The translations under genes and the position numbers were made by a program. A stretch of DNA of 64,000 nucleotides from Desulfosudis oleivorans (GTDB lineage: Bacteria; Desulfobacterota; Desulfobacteria; Desulfobacterales; SURF-7): NCBI GenBank assembly GCA_020723325.1, contig DYJD01000024.1:12906-76905 (forward strand). Direction: 5' to 3'. Under the pieces are notes generated by a model, which was not told the origin of the DNA, did not search any database, and saw only the letters and a list, made by a program, of their open reading frames with translations. Below, piece by piece: positions 1 to 64,000 of this stretch (positions are counted from its first letter, which is position 1; the number at the start of each line of letters is the position of its first letter).

Positions 1-7
1 GGCAAAG

Positions 8-1591
8 ATGCGCAGCCGGGTTAAGAGCGTTTTAAGTCTATTGCTGGAACAGAATCAATTGGAGCAGGTGGTGCGGGCCCTGACCGCCATGACCGGGCTA
101 TCCTATTTTTTGCCGGAGCAGTATGCCAAATTCCAACCCGTGGTGATGGAGGCCATGGTATTTCTTTTAAAAGAAATGCCCCTTGAAAGGCTGGCTGAAA
201 AAATCGTCGACCAGTTGCTGCTTTCCCCGGAAGCCCAGCCGGCGGTTCGCATGTGTGCCTTGGTCAAGGACATGCCTTGCATTCAGAAACTGGGACAGGT
301 CATCTGCCGCTCTCCCGGACTTGATCCGATCTTCAAGCAGGCCCTGGTGGACCTGGAAGATAACCTGAAAACCGTTGACTTCCACCAAATTCGGCCTGGG
401 ATTGTGCGGGAGCTCAAGGGCCTGCCTGCCGGCAACCGGCTGATAGCCCAGGGACGGATTCTGGCTGAAGCCAGTGTTTGCGCCGTGGTTCCGGCGGAGA
501 TGATTCCCCAAGGGGAAAGGGCTGCTGTTCCGGCTGTGATCAAAGTGGTCAAGCCCAAGGTGCGTAAAAATCTGGCCGCCGACCTCAAATTGCTTACGCG
601 CCTGGCGGCATTTCTGGACCAACATAAAGCCGCCTGGGGGCTGCGGGAATTTAATTTTGCCGGAACTCTTCAACAGGTACGCCGCTTGCTCGAGAACGAG
701 ATCGATCTATCCGCCGAGCAAATCAATCTGACCACGGCGGCTGAATATCACCGCAAAAACAAGCATCTGATCGTGCCCGCCTTGTTGCCGGTTTCAACCC
801 CGCAGATGACCGTGATGTCCCGGGAGGACGGCTGCAAGATTACGGCAGTGGAGCAGTTGAACCCAAAGCAGCGGCGCCTGCTGGCCGAGGCCTTGACCAA
901 AACCTGCATTCTCAGCCCCCTTCAGGATCTTGGTGAAATCAGCATTTTTCACGGTGATCCCCATGCCGGAAATATCGCCTACCGTTTTACGGAAGACCGG
1001 CCCCAGATCATTTTTTATGACTGGGCCATGTTGGGCCGCCTCAGCCGCCTGGAGCGGTTTCTGATGGTTTTGCTGTCCTTTGGCTTGCTGTTTTCCAGCA
1101 AACGCGCTGTTTTTTTTGCCGCAGATCTGATCACCCAGGGCCAGATTTCAAAAGATGATCAGGTTGAAAAGGAAGTCCTGGATGTGATCGATAAGGTCTT
1201 TCAGCAAAACAAAGGTGGAGCCAAAGGGCTTTTTGGAAGCATTGAGGCTTTTTTCGAAGAGCTTACCTATATGGGAATCGTGTTTTCAAATGATTTGATG
1301 ATGTATGAAAAGGCGGCTGTGACCCTGAAGGGCGTGCTGGCGGACATTGATCCTGACTTTGACCGCAATGATTATCTCATCTGGGCCGGCATGGCCGCTT
1401 TCCTGAGCGATCTTACGCATCTGCGCATCCACCGGGTCATCCTGGAGGAGATCTGGGCCTACTATCGTTCCCGGTCCGGCCGGCTGCTTGAATTGCAAAA
1501 GGAAATCGGTGTCCTTTTCATGCGCGCCTGTTGGCACTGGATGAAGCGGCCGGTGCAATTCATGGGGGGGAGATCCTTCGTTAACAATTAA
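8..1591 (+). CDS. ABC1/UbiB-family atypical protein kinase (start may lie at or beyond the window edge)
   Basis: 527-aa ORF. ABC1-type motifs IQKLGQVICRSPGLDP...LVDLEDN and FHGDPHAGNI. Hydrophobic segment near aa 345-365. Confidence 0.8.
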   Translation: MRSRVKSVLSLLLEQNQLEQVVRALTAMTGLSYFLPEQYAKFQPVVMEAMVFLLKEMPLERLAEKIVDQLLLSPEAQPAVRMCALVKDMPCIQKLGQVICRSPGLDPIFKQALVDLEDNLKTVDFHQIRPGIVRELKGLPAGNRLIAQGRILAEASVCAVVPAEMIPQGERAAVPAVIKVVKPKVRKNLAADLKLLTRLAAFLDQHKAAWGLREFNFAGTLQQVRRLLENEIDLSAEQINLTTAAEYHRKNKHLIVPALLPVSTPQMTVMSREDGCKITAVEQLNPKQRRLLAEALTKTCILSPLQDLGEISIFHGDPHAGNIAYRFTEDRPQIIFYDWAMLGRLSRLERFLMVLLSFGLLFSSKRAVFFAADLITQGQISKDDQVEKEVLDVIDKVFQQNKGGAKGLFGSIEAFFEELTYMGIVFSNDLMMYEKAAVTLKGVLADIDPDFDRNDYLIWAGMAAFLSDLTHLRIHRVILEEIWAYYRSRSGRLLELQKEIGVLFMRACWHWMKRPVQFMGGRSFVNN

Positions 1592-1681
1592 CAATTAACA
1601 GTTGGCAATTGATTATTTGCTATTTGGATTTAATAATTAATAATCAATTGCTGATTAATAATTATTAATGATTGGGGGCTC
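1592..1681. repeat. AT-rich iterated spacer between convergent genes (TTAACAA x3, CAATTG palindromes, TAATAATTA-type repeats)
   Basis: Read directly: ttaacaattaacaattaacagttggcaattgattatttgc...taataattaataatcaattgctgattaataattattaatgattg. Flanking DNA is GC-rich coding sequence. Confidence 0.6.
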
Positions 1682-2269
1682 TCACGGTCTCTTCCGAACC
1701 TGCTCCGGCTTTCCCTGGGCGGCTTCCATTTTCTGCATCCGCCTTTCCAGCCGGTCAATGCGCGCGGCCAGGCTGTTGATCTCATCCTTGGAGGCCAGAT
1801 TCATCACCTGAAAGACCTCATTGATGCGGCGGTCGATGCGGTCGCTCACCCATTTCTTCAGGGAATCCGAATAGCCGATGATTTCTTTTTTCAGAGTGCT
1901 GCCTTCGGATTTGGAAAGCTCCTTGTCCCGCACGAGCAAATTGACGACCTTGTCCACCTCGTCTTCCGCCATGGTCAGGGCATTCTGCCACAGGGAGGTA
2001 TATTTCTTGGCATAATCGGTCAGGGTGCCGCCACCCTTGCGCAGTAGCTGCATCAACACCTTGGAGGAAACGATCTTGTCCTTGTCTTTTTTCTCCCGGC
2101 CGATGAGCTGGGATACAATGGCGGCGGTCAAGTCTTCGCCGGTGCGATTATCCACAATGGATACCTCTTCACCGGACTTGATCAGCTCGGCAAGTTCGTT
2201 CATGGAGATATAGCGCTTATCAGTCATGTCATACATTTTGCGATTGGCGTATTTTTTGATCTGATGCAT
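1682..2269 (-). CDS. phaR: PhaR-like regulator: PHB/PHA-accumulation-regulator N-terminal DNA-binding domain fused to a phasin-type C-terminal module
   Basis: Internal Met chosen (MHQIKKYANRKMYDMTDKRYISMNELAELIKSGEEVSIVDNRTGEDLTAAIVSQLI equals the PhaR N-domain consensus). C-terminus ...VMNLASKDEINSLAARIDRLERRM matches the phasin (PF05597-type) tail. Confidence 0.8.
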   Translation of the reverse strand: MHQIKKYANRKMYDMTDKRYISMNELAELIKSGEEVSIVDNRTGEDLTAAIVSQLIGREKKDKDKIVSSKVLMQLLRKGGGTLTDYAKKYTSLWQNALTMAEDEVDKVVNLLVRDKELSKSEGSTLKKEIIGYSDSLKKWVSDRIDRRINEVFQVMNLASKDEINSLAARIDRLERRMQKMEAAQGKPEQVRKRP

Positions 2270-2385
2270 CCGGCCTCCAGGCTTGACAGTAGCGGTTCTT
2301 GATTTCGTGAAAGCCCATTTTTTCAATTCCGCCTGCTTTTGTCAATCGGGCTGAATAAAAAATTAAAAAAACCAAAAAAAATATC

Positions 2386-2414
2386 TTGACAAACATGACG
2401 CACTGCATCATATT
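2386..2414 (+). promoter_or_regulatory. Sigma-70-like promoter for the phasin gene (TTGACA-N17-CATATT), overlapped by a TGACGCA direct repeat
   Basis: TTGACA at 2386-2391 and CATATT at 2409-2414. TGACGCA at 2396-2402 and 2422-2428. A second possible pair is TTGCAC 2413-2418 with TATACT 2435-2440. Confidence 0.4.
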
Positions 2415-2514
2415 GCACTCGTGACGCAACGCGTTATACTCCTCCGGCCGGTTAGGCCGAAATCCGATGTTATGAAAAACAGTTCAACATAATTTAAATT
2501 TTGGGAGGCATACC

Positions 2515-3189
2515 ATGGCACAGGTAAAAAGCAAAACCCGCAAGACCGTTAAGAAAGAAAAGGTCAAAACCCCTTCCCGTTTTTATGTGGTTCGAAATCT
2601 CCAGGAAGCCCGTGACAACCTGACAGACCGTCTTGATGAGTACAATGCAAAATACATCAAGAAGCCCATTGAGAACGGCAAGGAATTTGTGGAAGACCTG
2701 AAAAAAGATCCGCGCAAAACCCTCGAGACCCTGGTGGATGATGGCAAGGACATGATTGAGGATGTCAAGAAAGACGCCCGCAAGAAAATCGACACCCTGG
2801 TGGATGACGGCAAGGCCTTTCTGAAAAAGGCCAAGAAAGACCCCAAGAAGGCTTTCAACCAGTTGGTGGATGACGGCAAAGAATTTATTGAGGAGCTGAA
2901 AGACGATACCCGCGGTAAATTGGATAATCTCATTGAAGATTACAAGACGGTGCTGAAGGGAATCGAAAAAGACGCGCGGATGGTGAAAAAAGATCTCCTT
3001 GACAACGGCAAAAAGGTTATGGACAAAGTGCCCGGCAAACAAAAGATCGAGAAGAAAATCTCCAGCACCATCAAATCCATTCCATCCCAGCTCAACATGC
3101 CCAGTAAAAAAGACATTGACAGTTTGGTGCGAGGCATGAAAGAATTAAATGAAAAAGTGGATACGCTGAGCAAAGTATACGCCGCATAA
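2515..3189 (+). CDS. Phasin-like PHA/lipid-granule-associated protein with internal LVDDGK repeats
   Basis: ATG follows GGGAGG. Highly charged, with four repeats of K(K/D)D-x-(R/K)K-x5-LVDDGK. C-terminal NMPSKKDIDSLVRGMKELNEKVDTL matches the phasin tail motif. Confidence 0.75.
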   Translation: MAQVKSKTRKTVKKEKVKTPSRFYVVRNLQEARDNLTDRLDEYNAKYIKKPIENGKEFVEDLKKDPRKTLETLVDDGKDMIEDVKKDARKKIDTLVDDGKAFLKKAKKDPKKAFNQLVDDGKEFIEELKDDTRGKLDNLIEDYKTVLKGIEKDARMVKKDLLDNGKKVMDKVPGKQKIEKKISSTIKSIPSQLNMPSKKDIDSLVRGMKELNEKVDTLSKVYAA

Positions 3190-3268
3190 TTTCCGCGCCC
3201 CCACCCTCTTGCCGGTTTTCGTTTCCTAAATCCCTTGGGGAACCGCCGCCTGAGACCAGAACAAGCAT

Positions 3269-3302
3269 CGCCGCTCCGACCCTCACCATGGTCGGAGCGG
3301 CG
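3269..3302 (+). other. Perfect 13-bp stem / 8-nt loop hairpin downstream of the phasin gene (no U-tract)
   Basis: cgccgctccgacc-ctcaccat-ggtcggagcggcg. Confidence 0.5.
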
Positions 3303-3375
3303 ATTATATGAAAAAAACCCGAACAAACTAAAAACAAACAGATCCGAAACATCGCATCAGGATAAAGGAGGAGTC

Positions 3376-3852
3376 ATGCTTACGATTAAAAAATACAGCA
3401 ATGGGAAACTGTACGACACGCTGAACAAGGAATATATTTCCAAGGAGCAACTGGCCGAAATTGTCAAAAACAAGAAGAAGTTCAAGGTGGTTCTCAGCAC
3501 CACCGGCAAAGATGTGACCAAATCCATCATCGAGCAGGTAGCGGCAGCGACCAATGAGAAAAACGAAAAGGCGTTGAAACCGGAAAACATCAAAAAATGG
3601 ATTGGGAACCAGATCGATAAACGCATCAACAAAATTCTAGGGATCATGAATTTGCCCACCAAGGATCAAATCAACAAGCTGAATGCCGGCCTGAAGAAAC
3701 TGGCCCAGAAAGTCGAAGATCTGGAAAAAATTCACGCTCAAAAAATCGCCAGGCTGCAGAAAGAACAATCCAAGCAGGCTACAGCCGCGGAAAGCGCAGC
3801 CATGCTGGATCCGGATGCGGTTGAAATCATGTCCATGAACCACAACGCCTAG
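3376..3852 (+). CDS. Second PhaR-N/phasin fusion protein (paralog)
   Basis: ATG at 3376 follows AAGGAGGA. MLTIKKYSNGKLYDTLNKEYISKEQLAEIV matches the PhaR N-domain. ...IMNLPTKDQINKLNAGLKKLAQKVEDLEK matches the phasin tail. Confidence 0.75.
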   Translation: MLTIKKYSNGKLYDTLNKEYISKEQLAEIVKNKKKFKVVLSTTGKDVTKSIIEQVAAATNEKNEKALKPENIKKWIGNQIDKRINKILGIMNLPTKDQINKLNAGLKKLAQKVEDLEKIHAQKIARLQKEQSKQATAAESAAMLDPDAVEIMSMNHNA

Positions 3853-3918
3853 GTTCAGCCGCGCATAGAGCACGGAATGACCTTCGGAAGAACGGCCCGA
3901 ACATATGCTTCCGATCCA

Positions 3919-3964
3919 AGGGCTCGCGCAAGAATAAATTACGATTTGTATTTACGCGAGCCCT
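3919..3964 (+). other. 10-bp perfect inverted repeat (AGGGCTCGCG / CGCGAGCCCT) with a 26-nt AT-rich loop
   Basis: Read directly. Lies 67 nt after the stop of the 3376-3852 gene. Confidence 0.4.
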
Positions 3965-4175
3965 CTGAAGGTTTCTCACCGGCTTTTTCGGGTGATGACC
4001 TTTAATTGCAATTCCAATATCTTTTCATTCAATTGTTTGTAAAAATTCATGCCTGTTTTAGGAGAGGCGGCCCTCGTCCGCATTTTTTATGTTGCTTTTT
4101 TTTTGCTGTAGGATATTTTAACATAGGTCAAGTTTTCGATATATTAAATCTTTTTGGTTGATGAGGAGCGGTAGT

Positions 4176-5837
4176 ATGGCCGAACGAATGACCAATGCCG
4201 ATAATTTCTGGCTCTGTATGGATGATCCCACCAATCTGATGGTGATCACCGCTTTCATGGAGTTTGAATCCCTGGTTGATTACAACCGGCTCTATGCTAC
4301 CATTGAAAGCCGTCTGGCCTCCTTTCCGCGTTTTCAAAAGCGGATAGTCCGGCCCAAATCCGGTATCGGCCTGCCATACTGGGAAACCGATCCCAACTAT
4401 GACTTGAAATCCCATATCATTCGGGTGGCCTTGCCGGCTCCGGGGGACAAAAATGATCTGCAGGCCATGATCTCCAATCTCACCATTACCCCGCTGGACC
4501 CGAACAAGCCCCTTTGGCAGATTCATTTGATTGAAAATTACGGCAAGGGTTGCGTCATTTTTTATCGGATTCATCATTGCATTGCCGACGGCATTGCCCT
4601 GATCCATGTTCTGCTGAACGCGGCGGATACGGATCCCAAGGCGCCTTGGCCCAAAAGTGAATCCAAAAAGAAAACCGGTAAACCTTCGCGGCGCCCGACC
4701 CTGTCCGTGGATGCCGTGATTCGCAAGGTGCAAGATGCGGTGGGCGCAGGTCGAAAAATGAGCGTGAAGATTATCCGGGAGGTTGAAAATGCCATATCCG
4801 ACCCGGCCAATCTCAAGAAGCTCGCAAAAAGCGCAACCTGCCTGCCAACGGATTTTGCGTCCGTTCTTTCCAAGTATACCATCATGAGTTCCGACCCGGA
4901 TACGGCTTTTAAAGGCAAAATCGGAGTGCGTAAAAAGGTGGTCTGGACCGAACCCATGGCCCTTGACAAGATCAAGACCGTGGGCAAAGCCATCAGTACC
5001 GCCACCCTCAATGATGTGCTCATTGCCACGGTAACCGGTGCCATGCGGCGTTATTTAAAAACCCGCAAGACGCCGGTAAATGAATTGGACTTACGGGTGA
5101 CGGTTCCGGTTAATATCCGCAAAGCCGGCACCGCCTTTGAACTTGGCAACAAGTTCAGCCTTGTGTTTCTGCCTCTGCCGGTCTATTTGGAAGACCCGGT
5201 ACTGCGCTTAAAGGAAGTCAAACGGCGCATGGATCAATTAAAACGATCACCGGATCCTTATATCAATTTCGGCTTGCTCAGCGCCATGGGTTATCTGCCG
5301 CCGGCCCTGGCCCGCCAGGTCTCACAGTTTTTCGGCAAAAAGGCCTCCGGTGTCATGACCAATGTGCCCGGCCCTAAACAACCCCTGTATTTTGCCGGAA
5401 AGAAAATCAACAACATCATGTTTTGGGTGCCCCGTTCCGGCAAGATCGGCCTGGGCATCAGCATCCTGAGTTATGACGGCAAGGTAACGGTGGGCATCGC
5501 TTCCGACGAAAAATTGATGCCGGACCCGGAAGTGCTGCTGGAAGGTTTTGAGGAGGAGTTCAACTTTTTGTTGAATCTGGTGAAATCCGGAAAAATATAC
5601 GATGAACCCCTGGTCCTGCATGACCGCTATCAGGAAGCCAAAGCCGCCAAAGCCCAAAAAAAGGAAACCCTCGAAAGCAGCGAGGCAAGCCACTGCCTGG
5701 CGGAAACCAAAAGCGGCAAGCCATGCCGGCGAAAACCGCTGCCCGGATCGGAATTTTGCAGCGTCCATCAGCAAATCAATGAAGAGGAAATTCAATTGCA
5801 GGATGTGGCGCAAATCATGCGGGAGTTGATACGGTAG
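4176..5837 (+). CDS. Wax ester synthase/diacylglycerol acyltransferase (WS/DGAT) family O-acyltransferase with a C-terminal Cys/His tail
   Basis: Catalytic HHxxxDG (HHCIADG, nt 4572-4592). N-terminal DNFWL...; C-terminal region NVPGPKQPLYFAG. ATG at 4176 lies 7 nt after GAGGAG. Confidence 0.88.
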   Translation: MAERMTNADNFWLCMDDPTNLMVITAFMEFESLVDYNRLYATIESRLASFPRFQKRIVRPKSGIGLPYWETDPNYDLKSHIIRVALPAPGDKNDLQAMISNLTITPLDPNKPLWQIHLIENYGKGCVIFYRIHHCIADGIALIHVLLNAADTDPKAPWPKSESKKKTGKPSRRPTLSVDAVIRKVQDAVGAGRKMSVKIIREVENAISDPANLKKLAKSATCLPTDFASVLSKYTIMSSDPDTAFKGKIGVRKKVVWTEPMALDKIKTVGKAISTATLNDVLIATVTGAMRRYLKTRKTPVNELDLRVTVPVNIRKAGTAFELGNKFSLVFLPLPVYLEDPVLRLKEVKRRMDQLKRSPDPYINFGLLSAMGYLPPALARQVSQFFGKKASGVMTNVPGPKQPLYFAGKKINNIMFWVPRSGKIGLGISILSYDGKVTVGIASDEKLMPDPEVLLEGFEEEFNFLLNLVKSGKIYDEPLVLHDRYQEAKAAKAQKKETLESSEASHCLAETKSGKPCRRKPLPGSEFCSVHQQINEEEIQLQDVAQIMRELIR

Positions 5838-5899
5838 TATCGATGGAACAATTTGGATCGGTTTGATTTGAATTTTGTGGAAAGAAGGGGAAAGATAAA

Positions 5900-6103
5900 G
5901 TGAAAGCGCATTGGCCGGCAATTGCGGCAGGGCTCGGCAAGATCAAGGAAGGGCTGGCACCTGTCTATTATACGGTTGTCAAACTGCCGCTGATGTTGTT
6001 TACGATCGTTTTCGGATTCCTGCTCGAATTTCTGGTTGAATTGCCTTTTATCGCGCTGGTACTTCTGGATTATCGCTCCAATATCAAAAAAAGTCATCGC
6101 TGA
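5900..6103 (+). CDS. Small hydrophobic protein (hypothetical)
   Basis: 67-aa ORF with a GTG start after GAAGGGGAAAG. One to two predicted TM helices. Same strand within the operon. No recognisable family. Confidence 0.3.
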   Translation: MKAHWPAIAAGLGKIKEGLAPVYYTVVKLPLMLFTIVFGFLLEFLVELPFIALVLLDYRSNIKKSHR

Positions 6104-6173
6104 ATCACTCATCTGAACAACATGGCGCGGCATTTGTCGGGGATACGGATCAACCATCACAACGGACATTGCT

Positions 6174-6410
6174 TTGCCGAATAAATTAAAAAAAATGAAG
6201 GAAAACATTGAGGGCCGATATTATGTGGATGACGCCTGCATCGGCTGCACCTTGTGCGCTGAAATCGCGGCGGACAATTTTCGGTCCAATCTGCAAGAAG
6301 GCTACGAATATGTGTATAAGCAACCGGCCTCGGTGGAGGAGGAGCGGCTCTGCTTGGAAATGATGGATATCTGCCCGGTGAACGCCATCGGCAATGACGG
6401 GGATATATAA
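6174..6410 (+). CDS. Small single-cluster Fe-S ferredoxin
   Basis: CIGCTLC...CP (YYVDDACIGCTLCAEIAADNF ... MDICPVNAIG). Start ambiguous (TTG 6174 or ATG 6195). Confidence 0.75.
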   Translation: MPNKLKKMKENIEGRYYVDDACIGCTLCAEIAADNFRSNLQEGYEYVYKQPASVEEERLCLEMMDICPVNAIGNDGDI

Positions 6411-6440
6411 ATTCGCAATAACGGATGACAGGAGGAGCCT

Positions 6441-8504
6441 GTGAAGAAGGTCATCAGCATCAGTTTAGGGCCAAGCGCCAGGGATTATGAATTTGAGACC
6501 GAATTTCTGGGTCAGGATTTCATCATCAAACGGATCGGAACCGACGGGGATATGGAAAAAGCCGCGGCCCTGCTGTTGAAATGGGACAAGGAAGCCGCGG
6601 CCATCGGCTTGGGCGGCATCAAGGCCCCCTACGGCATCGGCCCCCGTTATTTGGCCAAGAAGCGTCACAACAAATTGAACGAGCTGGGTGTGCAAATCCA
6701 GACCCCTGTCACCATGGGACACAAACTGCGGGATGTTTCCTTTGAATGGTCCCTGCGCTATCTCGAATACAAATTCGGCAATTATTTCAGTAATGCCAGG
6801 GTCCTGTTCTTTTCCGGCATGACCAGCTACCGCATTGCCAAGGTCATGTCCGAATTCACGGATAATCTGACCTTTGCCGATCCGATCCTGGAAAACGGCA
6901 TTCCCAAATTCATCAACTCCCTCGGTGAGCTGGAATCCTATGCCCATGGGGTTCATGAAGTTCTGCAATGGGTGCCCAGCAAGCGGCTCACCGGCTCGGT
7001 TGCGCCGCTCCAGTCCTGGAACGACTACATCCTGCGCAAGGCCATGCAGAAAGCCAACATTCTGGTGGTTCCCAATTATGATTTTTATGATTACCTGAAA
7101 AATACTTCCATTGAGGAACTGGGCGGCAAAACCATCATCACTTCCACGGCCGAAGACGAGAAGATCACCTTTTTAAAGGAACGGGGCGTGGATGTGATCA
7201 TCGACACCACCCCCAAAATTCTGGAGCGCGTGGTGCCGCCCAATCTTCTGGAGGCCTTGATCATCGCTGCCATGGGCCGGAACCGGGACCAGGTCAGATC
7301 CGACGACCTCTTGGAAATCATCAGCGCCCAGAAAATGGATCCTCGCATTGTTTACCCTTCGGGCAGTCCCAAGCGCATCAACCGTTTTGCCTTTGTCATT
7401 CACCCCCTGTCCAAGGAATTCCTGAAAAAAGACAAGGCCGTTGATTTCATCTCCGGCTTTGCACCGCCGGCCTTTTTGGATGCCGTGGAAAAAGTGATCG
7501 CCTATGCCCCGCCCTGGGTATATTCCCGGGTCACCGGAATCAAGTCCCCCACCGGCGCCGAAACAGAAGGCTGGTTGATCACCGTGGGCGGCACCCCCAA
7601 GCAGATGCTGGCCCACAGTCCGGAATTCACCTACACCCGTCTGCTCCAGGCCGCGCGCATGGCCAAACGTCTGGGGGCTCAGATCATGGGACTCGGGGCT
7701 TTTACCAAGGTTGTGGGCGACGCCGGGGTAACCGTGGCCAAAAAAGCCGAGATTCCCATTACCACCGGCAACAGCTACAGCGCTTCCGGGGCCTTATGGG
7801 CCGCAGCGGATGCGGTGCGGCGCATGGGCCTGATCAAGATTGAAAAAGGCAAACGGATCATGGGCAAAACCATGGTGCTGGGCGCCACCGGCGCCATCGG
7901 CTCGGTTTGTTGCCGTTTGTTGGCCACGGCCTTTGACGAGGTTTACATGGTGGGCCGCAATACCGCCAAGTTGATGGCCCTTAAGGAAAGCATTCTGCTG
8001 GAAAATCCGACCGTGAAAATCAAAGTGACCACCCGGCCGGACAAATTCGTGGAAGACATGGATGTCATCGTGACCGCCACTTCCGGCGCCGGCAAGACGG
8101 TGCTGGACATCACCCGGGTCAAGCCGGGATGTGTCATCACCGATGTGGCCCGGCCCTTGGATCTGTCGCCGGAAGATGTGGCCAAACGGCCGGATGTGCT
8201 GGTGATTGAATCCGGCGAGATCGAACTCCCCGGCAATCCGGAGATGAAAAGCATCGGTCTGCCCCACAAGGTGGCCTATGCCTGCCTTGCGGAAACCATT
8301 GTGCTGGCCCTGGAAGGCCGCTTTGAGGTGTTTACCATCGGCCGGGACATTGAATGGGAGAAGGTCAAGGAAATCTATAAATTGGGTTTGAAACACGGCA
8401 TGAAGCTCGCAGCCATTTCCGGTGTGAACGGCGTATTTTCGGATGAGGATATTGCGCGGGTCAAAAAGCTCGCCCTGGAAGCCAGAAAAGCGGCATTGAA
8501 TTAG
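6441..8504 (+). CDS. Two-domain oxidoreductase, paralog 1: unknown N-terminal ~320-aa domain plus an acyl-ACP-reductase (AAR)-like NAD(P)-binding C-terminal half, with the Cys retained
   Basis: GTG follows AGGAGGAG. Ordered motifs GLGAFTKVVGD, TTGNSYSA, Rossmann VLGATGAIGS, YACLAETIVLALEG and LGLKHGMKL parallel cyanobacterial AAR (ALGGFTSII, TTGNTHTAY, VVGATGDIGS, FACFAEAMLLEFEG, VRHGFQPL). Confidence 0.7.
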   Translation: MKKVISISLGPSARDYEFETEFLGQDFIIKRIGTDGDMEKAAALLLKWDKEAAAIGLGGIKAPYGIGPRYLAKKRHNKLNELGVQIQTPVTMGHKLRDVSFEWSLRYLEYKFGNYFSNARVLFFSGMTSYRIAKVMSEFTDNLTFADPILENGIPKFINSLGELESYAHGVHEVLQWVPSKRLTGSVAPLQSWNDYILRKAMQKANILVVPNYDFYDYLKNTSIEELGGKTIITSTAEDEKITFLKERGVDVIIDTTPKILERVVPPNLLEALIIAAMGRNRDQVRSDDLLEIISAQKMDPRIVYPSGSPKRINRFAFVIHPLSKEFLKKDKAVDFISGFAPPAFLDAVEKVIAYAPPWVYSRVTGIKSPTGAETEGWLITVGGTPKQMLAHSPEFTYTRLLQAARMAKRLGAQIMGLGAFTKVVGDAGVTVAKKAEIPITTGNSYSASGALWAAADAVRRMGLIKIEKGKRIMGKTMVLGATGAIGSVCCRLLATAFDEVYMVGRNTAKLMALKESILLENPTVKIKVTTRPDKFVEDMDVIVTATSGAGKTVLDITRVKPGCVITDVARPLDLSPEDVAKRPDVLVIESGEIELPGNPEMKSIGLPHKVAYACLAETIVLALEGRFEVFTIGRDIEWEKVKEIYKLGLKHGMKLAAISGVNGVFSDEDIARVKKLALEARKAALN

Positions 8505-8515
8505 AGGAGGTCAGG

Positions 8516-10573
8516 TTGAAACAGATCATTGACATCAGCTTGGGACCCAGTCGGAATGATTACGAACTTGAAACCAAGTTCATGAATCAGAAGTTTCGTA
8601 TCCGTCGCTTTGGGACGGATGGTGATTTTGAGCAGGCGAAGGATTTGATGCTGCAATGGAATAAGAAAGCCGATGCCATCGGCCTGGGCAGCATCAAATT
8701 CCCGGACAGCGTGGGCCGAAAAGCCAAAATGGATCCGGAAACCGAAAAGCTCCTCAAACTCGGGAAAACCCTGGAAACACCGGTCACCATCGGCAAGACC
8801 CTGCGCATGGTGGGCCATGAATGGTCCCTGCGGCACACCCAATTCAAATTCGGCAACAATTATTTCAACAATGCCCGGGTGCTTTTCTTTTCCGGCATGA
8901 TGAGCCACAACATTGCCCAGGTCATGTCCGAATATACGGACAATATGCATTTTGCCGATCCATTGATCGAAAACGGCCTGCCGCGTTTGATCAGCTCCAT
9001 GGATGAATTCATGCTGTATGCCGCCAAAGTCCGGCCGGCCATGAAATGGATCCCCGGCAACCGCTTCCTGTCGGATGCCAAGCCGATCCGCTCCATCAAT
9101 GATTATCTGCTGCGTCAGGAGGCCCAGAAGGCCCAGATCCTGGTGGTTTCCCATTATAATTTTTACAAGCACCTGGAATTATTGGGCGCGGATGATTTAA
9201 GCGGCAAGACCGTGATCACTTCAACGGCTTATGACGACCGGGTGGAATTTTTAAAGGAACGGGGAGTGGATGTGATCATCGACACCACGCCGGCCCTGAT
9301 CAAGGAAGTCGTCGGGGTCTGTGTTCTGGAAGCCATGCTCATCGCGGCCTTGAATCTTCCCAAGGATCAGCGCGGCCGGGACGATCTTTTGGAAATCATC
9401 TCGGAAATGAACATGGAACCGCGCATCATTTACCCGGCGGGCCGGCCCCGGCGGGTCAACCGCTTTGCCTACCTCGTGCATCCCCTGAACCAGGATTTTC
9501 TGAAAAAGCTTAAGCCCATTGAGGTTTTGGCCGATATAACCCCTGGTGTCATGGGGGTGGTGGAGAAGGCCATGGCCTATTCCCCGCCCTTTGTGTACTC
9601 CAAAGTGACGGGCATCAAATCCGAAACCGGCGTGGAAGCCGAAGGCTGGCTCATCGCCCTGGGGGAAACCCCGGAGCAGATGCAGGCCCATCCGCCCGAG
9701 TTTACAAAGAAGCGCATTTTACAAGCGGCCCGCATTGCCAAAAGCCTGGGGGCTCAGATCATGGGGATCAGCATCCTCCCGCGCTCGATGAAAGACTCCA
9801 GTCTGGATGTGGCCAAGCATGCGGTGTTGCCCATCACCACCGGTAACAGCTATGTTGCTTCCGCCGCTTTGTGGGCTGCGGCGGAAGCCGTGCGCCGCAT
9901 GGGTTTTGCCAAGCTGAAGCGTGGTAAGATTCTGAGCGCCAAAACCATGGTGATCGGTGCCACCGGCCCGGTGGGTGTTATCTGTTCACGTTTGCTGGCC
10001 CGGGCTTTTGAAGAAGTTTATCTGGTGGGCCGTAATATCGCCAAACTGTTGGCCCTGCAGGAGTCCATTCTGAAAGAAGCCCCGAAAGTAAAATTGCATG
10101 TTTCCACCCGGGCCGATACTTTCCTGGCGGACATGGATGTGATTGTGGCCGCCAGTTCCGGGGCCGACCGGGTGCTGGACATCATGCAGGTCAAACCGGG
10201 CTGCGTGATCACGGACATTACCAGACCCATGATGTTTTCAAGGGAGGAAGCGGAACGGCGCCCGGATGTTCTCATCATCCGCAGCGGTGAAATTCTGCTG
10301 CCCGGGGAGCATGTTGAAATGAAAGATATCGGACTGCCGGAGAGCGTGGCCTATGCCGGCCTGGCCGAGACCATTGTCCTGGCCTTGGAAGGCCGCTTCG
10401 AGACCTATACCGTCGGCAGTTCACCCCAGTGGGATAAAGTCCGTGAAATCTATCGTCTGGGCTTGAAACACGGCATGAAGCTCGCGGCCATTTCCAGCGT
10501 GGACGGCGTCATCAGCGATGAGGATATCGAAAAAGTGAAAGAACTGGCCGTCAAGGAGTTGCAGAAAGGATGA
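8516..10573 (+). CDS. Two-domain oxidoreductase, paralog 2: same architecture, but Gly replaces the AAR-equivalent Cys
   Basis: TTG follows GAGGAGG. Collinear with paralog 1 over the full length. VIGATGPVGV Rossmann motif. YAGLAETIVLALEG (Gly codon 10358-10360, versus Cys codon 8283-8285 in paralog 1). Confidence 0.7.
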   Translation: MKQIIDISLGPSRNDYELETKFMNQKFRIRRFGTDGDFEQAKDLMLQWNKKADAIGLGSIKFPDSVGRKAKMDPETEKLLKLGKTLETPVTIGKTLRMVGHEWSLRHTQFKFGNNYFNNARVLFFSGMMSHNIAQVMSEYTDNMHFADPLIENGLPRLISSMDEFMLYAAKVRPAMKWIPGNRFLSDAKPIRSINDYLLRQEAQKAQILVVSHYNFYKHLELLGADDLSGKTVITSTAYDDRVEFLKERGVDVIIDTTPALIKEVVGVCVLEAMLIAALNLPKDQRGRDDLLEIISEMNMEPRIIYPAGRPRRVNRFAYLVHPLNQDFLKKLKPIEVLADITPGVMGVVEKAMAYSPPFVYSKVTGIKSETGVEAEGWLIALGETPEQMQAHPPEFTKKRILQAARIAKSLGAQIMGISILPRSMKDSSLDVAKHAVLPITTGNSYVASAALWAAAEAVRRMGFAKLKRGKILSAKTMVIGATGPVGVICSRLLARAFEEVYLVGRNIAKLLALQESILKEAPKVKLHVSTRADTFLADMDVIVAASSGADRVLDIMQVKPGCVITDITRPMMFSREEAERRPDVLIIRSGEILLPGEHVEMKDIGLPESVAYAGLAETIVLALEGRFETYTVGSSPQWDKVREIYRLGLKHGMKLAAISSVDGVISDEDIEKVKELAVKELQKG

Positions 10574-12288
10574 TTTTGAAGAAGTTACAGGATTTCAGTC
10601 ATTCATTGACCCGTTACGTCGTCAACAACATCCCGACGCATCTGGTCAATACCGGCTATAATGCTTACAGCATGTTTTACAAGGGGCAGATCAATTACGG
10701 CCTGCCGGTGTCCCGGGACCTGATCCTCAGCCAGGAGGAGATTCGCACTGAAGCGGTTGGCAAACTGGCCCTGGCGCTCTATCATGTATTCTTGAACGCT
10801 GCCGGTTTGCAGATCCCACGGGATGACATCAAGCTGGTGATCGTTGATGAGCTGGAAAAAGGCCGGTTGCGGCTTACGGAAACCGTGATTCTATTAACTG
10901 AGGCCGATCTTCAATTTTTATGCTTGCAGCGTTTCAATATCCCCAAGGGTCAAGTGGCCACCATCCTGAAAGTGGCGCGCAAACGCAGAATCCTGAAAGA
11001 AGCCCTGCGCATGGAGGCGGTGCCGGTCTATTTTGAAAGCAAAATCGAGGAAGCCGTGCGCAACGGCCGCGGGGACTACGAAACCGTTTACTACCGCGAT
11101 TTTACGGATGAGGGCAAAGAGATCACCTTTCGCCGTTTGGTGAGCATGGAAGCCGTGACCGCCGGCGACAATCACCCGGCCGTGATCCTGGTGCCGGGTT
11201 TTGCCAACAACAGCAATTGTTTCAATATCAGCAACCGCTATTCCCTGGCCAAGGATATGGCCGACCGGGGCTACTGGGTGTATCTCTTCGATCCCAGGGG
11301 CGTGGGAGTCAACGAAGGCCGTTTTGACCCGTTATATACCGTGGATACCCTGATCGACTATGATCTTTCCACGGTTGTGCGTTTTTTGTTCGCCCGCAGT
11401 TGCGGCAAGCCCGCTATTCTACTGGGGCACAGCATGGGCGGCCTGGTTTCCGAGTACATGGTGCTGAACTGGTCTTTGCGCCGGCACCTGGATGATATTC
11501 CTACTTTACAACCAGACCAGAAAGAGATTCTCCATCAAGTGCTGCCACCCCTGGCGGATGTGGAAAACAACCTGAAGATGGTGCGCGGCATTGTTTCCTT
11601 GGGCGCGCCGAAATATTTTGAAAAAACTTCCCATCTTTTCTTCCCCACGGCATTGTGGTTGAACCATCTTTCCCGCATCTTCCGCTTCCGCCAGGTGCCG
11701 GTGCAGGAGATCTCCAAAGTAGTCACAGAATTACCCCTCCTCAAACAAATCGTCCGCTTTGTGGCCAACAACAATATCGGCGAGTTGAATTTTCTCATCT
11801 CCCCGGACAACCATCAGGAGGATAAATATTTTGTGGAACGCTACCTGAAAATCGCCACCCAATCCATCCCCCTGGGTCTGGGTTTTCAATGTTTGAAGGC
11901 CATCTACGACGGCAAAGGCTTTAAACGCATGGACGACAGCCGGCTGAACTACTCGGATTCCCTGCCCTGGTTCCCGGATGATATTCCCATTTTTCACTTC
12001 TGGGGTTCCAAGGACCAACTGGCTTCAGTCAACAACATTCGCTACAGCCGCCTGTATCCCCATCAAATCAAGAAAGTCTATCACCTATCCTCGGCCGCCG
12101 ATCTCAAGAAAGTCAGGATCAGCTCCGAACGCAGCCAATTGATCGACTTTGTCATCGAAGGCGCCAATCATCTGGATTTGCTGTACGGCAAAAAGGCGGA
12201 TGAAATCATTATGCCGCTTTTGATGAGGATTGTTGAAAAAACCTGGGGGGATTGGTCTTACAAAGGGCCGTTTTGCAAGGCAAGCTGA
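10570..12288 (+). CDS. Lipase/esterase-like alpha/beta-fold hydrolase with a ~190-aa N-terminal extension
   Basis: ATGA start/stop overlap with the upstream gene. Nucleophile elbow LLGHSMGG. SLAKDMADRGYWVYLFDPRG resembles the acid-lipase / class III PhaC-type N-terminal strand-helix pattern. Confidence 0.75.
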   Translation: MILKKLQDFSHSLTRYVVNNIPTHLVNTGYNAYSMFYKGQINYGLPVSRDLILSQEEIRTEAVGKLALALYHVFLNAAGLQIPRDDIKLVIVDELEKGRLRLTETVILLTEADLQFLCLQRFNIPKGQVATILKVARKRRILKEALRMEAVPVYFESKIEEAVRNGRGDYETVYYRDFTDEGKEITFRRLVSMEAVTAGDNHPAVILVPGFANNSNCFNISNRYSLAKDMADRGYWVYLFDPRGVGVNEGRFDPLYTVDTLIDYDLSTVVRFLFARSCGKPAILLGHSMGGLVSEYMVLNWSLRRHLDDIPTLQPDQKEILHQVLPPLADVENNLKMVRGIVSLGAPKYFEKTSHLFFPTALWLNHLSRIFRFRQVPVQEISKVVTELPLLKQIVRFVANNNIGELNFLISPDNHQEDKYFVERYLKIATQSIPLGLGFQCLKAIYDGKGFKRMDDSRLNYSDSLPWFPDDIPIFHFWGSKDQLASVNNIRYSRLYPHQIKKVYHLSSAADLKKVRISSERSQLIDFVIEGANHLDLLYGKKADEIIMPLLMRIVEKTWGDWSYKGPFCKAS

Positions 12289-12477
12289 TTTCTAAGAAAT
12301 GCTGAGAATGGTCTATCTGCTCGTGATAATGCCGCTATGGATCTGTTCGGCCGCCGGATGCGCCGAGGAATTAACATAATATATGTGAAATACGAACAAA
12401 TTTCGCTAAAGTCAAGATGCTGCCTCTCAGAATAATATCGACCCCATTATCCCGAGCCATATGATTTCACTATCTTG

Positions 12478-12690
12478 CTAACCGTCGATTCTGCGTAAAG
12501 AGAGATAAAAATATTCGTCCTCCTTCAATAGATAGGCCGGCTTTCTGGCCTCCGGAAATTCACAGGCTTCGATGATTTGGCCCACGCGCAATTCGACTTT
12601 TAAAAATCTTCCCAGGTAATGCTGTTCATGGGGTTTTGGCCTTTTCTTCTTTTGGAGATTCACTTGCCGTTCTGCTATTCGATATCCCAC
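12478..12690 (-). pseudogene. Fragment of a CsaA-type tRNA-binding (EMAP-fold) domain protein
   Basis: FLKVELRVGQIIEACEFPEARKPAYLLK matches only the first ~30 aa of the CsaA domain (..DIRTGTIVKAEEFPEARVPAIKL..). The ORF then ends. Confidence 0.4.
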
Positions 12691-12842
12691 AGTATCGATA
12701 TTCGATTTCGGATGTCAACAACGGCCTGCGGAATAGGCTATCCTTCTAAGCTGTGAACGGCCTTGAATGCCGGTCATGTCAACATGAAATTCATGAGCAA
12801 TACAAACTTTACCACTCCATTCGGTTATGATATTTGGTGGAG

Positions 12843-13742
12843 ATGGAGAATTTTTTTATCACCATTGCATTTCTAGTTATCGGCATGGCATTAAGACGCC
12901 TGCCGGAATTTCCTTCCGAAACCGGAAATGTTCTATCTTTATTTGTCATTTATATCTCCCTGCCGGCCCTTGTCCTTCTGAAAATACCCGAACTAGTTCT
13001 TTCCAGAAATCTGCTGATTCCTGCCATAATGCCCTGGCTTATGCTTTTGTTTTCTGCTGCGGTCATCTTGCTGTTATCCAGATTATTGAACTGGACCCGG
13101 GAAATTACCGGGTGTCTTCTTCTACTGATTCCGCTGGGCAACACGTCTTTTCTGGGCATCCCAATGGTGAAAGCCTTTTTCGGCAGCCAGGGGATTCCAT
13201 ATGCACTCATTTATGATCAACTGGGTTCATTCCTGGCGCTTGCCACCTATGGTTCCTTCATTATAGCTTTTTATGGCAAGGGAAGAAACAGGCCGAACGT
13301 CAAAAGCGTTATGAAAAAGATTCTGACATTTCCTCCTTTTATAGCTCTGATACTTGCCTTCATCATCCGAGATTTGCCTTTTTATTCCAAGACCGTGAGT
13401 CTTTTGACCATACTGGCCGCCACGCTGGTCCCTTTAATCATGATTGCGGTGGGGTTTCAGTTGCGACTGCAATTGGATCGTAACATGGCTACGCAGATTT
13501 CATTGGGACTTATTATCAAACTGATCGTTGCCCCTCTGGCGGCATTGCTGTTGTGCAAAATCATCGGATTACGGGGAGAGGCCGTACATGTTTCGATTTT
13601 TGAGGCGGGCATGCCCCCCATGGTATCAGCCGGCGCGCTGGCTATTTTTGCCGAACTGTCACCCGCACTGGCCGCGGCTTTGGTAGGCCTCGGGATTGTT
13701 CTCAGCTTTGCAACATTACCCATACTGTACAACTTGCTGTGA
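12843..13742 (+). CDS. AEC (auxin efflux carrier) family membrane transporter
   Basis: About 10 TM helices. IPLGNTSFLGIPMV and GMPPMVSAGALA are typical of the membrane-transport family. ATG at 12843 preferred over TTG at 12834. Confidence 0.75.
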   Translation: MENFFITIAFLVIGMALRRLPEFPSETGNVLSLFVIYISLPALVLLKIPELVLSRNLLIPAIMPWLMLLFSAAVILLLSRLLNWTREITGCLLLLIPLGNTSFLGIPMVKAFFGSQGIPYALIYDQLGSFLALATYGSFIIAFYGKGRNRPNVKSVMKKILTFPPFIALILAFIIRDLPFYSKTVSLLTILAATLVPLIMIAVGFQLRLQLDRNMATQISLGLIIKLIVAPLAALLLCKIIGLRGEAVHVSIFEAGMPPMVSAGALAIFAELSPALAAALVGLGIVLSFATLPILYNLL

Positions 13743-13926
13743 TGAGAGAGCTATGAATTTAGAAACAAACAGCGACACATGGATTTGCCCGCATTGCGGC
13801 GCTGAAAATCATGGGAATGTCCAGAAATAAGATGAAACGACTCGGTATTATTTTTTCAGCTTCCACTGCCCTCTCTCACCTGTCTTGATTCGCTTACTCT
13901 AAGGTTTTGTAGTGTCGTTCCTTGTT

Positions 13927-14127
13927 CTATTGAATGAGTTGCTCCAGGCTTATCTGGCGAAATTCATAACTTAAAATACAGTTTACTCCCGGTTTGGGGC
14001 TAAGCTGAATTTGTTGGAACTGTTTATTCATAAAGGCAACAAGCTCTTCCATTTCGGCTTTAAGCTCTTGCTCGATTTCCTTCAAAGCAGCAGGCAAAGC
14101 AATTAGCGCCTTTATCCGCCCCGACAT
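13927..14127 (-). CDS. Hypothetical 66-aa protein
   Basis: ORF only. Lies directly downstream of the 14149-15192 gene on the same strand. Confidence 0.25.
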   Translation of the reverse strand: MSGRIKALIALPAALKEIEQELKAEMEELVAFMNKQFQQIQLSPKPGVNCILSYEFRQISLEQLIQ

Positions 14128-14148
14128 GGATGCGTTGCCTGCAATCTT

Positions 14149-15192
14149 CTAGGCTGTCTGTATTGCGGCATTTCTGAGGGTTTTTATTAAAAGATCCTTC
14201 TCCTCCGTAAAAATGGTGAGATAAACCGTATTGCCGTCTTCCTCCGATGCTGTGAAGGCGTTCACTGAAACCTTTTCCTCTTCCGCATTCGCTCCTTTAC
14301 TGTTTTCAGCGGCAATCTTCTCTTCCAAGTCTTCCAGCCCCCCTACGTAACCTTCCACTTTCCCTTTTACAACGATCCATATCTTGGACGATATGGGCGC
14401 CTCTTCGCCTGTATAAAAACGTTTTATCGTCGCGGCGGAAAAACTGTAGGAGACTTCCTTGTCGACCCTTGCGTCTATCGCCATCAGAGCGCCCCGCGTT
14501 GCGATGCCCACAAGAAGTTGGTCGGTGCCCAGCATGCGATGGGCCTCATGCATTATGGAAGGAGAAAGGATCGCTTCGGCGCTGTTATAATGCCCGGAAT
14601 AAAGGGCCACCGTCATATGGCCGCCTGTTCCCATCTTCTGCCATGAGCAGTCTCTTTGCAGCTCCCTTTCCAGATTTTTAAGGGCCTGCTCGTGGAGTTT
14701 TTCCCCCTTCATTCCCTCCGGCAGTTCCTTTTCGGTTATAAAATGGACCACCGTCCCTTTGTCGACGCCGTAACCTATGACGAGGAACTTTTCCTCATCA
14801 AGGGATTTTTCCCAGAAAGGCCGGACAATGGTCCCGCCCGGAGCGACTTTAGCGCCCCATTCGATAGGCTTCAGCACAGGCACTACGTCCAGTGGCGTCT
14901 CTTCCTTTATCGCTTTCTTTTCCTTTTCCTCAATCTTTTCCTTTATTTTTTCGTCTTCCTTTCTGCTGAATGCTGACCAAAGCATAAGCAGCCCAAAAAC
15001 CCCGCCGATAGTCCCAACAGGCCGGTTCCATATGAGGGCGAGAAAAAATTTCACCTTGTTCCCTCCGCGCCCGCTGACGTGGGCACTTACGAAAGTATCC
15101 AGGTGTTCAGGATGCATCCATATGGCGGCAGCCAGGGCCAATAAGGCGATCCCCATTATAAAACCAACTATCCTGTCCTTCATCTCGTCCAT
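14149..15192 (-). CDS. Hypothetical membrane-anchored protein (two N-terminal TM helices, Glu/Lys-rich linker, ~230-aa soluble domain)
   Basis: 347-aa ORF with plausible composition. No family recognised with confidence (weak DUF1444-like feel). Confidence 0.55.
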   Translation of the reverse strand: MDEMKDRIVGFIMGIALLALAAAIWMHPEHLDTFVSAHVSGRGGNKVKFFLALIWNRPVGTIGGVFGLLMLWSAFSRKEDEKIKEKIEEKEKKAIKEETPLDVVPVLKPIEWGAKVAPGGTIVRPFWEKSLDEEKFLVIGYGVDKGTVVHFITEKELPEGMKGEKLHEQALKNLERELQRDCSWQKMGTGGHMTVALYSGHYNSAEAILSPSIMHEAHRMLGTDQLLVGIATRGALMAIDARVDKEVSYSFSAATIKRFYTGEEAPISSKIWIVVKGKVEGYVGGLEDLEEKIAAENSKGANAEEEKVSVNAFTASEEDGNTVYLTIFTEEKDLLIKTLRNAAIQTA

Positions 15193-15521
15193 CCTTTCCT
15201 GTTTTAAATTTTTCTAGAGAGCACCGAGTTTTTAACTTGATTCCAACCTAAGAATCTGAAGCCGAAGTTAGATCATCATAATTCGCTACCCATTTTTCGA
15301 TTTGATCTTCAAGCTGCTCCATCTTATCTTCAGGAAGACCTTCGATCTTTAAAGTGGACAATAGTGAATTCAGAGTCATTTACGGCCTGGAAAAAGATAT
15401 GGTTAAAATTAATGTAGTCGGCAAACGAAATGATTCCGAGGCATATAAAATTGTTGAGCGATTGTAATGTCTACTTTGGGGCGTTCATTGTTACACAAAC
15501 GCCTTGATGTTTATTTCGGGC

Positions 15522-15920
15522 CTAAATCCAATTTTCTACCCGCAAAGCCTCGACTCTTTCAAATTCATTCGCGTTATTACTGACCAAGACAAGCCCTTCG
15601 CTACGTGCATGGCCGGCGATATGCAAATCATTCACACCGATTGTCATTCCCAGCTTTTCAAGGTTTGCCCGAATTGCGCCATAATGAGCAGCCGCTTTCA
15701 TACCGTATTCAAGAACCTCCAGACGTGAAGCAAAATCTTCGACCTGCCGCAGATTATGCTCCGGTCGTATGCTTTTTTCAGCTCCATGAAATAGCTCGGC
15801 AAGGGTGATTGATGATATCGACATCTGTCCTGCATGTAGGTTGAATGTTTCTAGAAGTTTCAATGGCTTTCGTTTAATCACGTAAATTACAATGTTGGTA
15901 TCTAGCATATACTTCAGCAT
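15522..15920 (-). CDS. vapC: Type II toxin VapC (PIN-domain ribonuclease)
   Basis: [13 protein letters not shown]... PIN acidic residues. 1-nt TGATG overlap with the upstream antitoxin. Confidence 0.9.
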   Translation of the reverse strand: MLKYMLDTNIVIYVIKRKPLKLLETFNLHAGQMSISSITLAELFHGAEKSIRPEHNLRQVEDFASRLEVLEYGMKAAAHYGAIRANLEKLGMTIGVNDLHIAGHARSEGLVLVSNNANEFERVEALRVENWI

Positions 15921-16153
15921 CAGAAGTCTTCTCTTTCTGACTGGATTTGTGAGGCGCGTTCAGCCATGAAATCATCGCTGACGTTATGCTCTGACATGAA
16001 AAAGCTGTCCCAGGTGCTCTCAGCAGGTGAAATAATCCGTTCTTTGCCAACGATACGAACGCTCACTTTCTTAATATTTTCCGGAAAGCGCATTTCAGCA
16101 GGAAGTCGAATCGCTTGCGTACGATTAGTTATAAATACAGAGCCCTGAGCCAT
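15920..16153 (-). CDS. vapB: Type II antitoxin VapB (AbrB/SpoVT-fold)
   Basis: [46 protein letters not shown] at 16153 follows GGAGGA. Confidence 0.85.
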
Positions 16154-16270
16154 ATAGTTCCTCCTTATTACTAATTGGGGACATCTTATAGGACTTACTA
16201 TGTATATGTCAAGCGTATATAGCATGGAGACCCAAAGCATAAAGCTTGGCTGTGTGCTTTTACTTGGGTT

Positions 16271-16388
16271 GGTCTTGATCATCATTTATGCCGTATCGCG
16301 GGTGAAAGCAGCTCCCTCAAAAAGAAGGACGGTCGCAACACGGAGGATTGCAGAAACAAGAAGGGCGGTCAAAACGATGATCAAGGCC
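16271..16388. repeat. Degenerate copy D of the REP-like nested palindrome, plus an extra terminal arm
   Basis: 16271-16343 aligns by hand to copy B (ggtcttgatcatcatttatgcc|gtatcgcgggtgaaagcagctccctcaa...). 16364-16388 (ggcggtcaaaacgatgatcaaggcc) repeats the right arm. Confidence 0.5.
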
Positions 16389-16793
16389 AAAATTCCTGAT
16401 TGACAAGCCATTCGAAAAACTGTAACAATGTTCCAAAAATAAATGGGTCTTTGCGTGTGTTTATGTAATTTTAAATTATATTAAATTGTTATATTGATTT
16501 ATCAGAAAAACACTATTTTGTCGAGACAATCGAAAATTTTAACGCATTATAATTCTATTAGGATATGGTAGTTTTTTACAACACGGGCGATAAAGTGCTT
16601 GAAGAAGAACACATCGATATTTCAATAAGTTCATTATAACTTCATGTCCTTCGTGTACTTCAGCGCAGCGGGTGGTAAAAAAGGCGGTAAAGGTAAAACA
16701 TATTTATTAAAACAACGATATATTGTTTATTTCAAAATGCATTCCTTGTTCGAATTTCGATAACAACGCTTTGGAAAACGACCCTTGGTAACA

Positions 16794-17405
16794 ATGTTAC
16801 AAACCTTGAAATCCGATGTCCAGGAACGGCTGGGCAATGCCGTGATGGCCATCTTTTCCAATTCCGATTTCCACCAGGCCAATATCCGCGATGTGGCCAA
16901 AAAAGCCGGGGTCAGTTTCAGCACCATCTACCACTACTACGGCAGCAAGGAACGGCTGTTGTTTTCTTTCCTGGATATCTGGCTGGGGGAATTGACCGAC
17001 CGCATCGTGGATCACCTTCAGGGCATTGAAGACCTGAAGGAAAAAATGCGCAAGGTGCTGTGGGTGCAGTTGGACTATTACGAGCGCAACCCTGGCCTTG
17101 GCAAAATCCTGTTCATGACCCTGCCCATGAAGACCTGGATGGCGGACCGGACTTTTCAGCAGAAAAAAATGATCAATCTTTATTTGGATGTGCTGCGCAA
17201 GGGCCAGCAGGAAGGCATCCTCAATCCCCATGTGCGCGCCGGTGTTTTGATGGATTTCATGCTGGGCCTGGTGCAGCGTTCGTTCTTCATGTGGATCTCA
17301 CGGGGATGCAAGGAATCCCTTGCGGCCCAGGCCAACACCATGTTCGCCATGGTCTGGCGGGCCATCACCAATCCGGATTATAAAAGCGAGAAGGAAAAGG
17401 AGTAA
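16794..17405 (+). CDS. TetR/AcrR family transcriptional regulator
   Basis: HTH FHQANIRDVAKKAGVSFSTIYHYYGSKERLL. Confidence 0.9.
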   Translation: MLQTLKSDVQERLGNAVMAIFSNSDFHQANIRDVAKKAGVSFSTIYHYYGSKERLLFSFLDIWLGELTDRIVDHLQGIEDLKEKMRKVLWVQLDYYERNPGLGKILFMTLPMKTWMADRTFQQKKMINLYLDVLRKGQQEGILNPHVRAGVLMDFMLGLVQRSFFMWISRGCKESLAAQANTMFAMVWRAITNPDYKSEKEKE

Positions 17406-17408
17406 ACC

Positions 17409-19538
17409 ATGTCCCAACATCCCAACAAACCAAAATGGGAAGCCCTGGCTGCCAAACAATCGGCCGGCCAATCCCTGGACTCCCTCAACTGGCTGACTCC
17501 CGAGGGCATTTTGGTCAAACCGCTCTATACTGCCGAAGACCTGGAAGGAATCGAGGGCCTCAACTCCCTGCCGGGCTTTGCGCCCTATACCCGCGGCCCC
17601 ATGGCCACCATGTATGTGGGCCGGCCCTGGACCATCCGCCAATATGCCGGGTTCTCCACGGCCCGGGAGTCCAATGCCTTTTACCGCCGCAACCTGGCCG
17701 CCGGCCAGAAAGGCCTTTCCGTGGCTTTTGATCTCGCCACCCACCGGGGCTACGACTCGGATCACCCCCGGGTGGCCGGCGACATCGGCAAGGCCGGGGT
17801 GGCCATCGACTCGGTGGAAGACATGAAGATTCTGTTTGATCAGATCCCCCTGAATGATATGTCCGTGTCCATGACCATGAACGGCGCGGTGCTCCCAATC
17901 CTGGCCGGTTATATCGTGGCCGCCGAAGAGCAAGGGGTGGCCCATGGACAGCTCAACGGCACCATTCAGAACGACATCCTGAAGGAGTACCTGACCCGCA
18001 ATACCTATATCTACCCGCCGGAACCCTCCATGCGCATTGTGTCCGACATCATGGCCTTTTGCTCCAAGCACATGCCCAAATACAACACCATCAGCATCAG
18101 CGGCTACCACATGATGGAAGCCGGGGCCGATTCGGTGCTGCAGACCGCCTTTACCCTGGCCGACGGTGTGGAATACGTGCGCGCCGCCATCAAGGCCGGT
18201 ATGGACATCGACACTTTTGCCCCCCGGCTTTCCTTTTTTTTCGGCGTTGGCATGAATTTTTTTATGGAAATCGCCATGCTGCGGGCCGCCCGGTTTTTAT
18301 GGCATGAATTGCTGCAACCCTTCAGCCCCAAGAACCCCCGTTCCAGCATGCTGCGCACCCATGTGCAGACCTCGGGCTGGAGCCTGACCGAGCAGGACCC
18401 TTACAACAACATCATCCGCACCACCCTGGAATGCCTGGCCGCGGCACTGGGGGGCACCCAGTCCCTGCACACCAATTCTTTCGACGAGGCGGTGGGCCTG
18501 CCCACGGATTTTTCCGCGCGCATTGCCCGCAACACCCAGATCATTGTCCAGGAGGAATCCCAGATTTGCAGGACCGTGGATCCCCTGGCCGGTTCCTACT
18601 ATGTGGAGAACCTCACCGCCGGAATCGTGCGGGAGGCCCGCAAGATCATTGCGGAAGTGGAAGCCATGGGCGGCATGGCCAAGGCCATTGAAACCGGCAT
18701 GCCCAAAATGCGCATCGAGGAATCCGCGGCCCGCAAGCAAGCCCGTATCGACCAGGGCAAGGAAGTCATCGTGGGCGTGAACAAATACCGCATCCAGGAG
18801 GAACTCGACTTCGAGATCCGGGAGGTGCCGGCCTCGGTACGCGACGAGCAGGTTGCCCGGCTCAAGGAAATCCGCGCCAAACGGGACAAGCAGGCCGTGG
18901 CCAAGGCCCTGGCCGACATCACCCGGGCCGCGGAAAACGGCGGCAATCTGTTGGAAGCGGCTTTGCCGGCCGTGCGCCTGCGGGCCACGGTGGGGGAAAT
19001 CTCCGATGCCATGGAAAAGGTTTTCGGCCGGTATGTGGCCAACACCCAATGCATTTCCGGCATCTATGCCGCGGAATACGGCGAGGATGAAAGCATCCGG
19101 GCCATCCGCAACCGCACCCAGGCCTTTCTGGACAAGCATGGTAGAAGACCGCGCATCCTGGTGACCAAGATGGGCCAGGACGGCCATGATCGCGGCATCA
19201 AAGTGGTGGCCACGGCCTATGCGGACATCGGTTTTGATGTGGACATCAGCCCCATGTTCCAGTCCCCCCAGGAAGCGGCACGCATGGCCGTGGAAAACGA
19301 CGTGCATGTGGTGGGGGTTTCCAGCCTGGCTGCCGGTCACAAGACCCTGGTGCCGGAATTGATCAAGGCCCTGCAACAGGAGGGCGGCAAGGAAATCCTG
19401 GTGGTGGTGGGCGGGGTCATACCCCCCAAGGACTATGGCTTTTTATTCGCTGCCGGGGTGACGGCGGTTTTCGGGCCCGGAACCCCCATCATCAAGTCCG
19501 CCGAAGAGGTGTTGGCGGCTTTGGAAAAAACATTTTGA
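17409..19538 (+). CDS. mcm: Methylmalonyl-CoA mutase (catalytic plus B12-binding domains in one chain)
   Basis: 709 aa. [12 protein letters not shown], and the B12-binding DxHxxG motif (QDGHDRG) in the C-terminal domain. Confidence 0.93.
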
Positions 19539-20557
19539 CGCCGGACGACCCCACGTATTATCAGCAGGGGGTACTGGCCGGCGACCGGCGCATCCTGGCC
19601 AAAACCATCACCCTGGTGGAAAGCTCCCTGCCGGCCCACCGCGGTCTGGCCCAGGCCATCCTGGAGCAGTTGCTGCCCTTTTCCGGCAAGGCCGTCCGCC
19701 TGGGTATCACCGGCGTGCCCGGGGTGGGCAAAAGCACTTTTATCGAAAGTCTGGGAATGCACTTGATCCATAGCGGCCGGCGGGTGGCCATCCTGGCCGT
19801 GGACCCCAGCAGCAGCCGCAGCGGCGGCAGCATTCTGGCGGACAAGACCCGCATGGAACAATTGGCCCGGGAACCCAAGGCCTATATCCGGCCTTCCCCC
19901 TCCCGGGGGGCTTTGGGCGGTGTGGGCCGCAAGACCCGGGAGAGCATCTGGGTCTGTGAGGCGGCCGGTTTTGATGTGATCATTGTGGAGACCGTGGGGG
20001 TGGGCCAGTCGGAAACCACGGTGGCGTCCATGGTGGACTTTTTCCTGGTGCTGATGCTGGCCGGGGCCGGGGATGAGTTCCAGGGCATTAAAAAAGGGAT
20101 TGTGGAACTGGCCGATGCTATTGTAATCAACAAGGCCGACGGCGACAATATGGAGCGGGCCCGACGCGCCCAAAGGGAGTATGAAAACGCCCTGCAATTG
20201 CTGCGACCCGCCACCAGGTTGTGGCGGCCGCCGGTTTTGACCTGCAGCGCCCTGACCCACACCGGCATCACGGCAGTATGGCGGAGCGTCTGCGATCATC
20301 ATGAAAAAATGAAGGCCGCCGGCGAGTTGGAAAACAAACGCCGGCATCAGGCCGTTGACTGGATGTGGCTGCTTATTGAAGAAGGACTGCGGGAGCGTTT
20401 TCAATGTCATCCGGAGGTGCGCAGCCGGCTTTCCGGGTTTGTCAAAGAAGTGGAAAAAGGTGTGATCAGTCCCACCTCTGCTGCTAACAATCTATTACAG
20501 TTGCTGGATCATCCCGGCAGCAAACTAAAAGGATCGAACCATGGGCAAGGTTGCTGA
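19535..20557 (+). CDS. meaB: Methylmalonyl-CoA mutase-associated GTPase MeaB/ArgK
   Basis: P-loop GVPGVGKST and NKAD motif. Overlaps the mutase stop. Confidence 0.9.
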
Positions 20558-22094
20558 GAAAATCAAGGATCTGGAGGAAAAAGAAAAGAAGATACGGGAA
20601 ATGGGCGGCCCCAAGGCCTTGGCCCAGCAGCGCGAAAAGGGCAAGCTGAACGCCCGGGAGCGGCTCTTGAGCCTGTTCGACCCCGGCACCTTTCGCGAAA
20701 TCGACATGTTCGTCCAGCACCGCTGCGTTAATTTCGACATGCAGGGCACGGAAATTCCCTCGGACGGCGTGGTCACCGGCCATGGCCTGGTGGAAGGCCG
20801 GCCGGTCTTTGCCTATTCCCAGGATTCCACCACCCGAGCCGGCAGCCTGGGGGAGATGCACGCCAAAAAAATCTGCAAGGTCATGGATCTGGCCGCCAAA
20901 GCTGGGGTGCCCATCATCGGCATCAATGATTCCGGCGGTGCCCGCATCCAGGAAGGGGTAGACGCCCTGACCGGCTACGGCCAGATTTTCTTCCGCAATG
21001 CCCGCTCTTCGGGCGTGATCCCCCAGATCTCGGCCATCATGGGCACCACTGCCGGCGGCGCCGTGTATTCACCGGCCATGACCGACTGGATTTTCATGGT
21101 GAAAAATTCCAGCTACATGTTCATCACCGGCCCCCAGGTGATCAAGGCCGTTACCGGCGAGGAAATCACCTTTGAGGAATTGGGCGGCGCCATGACCCAC
21201 AATGAAAAAAGCGGTGTGGCCCATTTTGCCTGCGAGGACGATGCCGACACCATAGTCCAGATCAAACGCCTGCTTGCCTATTTGCCGGCCAACAACATGG
21301 AGGACCCGCCCCGGGTGGACAGCGGCGATGATCCGAGCCGCATGGTGCCGGAGCTGGACACCATCATTCCGGACAGTCCCAGCCAGTCCTATGACGTCAA
21401 GAATGTCATCCGGGCGATTGTGGACCAGGGTGAATTCTTTGAGCCCCATGCCCATTATGCCAAGAACATGGTGGTCTGTTTCGCGCGCTTAAACGGCCGG
21501 GCCGTGGGTATCATCGCCAATCAGCCCAGCCATATGGCCGGCTGCCTGGACATCAATGCCTCGGACAAGGCCACGCGCTTCATCCGCTTCTGCGACGCCT
21601 TTAACCTGCCCCTGCTCACCATCGCCGATGTGCCCGGCTATCTGCCCGGCAGTCATCAGGAATGGGGCGGCATCATCCGCCATGGCGCCAAACTGCTGTG
21701 GTGCTATTCAGAAGCCACGGTGCCCAAGCTACTGCTGGTCACCCGCAAGGATTACGGCGGCTCTTATCTAGCCATGTGCTCCAAGGATCTGGGGGCGGAT
21801 ATGGCCTTTGCCTGGCCCACGGCGGAAATCGCCGTCATGGGCGCCGAAGGGGCCGCCAACGTCATTCATAAAAAGGAAATCCAGGCCGCTTCAGATCCCA
21901 AGGCCAAGCGCAAGGAGAAGATCGAGGAATATGAAGGGCTGTTTTCCAATCCTTATTGCGCCGCGGCCCGGGGCTATGTGGATGCAGTGATTGTGCCCCG
22001 GGAAACCAGACTGCGGCTCATCGACGCCCTGGAAATCATGTGCACCAAACGCGAAAGCGGTCCGCCCAAAAAGCACGGCAATATTCCGGTATAA
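20541..22094 (+). CDS. Acyl-CoA carboxyltransferase (methylmalonyl-CoA carboxyltransferase 12S / propionyl-CoA carboxylase beta-type)
   Basis: 517 aa. Typical carboxyl-transferase domain (GSLGEMHAKKI..., AFNLPLLTIADVPGYLPG). Confidence 0.9.
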   Translation: MGKVAEKIKDLEEKEKKIREMGGPKALAQQREKGKLNARERLLSLFDPGTFREIDMFVQHRCVNFDMQGTEIPSDGVVTGHGLVEGRPVFAYSQDSTTRAGSLGEMHAKKICKVMDLAAKAGVPIIGINDSGGARIQEGVDALTGYGQIFFRNARSSGVIPQISAIMGTTAGGAVYSPAMTDWIFMVKNSSYMFITGPQVIKAVTGEEITFEELGGAMTHNEKSGVAHFACEDDADTIVQIKRLLAYLPANNMEDPPRVDSGDDPSRMVPELDTIIPDSPSQSYDVKNVIRAIVDQGEFFEPHAHYAKNMVVCFARLNGRAVGIIANQPSHMAGCLDINASDKATRFIRFCDAFNLPLLTIADVPGYLPGSHQEWGGIIRHGAKLLWCYSEATVPKLLLVTRKDYGGSYLAMCSKDLGADMAFAWPTAEIAVMGAEGAANVIHKKEIQAASDPKAKRKEKIEEYEGLFSNPYCAAARGYVDAVIVPRETRLRLIDALEIMCTKRESGPPKKHGNIPV

Positions 22095-22136
22095 TAGACC
22101 TGAACCTTTTTATCCGAGACGATATTCGGAGTGACC

Positions 22137-22370
22137 ATGAAGAAGAACAAGAAACAAGCAGCGGCCGTGGCCGCAGTCATGGCCTATCTGGCCATGGAAG
22201 CCCAACCGGCCGAGACGCTGACCGCAGCCGCCACTGAAACGCCAAGCCCGGGGCAAGTCCCGCCGCCGGCGGCCGGTTTGAGCCCCTGGGGTCTTGCCGG
22301 ACGCCAGGCTCAGATGCATCTGCGCGCCCTATTGCAGATGAAAGCCTTTCACGGGGGCAGATTACGCTAA
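22137..22370 (+). CDS. Small Ala/Pro-rich protein of the transcarboxylase operon (OadG-like N-terminus; hypothetical)
   Basis: ATG follows GGAG. AAAVAAVMAYLAMEA resembles the N-terminal helix of small subunits of biotin decarboxylases. No firm family call. Confidence 0.4.
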   Translation: MKKNKKQAAAVAAVMAYLAMEAQPAETLTAAATETPSPGQVPPPAAGLSPWGLAGRQAQMHLRALLQMKAFHGGRLR

Positions 22371-22397
22371 ATATTATCAGGAAGCAGGGAGAAAAAT

Positions 22398-24446
22398 ATG
22401 ACTGAACATCACCAAATCTCAATCACCGCCTTGGATTATAAAGCCGACCGGAAGAAAGCCAAACACCCCTTGAAGATCATGGATGTCTCGCTGCGGGACG
22501 GCCACCAGTCCCTGTTCGCCACCCGCGGTCGCACCGAGGACATGATTCCGGTGGCGGAAATGATGGACCAAGTCGGTTTCTGGGCCGTGGAAACCTGGGG
22601 CGGCGCCACCTTTGACACCATGCACCGCTTTTTGAACGAAGACCCCTGGGAGCGGATCCGCACCCTCAAACGCTATTTCAAGAAAACCCCTTTTTCCATG
22701 CTGCTGCGGGGCCAGAACCTTGTGGGCTACCGCAATTACGCCGATGATCTGGCCAAGGCCTTTGTGGAGCGGGCCGCGGCCAACGGTATGGATATCTTCA
22801 GGACCTTCGACGCCCTGAACGACTACCGCAATTTTGAAACCGTGGTACCGGCCATCAAGGCCAGCGGCAAGCACTTTCAAGGCTGCATATGCTACTCCAT
22901 GACCGAACCGCGCCTGGGGGGTGATGTATATAATCTGGAATATTTTGTGAAAAAGGCCCGGGAGCTGGAAGCCATGGGGGCCGACAGCATTTGCATCAAG
23001 GACATGGCCGGCCTGATCGCGCCCTATGATGCCTATGCCGTGATCAAGGCCATCAAGGAGGCCGTGAAACCGCCGGTGCATCTGCACAGTCATTTCACTT
23101 CCGGACTGGCGGCCATGACCCATTTGAAGGCGGCCGAGGCCGGGGTGGACATCATCGACACCTGCCTGTCGCCCTATGCCTACCGCACTTCCCATCCGGC
23201 CGTGGAACCCATGGTCATGGCCCTTTTGGGCACCAACCGGGACACGGGCTTCGACATCGCCCTGCTGGCCAGAATCAATGAAAAACTGGAAAAGGAAGTC
23301 ATGCCCAAATACCGGCATCTCCTGGCGGACAACCAGATGTCCATCATCGATATCAACGTGTTGCTGCACCAGACCCCGGGCGGCATGCTTTCCAACCTGG
23401 TCAATCAGCTCAAGGAAATGGATGCCCTGGACAAGATCAATGAAGTTTACAAGGAACTGCCCCGGGTGCGCAAGGAACTGGGCCAGATCCCACTGGTGAC
23501 CCCCACCAGCCAGATCGTGGGCATCCAGACCGTCAACAATGTACTGTTCGACACGGCTGAGGAACGCTACAAGATGATCACGGCCCAGGTCAAGGATCTG
23601 TGCTATGGCTTGTACGGCAAGACCGCTGTTCCCATTGATCCCCAGGTTCAAACAAAGGCCTTGAAAGGCTACCCCCGTGGGGAAGAGCCCATCACCTGCC
23701 GGCCGGCGGAGATCCTGGAGCCTGAGCTGGAAAAGGCCCGCAAGGAAATCGGCAATCTGGCCGCGGACCTGGATGATTTGATTCTGTATGCCCTCTTTCC
23801 GGTCACCGGCCGCAAATTCCTGAGCTGGAAATACGGTAAGGAGCAGCCGCCGGCGGAAGTCCAGGCCAAAACCCTGGAGGAGGCGTTGGCGGAACAGGCC
23901 TTGATGGCCAAGGCCCGGGCCGGCCAATTGGTGGAAAAGCCTGGGGTCAAGGAGGCCCCGGTCAAGGGTGAGGGCCTGCGCACCTTCAATGTGTTCGTGG
24001 ACGACGATTATTTTGAAGTGGGGGTGGAAGAAGTCGGCGGCGCGCCGGTGGTCACGCGCGTGCAGCCCACCGCAACCAAGGCCCCCGGACCGAAAACACC
24101 GGCCAAGACCATCGTGCCCCCGCCGCCGGCCCCGCCCAAGGCAACGGCCGCAAAAGCGACGGCCGCCCCGGAACCGGCCAAGACAGCGGCGGCGAAACCC
24201 AAGGCCGAAGCCGCAGCCGCCGCGGATGCGGCCGGCACGCCCATCAAGGCGCCCATGCCCGGCATGATCATCAATTTTGAAAAGCAAGTGGGCGATGCGG
24301 TCAAGGAAGGGGAAACCGTGGTCATCCTGGAAGCCATGAAAATGGAAAATGCCTTGACCGCGCCGGTGAGCGGGGTGATCAAAGCCATCAACTTCCGCAG
24401 CGGGGACTCGGTTCCCAAAAATGCCGTGCTGTGTGTGATCGGCTAG
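22398..24446 (+). CDS. Transcarboxylase 5S-type carboxyltransferase (pyruvate carboxylase B / OadA-like) fused to a biotinyl carrier domain
   Basis: HMGL-like N-terminus (MDVSLRDGHQS). Long Ala/Pro/Lys linker. Biotinylation motif EAMKMEN at the C-terminus. Confidence 0.9.
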   Translation: MTEHHQISITALDYKADRKKAKHPLKIMDVSLRDGHQSLFATRGRTEDMIPVAEMMDQVGFWAVETWGGATFDTMHRFLNEDPWERIRTLKRYFKKTPFSMLLRGQNLVGYRNYADDLAKAFVERAAANGMDIFRTFDALNDYRNFETVVPAIKASGKHFQGCICYSMTEPRLGGDVYNLEYFVKKARELEAMGADSICIKDMAGLIAPYDAYAVIKAIKEAVKPPVHLHSHFTSGLAAMTHLKAAEAGVDIIDTCLSPYAYRTSHPAVEPMVMALLGTNRDTGFDIALLARINEKLEKEVMPKYRHLLADNQMSIIDINVLLHQTPGGMLSNLVNQLKEMDALDKINEVYKELPRVRKELGQIPLVTPTSQIVGIQTVNNVLFDTAEERYKMITAQVKDLCYGLYGKTAVPIDPQVQTKALKGYPRGEEPITCRPAEILEPELEKARKEIGNLAADLDDLILYALFPVTGRKFLSWKYGKEQPPAEVQAKTLEEALAEQALMAKARAGQLVEKPGVKEAPVKGEGLRTFNVFVDDDYFEVGVEEVGGAPVVTRVQPTATKAPGPKTPAKTIVPPPPAPPKATAAKATAAPEPAKTAAAKPKAEAAAAADAAGTPIKAPMPGMIINFEKQVGDAVKEGETVVILEAMKMENALTAPVSGVIKAINFRSGDSVPKNAVLCVIG

Positions 24447-24459
24447 GGAGGAGCTTACC

Positions 24460-25623
24460 ATGAAAATCCATGAATACCAGGCCAAGGAATTATTCGCCCA
24501 ATACGGCATTCCCATTCCACCGGGCGCAATGGCGGACAATCCGGCTGCGGCCGTGGCTGTAGCCCAGGGCCTTAAAACATCTACAGTAGTTGTAAAAGCC
24601 CAGATCCATGCCGGCGGCCGCGGTAAAGGCGGCGGCGTGCGTTTGGCCGCAAACCCGGAAGAAGTGCACAAGGCGGCGGAAGCCATCCTGGGCATGCAGT
24701 TGATCACCCACCAGACCGGCCCCAAGGGCCAGAAAGTCAAAAAAGTGCTGGTGGAGGCCGGCCTGGATATCGCCAAAGAACTCTATCTGAGTTTGCTGCC
24801 GGATCGCGAAACCGCAAGGATCATCATCATGGCCAGCGAGGCCGGCGGCATGGACATTGAAACCGTGGCCCAGGCAACACCGGAAAAAATCATCAAGGTC
24901 CTGGTGGACCCCCTCATGGGCCTCCAACCCTTTCATTGCCGCAGGATGGCCTTTGGCCTGAACCTGCAAGGGGCGGCCATGAAGGCTTTCACGGCCATGC
25001 TGCCCAACCTTTACCGCCTGCTCATGGAAAAGGATTGTTCCCTGGTGGAGATCAATCCCCTGATCATCACCCGGCAGGACACCATTGTGGCCCTGGATGC
25101 CAAAATCAATTTCGACGATAACGCCCTGTTCCGCCACCCGGAGATCCGCGCCTATCGGGATGAGGATGAAGAAGATCCCCTGGAAGTACAGGCCTCCAAA
25201 TACAATTTGAATTATATCAACATGGACGGCAACATCGGCAACATGGTCAACGGCGCGGGCCTGGCCATGGCCACCATGGACATCATAAAGCTGGCCGGGG
25301 CCGAGCCGGCCAATTTCCTGGATGTGGGCGGCGGCGCCAATGCCGAGATGGTGGAAAACGGCTTCAAGATCATTCTGAATGATCCCAAGGTGAAAGGGGT
25401 CTTGATCAATATTTTCGGCGGAATTCTGCGCTGCGATGTCCTGGCCCAAGGGGTGGTGGAAGCGGCCAAGAAAATCGGCATCAGCGTGCCTGTGGTGGTG
25501 CGCATGGAAGGCACCAATGTGGAGGCCGGCCGCAAAATTCTAAGCGAATCCGGCCTGAATTTACAAACCGCCCTGGATCTGGCCGATGCAGCCCAAAAAG
25601 TGGCGGCCATCGTGAATGCATAA
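24460..25623 (+). CDS. sucC: Succinyl-CoA synthetase beta subunit
   Basis: MKIHEYQAKELF... ATP-grasp domain. Confidence 0.95.
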   Translation: MKIHEYQAKELFAQYGIPIPPGAMADNPAAAVAVAQGLKTSTVVVKAQIHAGGRGKGGGVRLAANPEEVHKAAEAILGMQLITHQTGPKGQKVKKVLVEAGLDIAKELYLSLLPDRETARIIIMASEAGGMDIETVAQATPEKIIKVLVDPLMGLQPFHCRRMAFGLNLQGAAMKAFTAMLPNLYRLLMEKDCSLVEINPLIITRQDTIVALDAKINFDDNALFRHPEIRAYRDEDEEDPLEVQASKYNLNYINMDGNIGNMVNGAGLAMATMDIIKLAGAEPANFLDVGGGANAEMVENGFKIILNDPKVKGVLINIFGGILRCDVLAQGVVEAAKKIGISVPVVVRMEGTNVEAGRKILSESGLNLQTALDLADAAQKVAAIVNA

Positions 25624-25638
25624 GAGAGGAAGGAAAAG

Positions 25639-26514
25639 ATGAGCATCTTTGTGGATCAATATACCCGCCTTCTGGTCCAGGGCATCACCGGCAAGGAAGG
25701 CCAGTTTCATACCCGCCAGTGTCGGGCCTACGGCACCCAGGTGGTGGCCGGGGTCACGCCGGGCAAGGGCGGACAGGACATGGAGGGCATCCCGGTTTTT
25801 GATACGGTTCAGGCCGCTGTCGCCCAAACCAAGGCCAATTGCAGCATGATTTTCGTGCCGCCGCCCTTTGCCGCCGATGCCATCCTGGAGGCGGCTGAAG
25901 CCGGGATCGAACTCATCGTGGCCATTACCGAAGGCATCCCGGTGCTGGACATGCTGCGGGTGAAGAATTGCCTTGCCGGGTCAAAAACCCGGCTGATCGG
26001 GCCCAACTGTCCGGGGATCATCACCCCCGGCCAGGCCAAAATCGGCATCATGCCCGGCCCCATTCATCTGCCGGGCGGGCCCATCGGCGTGGTGTCCCGC
26101 TCCGGCACCCTCACCTATGAGGTGGTGCATCAACTTACCCGCAAGCAAATCGGCCAGACCACCTGCATCGGCATCGGCGGCGACCCCATCAACGGCACCA
26201 ACTTCATTGACTGTCTTTCGGCCTTTGAAGCTGACCCGGCCACCAAAGGCGTGGTCATGGTGGGTGAAATCGGCGGCAATGCCGAAGAACAGGCAGCCCA
26301 ATTCATTGCCGAGCATATGACCAAGCCGGTGGTGGGATTCATCGCCGGTTTGACCGCACCGCCAGGCAGGCGCATGGGCCATGCCGGCGCCATTGTCAGC
26401 GGCGGCAGCGGCACGGCCCAGGGCAAAATCGCGGCCATGAAAGCCGCCGGCATCCATGTGTGCGAAAATCTTGGTAAGCTGGGAGATCTTTGCGCCGAGG
26501 TATTCTGCGGTTAA
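25639..26514 (+). CDS. sucD: Succinyl-CoA synthetase alpha subunit
   Basis: SRSGTLTYE and the GHAGAI phosphohistidine loop. Confidence 0.95.
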
Positions 26515-26532
26515 CAGAAAGGATAAAGCCCC

Positions 26533-26880
26533 ATGCACGAAATGGGCATCGTTATGCAGATCATTGAAATCGCCACGGCCTCCATTCCAGCGGAGATGAC
26601 CGGCGTCCGGATTGGCCGGGTGAATCTGAAAATCGGCAAGCTCTCGGCAGTGGTGCCGGAAAGCCTGCGCTTTTGCTTTGAAATCGCTGCCAAGGAAACC
26701 CCCTTGGCCGGCGCCGAACTTTTTATTGAGGAGGTTCCGGTCAAAGCCCGCTGCCGGACATGCCGGACCGAGTGGACCATCACCGGTCCGGCCTTCAACT
26801 GCACGGCCTGCAACTCCGGGGATATCGACATCCTTTCCGGCCGGGAACTGGATATTGTTTCCCTGGAAGTGGCTGATTAA
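26533..26880 (+). CDS. hypA: Hydrogenase nickel-insertion protein HypA
   Basis: MHEMGI N-terminus. CRTC...CTAC zinc motif. Confidence 0.85.
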   Translation: MHEMGIVMQIIEIATASIPAEMTGVRIGRVNLKIGKLSAVVPESLRFCFEIAAKETPLAGAELFIEEVPVKARCRTCRTEWTITGPAFNCTACNSGDIDILSGRELDIVSLEVAD

Positions 26881-26898
26881 ACTCCACCATGTGCTAAG

Positions 26899-27684
26899 TT
26901 ATTCTGACCCGGCCCTGATATACCGATCGATGCGGCTTCCGGGAACAGCGGTCAACCGATTTTCTATCTGGTAGGCATCATTTACACGACAGGCGATCCA
27001 GCCGGATATCAGCTTGTCTTCCCCATAAAACTGTTGCAGGGCCTCCATGCCTTTCAGATCCGCCGGGCCGGGCCTTTCGGTGAATTTCGCCTCCACGGCC
27101 TGAAAACTGCCGCCCTGTTCGATCAACAGGTCGACTTCGGCACCGTAGGCCGTCCGCCAGAACCACAAGGGCAAGCTTCTGCCGCCGGCGACCAAAGACT
27201 TGACGACCTGCATGACCACATGGGTTTCCCAGACAGCGCCCATAACCGGAGAACGCGCCATGGCTTCCCAACTGTCAAAGCCCATGAGAAAGGCCGCGAG
27301 ACCCGTGTCGCAGAAATAGAGTTTCGGCGACTTCACCAAACGCTTTCCGAGATTCCGATAATAGGGTTCCAGCAGAAAAATCTGACCGGAGGCCTGAAGC
27401 ACCGAAATCCACTGCTTGGCCGTATTGGGGGCGATGCCCACATCCCGGGCCAATTCCGAATAGGACAGAATCTGCCCGGTGCGGATAGCCGCGGCCCGCA
27501 AGAAACGATCAAAATCCCGCAGGCTGCCCACATGGAGAATATTGCGGACATCGCGCTCCAGGTAGGTGCCCAGGTAGGCGGCAAACCAGAAGTGCGGTTC
27601 CAGCTCCCCGCGTGCGGCGATCTCCGGCCAGCCCCCGCAGAAAATATACCGGCTTTCCGGCATATCCATACCGCTGTCCTGCAC
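26899..27684 (-). pseudogene. 5'-truncated DUF4143-type ATPase (AAA_14 P-loop half missing)
   Basis: Only the C-terminal half is present (YLGTYLERDV...FDRFLRAAAIRTGQILSYSELARDVGI...KSPKLYFCDTGL). No P-loop-encoding sequence upstream before the RAYT-like gene. Confidence 0.6.
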
Positions 27685-27858
27685 TTCCGCAAAAGAAAAA
27701 AAATTGGGACAGGCAAACTATGCATTGATATTGCATTCAACTTGTTTTATAAGGAGATCATGAATGATTCGGATGGGGTGCAATGAATCATCACAACCGA
27801 AAATATGGATCATAATCCTGTTTTAATTAAATAGGTTGAGTGAATAGGAGGCAGGGAT

Positions 27859-28800
27859 ATGCCACGAAGTGCACGCATCGTGATTCCGGACGAACCAGCG
27901 GTGTATCATATCATGTCCAGAACAGCCTTGGACGGATTTCCATTGGGGGATGTGGAAAAAGATTTTCTGGTGGATCTGATTCGCCGGCTCAGCCGGGTTT
28001 ATTTTGTGGAGATTTTCGGGTTCTGCATCATGTCAAATCATTTTCATCTATTACTGAGAATGCTGCCGGAAAAAGCAATCTCGGATGATGATGTCAAAAA
28101 ACATTTTGAACGGCTATACGGCAAGGACAAGATCTTTTTAGAAGGCCAGATCCCCTTTTTGAAACATAAATGGACCAGCCTTTCCGAATTCGGCAAAGAG
28201 CTGAAACAGACTTTTTCGCGTTATTACAACAAACGCAATGGTCGCCGGGGCTTTTTCTGGGGTGATCGCTTTAAAAGCCTGATTGTGGAGAAAGGCGAGA
28301 CCCTGGTCAACTGCCTGGCTTATATCGACCTCAATCCGGTGCGGGCCGGTCTGGTGGCGAAACCCGAGGATTACCGCTGGAATTCCATCGGCTATCATGC
28401 CCAGCAGAAAAATAAGGGGGATTTTCTATCCCTGGATTTCGGCCTGAAAGAATTCGGCGTAATGGATGCTAAGGAACGTTTGCGCCTTTATCGAAAATTC
28501 TTGTATGAAGCCGGAGCCATTAAGAAGGGTGAAGGGAGAAAGGTGAAGGGAGAAAAAGAAAAAGGTATAGCGCAAAAAGCCGTGGAAAAGGAGCGAAAAA
28601 AAGGCTACCGGCTCACCCGCACGGACCGGTTTCTTAATCGCACACGCTACTTCACCGATTCCGGCATCATCGGCTCCAAGGACTTTGTCCGACAGCAATA
28701 CCTACGCGTAAAGGATTTATTCCAATCCGGCAAGGAGAAGAAACCCAAACCCATCTCCGGTTTGAAAGGGCTTTACTCCTTGAAGCGGCTTACGGAATGA
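27859..28800 (+). CDS. IS200/IS605-superfamily Y1 (HUH) transposase-like protein, RAYT-like
   Basis: HUH motif in IMSNHFHLLL. AYIDLNPVRAGLV with the conserved Tyr. ATG follows AGGAGG. Confidence 0.8.
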   Translation: MPRSARIVIPDEPAVYHIMSRTALDGFPLGDVEKDFLVDLIRRLSRVYFVEIFGFCIMSNHFHLLLRMLPEKAISDDDVKKHFERLYGKDKIFLEGQIPFLKHKWTSLSEFGKELKQTFSRYYNKRNGRRGFFWGDRFKSLIVEKGETLVNCLAYIDLNPVRAGLVAKPEDYRWNSIGYHAQQKNKGDFLSLDFGLKEFGVMDAKERLRLYRKFLYEAGAIKKGEGRKVKGEKEKGIAQKAVEKERKKGYRLTRTDRFLNRTRYFTDSGIIGSKDFVRQQYLRVKDLFQSGKEKKPKPISGLKGLYSLKRLTE

Positions 28801-28929
28801 AGCGGACGGCAAAAAGCCGCAGCGCCTGTTGCCGAGAGTCAGCAGTTTGGTTTCTCAGTTCTCCGATAGTATTGACATTGGTATGTCTGTTGTGCATAAT
28901 ATGGGTATAAATGCTGCACGAGGTGATTC

Positions 28930-29187
28930 ATGCCTGGAGTTAAAACAGCCATATCCTTGGATGAAGAATTATTTGACAGGGTAAACAAGTTGGCAGGCCA
29001 GCTTCATATTTCGCGGAGTCGCTTGTTTACCATAGCAGTGCAGGATTATTTGAAAAAACTGGAAAATCAGTCGCTGCTTGCTCTGCTCAATGACGCTTAT
29101 TCTGATTCCCCAAATGATGAGGAAATGAAAATTTCTAAATCCATGAGGTCCAAGCGGAGAAATATCATTGGGAAAGACTCATGGTAA
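28930..29187 (+). CDS. Ribbon-helix-helix antitoxin (MazE/CopG-like)
   Basis: AISLDEELFDRVNKLAGQLHISRSRLFTIAVQDYL. 7-nt overlap with the downstream toxin. Confidence 0.8.
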   Translation: MPGVKTAISLDEELFDRVNKLAGQLHISRSRLFTIAVQDYLKKLENQSLLALLNDAYSDSPNDEEMKISKSMRSKRRNIIGKDSW

Positions 29188-29534
29188 TAGCGCAAGGTGA
29201 AATTCACTGGATTGATCTTGGAGAACCTTCAGGCTCTGAGCCGGGTTATCGTCATCCCCATGTGGTTATCCAGAATAATCTGTTCAATGCCAGCAAAATA
29301 AACACGGTTGTGGTTTGCGCTATTACTTCTAACATTAAGAGAGCTAGTGCACCTGGTAATGTTTTGCTTGCAAAAGGCGAGGCCGGGCTTCCAAAAGAGA
29401 GTGTTGTTAATATTTCTCAGATTTATACGGTTAAAAAGTCCGATTTGGTTGAAAAAATTGGAAAGCTTTCTGAAAAAAAGTTCAATGAAATCTTGGAAGG
29501 CTTAAAGCTGTTAACTGAGCCAAGAGACGCATAA
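29181..29534 (+). CDS. mazF: MazF/PemK family endoribonuclease toxin
   Basis: GEIHWIDLGEPSGSEPGYRHPHVVI...VVVCAITSN. Confidence 0.88.
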   Translation: MVIAQGEIHWIDLGEPSGSEPGYRHPHVVIQNNLFNASKINTVVVCAITSNIKRASAPGNVLLAKGEAGLPKESVVNISQIYTVKKSDLVEKIGKLSEKKFNEILEGLKLLTEPRDA

Positions 29535-29741
29535 TCTAAAAATTGGTGCTGCTAACATCTATATGAAGTTCTGATGTCAAGAAAAAAAATCTCCCAAAGA
29601 ACGGAAGACCAAGCCATCTCAGAATAAAAGTTCCGTCGATAAAGGCTTCACGGATATCTATTCCCCATCTTCCTACAGGGCTTTTGCAAGCCCTTGGGCA
29701 ATGAGTCGAAAGGTTCCCTTAATTGTTCAAAAGTCTTTTCT

Positions 29742-30814
29742 ATGTTTGAAAGGATCTCACCCATGGCCATGTGGTCTTATTCTCTGATTTATTTAGTACC
29801 TATCAGCGTTTTATGCGGTTACAGCTTGGGAGGTTGGTTCACTTTTTTAACTCCTGCAGTAGTATTCGGACTTGTGCCACTGCTGGATATTATCATCGGC
29901 AAGGATTATCACAATCCGGATGAAGCAGACATCCAGAACCTCGAAAACCGAAGGGGTTATCGGATTTTGACCTGGATTTGCGCCCCTTTGCAAGTCTTGA
30001 TGATTCTTTGGAGTTGCCGGACGGTTGCCGCAGGAAATCCGTCCTTGCTGGAATTAAGCGGTTTAACCATTTCTATTGGAATCTCTTCGGGCATCATGGG
30101 CATCAACGTGGCCCATGAACTGGCCCATCGGATCAACGGACGGTTTGAGCCATTTCTTTCCAAAGTGATGCTGGCCACAGTTATTTACATGCATTGGGGG
30201 CTCGAGCATGTGGTTGGGCATCATCGCTATGTCGCCACACCGGAGGACCCGGCCACTGCCAGGCTGGGCGAATCCTTTTATGCTTTTTGGCCGCGCACGG
30301 TGTTTGGAAGTTTTTATAGTGCATGGGCCTTTGAAATCGATCGCCTCAAGCGGATTGGCTTGCCCGTTTTCCATTGGAAAAATCGCGTGATTATGGGCAG
30401 TTGTTTTCAATTGATCTTGCTTGTTTGGATTACCGGTGTTTTGGGAATTACCGCCCTAATATTTTTTATTCTGCAGGCTTTTCTGGCCGTGACTTTGTTG
30501 GAAATCGTCAACTACATCGAACATTATGGTCTAATGCGGAAACCGCTCGACAAAAATCACTATGAAGCAGTGAAACCCTGGCATTCTTGGAATTCCAGCA
30601 ACTGGCTGACCAATCGGTTTCTGTTCAATTTGCCGCGCCATTCGGATCATCACTATAAGCCTGGAAGACAATACCAGTCGCTGCCTCATTTTGAGAGAGC
30701 CCGCAATTGCCCACAGGCTATGCCGGAATGGTATTGCTGGCAGCCGTACCCCCCATATGGCGACGGGTGATGGATCAACGGATTCAAGCCTACATGATGC
30801 GAATTGACAGGTAG
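29742..30814 (+). pseudogene. alkB: AlkB-type integral-membrane alkane 1-monooxygenase / fatty-acid-desaturase-family gene with a C-terminal -1 frameshift
   Basis: HELAHR, EHVVGHHRY, NYIEHYGL and LPRHSDHHY are present. After ...HFERA (about 30699) the canonical tail PQLPTGYAGMVLLAAVPPIWRRVMDQRI... continues in another frame (30701-30814). Confidence 0.75.
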
Positions 30815-31102
30815 CAGATGCCTGTGTGAAGAAACGGGGACAGGCGAACAGCGCACATTACCGACCAGTGCCTTGTGCCGAGCCAGCCGCGCGCGGCACA
30901 GCGGAGCTGGTTTTATAAAATCAGATGGCCGCTTACCGCAAGTGAGGCCCTGCCCGGCGTGATGGCTGCTTTCGATTACATTAATGCGAATTACCCGGAC
31001 GTTGCTACCTTTAAACGGAACAAATTGACGCAACGATGGGTAATACCCCTCGGATTATGTAAGAGAACGCAGGCGGCATGACGGGCGGGCCTTTTAAATT
31101 GA

Positions 31103-31496
31103 CAAGCAGCCACCTCAAGCGCTGTTGCGGTTAAGATAAAGACGGAACTCATTAATAAAAATGGGAAAATCACCTATCACAACCGTTGGGTGAAAGACTT
31201 GGCCGTTTCCAGGGAGAATGTACAGGAGTCGGTGAAAGGCGGCCGCGCCCGCTGGAAGATCGAAAACGAGACTTTCAATACCCTGAAGAACCAGGGTTAT
31301 CATGTCGAGCATAACTACGGACATGGAGAGCGGTATCTTTCGATGAATTTTTTTCCGTAACCTGCTTGCGTTCATGGTCCATGAAACATTCCATGCCGCC
31401 TTAAATTCCTGTCTTCATCGACACGATAGCTCAATCGTAAAGGGACACGCTCGCCGAAATAGGGTGGTCGGTGTTTCCTTGCCGCCGTTTCGTTAA
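31103..31496 (+). mobile_element. Decayed C-terminal remnant of a DDE transposase (IS4-like superfamily), frameshifted in a T7 run
   Basis: ...GGRARWKIENETFNTLKNQGYHVEHNYGHGERYLSMNFF then a stop. NLLAFMVHETFH... continues in another frame. No N-terminal part and no start codon. Confidence 0.6.
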
Positions 31497-31999
31497 TCAC
31501 CCATGGCCACAGGTGGCAGACCGAACCGGCCATTTCATTGCTCGTCCTGAAAAAGTAGCTGGTCTGACGCTACAACTGTATAATAAACGTTCGTTCCGGT
31601 CTTTCACCGAGAATTTCTGGCCCTGATGGTTTTTGACTTTTAACCGGTTTCCTGCTATATGCGTGTCGGGCTGGGACGATATCTCCACATAGGGGGTTGC
31701 CTCACCAGCCGACAAAAAATCGAAAACGGCACGTAATGTTTTTTTTCAATACCAAGCACCAATCCCTGCAACAAAAGTTTCCTTGGGATAAAGAGTTTCC
31801 CACGGGCTGTAAACCACACCGATCGTCATTTTCCCAGCATATGGCTTTGGGCCGGCAACCTTGGTTGCAGGGTTTTCATGGGCTGCCGGCGGTGATTGGT
31901 GGGAAGAGGGCTGGCATGGCTTATGCTTTCCAACCATGGGCAGAGGATCTGAAAAGAACGCCTTTGATCTGGTTTTTATGATAAGGACATTCCAACAAT

Positions 32000-32977
32000 A
32001 TGAATTACACCAATATCGTTCAATTTGAAAAACCGAACCTGAAGGAACTCGCAAAAGTATTTACCATTGTTGACTTCCATTTTCATACCCATTATTCCGA
32101 CGGGCGAAGCTCGGTTCCACAAATCGTGGAGCGCGCCCGGGAACTGGGCATCGGTGTTGCCATTACCGATCATAACGAGATCAAGGGCGCCGTGGAAATC
32201 GATGGTTACAAAGACATCCTCAGCATTCCGGGTATTGAAGTCACTTCAAAAGAGGGCACCCACATTCTAGTATATTTCTATGATATAAAAAGCCTGAAGG
32301 CCTTTTACCGCAAAGACATTCGACCTTTCATGGGGCATACGGTCATGAGTTCGACCTCCTTGACCATTGAGGAGATTGTCTTGCGCGCTCGGGCTTACAA
32401 AACTCTGATTGTGTTTCCACATCCTTTCAGTGCCATGTATACCGGTATCTGCAATTTTTATTTTTCCAAAGAAAGACTGGCCCGTATCCTCGGCCTGGTG
32501 GATGGGGTTGAAGTCATTAATTCAGAAAATTTGAACAAATGGAATTTAAAAAGCACGGTGCTTGGTTTTAATCTGGAAAAAAGCATGACCGGCGGCAGCG
32601 ACGGGCATAAAGCCATTGAGCTGGGAAATTCGGTATGCTATGCGGATTGCCCTAAAACTAGGGCGGCCTTTCTGGATGCCGTTAAAAAAAGACACAATAA
32701 AGTCATGGGCAAAGAAATCGCCATGCTGAAAAAGGTTTCGGCCAACAGTGCCAAATTGAAAACCAACATTAACAACTACCCGGATATTATCGAAAAAAAT
32801 ATAAAATACGGGTATGCTGTGCTGCATTCAAAATCTAAAACAGCTAAAACCAAGGTATTCCGTCACCTCTCCTTTAATCTGAAAAAAGGTTTATTTCGGC
32901 TGCTCTTGAGCAGCAATTGGTTGCGATATGGTCATAATCTGGCGGTTCTTTTGTATGTGCTGCCCATGTTACGATAA
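32000..32977 (+). CDS. PHP-domain metal-dependent phosphoesterase
   Basis: VDFHFHTHYSDG, ITDHN and GGSDGH motifs. Confidence 0.8.
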   Translation: MNYTNIVQFEKPNLKELAKVFTIVDFHFHTHYSDGRSSVPQIVERARELGIGVAITDHNEIKGAVEIDGYKDILSIPGIEVTSKEGTHILVYFYDIKSLKAFYRKDIRPFMGHTVMSSTSLTIEEIVLRARAYKTLIVFPHPFSAMYTGICNFYFSKERLARILGLVDGVEVINSENLNKWNLKSTVLGFNLEKSMTGGSDGHKAIELGNSVCYADCPKTRAAFLDAVKKRHNKVMGKEIAMLKKVSANSAKLKTNINNYPDIIEKNIKYGYAVLHSKSKTAKTKVFRHLSFNLKKGLFRLLLSSNWLRYGHNLAVLLYVLPMLR

Positions 32978-33100
32978 ATCCAAGCAGCCGTGATCGCACC
33001 CATAACAATGCTTTTCGCCCTTTCTGTCCGATTTGACAGGACGGTGTCTTGATATTTGGGACAGTCGCTCGCAAAAAAACAAAACCAAAAGGAGGACCAG

Positions 33101-33847
33101 ATGAAACATGCAGCATGGATGGTTACGGCACTGGCGCTGGTTGTTCTAGCAAATTCCGGTCTGGTGTTTTGTGAGGAAAAACTGGAATTGGGAACTCTGG
33201 ATTGGGAGCCCTATATCGGCGAAAAAATGACCAATCAGGGATGGGTGGCGGAGGTCGTCCGGGAGGCCTTCAAACGCAGTGGTATCACGGTGGACATGGC
33301 TTTCAAGCCATGGGCAAGGGTGGTGGCTGAGGCCAAGAAAGGCGTTCTATCCGGATATTTTCCGGAATATTTTGCCGAAGAACTGAAACAGGATTTTGTT
33401 TTGTCCGATCCTTTTCCCGGCGGACCCTTGGGCTTTTTCAAACGCAAAGGGGAAGCCATCACCTACAAGACCCTGAAAGACCTGTCGTCCTATAAAATCG
33501 GCGTGGTGCGCGGTTATGTCAACACGGCTGAATTTGATGCGGCTGCCTATTTGCAAAAGGATGAGGCCAAGGATGATCTCACCAATCTGAAAAAGCTGTT
33601 GGCCAAACGTATTGAGCTAGTGGTGATCGATAAATACGTGGGTATGCATATTCTGAAGCAGGATCTGGCGGATCAAGCCGACCAGCTTGAATTCATGGAC
33701 CCACCCCTGGAAGTCAAGGATCTGTATGTCTGTATTTCCAAACAGATACCCAACTATCAAGCCAAGATCGATGCTTTTAATGAGGGCCTGAAAAAAATCA
33801 AGGCAGATGGTACCATAGCTGCCATCATGAAAAAACATGGTTTTTAA
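33101..33847 (+). CDS. Periplasmic solute-binding protein (family 3, amino-acid-type SBP fold)
   Basis: ATG follows AAGGAGGA. Signal peptide MKHAAWMVTALALVVLANS. ...YKIGVVRGY.... Confidence 0.7.
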   Translation: MKHAAWMVTALALVVLANSGLVFCEEKLELGTLDWEPYIGEKMTNQGWVAEVVREAFKRSGITVDMAFKPWARVVAEAKKGVLSGYFPEYFAEELKQDFVLSDPFPGGPLGFFKRKGEAITYKTLKDLSSYKIGVVRGYVNTAEFDAAAYLQKDEAKDDLTNLKKLLAKRIELVVIDKYVGMHILKQDLADQADQLEFMDPPLEVKDLYVCISKQIPNYQAKIDAFNEGLKKIKADGTIAAIMKKHGF

Positions 33848-33877
33848 TATTTTCGCGTACTCCCAATAATTCACAAC

Positions 33878-33950
33878 GGCCTTGATCATTGTTTCGGCCA
33901 TATCGCGGCTGGAAGCCGCTCCCACAAGAGGGACGGCCGAAACAATGACC
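33878..33950 (-). repeat. REP-like nested palindromic element, copy B
   Basis: ggccttgatcattgtttcggcc|atatcgcggctggaagccgctcccacaag|agggac|ggccgaaacaatgacc. Its reverse complement aligns with copy A. Confidence 0.8.
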
Positions 33951-34042
33951 AGCGTTATTATTCAAGAGTTGGACGATTAAAACTGGTTATTTATTTTTTT
34001 GTGTCCATTCGCGTTTATTTGCGGTTCCTTTCCTTAAATTTG

Positions 34043-34489
34043 TCAAGCCGAGCCCATAGGCTCCACATCCTTGAGCTCATTTTTCGTGGTCCGATCTTCC
34101 CGGCCGGCGGCGGAGGACTGGTTTTTGGCAGATTCCACCATAAAGGCAATTTTGGAGATGATCAGCCCCCGAATCAAGAAGGCAATGGCAAACTCCTGGG
34201 AACGACGCAATTGGTCAATATTCAAGGCAAGCATGCTTTTTTCGATCACCGGTAAAACCAACGCATTGATTTCTTTTGATATGGCATCAAGTTCATGATG
34301 CTGGTCCGCACCCCATACCGCCGGAACAATATAGGTGATGGGTTTCAATAGAAGGATATTGAAATATTTGCGGAAAATTTCATTGGCAAGTCCGTCGATC
34401 AGAGGACCGATGGTTTTGGCAATAGCCATCAGGTCCTCTTTTTCCGTGGTCCTTTGCTTTCTTACAAATAGCTTTAGAAGATTCTTCAT
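34043..34489 (-). CDS. Hypothetical protein downstream of the hybrid kinase
   Basis: 148-aa ORF on the same strand, 45 nt after the kinase stop. No family recognised. Confidence 0.4.
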   Translation of the reverse strand: MKNLLKLFVRKQRTTEKEDLMAIAKTIGPLIDGLANEIFRKYFNILLLKPITYIVPAVWGADQHHELDAISKEINALVLPVIEKSMLALNIDQLRRSQEFAIAFLIRGLIISKIAFMVESAKNQSSAAGREDRTTKNELKDVEPMGSA

Positions 34490-34534
34490 GTGATTCCATT
34501 CTGATAACAGATCCGATGGCTCCGGCCTATTATT

Positions 34535-37294
34535 CTAGCCTGTAAGCACGGTTCGCAGGATCTGAAAGCGTTTGTTGACTTCCATCAACAAGCGCGCGGC
34601 TTTTTTAAAATCCGCTGTTTTTCCGGCAGCCTCCATCTCCAAGGCCACTTCTTGAAGCGGAGGGGCTGAAAGGTTCATGGCCGCCCCTTTGATTCGATGA
34701 CCGATAAAACAAATCTTCGGGGCATCCATTTTATGGATTGCATCCTTGAGTTGATTGATCTGCACCGGCAGGTCCGTGAGATATCTATCAATTATTTTTC
34801 GGGCAAGCTGCTCATCGCCCATCATGCGATCCAATAAGGCCGATCGATTGAATACCACGGAATGATCGCTTCTGAGGGCCGGATCAATTCCCGGCTCAGC
34901 CGTATCCTCTTTCTCTTCCAGCCAGTGCTGGATTGTTTTAATCATTTTTTGCGGATTAATGGGTTTGGCAAGATAATCATTCATGCCGGCGGCCAAACAT
35001 TTTTCACGGTCTCCCTGCATGGCGCAGGCGGTCATGGCAATAATCGGAACAGCCTGGTTTTCTCCGCATACTTTCCGAATCCGCCGGGTGGCCTCATAGC
35101 CATCCAATACCGGCATCTGGCAGTCCATCAGGACCAATTGATAAACCTTACGTTCCAGGGCTTGCAGTGCTTCCGCACCATTGCCAGCCACTTCACTTTG
35201 ATAGCCCAATCTGCGCAAGATTTCTATCATTACCTTGCGGTTGATTTCATCATCATCCACCAAAAGAATACTGCTCTGACGCTGCCTTTGCTCCAGGATT
35301 GAATAGCGTGTGAGGATTTGGGATTCTTTGGCGTCTTTTTCGCCGGGGGCAGGATTCAACAAGGTGGCAAGGCAGTCATGGATCACGGATTGTTTAAGGG
35401 GCTTGGTAAGATATGCGGCAAATCCGATTTCCTTCAGGCGTGCGGCATCCCCTCTTCTGCCCAGCAACGTCATCATGATCATGATGGTGTCTTTGATGTC
35501 CGGATTTGATTTGATGGCAGCCCCCAGCGCCTCTCCGCTGATTCCCGGCATGGTTGCGTCCATAATGACGACGCGAAAAGGATTGCCGCGCTCAAAGGCC
35601 TCGCGCAATAAACCCATGGCACTCTCACCATTGTCGGTGATTTCACAGTTGCAATTCCACGAATTCAATATACTGCCCAGCCAATGACGGTTGGCAGCAT
35701 TGCCGTCCACTACTAAAATCGGTGTCCCGCTGATGTCAAAGCCGGTTTTTTCTTCCAGCATCTGCGGCTGTGGTTGCTTTTCAAAGGGAATGGTGAAAAA
35801 GAAATGGGCGCCTTTACCGGATGTGTTTTTCAGCCCGATCTCACCATTCATCATTTTGACGAGTTGTCTTGAAATCGAAAGCCCCAGCCCGGTACCGCCG
35901 TATTTCCGCGTGGTGGAAGAATCCCCCTGGGTGAATGCATTGAATATCAGTTCTTTGCGGTCGTCAGGAACGCCGATGCCGGTATCGATCACATCAAAGC
36001 GCAGAAAGGCGAGATATTCATCCTCCTTTTCCAGCCCGACCTTTACAGTGATTTGCCCATTTTCCGTAAATTTTACGGCATTGCTGATCAGATTGGTTAA
36101 AATTTGGCGCAACCGCCCCGGATCTCCCTTCAGGAGGGAAGGAACTTTGGGATTGATCTCGCAAATCAATTCCAGGCGCTTTTCATGGGCGCGCAAGGCC
36201 TGAAGATCAACGGTTTTTTCCACAGCATGGCGTAAATTGAAATCGAGTTTTTCCAAGGACAGTTTGCCGGCTTCGATTTTTGAAAAATCAAGAATGTCAT
36301 TAATTACGGATATCAAGGACTCGGCGCTGCGGATGATGAGTTCGGCATATTCGCGCTGTTCGCGAGTCAAATCCGAATCCAACAATAAACTGGCCATTCC
36401 CACTACGCCGTTCATGGGGGTCCTGATTTCATGGCTCATATTGGCTAGAAACTCGCTTTTGGCCCGATTGGCGGCCTCGGCTATTTTTTGGGCAGCTCTG
36501 AGTTTTTCCTCTGTTCTCTTTCGATCGGTGATATCGGTTCCGGAACAGACCACATATTCCACCTGGCCGGTGTCATTCAGTTTCGGCGTTTGGATGATTT
36601 CCAGCAAGCGCGGCTCACCGTCATGATTGATGATCCATTCGTCACTGCGGAGTTGTTTTCGGGAGGAAAACACAGTTTGATTTTTTGCAAGGATGGCTTG
36701 CAGGGATTCCCCTGGAAAAAAATCCGATAATTTTCGATGGGCTATGGCTGCTTTTTCAACACCGAAAAATGCCGCATGGGCCTTGTTCACCGCGCCATAG
36801 GTGGCCTCATCTTGGAGATACCAGATCTGGGTCTCGATATTATCCGACAGAAGCTCCAGCTCGGCCATGCGATCCTCCAGCAGACGCTGGTAGGCCTTAT
36901 GCTCGCGGATCAGACGGGCCCTTTCCAGGGCCTTCCGAATGATGTGATCCAGGATATCAAAATTTTCAATCGGCTTTATGATATAATCCCAGGCCCCTTT
37001 GCGGATAGCGGCCACGGCATCGCCGATTATGCCGGTGCCTGAAACAACGATAATCGGTGTGTCCGGTGATTGTTGGGTGATGGTTTTCAAGACTTCCAGC
37101 CCGTCGATTTCCGGCATGCGCAAATCCACCAGAACAAGATCCGGATTCTTGGCTGTAAACAATTCCAAGCCGATTCTGCCGTTTTGCGCCTCAAGCACGG
37201 TATATCCATAGTCTTCAAGCAGGTTGCTGAAGCTATCCCGGATGACTTCTTCGTCATCAATTAGTAATATCACCGGCTGGTTGCTGTCCGACAC
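34535..37294 (-). CDS. Hybrid sensor histidine kinase (REC-PAS-HisKA-HATPase-REC-REC-HPt)
   Basis: H-box [12 protein letters not shown] and G2 box [10 protein letters not shown]. Receiver motifs [14 protein letters not shown] and [14 protein letters not shown]. HPt motif GHRIKGAA. Confidence 0.9.
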
Positions 37295-37675
37295 CTTTCA
37301 TCCTCCTGAAACAAGGTTTGCTTGGTGGCTCCCAATCTGTTCCTGCCCATTCAGTCGGGCTCTTTCATCACCGGTTTCTGTCCTCTGTGCGGCATGTTAA
37401 GGGGAAATGTTCTCGACAAAGAATTTTGGAGTGCGCTGTCCGTTTGATTCTGCTCGTCTGCGCCTGTTTGATCCAAAAGTGTAAATCAGATGGCACCGAG
37501 CGACCGGAGGCTCTTCTTGAATGCCGATTTCTCATGAAAAAATGCTTTCAAGCTATATTCCCTTATATACGGCATTTCAGGGGTGGACATCAATGAAAAA
37601 AATGCCCGGCAGGCTGATATCCATCCGGCAAGCTTTAGTCAACCTGTGGTGTTTTTATCCGTAATCATTTGTCAT

Positions 37676-37706
37676 TTGACTTTTTTATCAGCCCCTCATA
37701 TATAAT
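37676..37706 (+). promoter_or_regulatory. Sigma-70-like promoter upstream of the cNMP-binding gene (TTGACT-N17-TATATA / TATAAT)
   Basis: ttgacttttttatcagcccctcatatataat, read directly. Confidence 0.4.
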
Positions 37707-37737
37707 ATAGGTGATTCAAAAAATGAAATGAGACCGG

Positions 37738-38316
37738 ATGGAGGCGTCGATGATCGAGTCGAAATACCTGAAAGACAATATGCAGAATATTCAGAGACTG
37801 TTAGAGATTCCGGCACTGAAGCATTTCGAAATTAAAAATCTTGCCAAATTGTTGCGTTTGAGCAAAATCCGAGAGTACAACGACGGAGAGGTCATTATTC
37901 AAGAAGGGGACCGAGACCCCTGGCTGTATTTTCTCCTCAAAGGTAAAGTAGTCATTAAAAAAGAGGGGTTTGATATTGTCTCCATTGATAAAAAAGGAGA
38001 GATTTTCGGAGAGATGCGGGTCATCGACAGCCTCAGCCGCTCGGCCTCGGTATTATCGGAAGGCAAAACCGTATGCCTGGCTGTTGATACATCCGCCCAG
38101 GAAAAATTATCTTCCGACGAAAAAAAGTTGGATTTTTTGTTATTGCTGTACCGGATTTTTGCTGAATACATGTCCATCAGATTGCGTCTCACCAATGATG
38201 AACTGGTGGCGGCCAAACGGGATGCCAAAGAAGCGCGCAAAGAGCTTGAGCAATTCAAAAAAGAGCAACCAGACGCCGGCAAGACCAAGATACTTACCCG
38301 AACCATCATCAAGTAG
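37738..38316 (+). CDS. Cyclic-nucleotide-binding domain protein with a C-terminal coiled coil (no HTH)
   Basis: cNMP-binding beta-roll (...GDRDPWLYFLLKGKV...GEIFGEM...). Confidence 0.75.
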   Translation: MEASMIESKYLKDNMQNIQRLLEIPALKHFEIKNLAKLLRLSKIREYNDGEVIIQEGDRDPWLYFLLKGKVVIKKEGFDIVSIDKKGEIFGEMRVIDSLSRSASVLSEGKTVCLAVDTSAQEKLSSDEKKLDFLLLLYRIFAEYMSIRLRLTNDELVAAKRDAKEARKELEQFKKEQPDAGKTKILTRTIIK

Positions 38317-38345
38317 ATCAGCAGGGGGTCCATGACCTGCTGATC
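38316..38345 (+). other. 10-bp perfect stem-loop overlapping the stop codon (GATCAGCAGG / CCTGCTGATC)
   Basis: Read directly. No U-tract. Confidence 0.45.
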
Positions 38346-38392
38346 CACCTGAAGTGCCGTGGAATCCGATGGCTGTCATTCAACCATTGCCA

Positions 38393-39400
38393 ATGAAAAA
38401 AACTGTTTCCTTTGCCGCCGATTCCATCAATGTTTTTTTGCATATTTTAACCCGCTGCAATCTGAATTGCCGCCATTGCTATATCAATCCGGACCAACAT
38501 GGGAGCAACTCCCTCTCCCTATCCGCCATATGCGACTGGCTGCAGGTTTTTGCAGGAAGAACCAGTTCTGCCAATCTGATTTTGCTGGGCGGAGAACCCA
38601 CTTTGCATCCGGACCTGCCCCTTGCCGTTCGCAGGGCCCGGGCAATGGGCTACCAATCCATAACAGTAGACACCAATGGCTATCTGTTCCATGACTTCCT
38701 AACGCGAGTCACTCCCCAGGATTTGGATTATCTCAGTTTCAGCCTGGACGGCGCCGAACGTGAAACCAACGATAAAATTCGCGGCAAGGGCTCCTATGAT
38801 GCGTGCATATCCGGTATCCGGGCGGCCAAGGAACGAGATTTTCATACCAGCCTGATTTATACTGTGAGCAGCGCCAATATCCATGAGCTGCCCCGTATGG
38901 GCCGGCTCCTTGCGGACATGGGAATCGAGCGCTTTTTCATCCAGGTAATCGGCCTGCGCGGCGATTCGGTTCGCGCAGCGTCTGATACAAACGCACCCAT
39001 CCGACCGGTGGCACGGGAACAATGGCTGTCCGTCATTCCCCGGGTCGCCGAAGAGATCGCCAAATCCGGCATCGTAGTCACTTACCCCAAAGTCTATTTG
39101 GACCTTGCGGAACCCTTTGCTTGTGCAGGCAATGTTGCTGAGAATTATTTTATTTTTCCCAACGGCAGGGTGTATCGTTGTCCGCTTTGCGAAGATTTTC
39201 CCCTGCACAGCCTGGCGTTTGTGGAAAACAAACTGCAGGACATGCCCCCTATTAATGAAAAGTCACTTTTTCAACTGAACATCCCGGAAGGTTGTGTCAT
39301 GAATCGGCTGGTACAGCCCGGGAACCTGGAATATCGTGAAGATGGTTCGCCGGCCTATAAGATTGCCTGCTGTCTGCTGAAGGAAGAAATCCACCCATAG
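38393..39400 (+). CDS. Radical SAM protein with a Cys-rich (SPASM/twitch-like) C-terminal region
   Basis: CNLNCRHCY (CxxxCxxC). C-terminal CAGN...YRCPLCEDF...CVMN...CC. Confidence 0.8.
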   Translation: MKKTVSFAADSINVFLHILTRCNLNCRHCYINPDQHGSNSLSLSAICDWLQVFAGRTSSANLILLGGEPTLHPDLPLAVRRARAMGYQSITVDTNGYLFHDFLTRVTPQDLDYLSFSLDGAERETNDKIRGKGSYDACISGIRAAKERDFHTSLIYTVSSANIHELPRMGRLLADMGIERFFIQVIGLRGDSVRAASDTNAPIRPVAREQWLSVIPRVAEEIAKSGIVVTYPKVYLDLAEPFACAGNVAENYFIFPNGRVYRCPLCEDFPLHSLAFVENKLQDMPPINEKSLFQLNIPEGCVMNRLVQPGNLEYREDGSPAYKIACCLLKEEIHP

Positions 39401-39503
39401 CATTAAAATTCGAATATCGAGTTTGAGACTTTCCTTCCGGCTGGTTGACAGGCAGGGGCAGCTCTTCTATGATGGAGGCAAACAGATAGCCGCCGCATAA
39501 ATA

Positions 39504-39520
39504 CGGCATTTTTTTTGCAT
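39504..39520 (+). promoter_or_regulatory. Candidate sigma-54 (-24/-12) promoter upstream of prkA
   Basis: cGGCAT-ttttt-TTGCAt. GG (39505-06) to GC (39517-18) spacing matches TGGCAC-N5-TTGCW. Lies about 80 nt before the ATG. Confidence 0.5.
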
Positions 39521-39597
39521 CACTATTCTATTGAATTAATTTAAGCTCAAATCTTTATAAAAAAAATCATTTTACCGCGATCTCAAATGGAGGCGAC

Positions 39598-41658
39598 ATG
39601 ACGACCAAATCCAATTCGATGCTTCAGCAACACCTGGCGGCTGTCAAGGATAAAAAGCGCAGCTTTGAAAATGCCTTCCAGGGCATCACCCGCATGATTT
39701 TGGGAGACAAGATCGAAAAAGTCGTTGTCAACGGCAAAACGACTTATGATTTTGCCCTGTTTCGCAGGGGCAAAAAGCATATCATCGGCATGTACGATGA
39801 GCTGAACAGCTTTGTTTCCTATGTCAAGGATGCGGCTGAAGGCGGGTCGTCCAAGGAAATGGCCTATGTATTGGTGGGCGAGCCGGGTAACGGCAAGACT
39901 TTTTTTGTGGATTATTTGTGTGCCAAATACCGGGAATTTCTTTCTCAGGAGGCCAATCGCAAATACTCCTTCCGTTTTAAAAACCTCGACAAGTTTGGGC
40001 ATTACGGTAAAATCACCCTTATCGAATCCCAAACCTATGAAGATCCCATGATTCTGGCCATGAATTTATTCGATCTGCCTGAGGAGAACCGGCGCTATCT
40101 GGAGGAAACAATCGGTTTCGGTGAAGCCGAGGTGGAAAAGCTTTTTGACAATTATCGGCCTTTGGGGGCCTGCAGCGGCTATATTTGGAACGACATCCGT
40201 CAATTGTGCGACGGCAAACTGGACAAAATGCTGGAATTCGTCGAGATCATCCCCGTGCCCTTGACGGAAAGCCTGGGCACGGTCACCGGCAAATATCCGG
40301 CCAAGGACAAAATCACTTCATCGGCCGTGGACCTGTTGGGCGAGGAATCCATCCAGCGCCTGCTGCATATCACAGATACCAACAATCCCTATCGCTTTGA
40401 TTTGCGGCGCGGGGCCCTGGCCCGGGTGGCCGGCGGCGGCATCCATTTCAGCGACGAAATTTACAAAAACAAGAAGGATCTGGTCCAGGTCTATCTGGGG
40501 GTGATCCAGAACCGCAATATTGAAATCGACGGTTACAAATGGCCCATCGACACCCTGATTGTGGCCACCAGCAACAATTCCGAATTCAATTTGTTTCTGG
40601 CGGAGAAGGAGGAGGCCCCCATCGTGGACCGCTGCCGGATCTGCTATGTTTCCCACAACACCAATTACCGCCTGCAGAGCGAGCTCACCGCCTATGCCAT
40701 CGGCAATGAAACCAAGACCACTTTGAACATGGAAAGTCTCCATCAGGACCCCAATCTGAACTATGCCTCTTCCATTGCCGTGGTGCTCACGCGCTTGCCG
40801 CGCTCGGAAAAACTCACCGCCATTGAAACCATGAAACTGGCTGCCGGCGATGTGGCCGGTGAAAAAAGCATCAAGACCCTGGCCGAGGTCATCGACACCC
40901 TGAACCAGGACCCGGACATCACCCGGCGCTTTGGCCAGAAAGGCCTGGGCCAGCGCAATTTGGGCCGGGCCATTCAACTGATGATCGAAAGCTCGGAAAC
41001 CAATGAAGGTCGCTGTATGTTTGCCTTTGATGTCTACAAGGCCATGGAACGGGTGATCCTGGACTATGTCGTCGACGCCAATGACCGGGTCAAATACTTG
41101 GAGGATTTAAAAACCGCCAAAGGACTGTACCGCGAGCGCATCATGACGGAGATGTTCAATGCCTATATGGACGAGCCCTATGCCATTCGCAAGGACGTCA
41201 TGAACTATGTCAACATGATCATCGGTATTGACGCGGAAAACCTGGGTCCGGATAAAATGTGGAAATTCAAAGATCCCCAGACCGGTGAGTTGAAAGCCCT
41301 GAAAATCGACGAGCGCTATATCAACAGTGTGGAAGAACGTCTGGGGCTGAAAACCGATGAACAGCGGGAAACCTTCCGTACCTCCATCCGCAAGATCTAC
41401 GGCCAGAAGATCTCTGTTGAGCCCAATTATGACTTTATGGACAACCTGGAGCTGGTCAAGGCCGTAACCGACGTGCGCTTGAAGTCGGATATTGCCGGCG
41501 CCGGCAGCCTCATCGGCGCCCTGGCCAACCGCACCAATGAGGAAAACCAGAAACTCTATGACCGGATGATCGACACCATGCTGTCCAAACTGCACTATTG
41601 CAATACCTGCGCCCAAAAAACCATTGAATATTTCTGCAGCCAGGACGATGAAATGTAA
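39598..41658 (+). CDS. prkA: PrkA-family AAA+/serine protein kinase
   Basis: P-loop VGEPGNGKT, ATSNNSEF and IVDRCRICYVSH, in the order seen in YeaG/PrkA. Confidence 0.88.
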   Translation: MTTKSNSMLQQHLAAVKDKKRSFENAFQGITRMILGDKIEKVVVNGKTTYDFALFRRGKKHIIGMYDELNSFVSYVKDAAEGGSSKEMAYVLVGEPGNGKTFFVDYLCAKYREFLSQEANRKYSFRFKNLDKFGHYGKITLIESQTYEDPMILAMNLFDLPEENRRYLEETIGFGEAEVEKLFDNYRPLGACSGYIWNDIRQLCDGKLDKMLEFVEIIPVPLTESLGTVTGKYPAKDKITSSAVDLLGEESIQRLLHITDTNNPYRFDLRRGALARVAGGGIHFSDEIYKNKKDLVQVYLGVIQNRNIEIDGYKWPIDTLIVATSNNSEFNLFLAEKEEAPIVDRCRICYVSHNTNYRLQSELTAYAIGNETKTTLNMESLHQDPNLNYASSIAVVLTRLPRSEKLTAIETMKLAAGDVAGEKSIKTLAEVIDTLNQDPDITRRFGQKGLGQRNLGRAIQLMIESSETNEGRCMFAFDVYKAMERVILDYVVDANDRVKYLEDLKTAKGLYRERIMTEMFNAYMDEPYAIRKDVMNYVNMIIGIDAENLGPDKMWKFKDPQTGELKALKIDERYINSVEERLGLKTDEQRETFRTSIRKIYGQKISVEPNYDFMDNLELVKAVTDVRLKSDIAGAGSLIGALANRTNEENQKLYDRMIDTMLSKLHYCNTCAQKTIEYFCSQDDEM

Positions 41659-41672
41659 GGAAATTGTTTCCT

Positions 41673-43061
41673 ATGAAACTTGAAGACTATTATCATGAAA
41701 TCAAGGCCCGCGGCCTTTCTGCGGAACGGGATAAGATGATGCGGGAAGAAATACTTTCCGCCGGGACCCGGGAGACGGAGTTGCCGCAGCTTGCTTCCAG
41801 GCCGGGCCCGGGCAAGGGAGCAGCCTCCGGGCCGTCCGGTCTGTATGATCTGAATGACCAGATGATCCTTCAGGGGCAGGCCCCGCCCTTGGCCACTTAT
41901 ACGGTTGGGCTGAAATCCATTGACGAGCTCCTGAGCCGGGACAAACAGCGCGAGGCCGACGGTTTTCCCCGTAAAATCCGGGTAGGCCGCCTGCTCAAGC
42001 CGGGCAAGGGCAAGCAGGGCAATGTGGTGGTGGTGCCCACAACGGTGGAAGAAAAATTCATTCATGACCCCAACGCCACCGAGGATCAGGAAGATTCGGT
42101 GGGCGGTTCCGGCGCCGGCGAGGAAGGCGAAGTCATCGGCGAACAACCCATCCACGGGCCGGACATGCCGGGTACGGAAGGCCCCGGGGAAGGGGAAGGC
42201 GCGGCCCATGAACTGGAGTCCAGTGCCTATGACCTGGGAAAAATTCTGACGGAAAAATTCGAGCTGCCCAACCTCAAGGACAAGGGCACTAAACGCTCGG
42301 TGGTCCGTTACACCTATGACATGACCGACAAGAACCGCGGTTTCGGCCAGATCCTGGACAAAAAGGCCACCCTGCGCAAGATCCTGGAAACCAACATGAC
42401 CCTGGGAAATGTGCCGGATGTGGGCAATATCGACCCCACCCGTTTCCTGATTTCACCGCATGACAAGATCTACCGCATCCTTTCCCGGGAAAAGGATTAT
42501 GAATCCCAGGCCGTGGTGTTCTTTCTGCGGGATTATTCCGGTTCCATGGCCGGCAAGCCCACCACCCTGGTGGTTTCCCAGCACATCCTGATTTACAGTT
42601 GGCTGCTGTTCCAATACGCCATGCGGGTGGAATCGCGTTTCATCCTGCACGACACCGAAGCCAAGGAAGTGCCCGACTTCTACACCTATTACAATTCCAA
42701 GGTGGCGGGCGGGACAAAAGTGGCCTCGGCCTTTCACCTGGTGAATGCCATCGTGGAAAAGGAGAACCTTGCCAAGGATTACAACATTTATATCTTCCAC
42801 GGCACCGACGGCGATGACTGGGATACGGACGGCAAGGAAACCGTGCCGGAAATCAAAAAAGCCATCACCTATGCCAACCGCATCGGCATCTCCATTGCCC
42901 GCCATGCCTACGGCGCCAAATCCGACAGCGAAGTGGAAAAATATTTGAAACGCTCGGGGTTGCTGAGCGAAAAACCCAAACTCATCCGCATGGACGCCAT
43001 ACCGGAGGATGCCGACGAACCGCGACTGATCGACGGGATCAAGCATCTCATTTCAGAATAA
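41673..43061 (+). CDS. YeaH/YhbH-like DUF444 protein (vWA-like)
   Basis: Gly/Glu-rich acidic region, then FFLRDYSGSMAG (MIDAS-like). Canonical position after prkA. Confidence 0.85.
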   Translation: MKLEDYYHEIKARGLSAERDKMMREEILSAGTRETELPQLASRPGPGKGAASGPSGLYDLNDQMILQGQAPPLATYTVGLKSIDELLSRDKQREADGFPRKIRVGRLLKPGKGKQGNVVVVPTTVEEKFIHDPNATEDQEDSVGGSGAGEEGEVIGEQPIHGPDMPGTEGPGEGEGAAHELESSAYDLGKILTEKFELPNLKDKGTKRSVVRYTYDMTDKNRGFGQILDKKATLRKILETNMTLGNVPDVGNIDPTRFLISPHDKIYRILSREKDYESQAVVFFLRDYSGSMAGKPTTLVVSQHILIYSWLLFQYAMRVESRFILHDTEAKEVPDFYTYYNSKVAGGTKVASAFHLVNAIVEKENLAKDYNIYIFHGTDGDDWDTDGKETVPEIKKAITYANRIGISIARHAYGAKSDSEVEKYLKRSGLLSEKPKLIRMDAIPEDADEPRLIDGIKHLISE

Positions 43062-43084
43062 GATAAAGCTTGGAAGGAAACAGC

Positions 43085-44752
43085 ATGGAGCTGATCGACC
43101 AACATACCAAGAAGATCATGGAAGGCTGCAAGGAAAGGGCCAGGGATGCCGGGCTGCGCTTTGAGAATGAGACCCTGGAATACATCGTCACCAACCGCGA
43201 CCTGCTGGAGCTCTCCCCCAAACTCATGATCCCCACCCTGTATGATTATTGGGTGCATGATGTGGAAGTGATCAAGGAAAAACGGCGCTATGAATTGTAC
43301 CCCAGCAATCCCTATGAAACCGTGATCAACACCCGTCCGGTGATTTCTTTCTACAATGACAACAATCCGGACTGGCTCAATGTCATGATATTCTACCATG
43401 TCATCGGCCACATCGACTTTTTTCAAAACAATCTTTACTTCCGCCACACCTGGGATTTTGATTTCACCGGCCAGGCCCTGTCCGACAAACGCCTGATCGC
43501 CCGCCTGCGCTCGGAAAAAGGGCGCTGGGTGGACTATCTCATTGAATTCGCACGGGGCATCGACAACATCGTCGGTTATCATCAGGAACTGTCGCGTCTG
43601 GATCGGCCGGCCCCCACCGAAGCCTCCCGGCGCCTGGATTATTATTTTGATGTGTTTCTGCAAACAGAAAAGAAAGCCAAAGTCCATGAGTACATCAAGG
43701 AGATCGAACGCTACAATGAATTCATGCGCACCCTGGGGGCCCTGGGCGCCAAGGCTTTTTTTGCCGCGGTGATCGCCAAATATCCGGAGTTTGAGGCCCT
43801 GTACGAAAAATCCCAGGAAAAGAAGCCGCCCAAGCCCTTTGACCTGCTCCAATTTTTCATGGATCATTCGCCCTTGCTGAACAAGGATGAAAATTTGTGG
43901 ATGAAGTCCATCCTGCAGGTGGTGCGCAAGACCTCGCTCTTTTTCCAGCCCCAGATCCGCACCAAAATCATGAACGAGGGCTGGGCCAGCTATTGGCACG
44001 AGAAGTTGTTTTTGCAGGACGACCGCATTAAAGGTCACGAAGTCGATTTTGCCCGGGTGAATGCCGGCGTCACCGCCATGCCCCGGGTGGGGCTCAATCC
44101 CTATGCCCTGGGCATGCGCCTCTTTTACTTTTTGGAGGAAATCGGCGATAAGGGTAAATATGATCCGGCCTTCCGGCGCTTGAGCAATATCAAGGAACGG
44201 GAGGATTTCGACCACAAGACCGGCAAGGGGCAGGACTTTATTTTCAATATCCGCAAGACCCTTTGCGACTATCTCTTCATCAACAATTTCATCGACCAGG
44301 ATTTTGTCACCCGCAACAAATTGTTTGTGGCCGGGCGGCGCTTGAACCAAAGCCGGGGAGTGATCGAATACTTTGTCAAGAGCCGCAAGGCCGAGGATTA
44401 TCGGGCCATGCTGAACGCGGCCTTGTACCATCCGCCGCACATCACCATCGATGCGGAGAAAAGCGGCAACGGCAGTCTATACCTTGTTCATCGGTTTGAA
44501 GGCAAAGGCCTGGTGAAGGACTATATTGCCAATACCATGCTGGGCATTGAATATTTATGGGGCGCGCCGGTGCATCTGGAAACCAGCGATCTGGGCGAGG
44601 CCCCCAGTGCCGGCGACCAGCCGATTTATCCTTTTGGACCGCCGGTAACCCAAGGCGGCGAAAAACAAAAAATCAAAAGATGGCAACGCACCCTGTATAC
44701 CATGGAAAAACGCAAACTGACCAAAAAAGTCATTTCCTACCACAGTGCATGA
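43085..44752 (+). CDS. spoVR: SpoVR/YcgB family protein
   Basis: IMNEGWASYWH motif. ATG follows GGAAGGAAA. Confidence 0.88.
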   Translation: MELIDQHTKKIMEGCKERARDAGLRFENETLEYIVTNRDLLELSPKLMIPTLYDYWVHDVEVIKEKRRYELYPSNPYETVINTRPVISFYNDNNPDWLNVMIFYHVIGHIDFFQNNLYFRHTWDFDFTGQALSDKRLIARLRSEKGRWVDYLIEFARGIDNIVGYHQELSRLDRPAPTEASRRLDYYFDVFLQTEKKAKVHEYIKEIERYNEFMRTLGALGAKAFFAAVIAKYPEFEALYEKSQEKKPPKPFDLLQFFMDHSPLLNKDENLWMKSILQVVRKTSLFFQPQIRTKIMNEGWASYWHEKLFLQDDRIKGHEVDFARVNAGVTAMPRVGLNPYALGMRLFYFLEEIGDKGKYDPAFRRLSNIKEREDFDHKTGKGQDFIFNIRKTLCDYLFINNFIDQDFVTRNKLFVAGRRLNQSRGVIEYFVKSRKAEDYRAMLNAALYHPPHITIDAEKSGNGSLYLVHRFEGKGLVKDYIANTMLGIEYLWGAPVHLETSDLGEAPSAGDQPIYPFGPPVTQGGEKQKIKRWQRTLYTMEKRKLTKKVISYHSA

Positions 44753-44777
44753 CAAGCCTTTCCAGGCGCGAGGAGCC

Positions 44778-47087
44778 ATGATCGAGCAGCAGAATCAAAA
44801 AAATATCAAAAAGGCGATCCAGAATCTGAACAGCAGCATGAGCGAGCGCGAACAACGCGCCCCCATCACTTTTGAGGACTTCTTGAAAATCGTGGTGGCC
44901 CAACCCGCCGCGGTCATGCGCAATATTTTTCAGGTGTTCCATGACATGCTGAAACACTATATCGGCCCTGGCATCGATGAATACCCGGATGATCCGGAAT
45001 CCATCAACTATGTATATTACGATTGCAACCCCCTTTTCGTGGAAGGCGCCGACCGGCCGTTTTTTGCCGACCGACTGTTCGCCAACCGCCTCGTGAATCT
45101 GGCGGAATCCTTTAAACGCGGGGCACAGCAGAACAAAATTCATATTTTTGAAGGCCCACCGGGCTGCGGCAAGAGTACTTTTCTGAACAATCTCTTGAAA
45201 AAATTTGAGGAATACACCCATTCCGAAAGCGGCACGCGCTATGAAATCGTCTGGCGCATTGATCACAATCTTATGGGCGGTTTTTTGGAGCAGGAGGTCA
45301 ATCCGGGCATAGAAAGGCTGCTCCAACTCCTGGACAATTCCGGCAAAACGGCCAAGGAAATGCTGGCCCCCCCCCAGAATGAACCCAATACCGGTGATTA
45401 TCTAGAAATCTCCTGTCCCAGCCATGACAATCCCATTCTGATGATCCCCAAGCATTTCCGCCGGGCCTTCTTTGACGATCTTTTCCGCAATGACGAATTC
45501 AAATGGAAATTGAATACGGAAAAGGAATACGGTTGGATTTTCCGGGATATGCCCTGTACCATCTGCAGTTCCCTTTACGGCGCGCTGTTGGGCAGGCTCA
45601 ATGATCCGATTCAGGTTTTCAGGCAGATTTATGCACAACCGTACCAGTTCAACCGGCGCCTGGGCAAGGGCATCAGCGTTTTCAACCCAGGGGACAAGCC
45701 CATGCGCGAGACCATCCTGACCAATCCCATCCTGCAGCGCCGCATCAATTCCCTGCTGCGGGACAGCAATCAGGTTTCCTATCTGTTTTCACGCCACGCC
45801 AAAACCAACAACGGCATCTACGCCCTCATGGACATCAAATCCCACAACACGGAGCGACTTATCGAGCTGCACAACATCATCAGCGAGGGCGTGCATAAGG
45901 TGGAAGACATTGAAGAAAACGTCAACTCCCTTTTCCTGGCGGTCATGAATCCGGAAGACAAGCCCAATATCCAGGGATTTCAATCTTTCCTGGATCGCAT
46001 TGAATACATCACCATCCCCTATGTCATGGATCTGGACACCGAGGTGCAGATCTATCGCAATACCTTCGGTAGTCATGTCGACGCCAATTTTCTGCCCCGG
46101 GTTTTGGAAAACTTCGCCCGCACCATCATTTCCTCACGCTTGAACAGCAAGTCCGAGGCTTTGCTGGAATGGATCGGCAATCCGGACAAATACAAGCTGT
46201 ATTGCGACAAGAACCTCCTGCTGTTGAAAATGGAGATTTACAGCGGCCGCATCCCGCCCTGGTTGAGCGAGGAAGACCGCAAAAAATTCACGGCCAAAAG
46301 AAGACGCAGCATCATCGATGAATCAGAAAAAGAAGGCGCCAGCGGCATCTCCGGCCGGGATGCCATCAAGATTTTCAATGAGTTTTACTCCACCTATGAG
46401 AACGAAGAGAAACTGATCAACATGTCCATGCTGTGCCAGTATTTTCATAAACTGCGCAAGACCACGGAGCCTTCCATCCCGGAAGGTTTTCTGGAATCCC
46501 TGCTGCAGATGTATGACTATACCATTTTGCAGGAAGTCAAGGAGGCGCTATATTTTTACAATGAGGAGCAGATCTCCAAAAATCTGCAGAATTATATTTT
46601 TGCCGTGAATTTCGAACCCGGCGCGGTGGAGACCAGCAATTACACCAAAGACCGCATTGAAATCACGGAAGAGTGGTTCGAAGGCATCGAAGCCCGCCTG
46701 CTGGGCGCCGGCCATGACCGCGACAAGCGCGTGCGCTTTCGCAAGGATATTCAAAAAACCTACACTTCACGCACCTTGACCCAGGAAATGATGCTGGAAG
46801 GCAAGAAGCTGGTGGAAACCGCCCTTTATCAGGACCTGCGCGAGCGTTACATCTACAATCTGAAGGAAAAAGTGCTGGATCCCTTCCTGAAGAACGAAAA
46901 TTTCCGCCGGGCCATCAAAGACTATGATAAGGAAGACTTCAAAACCTATGACCATAAAATCCAGGAAGACGTGACTTTTCTCATGAACAATCTATATACC
47001 CGCTACAACTATTCCCGGAAAGGAGCGCAGGAAGTCTGTATTTACGTGATCGACAATGATCTGGCCAAGAAATTCGCCGGCAATTAA
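44778..47087 (+). CDS. Second, divergent PrkA-like P-loop protein
   Basis: P-loop FEGPPGCGKST. ...FLDRIEYITIPYVMD parallels the PrkA/YeaG FLDR-x-Y-(I/V)-x-(V/I)-PY segment. ATG follows GAGGAG. Confidence 0.65.
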   Translation: MIEQQNQKNIKKAIQNLNSSMSEREQRAPITFEDFLKIVVAQPAAVMRNIFQVFHDMLKHYIGPGIDEYPDDPESINYVYYDCNPLFVEGADRPFFADRLFANRLVNLAESFKRGAQQNKIHIFEGPPGCGKSTFLNNLLKKFEEYTHSESGTRYEIVWRIDHNLMGGFLEQEVNPGIERLLQLLDNSGKTAKEMLAPPQNEPNTGDYLEISCPSHDNPILMIPKHFRRAFFDDLFRNDEFKWKLNTEKEYGWIFRDMPCTICSSLYGALLGRLNDPIQVFRQIYAQPYQFNRRLGKGISVFNPGDKPMRETILTNPILQRRINSLLRDSNQVSYLFSRHAKTNNGIYALMDIKSHNTERLIELHNIISEGVHKVEDIEENVNSLFLAVMNPEDKPNIQGFQSFLDRIEYITIPYVMDLDTEVQIYRNTFGSHVDANFLPRVLENFARTIISSRLNSKSEALLEWIGNPDKYKLYCDKNLLLLKMEIYSGRIPPWLSEEDRKKFTAKRRRSIIDESEKEGASGISGRDAIKIFNEFYSTYENEEKLINMSMLCQYFHKLRKTTEPSIPEGFLESLLQMYDYTILQEVKEALYFYNEEQISKNLQNYIFAVNFEPGAVETSNYTKDRIEITEEWFEGIEARLLGAGHDRDKRVRFRKDIQKTYTSRTLTQEMMLEGKKLVETALYQDLRERYIYNLKEKVLDPFLKNENFRRAIKDYDKEDFKTYDHKIQEDVTFLMNNLYTRYNYSRKGAQEVCIYVIDNDLAKKFAGN

Positions 47088-47137
47088 TGGGTCGATAGAC
47101 CTGCAACCTCAAACCCTAAAGAGGCTGAACTAGAAAC

Positions 47138-47875
47138 ATGCGAACCAATCCAACTCCCATAACCGCGGGATTCGGGGCCGGCTTCAGCCGCCTTACCAAA
47201 GCGCTGCTGCTGGCGTACGGCGGTATTTATGTGGTGGAACTGCTGTGTGAGCACTGGTTGGACCTTAGGCTTACGGCCGCCCTGGCCTTGCATCCCTTCC
47301 AGTCACCAGCTTTTCATGTGTGGCAGATCATCACTCACCCGTTCATTCAGCCGCCCACGGCCCCCCTGGAATTTGTTTTTGTCTGCCTGATGTTTTATTT
47401 TTTCGCCGGCCCTGTGGAAGCAGCTTTCGGCCCCAAACGCTTTTTGATCTTTTTTTATCTATCCGCCCTGGGGGGCGCTGCCACCGGTCTTTTGTTCAGC
47501 ATGGCGGCCGGCCTGAACCAGCCTTTTCTGGGCATGCTGCCCAGCATGCTGGCCCTGATGGTTGTGTTCGGCTTTTTAAGCCCCGAGGCCACCATCCTGC
47601 TCATGTTCGTTGTGCCTGTCAAAGCCAAATATATAAGCTACGGCACCATTCTGATCACCTTGTTGACCTTTCTTGCCAAGGTCAACCCGGCCGGGGCCTA
47701 TCACCTGGGCGGGATTTTAGTGGGGTATGGTTATTTCAAGGGTTTTCAAAATTTCCATCCCGTCCAGTTTCTGCAACTAAAATATATGGACTGGCAAGTG
47801 CGGCGCCGCAGGGCGCGTTTTACCGTCATCAACGGCCGGAAAAAGGATGACGACACCCGGCCCACCATTCATTAA
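47138..47875 (+). CDS. Rhomboid-fold membrane protein with a non-canonical active site
   Basis: Six TM helices. ITHPF... and AYHLGG match rhomboid TM2/TM6 landmarks, but no GxSG or HxxxN motifs are seen. Confidence 0.55.
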   Translation: MRTNPTPITAGFGAGFSRLTKALLLAYGGIYVVELLCEHWLDLRLTAALALHPFQSPAFHVWQIITHPFIQPPTAPLEFVFVCLMFYFFAGPVEAAFGPKRFLIFFYLSALGGAATGLLFSMAAGLNQPFLGMLPSMLALMVVFGFLSPEATILLMFVVPVKAKYISYGTILITLLTFLAKVNPAGAYHLGGILVGYGYFKGFQNFHPVQFLQLKYMDWQVRRRRARFTVINGRKKDDDTRPTIH

Positions 47876-47884
47876 AGTAGTCAT

Positions 47885-47957
47885 GATCATCGTTTCGGCC
47901 ACCCCCATTGTGGTAGCGGCTTCCAGCCGCGATTCGGCCGAAAAGATAATCAAGGCC
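47885..47957 (+). repeat. REP-like nested palindromic element, copy A
   Basis: gatcatcgtttcggcc|accccc|attgtggtagcggcttccagccgcgattc|ggccgaaaagataatcaaggcc. Confidence 0.8.
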
Positions 47958-47973
47958 CGTTAAGGAGTCTTGT

Positions 47974-48408
47974 ATGGGATTCGGCAACAAGAAGAAATCC
48001 GGAAAAAATGCCACCGCAGCAAATCCGCTGCCGGCCGACCTGCAGGAACGCCTGCTGGCCGCCATGCCAGCCGACGGCTTGCCCTGCGCAACCGCCTTTG
48101 CCCTTTCAACCCAATTGAATATAACCCCGACCCAGATCGGGAATACGGCGGATTTGCATGGCGTGCGCCTGACCAAATGCCAGTTGGGTTTGTTCGGCTA
48201 TCAACCCCGCAAAAAATGCATCGAACCCAAAGTACCGTCCTTGCCGGAATTGGAGCAGGCCCTGGTCGCGACCCAAGATCACGGCCGAATTTCCTGCACC
48301 CAGGTCTGGAACATCGCTGAACGTTTGAATCTTCCCAAAATGGAGGTGAGTGCCGCTTGTGAAGCCCTGAAAATTAAAATCAGCGCTTGCCAGCTTGGGG
48401 CCTTCTGA
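47974..48408 (+). CDS. Hypothetical protein made of two tandem ~57-aa Cys-containing modules (C-x(35-36)-CQLGxF)
   Basis: ATG follows AAGGAG. The internal repeat is seen by eye (LPCATAFALSTQLNITPTQIGNTADLHGVRLTKCQLGLF / ISCTQVWNIAERLNLPKMEVSAACEALKIKISACQLGAF). Confidence 0.6.
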   Translation: MGFGNKKKSGKNATAANPLPADLQERLLAAMPADGLPCATAFALSTQLNITPTQIGNTADLHGVRLTKCQLGLFGYQPRKKCIEPKVPSLPELEQALVATQDHGRISCTQVWNIAERLNLPKMEVSAACEALKIKISACQLGAF

Positions 48409-49859
48409 CTTTGTTTCTTGCCGGAAAAGTAAATGCTTTTCTGAATCGGCCGCCGGTACTGATCGGTTTACTGTTCGGCATCATCGTGATTGCCGCCCTT
48501 GCTTTTCTGCCGGGCAAAGGGGAACTCCCGTCCCACGATTTACGGAAAATCAGCCGCCAGGGTGAAATCATCTTCATCACCCAGTACAACCCCCATTGCT
48601 ATTACCGCTATCGCGACCAGGCCATGGGCTTTGAATATGAGCTGGCCAAAGCTTTTGCCGAGGACCTGGGGGTTCGGCTGACCTTGAAAATCGCCGGCCC
48701 ATGGGAAGACATGGCCCGCTTGGTGCAAACCGGAAAAGGCCATATCATTGCGGCCAATATGACGGTGACGCCTGAGCGGGCAGCCCAAGTCGCCTTTTCC
48801 GACGGTTATCTTACCACGCGACAGCATATCATCGCGCATCGGGATAATCATGCTGTCCGGCATGTTCAGGACCTTGCCGGTCTGACGGTCCAGGTGGGTA
48901 ATAATGCCGTGTATCAAAAGCAATTGACGGCATTGCAGGAACAAGGCATTGATCTTACAATCAACTCCGCGGATCAAAAATCCACCATGGAAATCCTGCG
49001 GGACATCGAAGCCGGGGAAACCCATGCCACCGTGGCCTACAGCCACGTGGCCAAACTGAATCAGCGGAATTTTCCCCACATTTTTATTGCCGACGCCGTG
49101 GGTAACGAAGAACAACTGGCCTGGGGCGTTCATCCTGAGGCGGAGGCGCTGCGCAAGCGCATCAATCTTTTTTTTAGGGCGATCAAGACCGACGGTGTTT
49201 TTGATGAAATTTACAACCGCTACTATTCCAGCGCGGAATCCCTCAATTTTGTGGATCTACGTTCCTACCATCGTTTTTTGGCCACACGCCTGCCCCAATA
49301 TGGACGCATCATCAAATCAGAAGCGGAAAACCATGGCTTTGACTGGCGTCTGATTGCCGCCCAGATTTATCAGGAATCCCGGTTTCAGCCGGATGCCCTT
49401 AGTCCTGCCGGCGCCTATGGCCTCATGCAACTAACCAAGCGAACCGCCCGCAGTCATGGTGTGTCGGACCCGGGTGATCCCATCCAAAATATCCGCGCCG
49501 GCATCCGCCAGTTGAAACGCTTATATGACCTGTTCGATGATGCTGAAGGCGCCGACCGGATCTTTATTGCCCTGGGGGCCTACAATGTGGGCCAGGGCCA
49601 CATCCGCGACGCCCAGCGGCTGGCCCGCAAAAAAGGCTATGACCCGACCCAGTGGGCCTCCCTGGTAAAGGTGCTGCCGCTGCTCCAGCAGGAAGAATAT
49701 TTTGAGGAAGCGGTCTATGGCTACTGTCAAGGCACGGAGCCGGTGCGCTATGTGCGGCAGATCATCATTTTTTATGACATCCTGAAACACAAAAGCATCC
49801 AATTCAAGCCGGACGAAACCTCCCTGCCGGACATGCTTCCCGGCCCCGCGGAAAGTTGA
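48387..49859 (+). CDS. mltF: Membrane-bound lytic murein transglycosylase F-like protein (SBP_bac_3 plus SLT domains)
   Basis: N-terminal TM helix and SBP domain. SLT catalytic region IYQESRFQPDALSPAGAYGLMQL. Start codon uncertain (TTG). Confidence 0.85.
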   Translation: MPAWGLLTLFLAGKVNAFLNRPPVLIGLLFGIIVIAALAFLPGKGELPSHDLRKISRQGEIIFITQYNPHCYYRYRDQAMGFEYELAKAFAEDLGVRLTLKIAGPWEDMARLVQTGKGHIIAANMTVTPERAAQVAFSDGYLTTRQHIIAHRDNHAVRHVQDLAGLTVQVGNNAVYQKQLTALQEQGIDLTINSADQKSTMEILRDIEAGETHATVAYSHVAKLNQRNFPHIFIADAVGNEEQLAWGVHPEAEALRKRINLFFRAIKTDGVFDEIYNRYYSSAESLNFVDLRSYHRFLATRLPQYGRIIKSEAENHGFDWRLIAAQIYQESRFQPDALSPAGAYGLMQLTKRTARSHGVSDPGDPIQNIRAGIRQLKRLYDLFDDAEGADRIFIALGAYNVGQGHIRDAQRLARKKGYDPTQWASLVKVLPLLQQEEYFEEAVYGYCQGTEPVRYVRQIIIFYDILKHKSIQFKPDETSLPDMLPGPAES

Positions 49860-49862
49860 TTT

Positions 49863-50486
49863 TCATAGACGGGCAAATGGATTGGATCGTTTTTCCCGTC
49901 CGATGGTGGTGGTGGGGCCGTGGCCGCAATGCACGGTCACATCATCCGCTAGTTTGAAAAGCTTTTTCTGGATGCTGGCGATGAGGGTGTTGAAGTCCCC
50001 GCCTGGAAAGTCGGTGCGGCCGATGGAGCCGGCAAACAGCGTATCGCCCACAAACACATGGCCGGGGGTGAACAGGGAAATGCCGCCCGGGGTGTGTCCG
50101 GGGGTATGGATCACTGTAAGGGCAAGCTGGCCGAATGATATCGTATCGCCGTCATTGATATTAAGGTCGGCCGGCGGTGAGTTCTCCGCAGCCATGCCGA
50201 AGCTGGCGGCGGCCATGGTCAATTGGGTCAGCATGAAGGCATCGGCCGGGTGGATCAGGATTTCAGCACCGGTGGCGGCCTTCATGCGTTTGTTGCCGCC
50301 CACATGATCAAAATGCCCATGGGTATTGATGATTTTTTTTACGGTGAGCTTGCCTTTGGCCAGGGTGTTTAGAATACGATCCACATCATCCCCTGGATCA
50401 ATCACAACCGCTTCCAAGGTTTTTTCACATCCCACGATAAAACAATTGGCCATGATGGGACCCACGGCGATTTCTTTGATAATCAA
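49863..50486 (-). CDS. MBL-fold metallo-hydrolase (glyoxalase II-like)
   Basis: THGHFDHVGG (HxHxDH). Confidence 0.85.
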   Translation of the reverse strand: MIIKEIAVGPIMANCFIVGCEKTLEAVVIDPGDDVDRILNTLAKGKLTVKKIINTHGHFDHVGGNKRMKAATGAEILIHPADAFMLTQLTMAAASFGMAAENSPPADLNINDGDTISFGQLALTVIHTPGHTPGGISLFTPGHVFVGDTLFAGSIGRTDFPGGDFNTLIASIQKKLFKLADDVTVHCGHGPTTTIGREKRSNPFARL

Positions 50487-50505
50487 AACTACCTCCTTTT
50501 AACCT

Positions 50506-50772
50506 TTACTCCCCGGTCCTTTGCCTGGCAGCGGCAATGAGCTCAATAAGACTTGCGATTTTCGGTTTGGGCTTGTCAGCGGCCAGCTTTTCAGCCGTAT
50601 CTTCCCCGTAGGTTTCGCTGACATAGGCGCGCACATCAAAATGTTCCCACCAGCAATCCAGCAGTTTCCAGCACAGGCCGCCTTCGCCGCCGTGCTTGCG
50701 GCAATACTGAAAGGTGATCAGGCTGCCCAGGCGCGGGCAGCGCTGTTCCAAATGATCATGGCGATCTAACAT
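50506..50772 (-). CDS. Small four-Cys protein (hypothetical)
   Basis: 88 aa with C12, C24, C34 and C40. Lies between trpB2 and the MBL hydrolase on the same strand. Confidence 0.45.
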   Translation of the reverse strand: MLDRHDHLEQRCPRLGSLITFQYCRKHGGEGGLCWKLLDCWWEHFDVRAYVSETYGEDTAEKLAADKPKPKIASLIELIAAARQRTGE

Positions 50773-50810
50773 AATGCCGGTTCTGCCTCGATTGCCGGTG
50801 GGGCTTTGGT

Positions 50811-52187
50811 CTAACGGCTTTTCATAATAGCCGGCTTGGGAAAATTTTCGAATACCTTTTCCGCGGCCTCGATTTCTTTATCTTCCAAAACAAAATTGCT
50901 CAGCTCGCCGGCAAAATATTTGTCATAGGCCATGAGATCCAGCAGGCCATGACCGCTCCAGTTGAACAGAATCACTTTGGCCTTGCCTTCCTCCTTGGCC
51001 TTCTTGGCTTCTTCCACCACACAGGCCAGGGCATGGGTGGTTTCCGGCGCCGGGATGATGCCCTCGGTGCGGGCCAGCAGAATCCCGGCCGCATAGGCAT
51101 CCAGTTGGGTCACGGCCTTGGGCTTGATCAAGCCCTCCACCACCAACTGGCTCACCGTGGGCGCCATGCCGTGGTAGCGCAGCCCGCCGGCATGGAAGGG
51201 CGGGGGCACGAAAGCATGGCCGAGGCTGTGCATGGGCAACAGGGGGGTATAGCGGGCCGTGTCGCCATGGTCATACACAAAGGGCGCCTTGGTCAGGGTG
51301 GGACAGGCCGCCGGTTCCACCGGGTAGATCTCGATGGCCTTGCCGTTGATCTTGTCCAGGACAAAGGGGAAGGCCAGCCCGGCAAAATTGCTGCCGCCGC
51401 CGGCACAGCCGATGACCACATCCGGATAGTCACCCACCTTGGCCAACTGCTTTTGGGCTTCCAGGCCGATAATGGTCTGGTGCAGCATGACATGGTTGAG
51501 CACGGAGCCCAGGGAGTAGCGGGTCTTGCCGGAGGGGTCGGTCACGGCGGCTTCGATGGCTTCGCTGATGGCAATGCCGAGACTACCGGGGGTATTGGGA
51601 TCCTTTGCCAGGGCATCCCGGCCGGCTTTGGTTTCCATGCTGGGGCTGGCCACACATTGTCCGCCCCAGGTGGACATCATGGACTTGCGGTAGGGTTTCT
51701 GGTCAAAACTGACCCGCACCATGAAGATTTTGCATTCCAGGCCGAATTGGGAGCAGGCAAAGGAAAGGGCGCTGCCCCACTGACCGGCGCCGGTTTCCGT
51801 GGTCATGCGTTTGATGCCGAATTCCTTGTTGTAATAGGCCTGGGGAACGGCGGTATTGGGTTTGTGGCTGCCCGGCGGGCTGACACTTTCATTTTTAAAA
51901 TATATTTTGGCCGGTGTGCCCAGGGCTTTTTCCAGGGAAAAGGCCCGCACCAGAGGAGACGGCCGCCAGATCTTCAAAATTCCAAGCACCTCTTCCGGAA
52001 TATCGATCCATCTTTCCGAGCTGACTTCCTGCTCGATGAGGTTCATGGGGAACACCGGTGCCAGCGCATCCGGCGTCACCGGCTTGCCGTCCGGACCCAG
52101 TGGTGGATTCATCTTGATGTCCGCCAGAATATTGTACCATTGACGCGGCATTTCATCTTCATTCAACAGAATTTTTCTAGCCTCCAT
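50811..52187 (-). CDS. trpB: TrpB2-type tryptophan synthase beta-like PLP enzyme
   Basis: 458 aa (long TrpB2 form). PLP-Lys region [10 protein letters not shown]. Confidence 0.88.
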
Positions 52188-52190
52188 AAT

Positions 52191-52655
52191 TTACTCCTTG
52201 TCAGGTTTGGTGGGGGGTTCAATGGACGTAACCTTGATTTCCTCAATCTCTTTTTGCATTGCCAGATGGATGCTGTCAAGGATGCCGTTGATAAAAGCGC
52301 CGGATTCATCCGTGCCGAAACGCTTGCCGATATCAATGGCTTCATTGATGGAAACCTTGGTGGGAATTTCCGGGCAATACAACATTTCAAATACAGCCAC
52401 GCGCATGACGTTGCGATCCACGCAGGCGATGCGGCTCATTTTCCAGTTACAGGAATGTTTCTCGATCAAGGCGTCGATCTTTTCACGGTGTTGCATCACG
52501 CCCTGCACCAGGATCCGCGCAAAATCCAACTGCTGTTCCGGCGGATTGAAATTACTGCAAAAACGCTCAAAACGCTCGGCAGAAATATCCAGACTCATGT
52601 CCATGTCGAACAAGGCCTGCATGGCGAGTTCCCGGGAACGACGGCGGTTGCCCAT
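52191..52655 (-). CDS. nusB: Transcription antitermination factor NusB
   Basis: RRSRELAMQALF... classic NusB N-terminus. Confidence 0.92.
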   Translation of the reverse strand: MGNRRRSRELAMQALFDMDMSLDISAERFERFCSNFNPPEQQLDFARILVQGVMQHREKIDALIEKHSCNWKMSRIACVDRNVMRVAVFEMLYCPEIPTKVSINEAIDIGKRFGTDESGAFINGILDSIHLAMQKEIEEIKVTSIEPPTKPDKE

Positions 52656-52658
52656 GGT

Positions 52659-53132
52659 TTATCCTCGCTCCACGGTTTCCATCAGGTTGGCCATTTCCAC
52701 GGCGGAAATGGCGGCACTCCAGCCTTTATTACCGGCCTTGGTACCGGCGCGCTCAATGGCCTGTTCAATGGTGTCGGTGGTGACCACCCCGAAAATCACC
52801 GGCACAGAGGTTTCCAGGCTAACCTGGGCCGTGCCCTTGGTTACTTCGGCACTGACATATTCAAAATGCGGGGTTGCGCCCCGGATCACGGCCCCCAGGC
52901 AGATGACGGCATTGTATTTGCCTTTTTCCGCCATTTTCTTGGCGATCAAGGGGATCTCAAAAGCCCCCGGCACCTTGACCACATCAATGTCTTCGTCGGC
53001 CGCGCCGCTGCGCACCAGGGCGTCCACAGCGCCGCCGGTGAGCCGATCGGTAATGAAATCATTAAAACGGCTGACGACAATGGCAAATTTTTTTCCGGTT
53101 GCACTGAGCCCGGCTTCGATCATTCTTGGCAT
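52659..53132 (-). CDS. ribH: 6,7-dimethyl-8-ribityllumazine synthase
   Basis: [13 protein letters not shown]... . ATG at 53132 follows GGGAGGGA. Confidence 0.92.
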
Positions 53133-53166
53133 GGATTGGTTCCCTCCCTTGCTGCGGTTCCTTGGA

Positions 53167-54402
53167 TCAATTGTCCTGATGGTCCTTGGCTTCCCCGTTG
53201 ATGACATTGAGCAGATGGCCCATCTTCAGTTGTTTGCATTGCAGATAGTATTCATTGTACTCGTTGGGCGGCACTTCGATGGGCACCTGCTCCACCACGC
53301 TGAGGCCGTAGCCTTCCAGGGCCACCATTTTTTTGGGATTGTTGGTCAAGAGGCGCATTTTGCGTACGCCAATGTCCGCCAGGATCTGGGCGCCCACGCC
53401 GTAATCCCGCATGTCGGCCTTGAAACCCAGTTTTTCATTGGCTTCCACCGTATCCATTCCCTGGCGCTGGAGTTCATAGGCCTTGAGCTTGTTGACCAGG
53501 CCGATGCCGCGGCCCTCCTGGCGCAGATAGAGCAGGACCCCGCTGCCTTCTTTTTCAATCTTGATCATGGCCTTGTGCAATTGCTCGGCACAGTCGCAGC
53601 GCAGGGAACCGAAAATATCACCGGTCATGCATTCGGAATGTACCCGCACCAGGGTGGGTTTTTCCGGATCGATCTCACCCTTGACCAGGGCGATGTGTAA
53701 CAGGTCGTCCAATTCGTTTTCATAGGCCAGGATTTTGAATTCCCCGGCATAGGCCGTGGGAATGACGGATTCGGCCGCCAGGTGCACAAAAGACTCGGTG
53801 CGCATGCGGTATTCCACCAGGTCGGCAATGGTGCAGATGCCGATGCCGTGCTCCTGGCTGAATTTTTCCAGGGAGGGCATGCGCGCCATGGTGCCGTCGT
53901 CATCCATGATTTCGCAAATCACCCCGGCCTGCTGCAGGCCGGCCAGCCGGGCCAGGTCCACCGAGCCCTCGGTCTGGCCCACCCGCACCATGACGCCGCC
54001 CTTGCGGGCCCGCAGGGGAAACACATGGCCGGGCTGCACCAGGTCTTTGGGCCGGGCGTCCTTGGCCACCGCCGTCAGAATGGTGGTGGCGCGGTCCGCC
54101 GCGGATATGCCGGTGGTCACGCCGCAACGGGCTTCAATGGAGACCGTGAAACCGGTTTCAAATGGCGAGGTATTGCGCGCCACCATCATGGGCAGGCGGA
54201 GCTGATCGCAAATGTCGCCGGACAGGGAAAGGCAGATCAAACCACGGCCGTAGCGGGCCATGAAATTAATGGCCTCGGGGGTCACCTTTTCAGCCGCCAT
54301 GGTCAGGTCACCTTCGTTTTCGCGATTTTCATCATCCACCAGGATCACCATGCGTCCGGCGCGGATATCCTCAATCGCTTGTTCAATGGTAATTTTGGGC
54401 AT
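53167..54402 (-). CDS. ribBA: Bifunctional 3,4-dihydroxy-2-butanone-4-phosphate synthase / GTP cyclohydrolase II
   Basis: [11 protein letters not shown] and [11 protein letters not shown]. Confidence 0.93.
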
Positions 54403-54466
54403 AGTAAATTATTCACTCCTGTAATAAAATTTGGTACCGCCGCCATCTTCCAGCCGGCGTTTTATT

Positions 54467-55135
54467 TCAGCGGAGAAACCCGTTCTCCGCCAGAAAATTC
54501 AGATCAATGGACCGGTTTTGTCCTTCCCGGCCCGCTTCTTCCGGGGCGGTCCGCAACAGGAACCGCTCCACATATTTGCCGATCATGTCGTTTTCAATAT
54601 TCACTTCCGCACCCACCTTCTTGAGTCCGATGGTGGTCAAAGCGGCGGTATGGGGAATGATGCTGACGTCGAAGCCCGCGCGGTCCAGGTGGTTGACGGT
54701 CAGGCTGATGCCATCCACGGCCACGGAGCCTTTCAGGATGATATAGCGTGTCAGGGCTTCGGGCACGGCAATGGTGATGATCAGGGCATTACCCGACTTG
54801 GTGCGGGCCTGAATGCTTCCCATGCCGTCCACATGACCGGATACCAGATGCCCGTCCAGCCGATCTGACAGCCGCAGGGCGCGCTCCAGGTTCACGCGCT
54901 CGCCCACGCTCACTTGGGCCAGGGTGGTGCGGGAAAGGGTCTCCGGGGCCACATCCACACTGAAACGATTGCCCTGGATGGCCACCGCCGTCAGGCAGGC
55001 GCCGCTCACCGCAATACTGTCCCCGATCTTCACCTGATCCAGGTTAAAATCCGCCTGAATGGTCAGTTGCTTGCCCTGACCCGCGGAGCGGATGGCCGTC
55101 ACTGTACCGAGGCCTTCGATTATTCCTGTGAACAT
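54467..55135 (-). CDS. ribE: Riboflavin synthase
   Basis: MFTGIIEGLGTV start. Duplicated lumazine-binding repeats. Confidence 0.9.
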   Translation of the reverse strand: MFTGIIEGLGTVTAIRSAGQGKQLTIQADFNLDQVKIGDSIAVSGACLTAVAIQGNRFSVDVAPETLSRTTLAQVSVGERVNLERALRLSDRLDGHLVSGHVDGMGSIQARTKSGNALIITIAVPEALTRYIILKGSVAVDGISLTVNHLDRAGFDVSIIPHTAALTTIGLKKVGAEVNIENDMIGKYVERFLLRTAPEEAGREGQNRSIDLNFLAENGFLR

Positions 55136-55166
55136 GCTTAATAAATTCCTCAAAAAGTGACTAAAG

Positions 55167-56282
55167 TCACTCCCCACTTTTCTTTTTTATGTATCCTGCG
55201 ATCATCACATCATCGTCAAAACGCCGGACTTCCATGTCCCCCAGGCCGAGACACTGGTCCATCAAGGCCGGCCCCTTGCCGCGGCAAACCGGGAAGCCGT
55301 CGTCGCCTCCCAGGATTTTGGGAGCGAAAAACATGACCACTTTATCCACAATCCCGCTTTTCAAGGCTGCGGCGTTGAGCCGGCTGCCGCCTTCGATAAG
55401 GAGCTGGGTGATTTTCAGCTTTCCCAAGTGCTCCATCAAATCATTCAAATCGATACCTTCTTCGCCTGTGCGGGCCGGCAGGATGCGGATACCCCGTTGC
55501 TCCAGGCGCTTTTTTTTCTCAGCACAAACAGTTGGGCCGGTGATGATCAGGACTTCTGGCTCGGAATCGCTTACATCCAGCACAAGGGCATCTTCGTCGA
55601 TGGACAAGCCGGTGTCAAGAATGATGCGCAAAGGGTTGCGGCCGGTCATATGCGCAAGGCGCGTGGTCAGGCGGGGATTGTCCGCCCGCACCGTGCCCAT
55701 ACCCACCATGACCGCATCAGCGGCATGGCGCAGCCCATGCACATGCTCCCGCGCCTTGGGACCGGTGATCCATTTGGAATCGCCGATGCTGGTGGCGGTA
55801 CGGCCGTCCAGGGTGGCGGCGATTTTCAGCGTTACAAAGGGGCGCCGGGTCTGGACGAATTTGATGAAACCCTCGTTCAGCCGGCGGGCTTCGGTTTCGC
55901 AAATTCCGCTGCGCACCAAAAGACCCTGTTCCGTCAAGCGCTTGGCCCCACCGCCGGTTACGTTGGGATTGGGGTCGGCCATGGCCATGACCACCTCCCG
56001 GATTCCGGCGGCGATCACCTTTTCTGTGCAGGGAGGAGTGCGGCCGGTATGATTGCAAGGCTCCAGGGTCACATAGAGCGTCGCGCCCCTGGCGTTTTCA
56101 CCGGCATCGTTGATGGCCGCAACTTCGGCATGGGGGCCGCCCACGGCTGCATGAAAGCCCCGGCCCACAATGCGACCGTCCTTCACCAGCACCGCTCCCA
56201 CCATGGGATTGGGTGAAGTGAAGCCGCGGCCCTTTTCCGCCAGGGCCAGGGCCATTTTCATAAGATAGTCGTCATTCATCAT
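55167..56282 (-). CDS. ribD: Bifunctional riboflavin biosynthesis deaminase/reductase RibD
   Basis: HAEVAAI and TLEPCNHTGRTPPC. Confidence 0.92.
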   Translation of the reverse strand: MMNDDYLMKMALALAEKGRGFTSPNPMVGAVLVKDGRIVGRGFHAAVGGPHAEVAAINDAGENARGATLYVTLEPCNHTGRTPPCTEKVIAAGIREVVMAMADPNPNVTGGGAKRLTEQGLLVRSGICETEARRLNEGFIKFVQTRRPFVTLKIAATLDGRTATSIGDSKWITGPKAREHVHGLRHAADAVMVGMGTVRADNPRLTTRLAHMTGRNPLRIILDTGLSIDEDALVLDVSDSEPEVLIITGPTVCAEKKKRLEQRGIRILPARTGEEGIDLNDLMEHLGKLKITQLLIEGGSRLNAAALKSGIVDKVVMFFAPKILGGDDGFPVCRGKGPALMDQCLGLGDMEVRRFDDDVMIAGYIKKKSGE

Positions 56283-56391
56283 GTTCTTAAACCATCAACA
56301 TCAGGCCGTCTGCCTGCGTGCAGCCGGCTGCCTGTTCAAAGCGCGGGAATGCGGAGGAAACGATCGGTACCAACGGGGCGGCGGCAGGCGC

Positions 56392-56847
56392 TTATTGTTT
56401 GCTGAGCAGACTTTTCAACTCCGATACAAAATCATTGACATCCTTGAATTCCCGATAGACCGAGGCAAAGCGCACATAGGCCACGTCATCCAATGCATGC
56501 AATTTCTCCATAATTTTCTCGCCGATGACCCGGGAGGGAATCTCCTTTTCACCGGTTTCCCGCAAATCCCTTTCCAGATCATCAATAAATTGTTCGATCA
56601 CATTCATGCTGATCTTGCGCTTTTCACAAGCCCGCTGCATACCGGAACGAACTTTTTCACGGTTGAAAATTTCCCGGCGGCCGTCTTTTTTAACGATCAT
56701 GATGGGAATTTCCTCAATATGCTCGTAGGTGGTAAACCTGCGGCTGCAATCGATGCATTCCCGCCGCCGCCGGATGACGTTGCCGTCCTTGCTCAACCTG
56801 GAATCGATCACCTTGTTATTCGTTTCACCGCAAAACGGACATTTCAT
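56392..56847 (-). CDS. nrdR: Transcriptional repressor NrdR
   Basis: [17 protein letters not shown] zinc ribbon plus ATP-cone. Confidence 0.93.
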
Positions 56848-56860
56848 GAACTCCCCCTTG

Positions 56861-57322
56861 CTATGAGTGGTTGCACTTGATCAGTTCGATACCGGCCTCG
56901 GCAATCATTTCCTGTGATATATCGTCGGCATAACCATCCTGGTAATAAATTTTTTGAATGCCGGCGTTGATGATCATTTTGGCGCAAATGGCGCAGGGCA
57001 GATTGGTGCAGAAAAGCACGCTGCCTTTGATGGCCACCCCATGATAGGCTGCCTGAATAATCGCGTTCTGTTCCGCATGAATGCCCCGGCAGAGTTCATG
57101 CTTCTGCCCGGAAGGCACATTCAGCTTTTCCCGCAGGCAACCTACCTCGCTGCAATGCCTGATATTGCTGGGGGCGCCGTTATATCCGGTGGCCAAAACC
57201 CGCTTGTCTTTCACAATGATGGCACCCACCGCCCGCCTGCGGCAGGTGGATCTTTTGGCCACTAGGGCGGTGATCTCCATGAAATAGGCTTCCCAGGAAG
57301 GGCGGGTCTCCAGCATGGACAT
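56861..57322 (-). CDS. dCMP deaminase (ComEB-type)
   Basis: HAEQNAI and PCAICAKMI zinc motifs. Confidence 0.88.
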
Positions 57323-57328
57323 GGTCGG

Positions 57329-58591
57329 CTAGGCCTTTTTCTCCGCATACAGGGGGAAGGCTTCGCACAACTCGCGCACCGTGTCGCGGGTCTTGCGCAG
57401 GACACCCTCATCCTGGCGGTTTTTCAAAATCCTGACGATCAACTGGGCCACCTGTTTCATTTCCGCGGGCCCCATGCCACGGGAGGTGAGCACCGGTGAG
57501 CCCAGGCGGATGCCGCTGGTCACCATGGGGCTCTGGGAATCAAAAGGCACGGCGTTTTTATTCACCGTGATTCCGGCCTTGCCCAGGGCCGCTTCCGCAT
57601 CCTTGCCGGTGATCCGCAGGCGGGTCAAATCCGCCAACATCAAGTGGTTGTCGGTTCCGCCGGAGACCAGATCAACCCCTTCAGCCATAAGGGTTTCAGC
57701 CAGGATACGGGCGTTCTGCACCACATTGCGCTGATATTCGGTAAAATCCGGGCTCAGGGCTTCCTGAAACGCCACAGCCTTGGCGGCGATGACGTGCATC
57801 AGCGGGCCGCCCTGAATGCCGGGAAAGATCTGCTTGTTGAAGCGGGAACTGAAATCCGTTCCGGACAGGATCAAGCCGCCCCGCGGACCCCGCAAGGTCT
57901 TATGGGTGGTGGAGGTGACCACATCCGCATGTTCCATGGGAGAGGGATGAACCCCGGCCGCCACCAAACCGGCGATGTGGGCCATATCCACCATGAAATA
58001 GGCCCCGATAGATTTGGCGATTTCGGAAAAACGCTTGAAATCAAAAATGCGCGGATATGCACTGGCGCCGGCCACGATCATCTTGGGCCGGTGCTGCCGG
58101 GCCAGATCCGCCAGGGCGTCGTGGTCAATGGTGCCGGTGGCCCGGCCCACCCCGTAGTGCACAAAACGGAAGAGCTTGCCGGAAAAACTCACCGGGCTGC
58201 CGTGGGTCAAATGTCCGCCGTGGGCCAGGTCCATGCCCAATACCGTGTCCCCGGGCGCCAGCAGGGCAAAATAGACCGCCATGTTGGCCTGGGAACCGGA
58301 ATGGGGTTGCACATTGGCATATTCCGCTTTGAACAGGGCCTTGGCCCGCTGAATGGCCAGTTGTTCGGCCACATCCACGAATTCACATCCGCCGTAGTAG
58401 CGCTTGCCGGGATAGCCTTCGGCATATTTATTGGTCATGACGCTGCCCTGGGCCGCCATCACCGCCGGACTGGCGATATTTTCCGATGCGATCAATTCCA
58501 GATTGTATTTTTGTCGATCCAATTCCCGGGCCAGGGCCTCGGCAATCTCCGGGTCTGTCGAACGAATGACACTTAAATCCAAATACAACAT
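57329..58591 (-). CDS. glyA: Serine hydroxymethyltransferase
   Basis: [15 protein letters not shown]-Lys motif. Confidence 0.95.
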
Positions 58592-58607
58592 TCCTTTCTA
58601 TTATTTT

Positions 58608-59063
58608 CTAGACCGGCAAGATCCGGTCGAACTTGTCCAAACGCGCCTGGTGCCGGCCCCCTTCAAAAGCGGTTTCCAGAAAGGTCTTGACCAGTTCCAG
58701 GGCCAGGGCTTCGCCGATGACCCTGCCCCCCAGTACCAGAATATTGGCGTCGTTGTGCAGGCGGCTCATCCGGGCCGAGAAGATATCGGCGCAGAGGGCC
58801 GCGCGCACACCTGGAAAGCGGTTGGCCACCATGGACATCCCCAGCCCCGTGCCGCACAACAAGATCCCCCGTTGAAATTCGCCGCTGGATACGGCACCGG
58901 CCACCTGGATGCCGTAGTCCGGATAATCCACCGAAGCTGCACTGAAGGTACCCACATCCTTTACTTCAATGCCCATCTGACCGATATGTTTTTTCACCGC
59001 CTCTTTCAGCGGGAAGGCCGCATGATCACTGCCGATGATGACGGCAGCCGGTTTTGCGCTCAT
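58608..59063 (-). CDS. rpiB: Ribose-5-phosphate isomerase B
   Basis: IIGSDHAAFPLK and CGTGLGMSMVANR. Internal Met chosen. Confidence 0.9.
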   Translation of the reverse strand: MSAKPAAVIIGSDHAAFPLKEAVKKHIGQMGIEVKDVGTFSAASVDYPDYGIQVAGAVSSGEFQRGILLCGTGLGMSMVANRFPGVRAALCADIFSARMSRLHNDANILVLGGRVIGEALALELVKTFLETAFEGGRHQARLDKFDRILPV

Positions 59064-59104
59064 TCCAGTCCTTTCTTTGCGCTGTCGGGCCATGCGCGAC
59101 TTAT

Positions 59105-59169
59105 TCGCCGCTCCTTTTTATGGGAGCGGCTTCCAGTCGCGATATGGCCGTAATTCATGATCAATGCCC
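59105..59169 (+). repeat. REP-like element, copy C (core plus right arm; different left arm)
   Basis: tcgccgctcc-ttttta-tgggagcggcttccagtcgcgatatggccgtaattcatgatcaatgccc. Confidence 0.7.
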
Positions 59170-59342
59170 GCTGTTGGTAAAGGCCGCTTTGCGAGCAAGC
59201 CTTTATATACCGCCATAGGCCGTGAAACAGCCTGTGTTCAAAGCATATTTTCAGCCGACCAAGCAAATATCTCTTATAGATGCCTATCACAAAATGCGCA
59301 ATAATAAAATGAACCTTTTTTAATAGCCAATAATCAGCGGGG

Positions 59343-61004
59343 TCAACCCTGCAAGGTGCTTAAAAAAACAGATGTATAGCCCTGGGCAAGGGGATAGCGC
59401 CGGCCGTAGCCGAAGGCCTTGGAGGTTACCCGCAGACCGGGCGGGGCCTGATTCCGCTTGTACTCATTGCGGTCCACCCGGCTGATGACATCTTTGAGCA
59501 TTTCCCGGGAGAAACCTTGTTGCATAAGCTCGGCCAAGCACTTCCCCTCTTCGATATAGCCGGTCAGAAGCCGGTCCAGCACCTCATAGGGCGGCAGGTC
59601 ATCCTGATCCTTCTGATCTGGTTTGAGTTCGGCCGAAGGCGCCTTTTCAATGATCCGCAAGGGGATGATTTCCTGCTCTATGTTGATGTGACGGGAGATG
59701 GCCCAGACCATGGTTTTGGGTACATCCGAGATCACCGCCAGGCCGCCGTTCATATCCCCATAAAGGGTGCAGTAGCCCACGGCAAGTTCGGATTTGTTGC
59801 CGGTGGTCAACAACAGACTGTTGTGCTTATTGGAGAAGGCCATCAGAATGGTGCCGCGGATGCGGGCCTGGATGTTCTGCTCGGTGACACCCGGTGTCTG
59901 GTTTTCAAATTCTGGAGAGATATAGCGGAGATGCTGTTCAAAAACAGCGTCAATGGGGATGATGCGGTAGTCAACTGCCAGATTGCGGGCCAGGGCCGCT
60001 GTGTCCTCAAAATTGTCCTGGGAAGTATAGCGGGAAGGCATGAAAATAGTGGCTACATTCTCGTGGCCCAAGGCTTGGACAGCAATATAGGCGGTAAGGG
60101 CCGAATCAATGCCGCCGCTCAGCCCGATCACTGCTTTGGAAAAACCGCATTTGCGCACATAGTCCCGCGTGCCCATGATCAGCGCTTTTAAAATCGAGGC
60201 GGTTTCGTCTTCGGTTACGCTATGTTTATCTCCGGTGAGGGTTGCGGTATCAACACAGATCAGGTCCTCCTCAAAATCAGCGGCCTGGGCCGCGATGGCG
60301 CCGTCCGGCCCATACACGCAACTGGCGCCGTCGAACAATACACTGTCATTTCCGCCCACCTGATTGGCGTAAACAATGGGAACATGGTGTTTGCGGGCAA
60401 CGGCGCCCAGCATCTTTGTACGAAAGGCGTTTTTACCGGCGTGATAAGGCGATGCGGAAATATTGATGATCAGATCCGCCCCGGCCTGTACCAGTTCCGC
60501 CACCGGATCAGCCGCATAAAATCTTTTGGATGCAAGGTCTTTATCATTCCAGATATCTTCGCAAATGGTCAGGCCCAAGCGGCAGCCCTTATATTCAATC
60601 GGTTGACAGCCTTCGCCGGCCTCAAAATAGCGGCGCTCATCAAACACATCATAAACCGGCAGCAGGCGCTTGCGCACCCGCTGCAGTTCGCGGCCGTTTT
60701 CGAACAATGCGGCGGCATTAAAAAGCGGATTGCCGGTTTCGGCTGGATTGCGATCCACGAATCCCAGAACCACCCCAATGCCCTGAATGAGCTCCTGCAA
60801 TTGTCGCAGGCAGCGGAGGTTGCAATCGATAAAGTCATTCTTCTCCAGCAGGTCCCGGGGCGGATAGCCGGAAATCACCAGCTCCGTGAACACAATCAGA
60901 TCGCAGCCTTTTGTTTTTGCCCGCTCCACAAAGGCAACGATTTTTGCACAATTCCGGTGAAAATCACCGATGATGGGATTGATTTGGGCGATGGCTATTT
61001 TCAT
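59343..61004 (-). CDS. nadE: Glutamine-dependent NAD+ synthetase
   Basis: N-terminal CN-hydrolase domain plus the SGGIDS PP-loop. Confidence 0.93.
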   Translation of the reverse strand: MKIAIAQINPIIGDFHRNCAKIVAFVERAKTKGCDLIVFTELVISGYPPRDLLEKNDFIDCNLRCLRQLQELIQGIGVVLGFVDRNPAETGNPLFNAAALFENGRELQRVRKRLLPVYDVFDERRYFEAGEGCQPIEYKGCRLGLTICEDIWNDKDLASKRFYAADPVAELVQAGADLIINISASPYHAGKNAFRTKMLGAVARKHHVPIVYANQVGGNDSVLFDGASCVYGPDGAIAAQAADFEEDLICVDTATLTGDKHSVTEDETASILKALIMGTRDYVRKCGFSKAVIGLSGGIDSALTAYIAVQALGHENVATIFMPSRYTSQDNFEDTAALARNLAVDYRIIPIDAVFEQHLRYISPEFENQTPGVTEQNIQARIRGTILMAFSNKHNSLLLTTGNKSELAVGYCTLYGDMNGGLAVISDVPKTMVWAISRHINIEQEIIPLRIIEKAPSAELKPDQKDQDDLPPYEVLDRLLTGYIEEGKCLAELMQQGFSREMLKDVISRVDRNEYKRNQAPPGLRVTSKAFGYGRRYPLAQGYTSVFLSTLQG

Positions 61005-61212
61005 GATGATACCACATTTTTTATGGAACCGCCATTTTGGCTTGCATGCCGGTCCACAGTATTAATATATTTAAATTCAAATATTTATTGAAATTAAAAT
61101 ATACAAATACAGCCATCAAGTCAATTCCTTTCTGGCTGACAAAATAGTGGACCTTTGATTATTGCTTCGGCCATCTCCCATTATGGCTTCAATGGCTCAA
61201 ATTTTTAATCCA

Positions 61213-63987
61213 TCATAGACTGTCATTATGGTCCATCTGATGGATAAGTTTACGATAATCTTGCGTTGCACGGATGTTTTCCAGGTCTTTATCGGTTTTT
61301 ATCAGATCCCATTTGTCATATCCCTTGGCAATCGCCTTTTTGAGCCATTCCAAGGACTCTTGGGGCATATTTCGCTTTGAAAAAAGGCAGGCGACATTGT
61401 AGTAAAGATTGGCTTGTTGCGGTTTGATGGAAATCATTTTTTGATATATCGAGATGGCATCGGCATAATCGCCCTTTTCGATCGCCAGAAAAACAAGCTC
61501 GTTTAGGGGCAGTATGAATTCAGGGGCCATGGATGCGGATTTTTGAAACAATTCACCGGCCGCATCCATGCGGCCCTGTCGTTGGGATAGGATACCGGTT
61601 TGATAGTATAATGACGGATTATCCGGGTGCTGCAGCACTTCCTTGGCGAGCAGGTGGTATAAAATATCGGCATCTTGTGAAAGACAAAGCTTTTTTAAGG
61701 CATCATTTGATTTCGCATCCGCCGGTTTATACGTCAGGGCCTTTAAAAAAAAATGGGCCGCGCTATAGGGCAGTTTATTGTTGTTGCACACCCAACCCAT
61801 ATAATAAAAGTGTTCGGTCTTATCCGTAGCGGCTTCAGCCAATTGATTGAGACCGTCCAGATGAGCATGTATGCTATCTTGTCTGAATTGCGCGTCATGG
61901 ATAAAGGAAAAATCGTATATCGGTGTAATGGCGCAATAATTAGTTAGCAATTGATGATAGCGTTCCCGCTGACTATCCGTGGCCTGGGACAAATCCAGAC
62001 TGCCTGCTTCATGCTGTCTAAAGGCAAGGCGAAAAACCTCCCAATCGATTAAGTGATCCAGGTCGGTTCGGTTTTTTTCAATTACTGCGCCAATGGGTTC
62101 ACTCAACCATCGGGATGCCGCTATTTTTTGCATGATTTCCTTGGATGAAACCATGTAATGCATCAGTTTCGGAGCTTCATATTCCAGATAGGGATGGTTG
62201 TCCGTATTGATGGGACCAGGGCCAAAAAGAGCGCCGAGTTTTTCACTCACCACCAGGTTAAAGAAAAGCTCCGGATTCAGCAAGCTCATATTGGTGGATT
62301 TTTGTGCATATGGCAGATTCTTCCTGGCGGTTTCCAAATCTAAAGTAGAATCGTTTTGAAAGCCGATTAACAGGAAATCCGGACCACACAAAGGGTTTAG
62401 AGAATTGGCGCTGACCAGTAGACCATTGGGGAATACCGTAGAAAACGTACGACCCACCATGGAAAAAGTGGACCAGTTCATCTGATAGGAATGAATCCAC
62501 TGCACGAATATGCCACCCGCATTCAATCTGTCTTTGGCGAGATTCATGAATTCGGCGGTGAACAACGTGGCCAAGCCGGCCATCCAGGGGTTGGAAGGTT
62601 CCGAGATAATCACATCATATTTTCGATCGGTCAGCGTGAGATGGGCGCGGCCGTCCTGGATGATCAATTCGCTTCTATGATCAGTGCGCACCCCGTTGTT
62701 CCAGGGACGGAAAAAATCGCTGGCCGCCACTACTTGACGATTGATTTCCACTGTATCCAGGCGTTGGATAGGATAATGCAGTACTTCCCCGGCGGTGATC
62801 CCGCTGGCAAATCCAAGCACCAGCACTGTTTCCGGGTGGGGGTGAAACAACATGGGAAAGTGCGCCGTGATCGTTTGAATGGCCATATCCGCTTTTTGGC
62901 TGGAAGCATCGGCCTTGCCGCTGTTTAACAATGAATAGTGCACCTGACCAAAGACATCCGGCTTGGTCTTCAGGACGGATGTGAACCCGTCAATACCGTC
63001 GGCATAATAGGCCAATTCACTCTCATTGTCTTTTGCATAGATTTCCATGCCGTCGAACAAAGCCTTGGTCCAGCCTATCTTATGTTTCTTCAATTGTTCG
63101 AAGCGATGATATTTTCCCCTGGCCAGCATCAAGCGGTTCCAATGGGGATATTGGAGCAACGCAAAAAAAAGGATGGACCCGGCCAATGTCGCAACTGGAA
63201 CCAGGGCCAGACGTTTTTTCCCGGCCTTGATCAATAAAATCGTCCATATGATCAGGGTAGCGATGATCTGGAACCCGGTGATCAAGCGAATGCTCAATTC
63301 TTTTCCCGCAAGGGGAATAAACAGGAATCCGGCACAAAAGGATCCGAGTACTGCACCGATGGTATTCACGGAATAGGCATAGCCGATGGATCTGCCGGTC
63401 TTTTGCAGGGAGCGGGTGAAAATCTTCCCCACCAGGGGAAAAGTGGCTCCGAGACAAAAAGTCGGTAAAAACATAAAAACAAACAATACACTGGATTGAA
63501 CACAGATCAAGCGGGTGAAGTCATCCTGAAAATGCTGAATGAGCTTGGAGAAAAAGATTTGACCATCGCCGATAAGCTGACTGACCCAAAGGGCAAATAG
63601 TGCGGAAAGCAATTGGGTGGACAGCAGCAGGATCGTCGGGCGATTTACCCGATCCACCAGCCATCCGAAAAAAATACTACCCAGGGCCAGGCCGGTGATA
63701 AAGGTGACCAATACAATTGTAAAGGAATAGGTGGTCGGTCCGACCAAAAGGCCCAGCAGTTTCACCCAGATTACTTCGTAGGCCATGGCGCAAAATCCGG
63801 ATATGGCGAAGATGATCAAGGCATGCCAAACCGGTCCCCGACTTTGATTCATGACTTCTTTGATTTCGGGCGCAAGCGGTTTTTCACGATTTACCGTGCC
63901 GGTGGGTAGGAGGCGCCGGCTCCAACGACGAGCCGCAAGGAGGCATACAATACCGATGAGGATGTTGCCGACAACTGCTGAAAACAA
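61213..63987 (-). CDS. Fused polytopic membrane domain / spermidine-synthase-like methyltransferase-fold / TPR protein (reading frame stays open to the window edge)
   Basis: LGFASGITAGE...YDVIISEPSNPWMAG matches the spermidine-synthase fold. About 8 or more N-terminal TM helices. C-terminal TPR-like repeats. Confidence 0.8.
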   Translation of the reverse strand: MFSAVVGNILIGIVCLLAARRWSRRLLPTGTVNREKPLAPEIKEVMNQSRGPVWHALIIFAISGFCAMAYEVIWVKLLGLLVGPTTYSFTIVLVTFITGLALGSIFFGWLVDRVNRPTILLLSTQLLSALFALWVSQLIGDGQIFFSKLIQHFQDDFTRLICVQSSVLFVFMFLPTFCLGATFPLVGKIFTRSLQKTGRSIGYAYSVNTIGAVLGSFCAGFLFIPLAGKELSIRLITGFQIIATLIIWTILLIKAGKKRLALVPVATLAGSILFFALLQYPHWNRLMLARGKYHRFEQLKKHKIGWTKALFDGMEIYAKDNESELAYYADGIDGFTSVLKTKPDVFGQVHYSLLNSGKADASSQKADMAIQTITAHFPMLFHPHPETVLVLGFASGITAGEVLHYPIQRLDTVEINRQVVAASDFFRPWNNGVRTDHRSELIIQDGRAHLTLTDRKYDVIISEPSNPWMAGLATLFTAEFMNLAKDRLNAGGIFVQWIHSYQMNWSTFSMVGRTFSTVFPNGLLVSANSLNPLCGPDFLLIGFQNDSTLDLETARKNLPYAQKSTNMSLLNPELFFNLVVSEKLGALFGPGPINTDNHPYLEYEAPKLMHYMVSSKEIMQKIAASRWLSEPIGAVIEKNRTDLDHLIDWEVFRLAFRQHEAGSLDLSQATDSQRERYHQLLTNYCAITPIYDFSFIHDAQFRQDSIHAHLDGLNQLAEAATDKTEHFYYMGWVCNNNKLPYSAAHFFLKALTYKPADAKSNDALKKLCLSQDADILYHLLAKEVLQHPDNPSLYYQTGILSQRQGRMDAAGELFQKSASMAPEFILPLNELVFLAIEKGDYADAISIYQKMISIKPQQANLYYNVACLFSKRNMPQESLEWLKKAIAKGYDKWDLIKTDKDLENIRATQDYRKLIHQMDHNDSL

Positions 63988-64000
63988 TGCACCGGTTATG

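Follow-up and report, generated by a model that had tools for sequence, protein, structure and literature searches.

A candidate neutral-lipid storage locus of anaerobic Desulfobacterales that encodes a tandem AAR-fold protein and PhaR/phasin-like proteins

Here, we analyze a 64-kb stretch of Desulfosudis oleivorans DNA (hereafter, the window) and favor, at somewhat better than an even chance, the explanation that it contains a neutral-lipid storage locus of anaerobic Desulfobacterales, with wax esters as the most likely product and perhaps triacylglycerol as well. The locus probably makes and mobilizes storage lipid by a fatty-alcohol route that has not yet been described, and our literature search found no paper describing such a system. 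The preliminary description of this DNA had proposed an operon for the synthesis and turnover of wax-ester-type lipids. The conserved linkage of lipid genes supports this proposal, whereas two points, the pair of reductases and the source of the alcohol, need refinement.

The linkage centers on ParA, a protein with a tandem fold of the cyanobacterial acyl-ACP reductase (AAR) type and with relatives in at least 579 species-level genomes. We counted neighbors within 10 kb at the best 80 loci, 37 of which have complete flanks; because these 80 loci are the closest relatives of ParA, the sample is biased toward one clade. The commonest neighbor in the flank-complete loci is WS/DGAT (wax ester synthase / diacylglycerol acyltransferase; 28/37), and Fe-ADH-SCP2, a fusion protein that combines an iron alcohol dehydrogenase with a lipid-carrying SCP2 domain, is present in 25/37, a ferredoxin in 23/37, PhaR-N in 21/37, a phasin in 20/37, and the hydrolase in 19/37. 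In 49 of 75 loci, a ferredoxin gene immediately precedes the ParA homolog, and Fe-ADH-SCP2 is conserved beside ferredoxin and ParA in relatives; the 64-kb window does not contain it, and in the closest relative (L005) it is found immediately to the left of the ABC1 gene. Patatin-like lipases, acyl-CoA-binding protein (ACBP), long-chain acyl-CoA synthetase, and ABC1 kinase also recur, and ACBP, WS/DGAT, and ParA are contiguous in six loci. A check of neighborhood conservation thus came out in favor of the proposal, with ParA homologs beside WS/DGAT, PhaR-N/phasin, ABC1, and hydrolase genes in at least seven gene orders, in species-level genomes of Desulfobacterales and related orders. Because gene order varies between lineages, the linkage is maintained rather than simply inherited, and because the arrangement recurs in dozens of species-level genomes, it is far beyond chance. 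In five of the 37 loci with complete flanks, among them that of the cultured Desulfonema magnum, ParA has no lipid gene nearby, and this speaks against the storage reading. In two loci (L084 and L076), ParA lies among housekeeping genes, and in L084 an Fe-ADH without SCP2 domain is found about 2.4 kb downstream of it.

Gene calls and profile scans recovered every gene previously listed, with essentially the same coordinates. The central run, on the plus strand, starts with WS/DGAT (4176..5837, within a 559-aa ORF at 4158-5837). It continues with a 67-aa hydrophobic ORF (5900-6103) and a 61-aa single-cluster 4Fe-4S ferredoxin (6225..6410, maximal ORF from 6174; PF13370, E 2e-16), followed by ParA (6441-8504), its paralog ParB (8516-10573), and a 572-aa alpha/beta hydrolase (10570-12288). 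The tight packing reported earlier was confirmed, with gaps of 62, 70, 30, and 11 nt and an ATGA overlap at 10570-10573. The operon signals of this run are gaps of 11-70 nt and one ATGA overlap, together with a promoter-like site and an upstream hairpin. The promoter-like site, TTAACA-16-TATATT, was found by promoter scan at 4118-4145, before the WS/DGAT operon; an inverted repeat with 21-nt arms (3919..3964; repeat search) 3' of PhaR-like gene 2 is a candidate terminator between that gene and the operon. Gene calling on the source contig picks up the 67-aa ORF, which keeps its position in L005, L006, L015, and L016 (56-61% identity) and has a hydropathy plateau >2; it probably encodes a genuine small protein inserted into a membrane or a droplet. 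At the left edge of the window lies a gene for an ABC1-family atypical kinase (1..1591, plus strand; ORF 8-1591; PF03109, E 4e-25), the 5' end of which is cut by the edge; called in full on the source contig, it is 572 aa long. As claimed, it is convergent with the neighboring PhaR-like gene 1. It had been named an ABC1/UbiB kinase; the general ABC1 domain stands, but the scores fall far below the UbiB equivalog cut-offs (130 vs 487 bits for TIGR01982 and 73 vs 667 bits for NF003404). An ABC1 homolog (≥50% identity) adjoins PhaR-N in L003, L044, L047, L081, L005, and L006.

Judged by its sequence, WS/DGAT is a canonical family member with a predicted substrate. It scores 390.3 bits against TIGR02946 (curated cut-off 309.95), contains both the catalytic and the C-terminal domain (PF03007, E 9e-37; PF06974, E 3e-44), matches the PDB entries 7nxg (E 1e-32) and 6chj (E 1e-24), and has the HHxxxDG active-site motif (HHCIADG; residue 139 in the 559-aa ORF). 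It also carries a Cys-rich C-terminal tail. WS/DGAT enzymes are able to make triacylglycerol alone, which counts against wax esters as the product.

ParA (687 aa) and ParB (685 aa) are 59% identical. The N-terminal half of ParA (residues 1-312) falls in no Pfam family, and the C-terminal half (residues 313-687) is of the AAR/PigE acyl-thioester reductase type, with a GATGAIGS nucleotide loop and the catalytic Cys615 (YAC615LAE). The C-terminal halves of the two proteins match the PigE N-terminal domain (NCBIfam; E 1e-53 and 4e-40) and AAR (TIGR04058; E 5e-19 and 7e-9), and their PDB sequence matches are PigE (4ppm, E 4e-27) and AAR (6jzq). A model of full-length ParA (pLDDT 85) superposes on the AAR structures 6jzq and 6jzu at TM 0.71-0.74, with 22-24% identity and E 1e-19, and the next non-reductase folds follow at about E 1e-8 or weaker. 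In the same structure comparison, the shikimate/quinate dehydrogenase fold was rejected, reaching only about E 1e-5 as against E 1e-19 for AAR. With AAR and PigE the best matches by about 14 orders of magnitude, the C-terminal halves are AAR-like, as had been supposed, and not shikimate or amino-acid dehydrogenases. In alignments, Cys615 is in register with AAR Cys294 and the PigE counterpart, using the cysteines given in PMC8341465, and the catalytic Cys and the Gly-rich NAD(P)H loop of ParA are kept in 80 of 81 orthologs. Sequence and model together thus point to an AAR/PigE thioester-reductase fold in the C-terminal half of ParA; given this fold, the nucleotide loop, and the Cys in register, conversion of an acyl-thioester to an aldehyde via an acyl-Cys intermediate would be expected. 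Scores against the AAR equivalog TIGR04058 do not reach its cut-off of 449.7 (68.9 bits for ParA and 35.4 bits for ParB). That ParA scores so far under this cut-off and has a different architecture counts against the storage-pathway reading. In ParB, Gly replaces the catalytic Cys (YAGLAE in 30/30 orthologs) and the GLGAFTK motif is lost, with the nucleotide loop kept as GATGPVG. Of the two AAR-like reductases originally proposed, ParA looks catalytic, but ParB is probably a non-catalytic partner. The N-terminal halves of both proteins resemble a second, degenerate copy of the AAR fold.

The hydrolase matches PF12146, PF00561, and PF12697 above their cut-offs. It has a nucleophile elbow, GHSMGG, from residue 286 (G286-H-S288-M-G-G), and a triad of Ser288, Asp482 (or Asp455), and His534 that is invariant in 31 orthologs. 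The GxSxG elbow together with the conserved acid and His are features of esterases/lipases and suggest a lipase-like enzyme; it carries an N-terminal extension of ~200 aa, and its PDB likeness to esterases/lipases is limited to the region of the nucleophile elbow. The gene lies 3' of ParB in 23 of 27 loci, and the ATGA overlap predicts translational coupling to ParB.

Two PhaR-like genes flank the phasin gene. PhaR-like protein 1 (195 aa; 1682..2269, minus strand, maximal ORF to 2326) consists of PHB_acc_N, an N-terminal DNA-binding domain, and a C-terminal phasin-like coiled coil, and PhaR-like protein 2 (158 aa; 3376..3852, plus strand, maximal ORF from 3235) of PHB_acc_N and a short phasin-like C-terminus. 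Both pass the PF07879 cut-off of 25 bits (E 1.9e-19, 70 bits, and E 1.9e-15, 57 bits, respectively); against the PhaR equivalog TIGR01848 (cut-off 109.45), they score 69 and 46 bits. The TIGR01848 match is confined to the N-terminal part of both proteins, their C-termini give weak phasin matches, and profile scans found no match to the canonical PhaR C-terminal domain in either. They had been introduced as PhaR-N/phasin fusions; the PhaR-N domain is confirmed, but the phasin domain PF05597 stays below its gathering score of 28.8 (22.6 and 19.4 bits). The phasin itself (2515-3189, plus strand) reaches 41.0 bits against this threshold and is repeat-rich as described, with six 22-residue amphipathic repeats at residues 52-183, as seen in repeat register and hydrophobic moment, and with 66-nt DNA repeats at 2675-3054. 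It is rich in Lys and Asp, and its C-terminal phasin motif is conserved. Its Pfam matches to apolipoprotein families are weak and below threshold, and thus indicate analogy and not membership. The phasin promoter (2386..2437, plus strand) has a TTGACA -35 box and, 3' of it, two candidate operators, which are 17-bp near-palindromes 26 bp apart (2395-2411 and 2421-2437), the first overlapping the -10 box. These candidate operators (family consensus ATRACGCA-N-TGCGTYAT) are conserved column by column in eight loci, the phasins of which are only about 36-76% identical, and the consensus has just two matches in the window, both before the phasin and none before WS/DGAT. A perfect hairpin between phasin and PhaR-like gene 2 (3267..3304; 15-bp stem, 100% complementary), picked up by repeat search and promoter scan alike, is possibly a terminator or attenuator.

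We suggest that the C-terminal domain of ParA would load a long-chain acyl group from acyl-CoA or acyl-ACP onto Cys615 and, using NAD(P)H, reduce it to a fatty aldehyde, while ParB, without the catalytic cysteine, may act as a structural or regulatory partner. Fe-ADH-SCP2, encoded outside the window, would convert the aldehyde to a fatty alcohol, which WS/DGAT would then join to acyl-CoA to form the ester. AAR-like enzymes had been put forward as suppliers of the reduced acyl moiety; the reductase fold is retained in this scheme, but the alcohol step is not theirs, AAR chemistry giving the aldehyde. The alpha/beta hydrolase would mobilize the stored ester, a task that patatin-like lipases may share in relatives, and the 22-mer-repeat phasin would coat the droplet. 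By analogy with the classical PhaR-PhaP circuit, the PhaR-N/phasin fusions would act through the two palindromic operators to keep the phasin promoter repressed, an effect that would end once droplets draw the fusions away by titration. We infer both the direction of the reductase and the placement of the PhaR/phasin proteins on lipid droplets rather than on PHA. The 4Fe-4S ferredoxin has no place in this scheme, which counts against it.

The same genes could be read in the catabolic or a bidirectional sense: The hydrolase would split stored or taken-up wax esters, Fe-ADH-SCP2 would oxidize the alcohol, and ParA, working backward as a fatty aldehyde dehydrogenase that acylates CoA or ACP, would feed beta-oxidation, with the ferredoxin serving aldehyde oxidation. 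We consider this unlikely. Degradation of long-chain fatty acids and hydrocarbons is widespread among Desulfobacterales, thioester reduction by way of a Cys-thioester is established as chemically reversible, and the hydrolase in the operon fits such a role, as do the patatin lipases and acyl-CoA synthetase that relatives add. A second Fe-ADH and a tungsten-type aldehyde:ferredoxin oxidoreductase do lie directly downstream in five loci (among them L009, L012, and L017), but these are just 5 of the 80. Moreover, the first gene of the ParA operon, and its commonest neighbor, encodes a synthase, WS/DGAT; coat and regulator genes imply droplet building; and the characterized relatives AAR and PigE work reductively (PMC8341465). 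It is also conceivable, but quite improbable, that the PhaR-like and phasin genes serve a PHA system with PhaEC encoded elsewhere in the genome, in which case proximity to WS/DGAT would mean no more than a common regulation of storage and the Ser-hydrolase would be a PHA depolymerase. The PHB_acc_N and PF05597 domains were defined on PHA proteins, and the operator pair stands before the phasin alone, not WS/DGAT. Some Desulfobacterales make PHA using PhaEC, so that PhaR/phasin proteins could serve PHA; in 2004, Hai and colleagues reportedly found a class III synthase as well as PHA granules in Desulfococcus, Desulfosarcina, and Desulfonema. However, in agreement with the absence of PHA genes noted at the outset, scans of about 55 ORFs from all over the 64-kb window gave no match to the PhaC, PhaE, thiolase, or acetoacetyl-CoA reductase families. 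PHA synthase, thiolase, and reductase are likewise absent from the annotated recurrent neighbor families of the 80 loci, an annotation that extended to most, though not all, of the families shared by five or more loci. Nor does the hydrolase match PhaC or PhaZ models at E ≤ 0.01. The PhaR-like proteins, under their equivalog cut-off and without the usual C-terminal domain match, also argue against a PHA system, as does the fact that PhaR-N stays together with ParA, WS/DGAT, Fe-ADH-SCP2, and patatin in several different arrangements of these genes.

Very unlikely, in our estimate, is that the ParA/Fe-ADH product feeds alkyl-glycerol ether membrane lipids or a PigE-like secondary metabolite, with WS/DGAT making triacylglycerol only. 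Alkyl-glycerol ether membrane lipids are common in sulfate reducers, some genomes have ParA homologs without WS/DGAT, and PigE, the closest characterized relative, belongs to a pigment pathway. In addition, ElbD is a fatty acyl reductase used for ether lipids (PMC11948995). Yet the annotated recurrent neighbors include no alkyl-DHAP synthase, PlsA-like protein, aminotransferase, or PKS/NRPS, and WS/DGAT is the commonest partner of ParA (28/37) and stands in a contiguous ACBP-WS/DGAT-ParA order in six loci.

Returning to neutral-lipid storage, the proposed system shares features with several known ones. The C-terminal half of ParA resembles cyanobacterial AAR (6jzq, 6jzu, TIGR04058) in fold, GxTGxIGS loop, and Cys in register. 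Unlike AAR, ParA is of double length through its degenerate AAR-like N-terminal half, is paired with a cysteine-less paralog, and has WS/DGAT and Fe-ADH-SCP2 as partners in anaerobes instead of an alkane pathway. In that pathway, AAR is partnered by an aldehyde-deformylating oxygenase (ADO); at the ParA locus, no ADO or ferritin-like di-iron family was matched in general profile scans of the window ORFs or among the annotated recurrent neighbors. PigE and TamH (prodigiosin and tambjamine; 4ppm), in which the domain is assigned as a thioester-to-aldehyde reductase (PMC8341465), give the best sequence match and share the conserved Cys. PigE, however, joins the reductase with a class III aminotransferase, and its substrate in pigment synthesis is a short branched thioester; ParA has no aminotransferase and is fused to a degenerate AAR-like domain. 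With the known bacterial and archaeal wax-ester pathways (FarA of the Maqu_2220 type, AcrB of the Maqu_2507 type, Acr1, and FcrA), the locus would share the logic of acyl-thioester to alcohol to ester, but it has none of these reductases and instead has an AAR-type two-domain protein with Fe-ADH-SCP2 and a ferredoxin alongside. The PhaR-PhaP circuit of Cupriavidus and Paracoccus is similar in PHB_acc_N, in the divergent regulator-phasin pair, and in tandem operators overlapping the phasin promoter; the locus differs from it in the phasin-like coiled-coil C-terminus, the two paralogous regulators, and the neutral-lipid partners in place of phaC. Pseudomonas PhaF, the Rhodococcus lipid-droplet proteins TadA and MLDS, and the exchangeable apolipoproteins serve as further comparators, and the likeness would be one of concept, namely a fusion of DNA binding and granule binding, and coats of amphipathic-helix repeats; domain order and DNA-binding fold differ.

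Among WS/DGAT-bearing bacteria, FarA occurs in 1%, AcrB in 31%, and FcrA in 26%, so that many of them lack all three of these known fatty acyl reductases (PMC11948995). The ParA locus offers a concrete, testable candidate for sulfate reducers abundant in marine sediments and for animal symbionts. We put forward a broader proposal, tentatively and at somewhat less than an even chance. In it, Desulfobacterales and relatives, including gutless-worm symbionts and the magnetotactic Desulfamplus, would make storage wax esters anaerobically via a fourth, so far unrecognized class of fatty acyl reductase: a heteromer of tandem AAR-fold proteins with four AAR-like modules, one of them catalytic. This reductase would work with Fe-ADH-SCP2 and a dedicated ferredoxin, and a PhaR/phasin circuit for sensing and coating would have been co-opted from PHA granules to neutral-lipid droplets. 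If true, the AAR fold would extend beyond cyanobacterial alkanes and pigments to anaerobic storage-lipid metabolism, and PHA-type regulators and phasins would be able to serve non-PHA droplets. The proposal would also affect the interpretation of wax-ester and fatty-alcohol biomarkers from anoxic sediments, and might provide oxygen-independent parts for fatty-alcohol and wax-ester biotechnology. It would further give a first functional lead for the ParA N-terminal domain, which has no Pfam model and occurs in 749 representative clusters at 50% identity.

The functional claims made here are computational, and on balance they favour the locus as a storage-lipid system. Its core is a tightly packed gene run that begins with a WS/DGAT (4176-5837), which belongs to this acyltransferase family by its TIGR02946 score (390 bits versus 310), its HHCIADG motif and its match to PDB 7nxg (E 1e-32). 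It continues with a hydrophobic 67-aa ORF (5900-6103), a single-cluster 4Fe-4S ferredoxin (6225-6410) and two tandem paralogs that are 59% identical, ParA (687 aa, 6441-8504) and ParB (685 aa, 8516-10573), and ends with a 572-aa alpha/beta hydrolase (10570-12288) that overlaps ParB in an ATGA. An inverted repeat with 21-nt arms (3919-3964) lies upstream of the run, and a promoter-like site (4118-4145) lies between this repeat and WS/DGAT. Further upstream are an ABC1 kinase (8-1591, plus strand; PF03109, E 4e-25), the 5' end of which is cut by the window edge and which has 572 aa as called on the organism's own 19-kb contig, a contig that begins 323 nt ahead of the window; a PhaR-like gene (1682-2326, called as 1682-2269, minus strand; PHB_acc_N, E 2e-19) with a weakly phasin-like C-terminus, convergent with the kinase and divergent from the phasin gene; the phasin gene itself (2515-3189, plus strand; PF05597, 41 bits versus a cut-off of 28.8); and a second PHB_acc_N/phasin-like gene (3376-3852, plus strand). 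Profile scans of the window's ORFs detected no PHA synthase, PhaE, thiolase or acetoacetyl-CoA reductase, and no Rfam family or tRNA was found in the window. Thus, ORF lists together with Pfam and NCBIfam scans recovered every gene named in the preliminary description and bore out its statement that phaC, phaE, phaA and phaB do not occur in the window, confirming its observation.

In its C-terminal tail (5690-5837), WS/DGAT is extended by ~85 aa, including a Cys-rich segment, and shows slight similarity to the HGGxSTG domain of NCBIfam (E 1e-4, under the cut-off); the canonical Acinetobacter and Marinobacter enzymes have 455-463 aa and are ~100 aa shorter.

Several lines of evidence place the C-terminal halves of ParA and ParB with the cyanobacterial acyl-ACP reductase (AAR) and with PigE, the thioester reductase of the prodigiosin pathway. 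The C-terminal ~375 residues of ParA and ParB match positions 1-359 of the PigE reductase domain NF053554 (E 1e-53 and 4e-40, respectively) and the AAR model TIGR04058 (E 5e-19 and 7e-9), and the PDB entries ranked highest for the C-half are 4ppm (PigE, E 4e-27) and then 6jzq (AAR, E 5e-13). A full-length AlphaFold2 model of ParA (pLDDT 85, pTM 0.83) matched AAR in a fold search with TM 0.71-0.74 and E 1e-19, followed by the TAD domain of the carmabin pathway (TM 0.62-0.64), while unrelated folds reached ~E 1e-8 at best. The source annotation of both paralogs is "predicted amino acid dehydrogenase". However, shikimate and amino-acid dehydrogenases matched at E 1e-3 to 1e-5, compared with E 1e-19 to 1e-53 for AAR/PigE; matches to models of shikimate dehydrogenase, ornithine cyclodeaminase and glutamyl-tRNA reductase were confined to the Rossmann core, and the fold search likewise sided with AAR/PigE. 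We, therefore, reject a dehydrogenase identity of this kind, which the preliminary description had named as counting against its proposal.

In AAR and PigE, an active-site cysteine holds the acyl group ahead of hydride transfer (PMC8341465). This residue aligns with Cys615 of ParA (YACLAE). By contrast, ParB carries a glycine at this position (YAGLAE), and its GLGAFTK motif is gone as well. Across 80 related genome loci, the cysteine is retained in 80 of 81 ParA-type sequences and glycine takes its place in all 30 ParB-type sequences, while the Gly-rich nucleotide loop is retained in both types. Because the substitution is invariant, ParB is probably a conserved noncatalytic partner of ParA. 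Accordingly, of the two AAR-like reductases originally described, both have the AAR/PigE-type C-terminal half but only ParA has the catalytic residue. ParA retains the NAD(P)H loop and contains no Fe-S motif.

Residues 1-312 of ParA have no sequence match in Pfam, NCBIfam or the PDB. Among the representatives of 50%-identity clusters (1.84 billion proteins), this half has 749 relatives at E <= 1e-3, some fused as in ParA (~690 aa) and some stand-alone (~300 aa); two stand-alone homologues that we checked lie in unrelated contig contexts. The N-half is modelled as a two-lobe alpha/beta fold (pLDDT 91) with weak Foldseek matches (TM 0.36-0.48) to sugar-binding proteins, AAR, malic enzyme and glutamate dehydrogenase. 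An hhalign comparison of the N- and C-halves of the same family gave 62% probability and E 7e-5 over 191 columns, in register, with AIGLGG...TPVTxG opposite IMGLGAFT...IPITTGNSY and FSGMTSY opposite GATGAIGS. With moderate confidence, and short of proof, we suggest that the N-half is a duplicated AAR fold, since degenerated, in which both the nucleotide loop and the cysteine are gone. If so, the ParA-ParB pair would hold four AAR-like modules, one of which is catalytic.

Close relatives of ParA (73-92% identity) number in the thousands and are annotated merely as "dehydrogenase" or "predicted amino acid dehydrogenase". Taking one genome per species, relatives occur in at least 579 genomes, the best 80 of which belong to Desulfobacterales, Desulfatiglandales and allies, including Desulfamplus magnetovallimortis, strain NaphS2, Desulfonema magnum and the Olavius Delta1, Delta3 and Delta4 symbionts. 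We mapped these neighbourhoods with tblastn and clustered every neighbouring ORF de novo. In the 37 loci among the best 80 with complete flanks, the genes found within 10 kb of ParA were WS/DGAT (28/37), a ~615-aa fusion of an Fe-alcohol dehydrogenase with an SCP2 lipid-carrier domain (Fe-ADH-SCP2; 25/37), ferredoxin (23/37), PhaR-N (21/37), phasin (20/37), hydrolase (19/37) and ParB (17/37). The ferredoxin gene lies immediately 5' of ParA in 49 of 75 loci and the hydrolase gene 3' of ParB in 23 of 27. Also recurrent among the 80 loci are a 230-aa protein without a Pfam family (21), two families of patatin-like lipases (18 and 7), the ABC1 kinase (15), an acyl-CoA-binding protein (ACBP; 9) and a long-chain acyl-CoA synthetase (8). 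Gene order varies by lineage, e.g., ACBP-WS/DGAT-ParA, WS/DGAT-FeADH-Fdx-ParA-phasin-PhaR-ABC1, or FeADH/patatin/unknown/PhaR/phasin arranged divergently to WS/DGAT-Fdx-ParA-ParB-hydrolase; thus, the linkage is kept by selection and does not stem from recent common ancestry alone. Distant ParA homologues (Oleiphilaceae, Competibacteraceae and Desulfonema magnum) mostly have housekeeping genes as neighbours.

The window contains no Fe-ADH-SCP2 gene. In the closest related locus, L005 (ParA 92% identical), this gene, a patatin-like lipase gene and the gene for the 230-aa protein lie immediately left of the ABC1 gene, i.e., at a position just outside the window, which begins at the ABC1 gene (L005:463-3074). 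The same three genes keep company in other related loci (L001:2859-4709 and L012:5296-8841).

The genes 3' of ParB vary. In loci of the Olavius Delta1 type, the place of the alpha/beta hydrolase gene is taken by another WS/DGAT-like gene, which is divergent in sequence (27-29% identity; L003:15474-16532, L033:8331-9617 and L081:11001-12278). In five of the 80 loci, the hydrolase gene is directly followed by genes for a tungsten-type aldehyde:ferredoxin oxidoreductase and for an additional Fe-ADH (e.g., L009:17597-19069, L012:17761-19680 and L017:17595-19481); these neighbours are a possible clue to the role of the ferredoxin or to a catabolic branch.

We propose that ParA, with ParB, would turn long-chain acyl-CoA or acyl-ACP into an aldehyde, that Fe-ADH-SCP2 would reduce the aldehyde to an alcohol, and that WS/DGAT would then form the wax ester. 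The hydrolase, plus patatins in relatives, would mobilize the ester, while the phasin would coat the droplets and the PhaR-like proteins would sense them. The acyl-CoA-binding protein and acyl-CoA synthetase among the neighbours weakly favour acyl-CoA over acyl-ACP as the substrate. The Ser/Asp/His triad is conserved in hydrolase orthologs. HMMs gave no support for this protein as PhaC or PhaZ, and its PDB matches were limited to the nucleophile elbow. Compared with the wax-ester-type storage operon originally proposed, the conserved neighbourhood, with WS/DGAT, PhaR-N and the hydrolase among its recurrent members, and the AAR-type C-halves stand, while one paralog lacks the catalytic cysteine and Fe-ADH-SCP2 lies outside the window.

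The same genes might instead serve catabolic or bidirectional conversion of alcohol via aldehyde to acyl-thioester, as the hydrolases and, in five loci, the aldehyde:ferredoxin oxidoreductase would suggest; we consider this less well supported than synthesis of a storage ester. Nor do we favour over the storage ester an assignment of the PhaR and phasin genes to a PHA system encoded elsewhere. Some Desulfobacterales are known PHA producers, in line with such an assignment, and PHA synthase is absent from the annotated recurrent neighbour families of the 80 loci. The fatty alcohol could also feed ether lipids or another product, again a less well supported outcome than the storage ester.

The phasin contains 21% Lys and 12% Asp, and its residues 52-183 form six amphipathic repeats of 22 residues each, which correspond to 66-nt repeats in the DNA; a Pfam scan gave weak, sub-threshold matches to apolipoprotein families. 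At the phasin promoter, a TTGACA -35 box precedes two 17-bp near-palindromes (2395-2411 and 2421-2437; consensus across loci ATRACGCA-N-TGCGTYAT), the first of which overlaps the -10 box. This block is near base-for-base identical in eight loci in which the phasins are ~36-76% identical. Both matches to the palindrome in the window are at this promoter, and none was found elsewhere in the window within 3 mismatches, including upstream of WS/DGAT. Because this arrangement has the architecture of the PhaR-PhaP circuit, the two PhaR-like proteins likely repress the phasin gene.

Bacterial and archaeal wax-ester routes are known to use FarA, AcrB, Acr1 or FcrA, and the settings known so far for AAR-type enzymes are alkane synthesis in cyanobacteria and the pigment pathways of PigE and TamH. 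Among WS/DGAT-bearing bacteria, FarA is present in 1%, AcrB in 31% and FcrA in 26% (PMC11948995). From these low shares, a further reductase class is expected. In full-text searches of the open-access literature, we found neither this locus described nor any account of wax-ester synthesis involving an AAR-type enzyme or of linkage between WS/DGAT and PhaR or phasin genes. By score, ParA falls outside the AAR equivalog family and the PhaR-like proteins fall outside canonical PhaR; despite this, the locus most likely works like AAR and PhaR. Altogether, it is a candidate wax-ester/triacylglycerol storage pathway in which a new candidate reductase module is combined with coat and regulator proteins of PHA type. 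It is common across a group of ecological importance and speaks to the recognized reductase gap.

The rest of the window encodes riboflavin genes and others alongside the following. A methylmalonyl-CoA block (17409-26514; mutase, MeaB, carboxyltransferase, biotin-carrier/5S transcarboxylase subunit and succinyl-CoA synthetase) has a G+C content of 0.58-0.62, clearly above the 0.46-0.55 of its flanks. It is followed by what may be a mobile-element junction (26899-28800), where a DUF4143 protein (minus strand) and an IS200-like Y1 transposase (plus strand) are encoded and G+C falls from ~0.57 to 0.44. A membrane fatty-acid desaturase (PF00487, 29694-30770) belongs to a family that is normally oxygen dependent, and the host is seemingly a strict anaerobe. 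The order PrkA, DUF444 (YeaH-like), SpoVR and second PrkA (39598-47087) represents a module that in other bacteria is associated with the response to starvation and stress. On the minus strand are a 347-aa ORF (14149-15192) that has a hydrophobic N-terminus and a Glu/Lys-rich linker, matches no Pfam family and is likewise a called gene on the organism's own contig; a toxin gene of the PIN-domain (VapC-like) type with a MazE/AbrB-like antitoxin gene upstream (15522-16285); and a gene for a 924-aa protein (61213-63987) in which an MFS-like membrane region is fused to a spermidine-synthase domain and TPR repeats.
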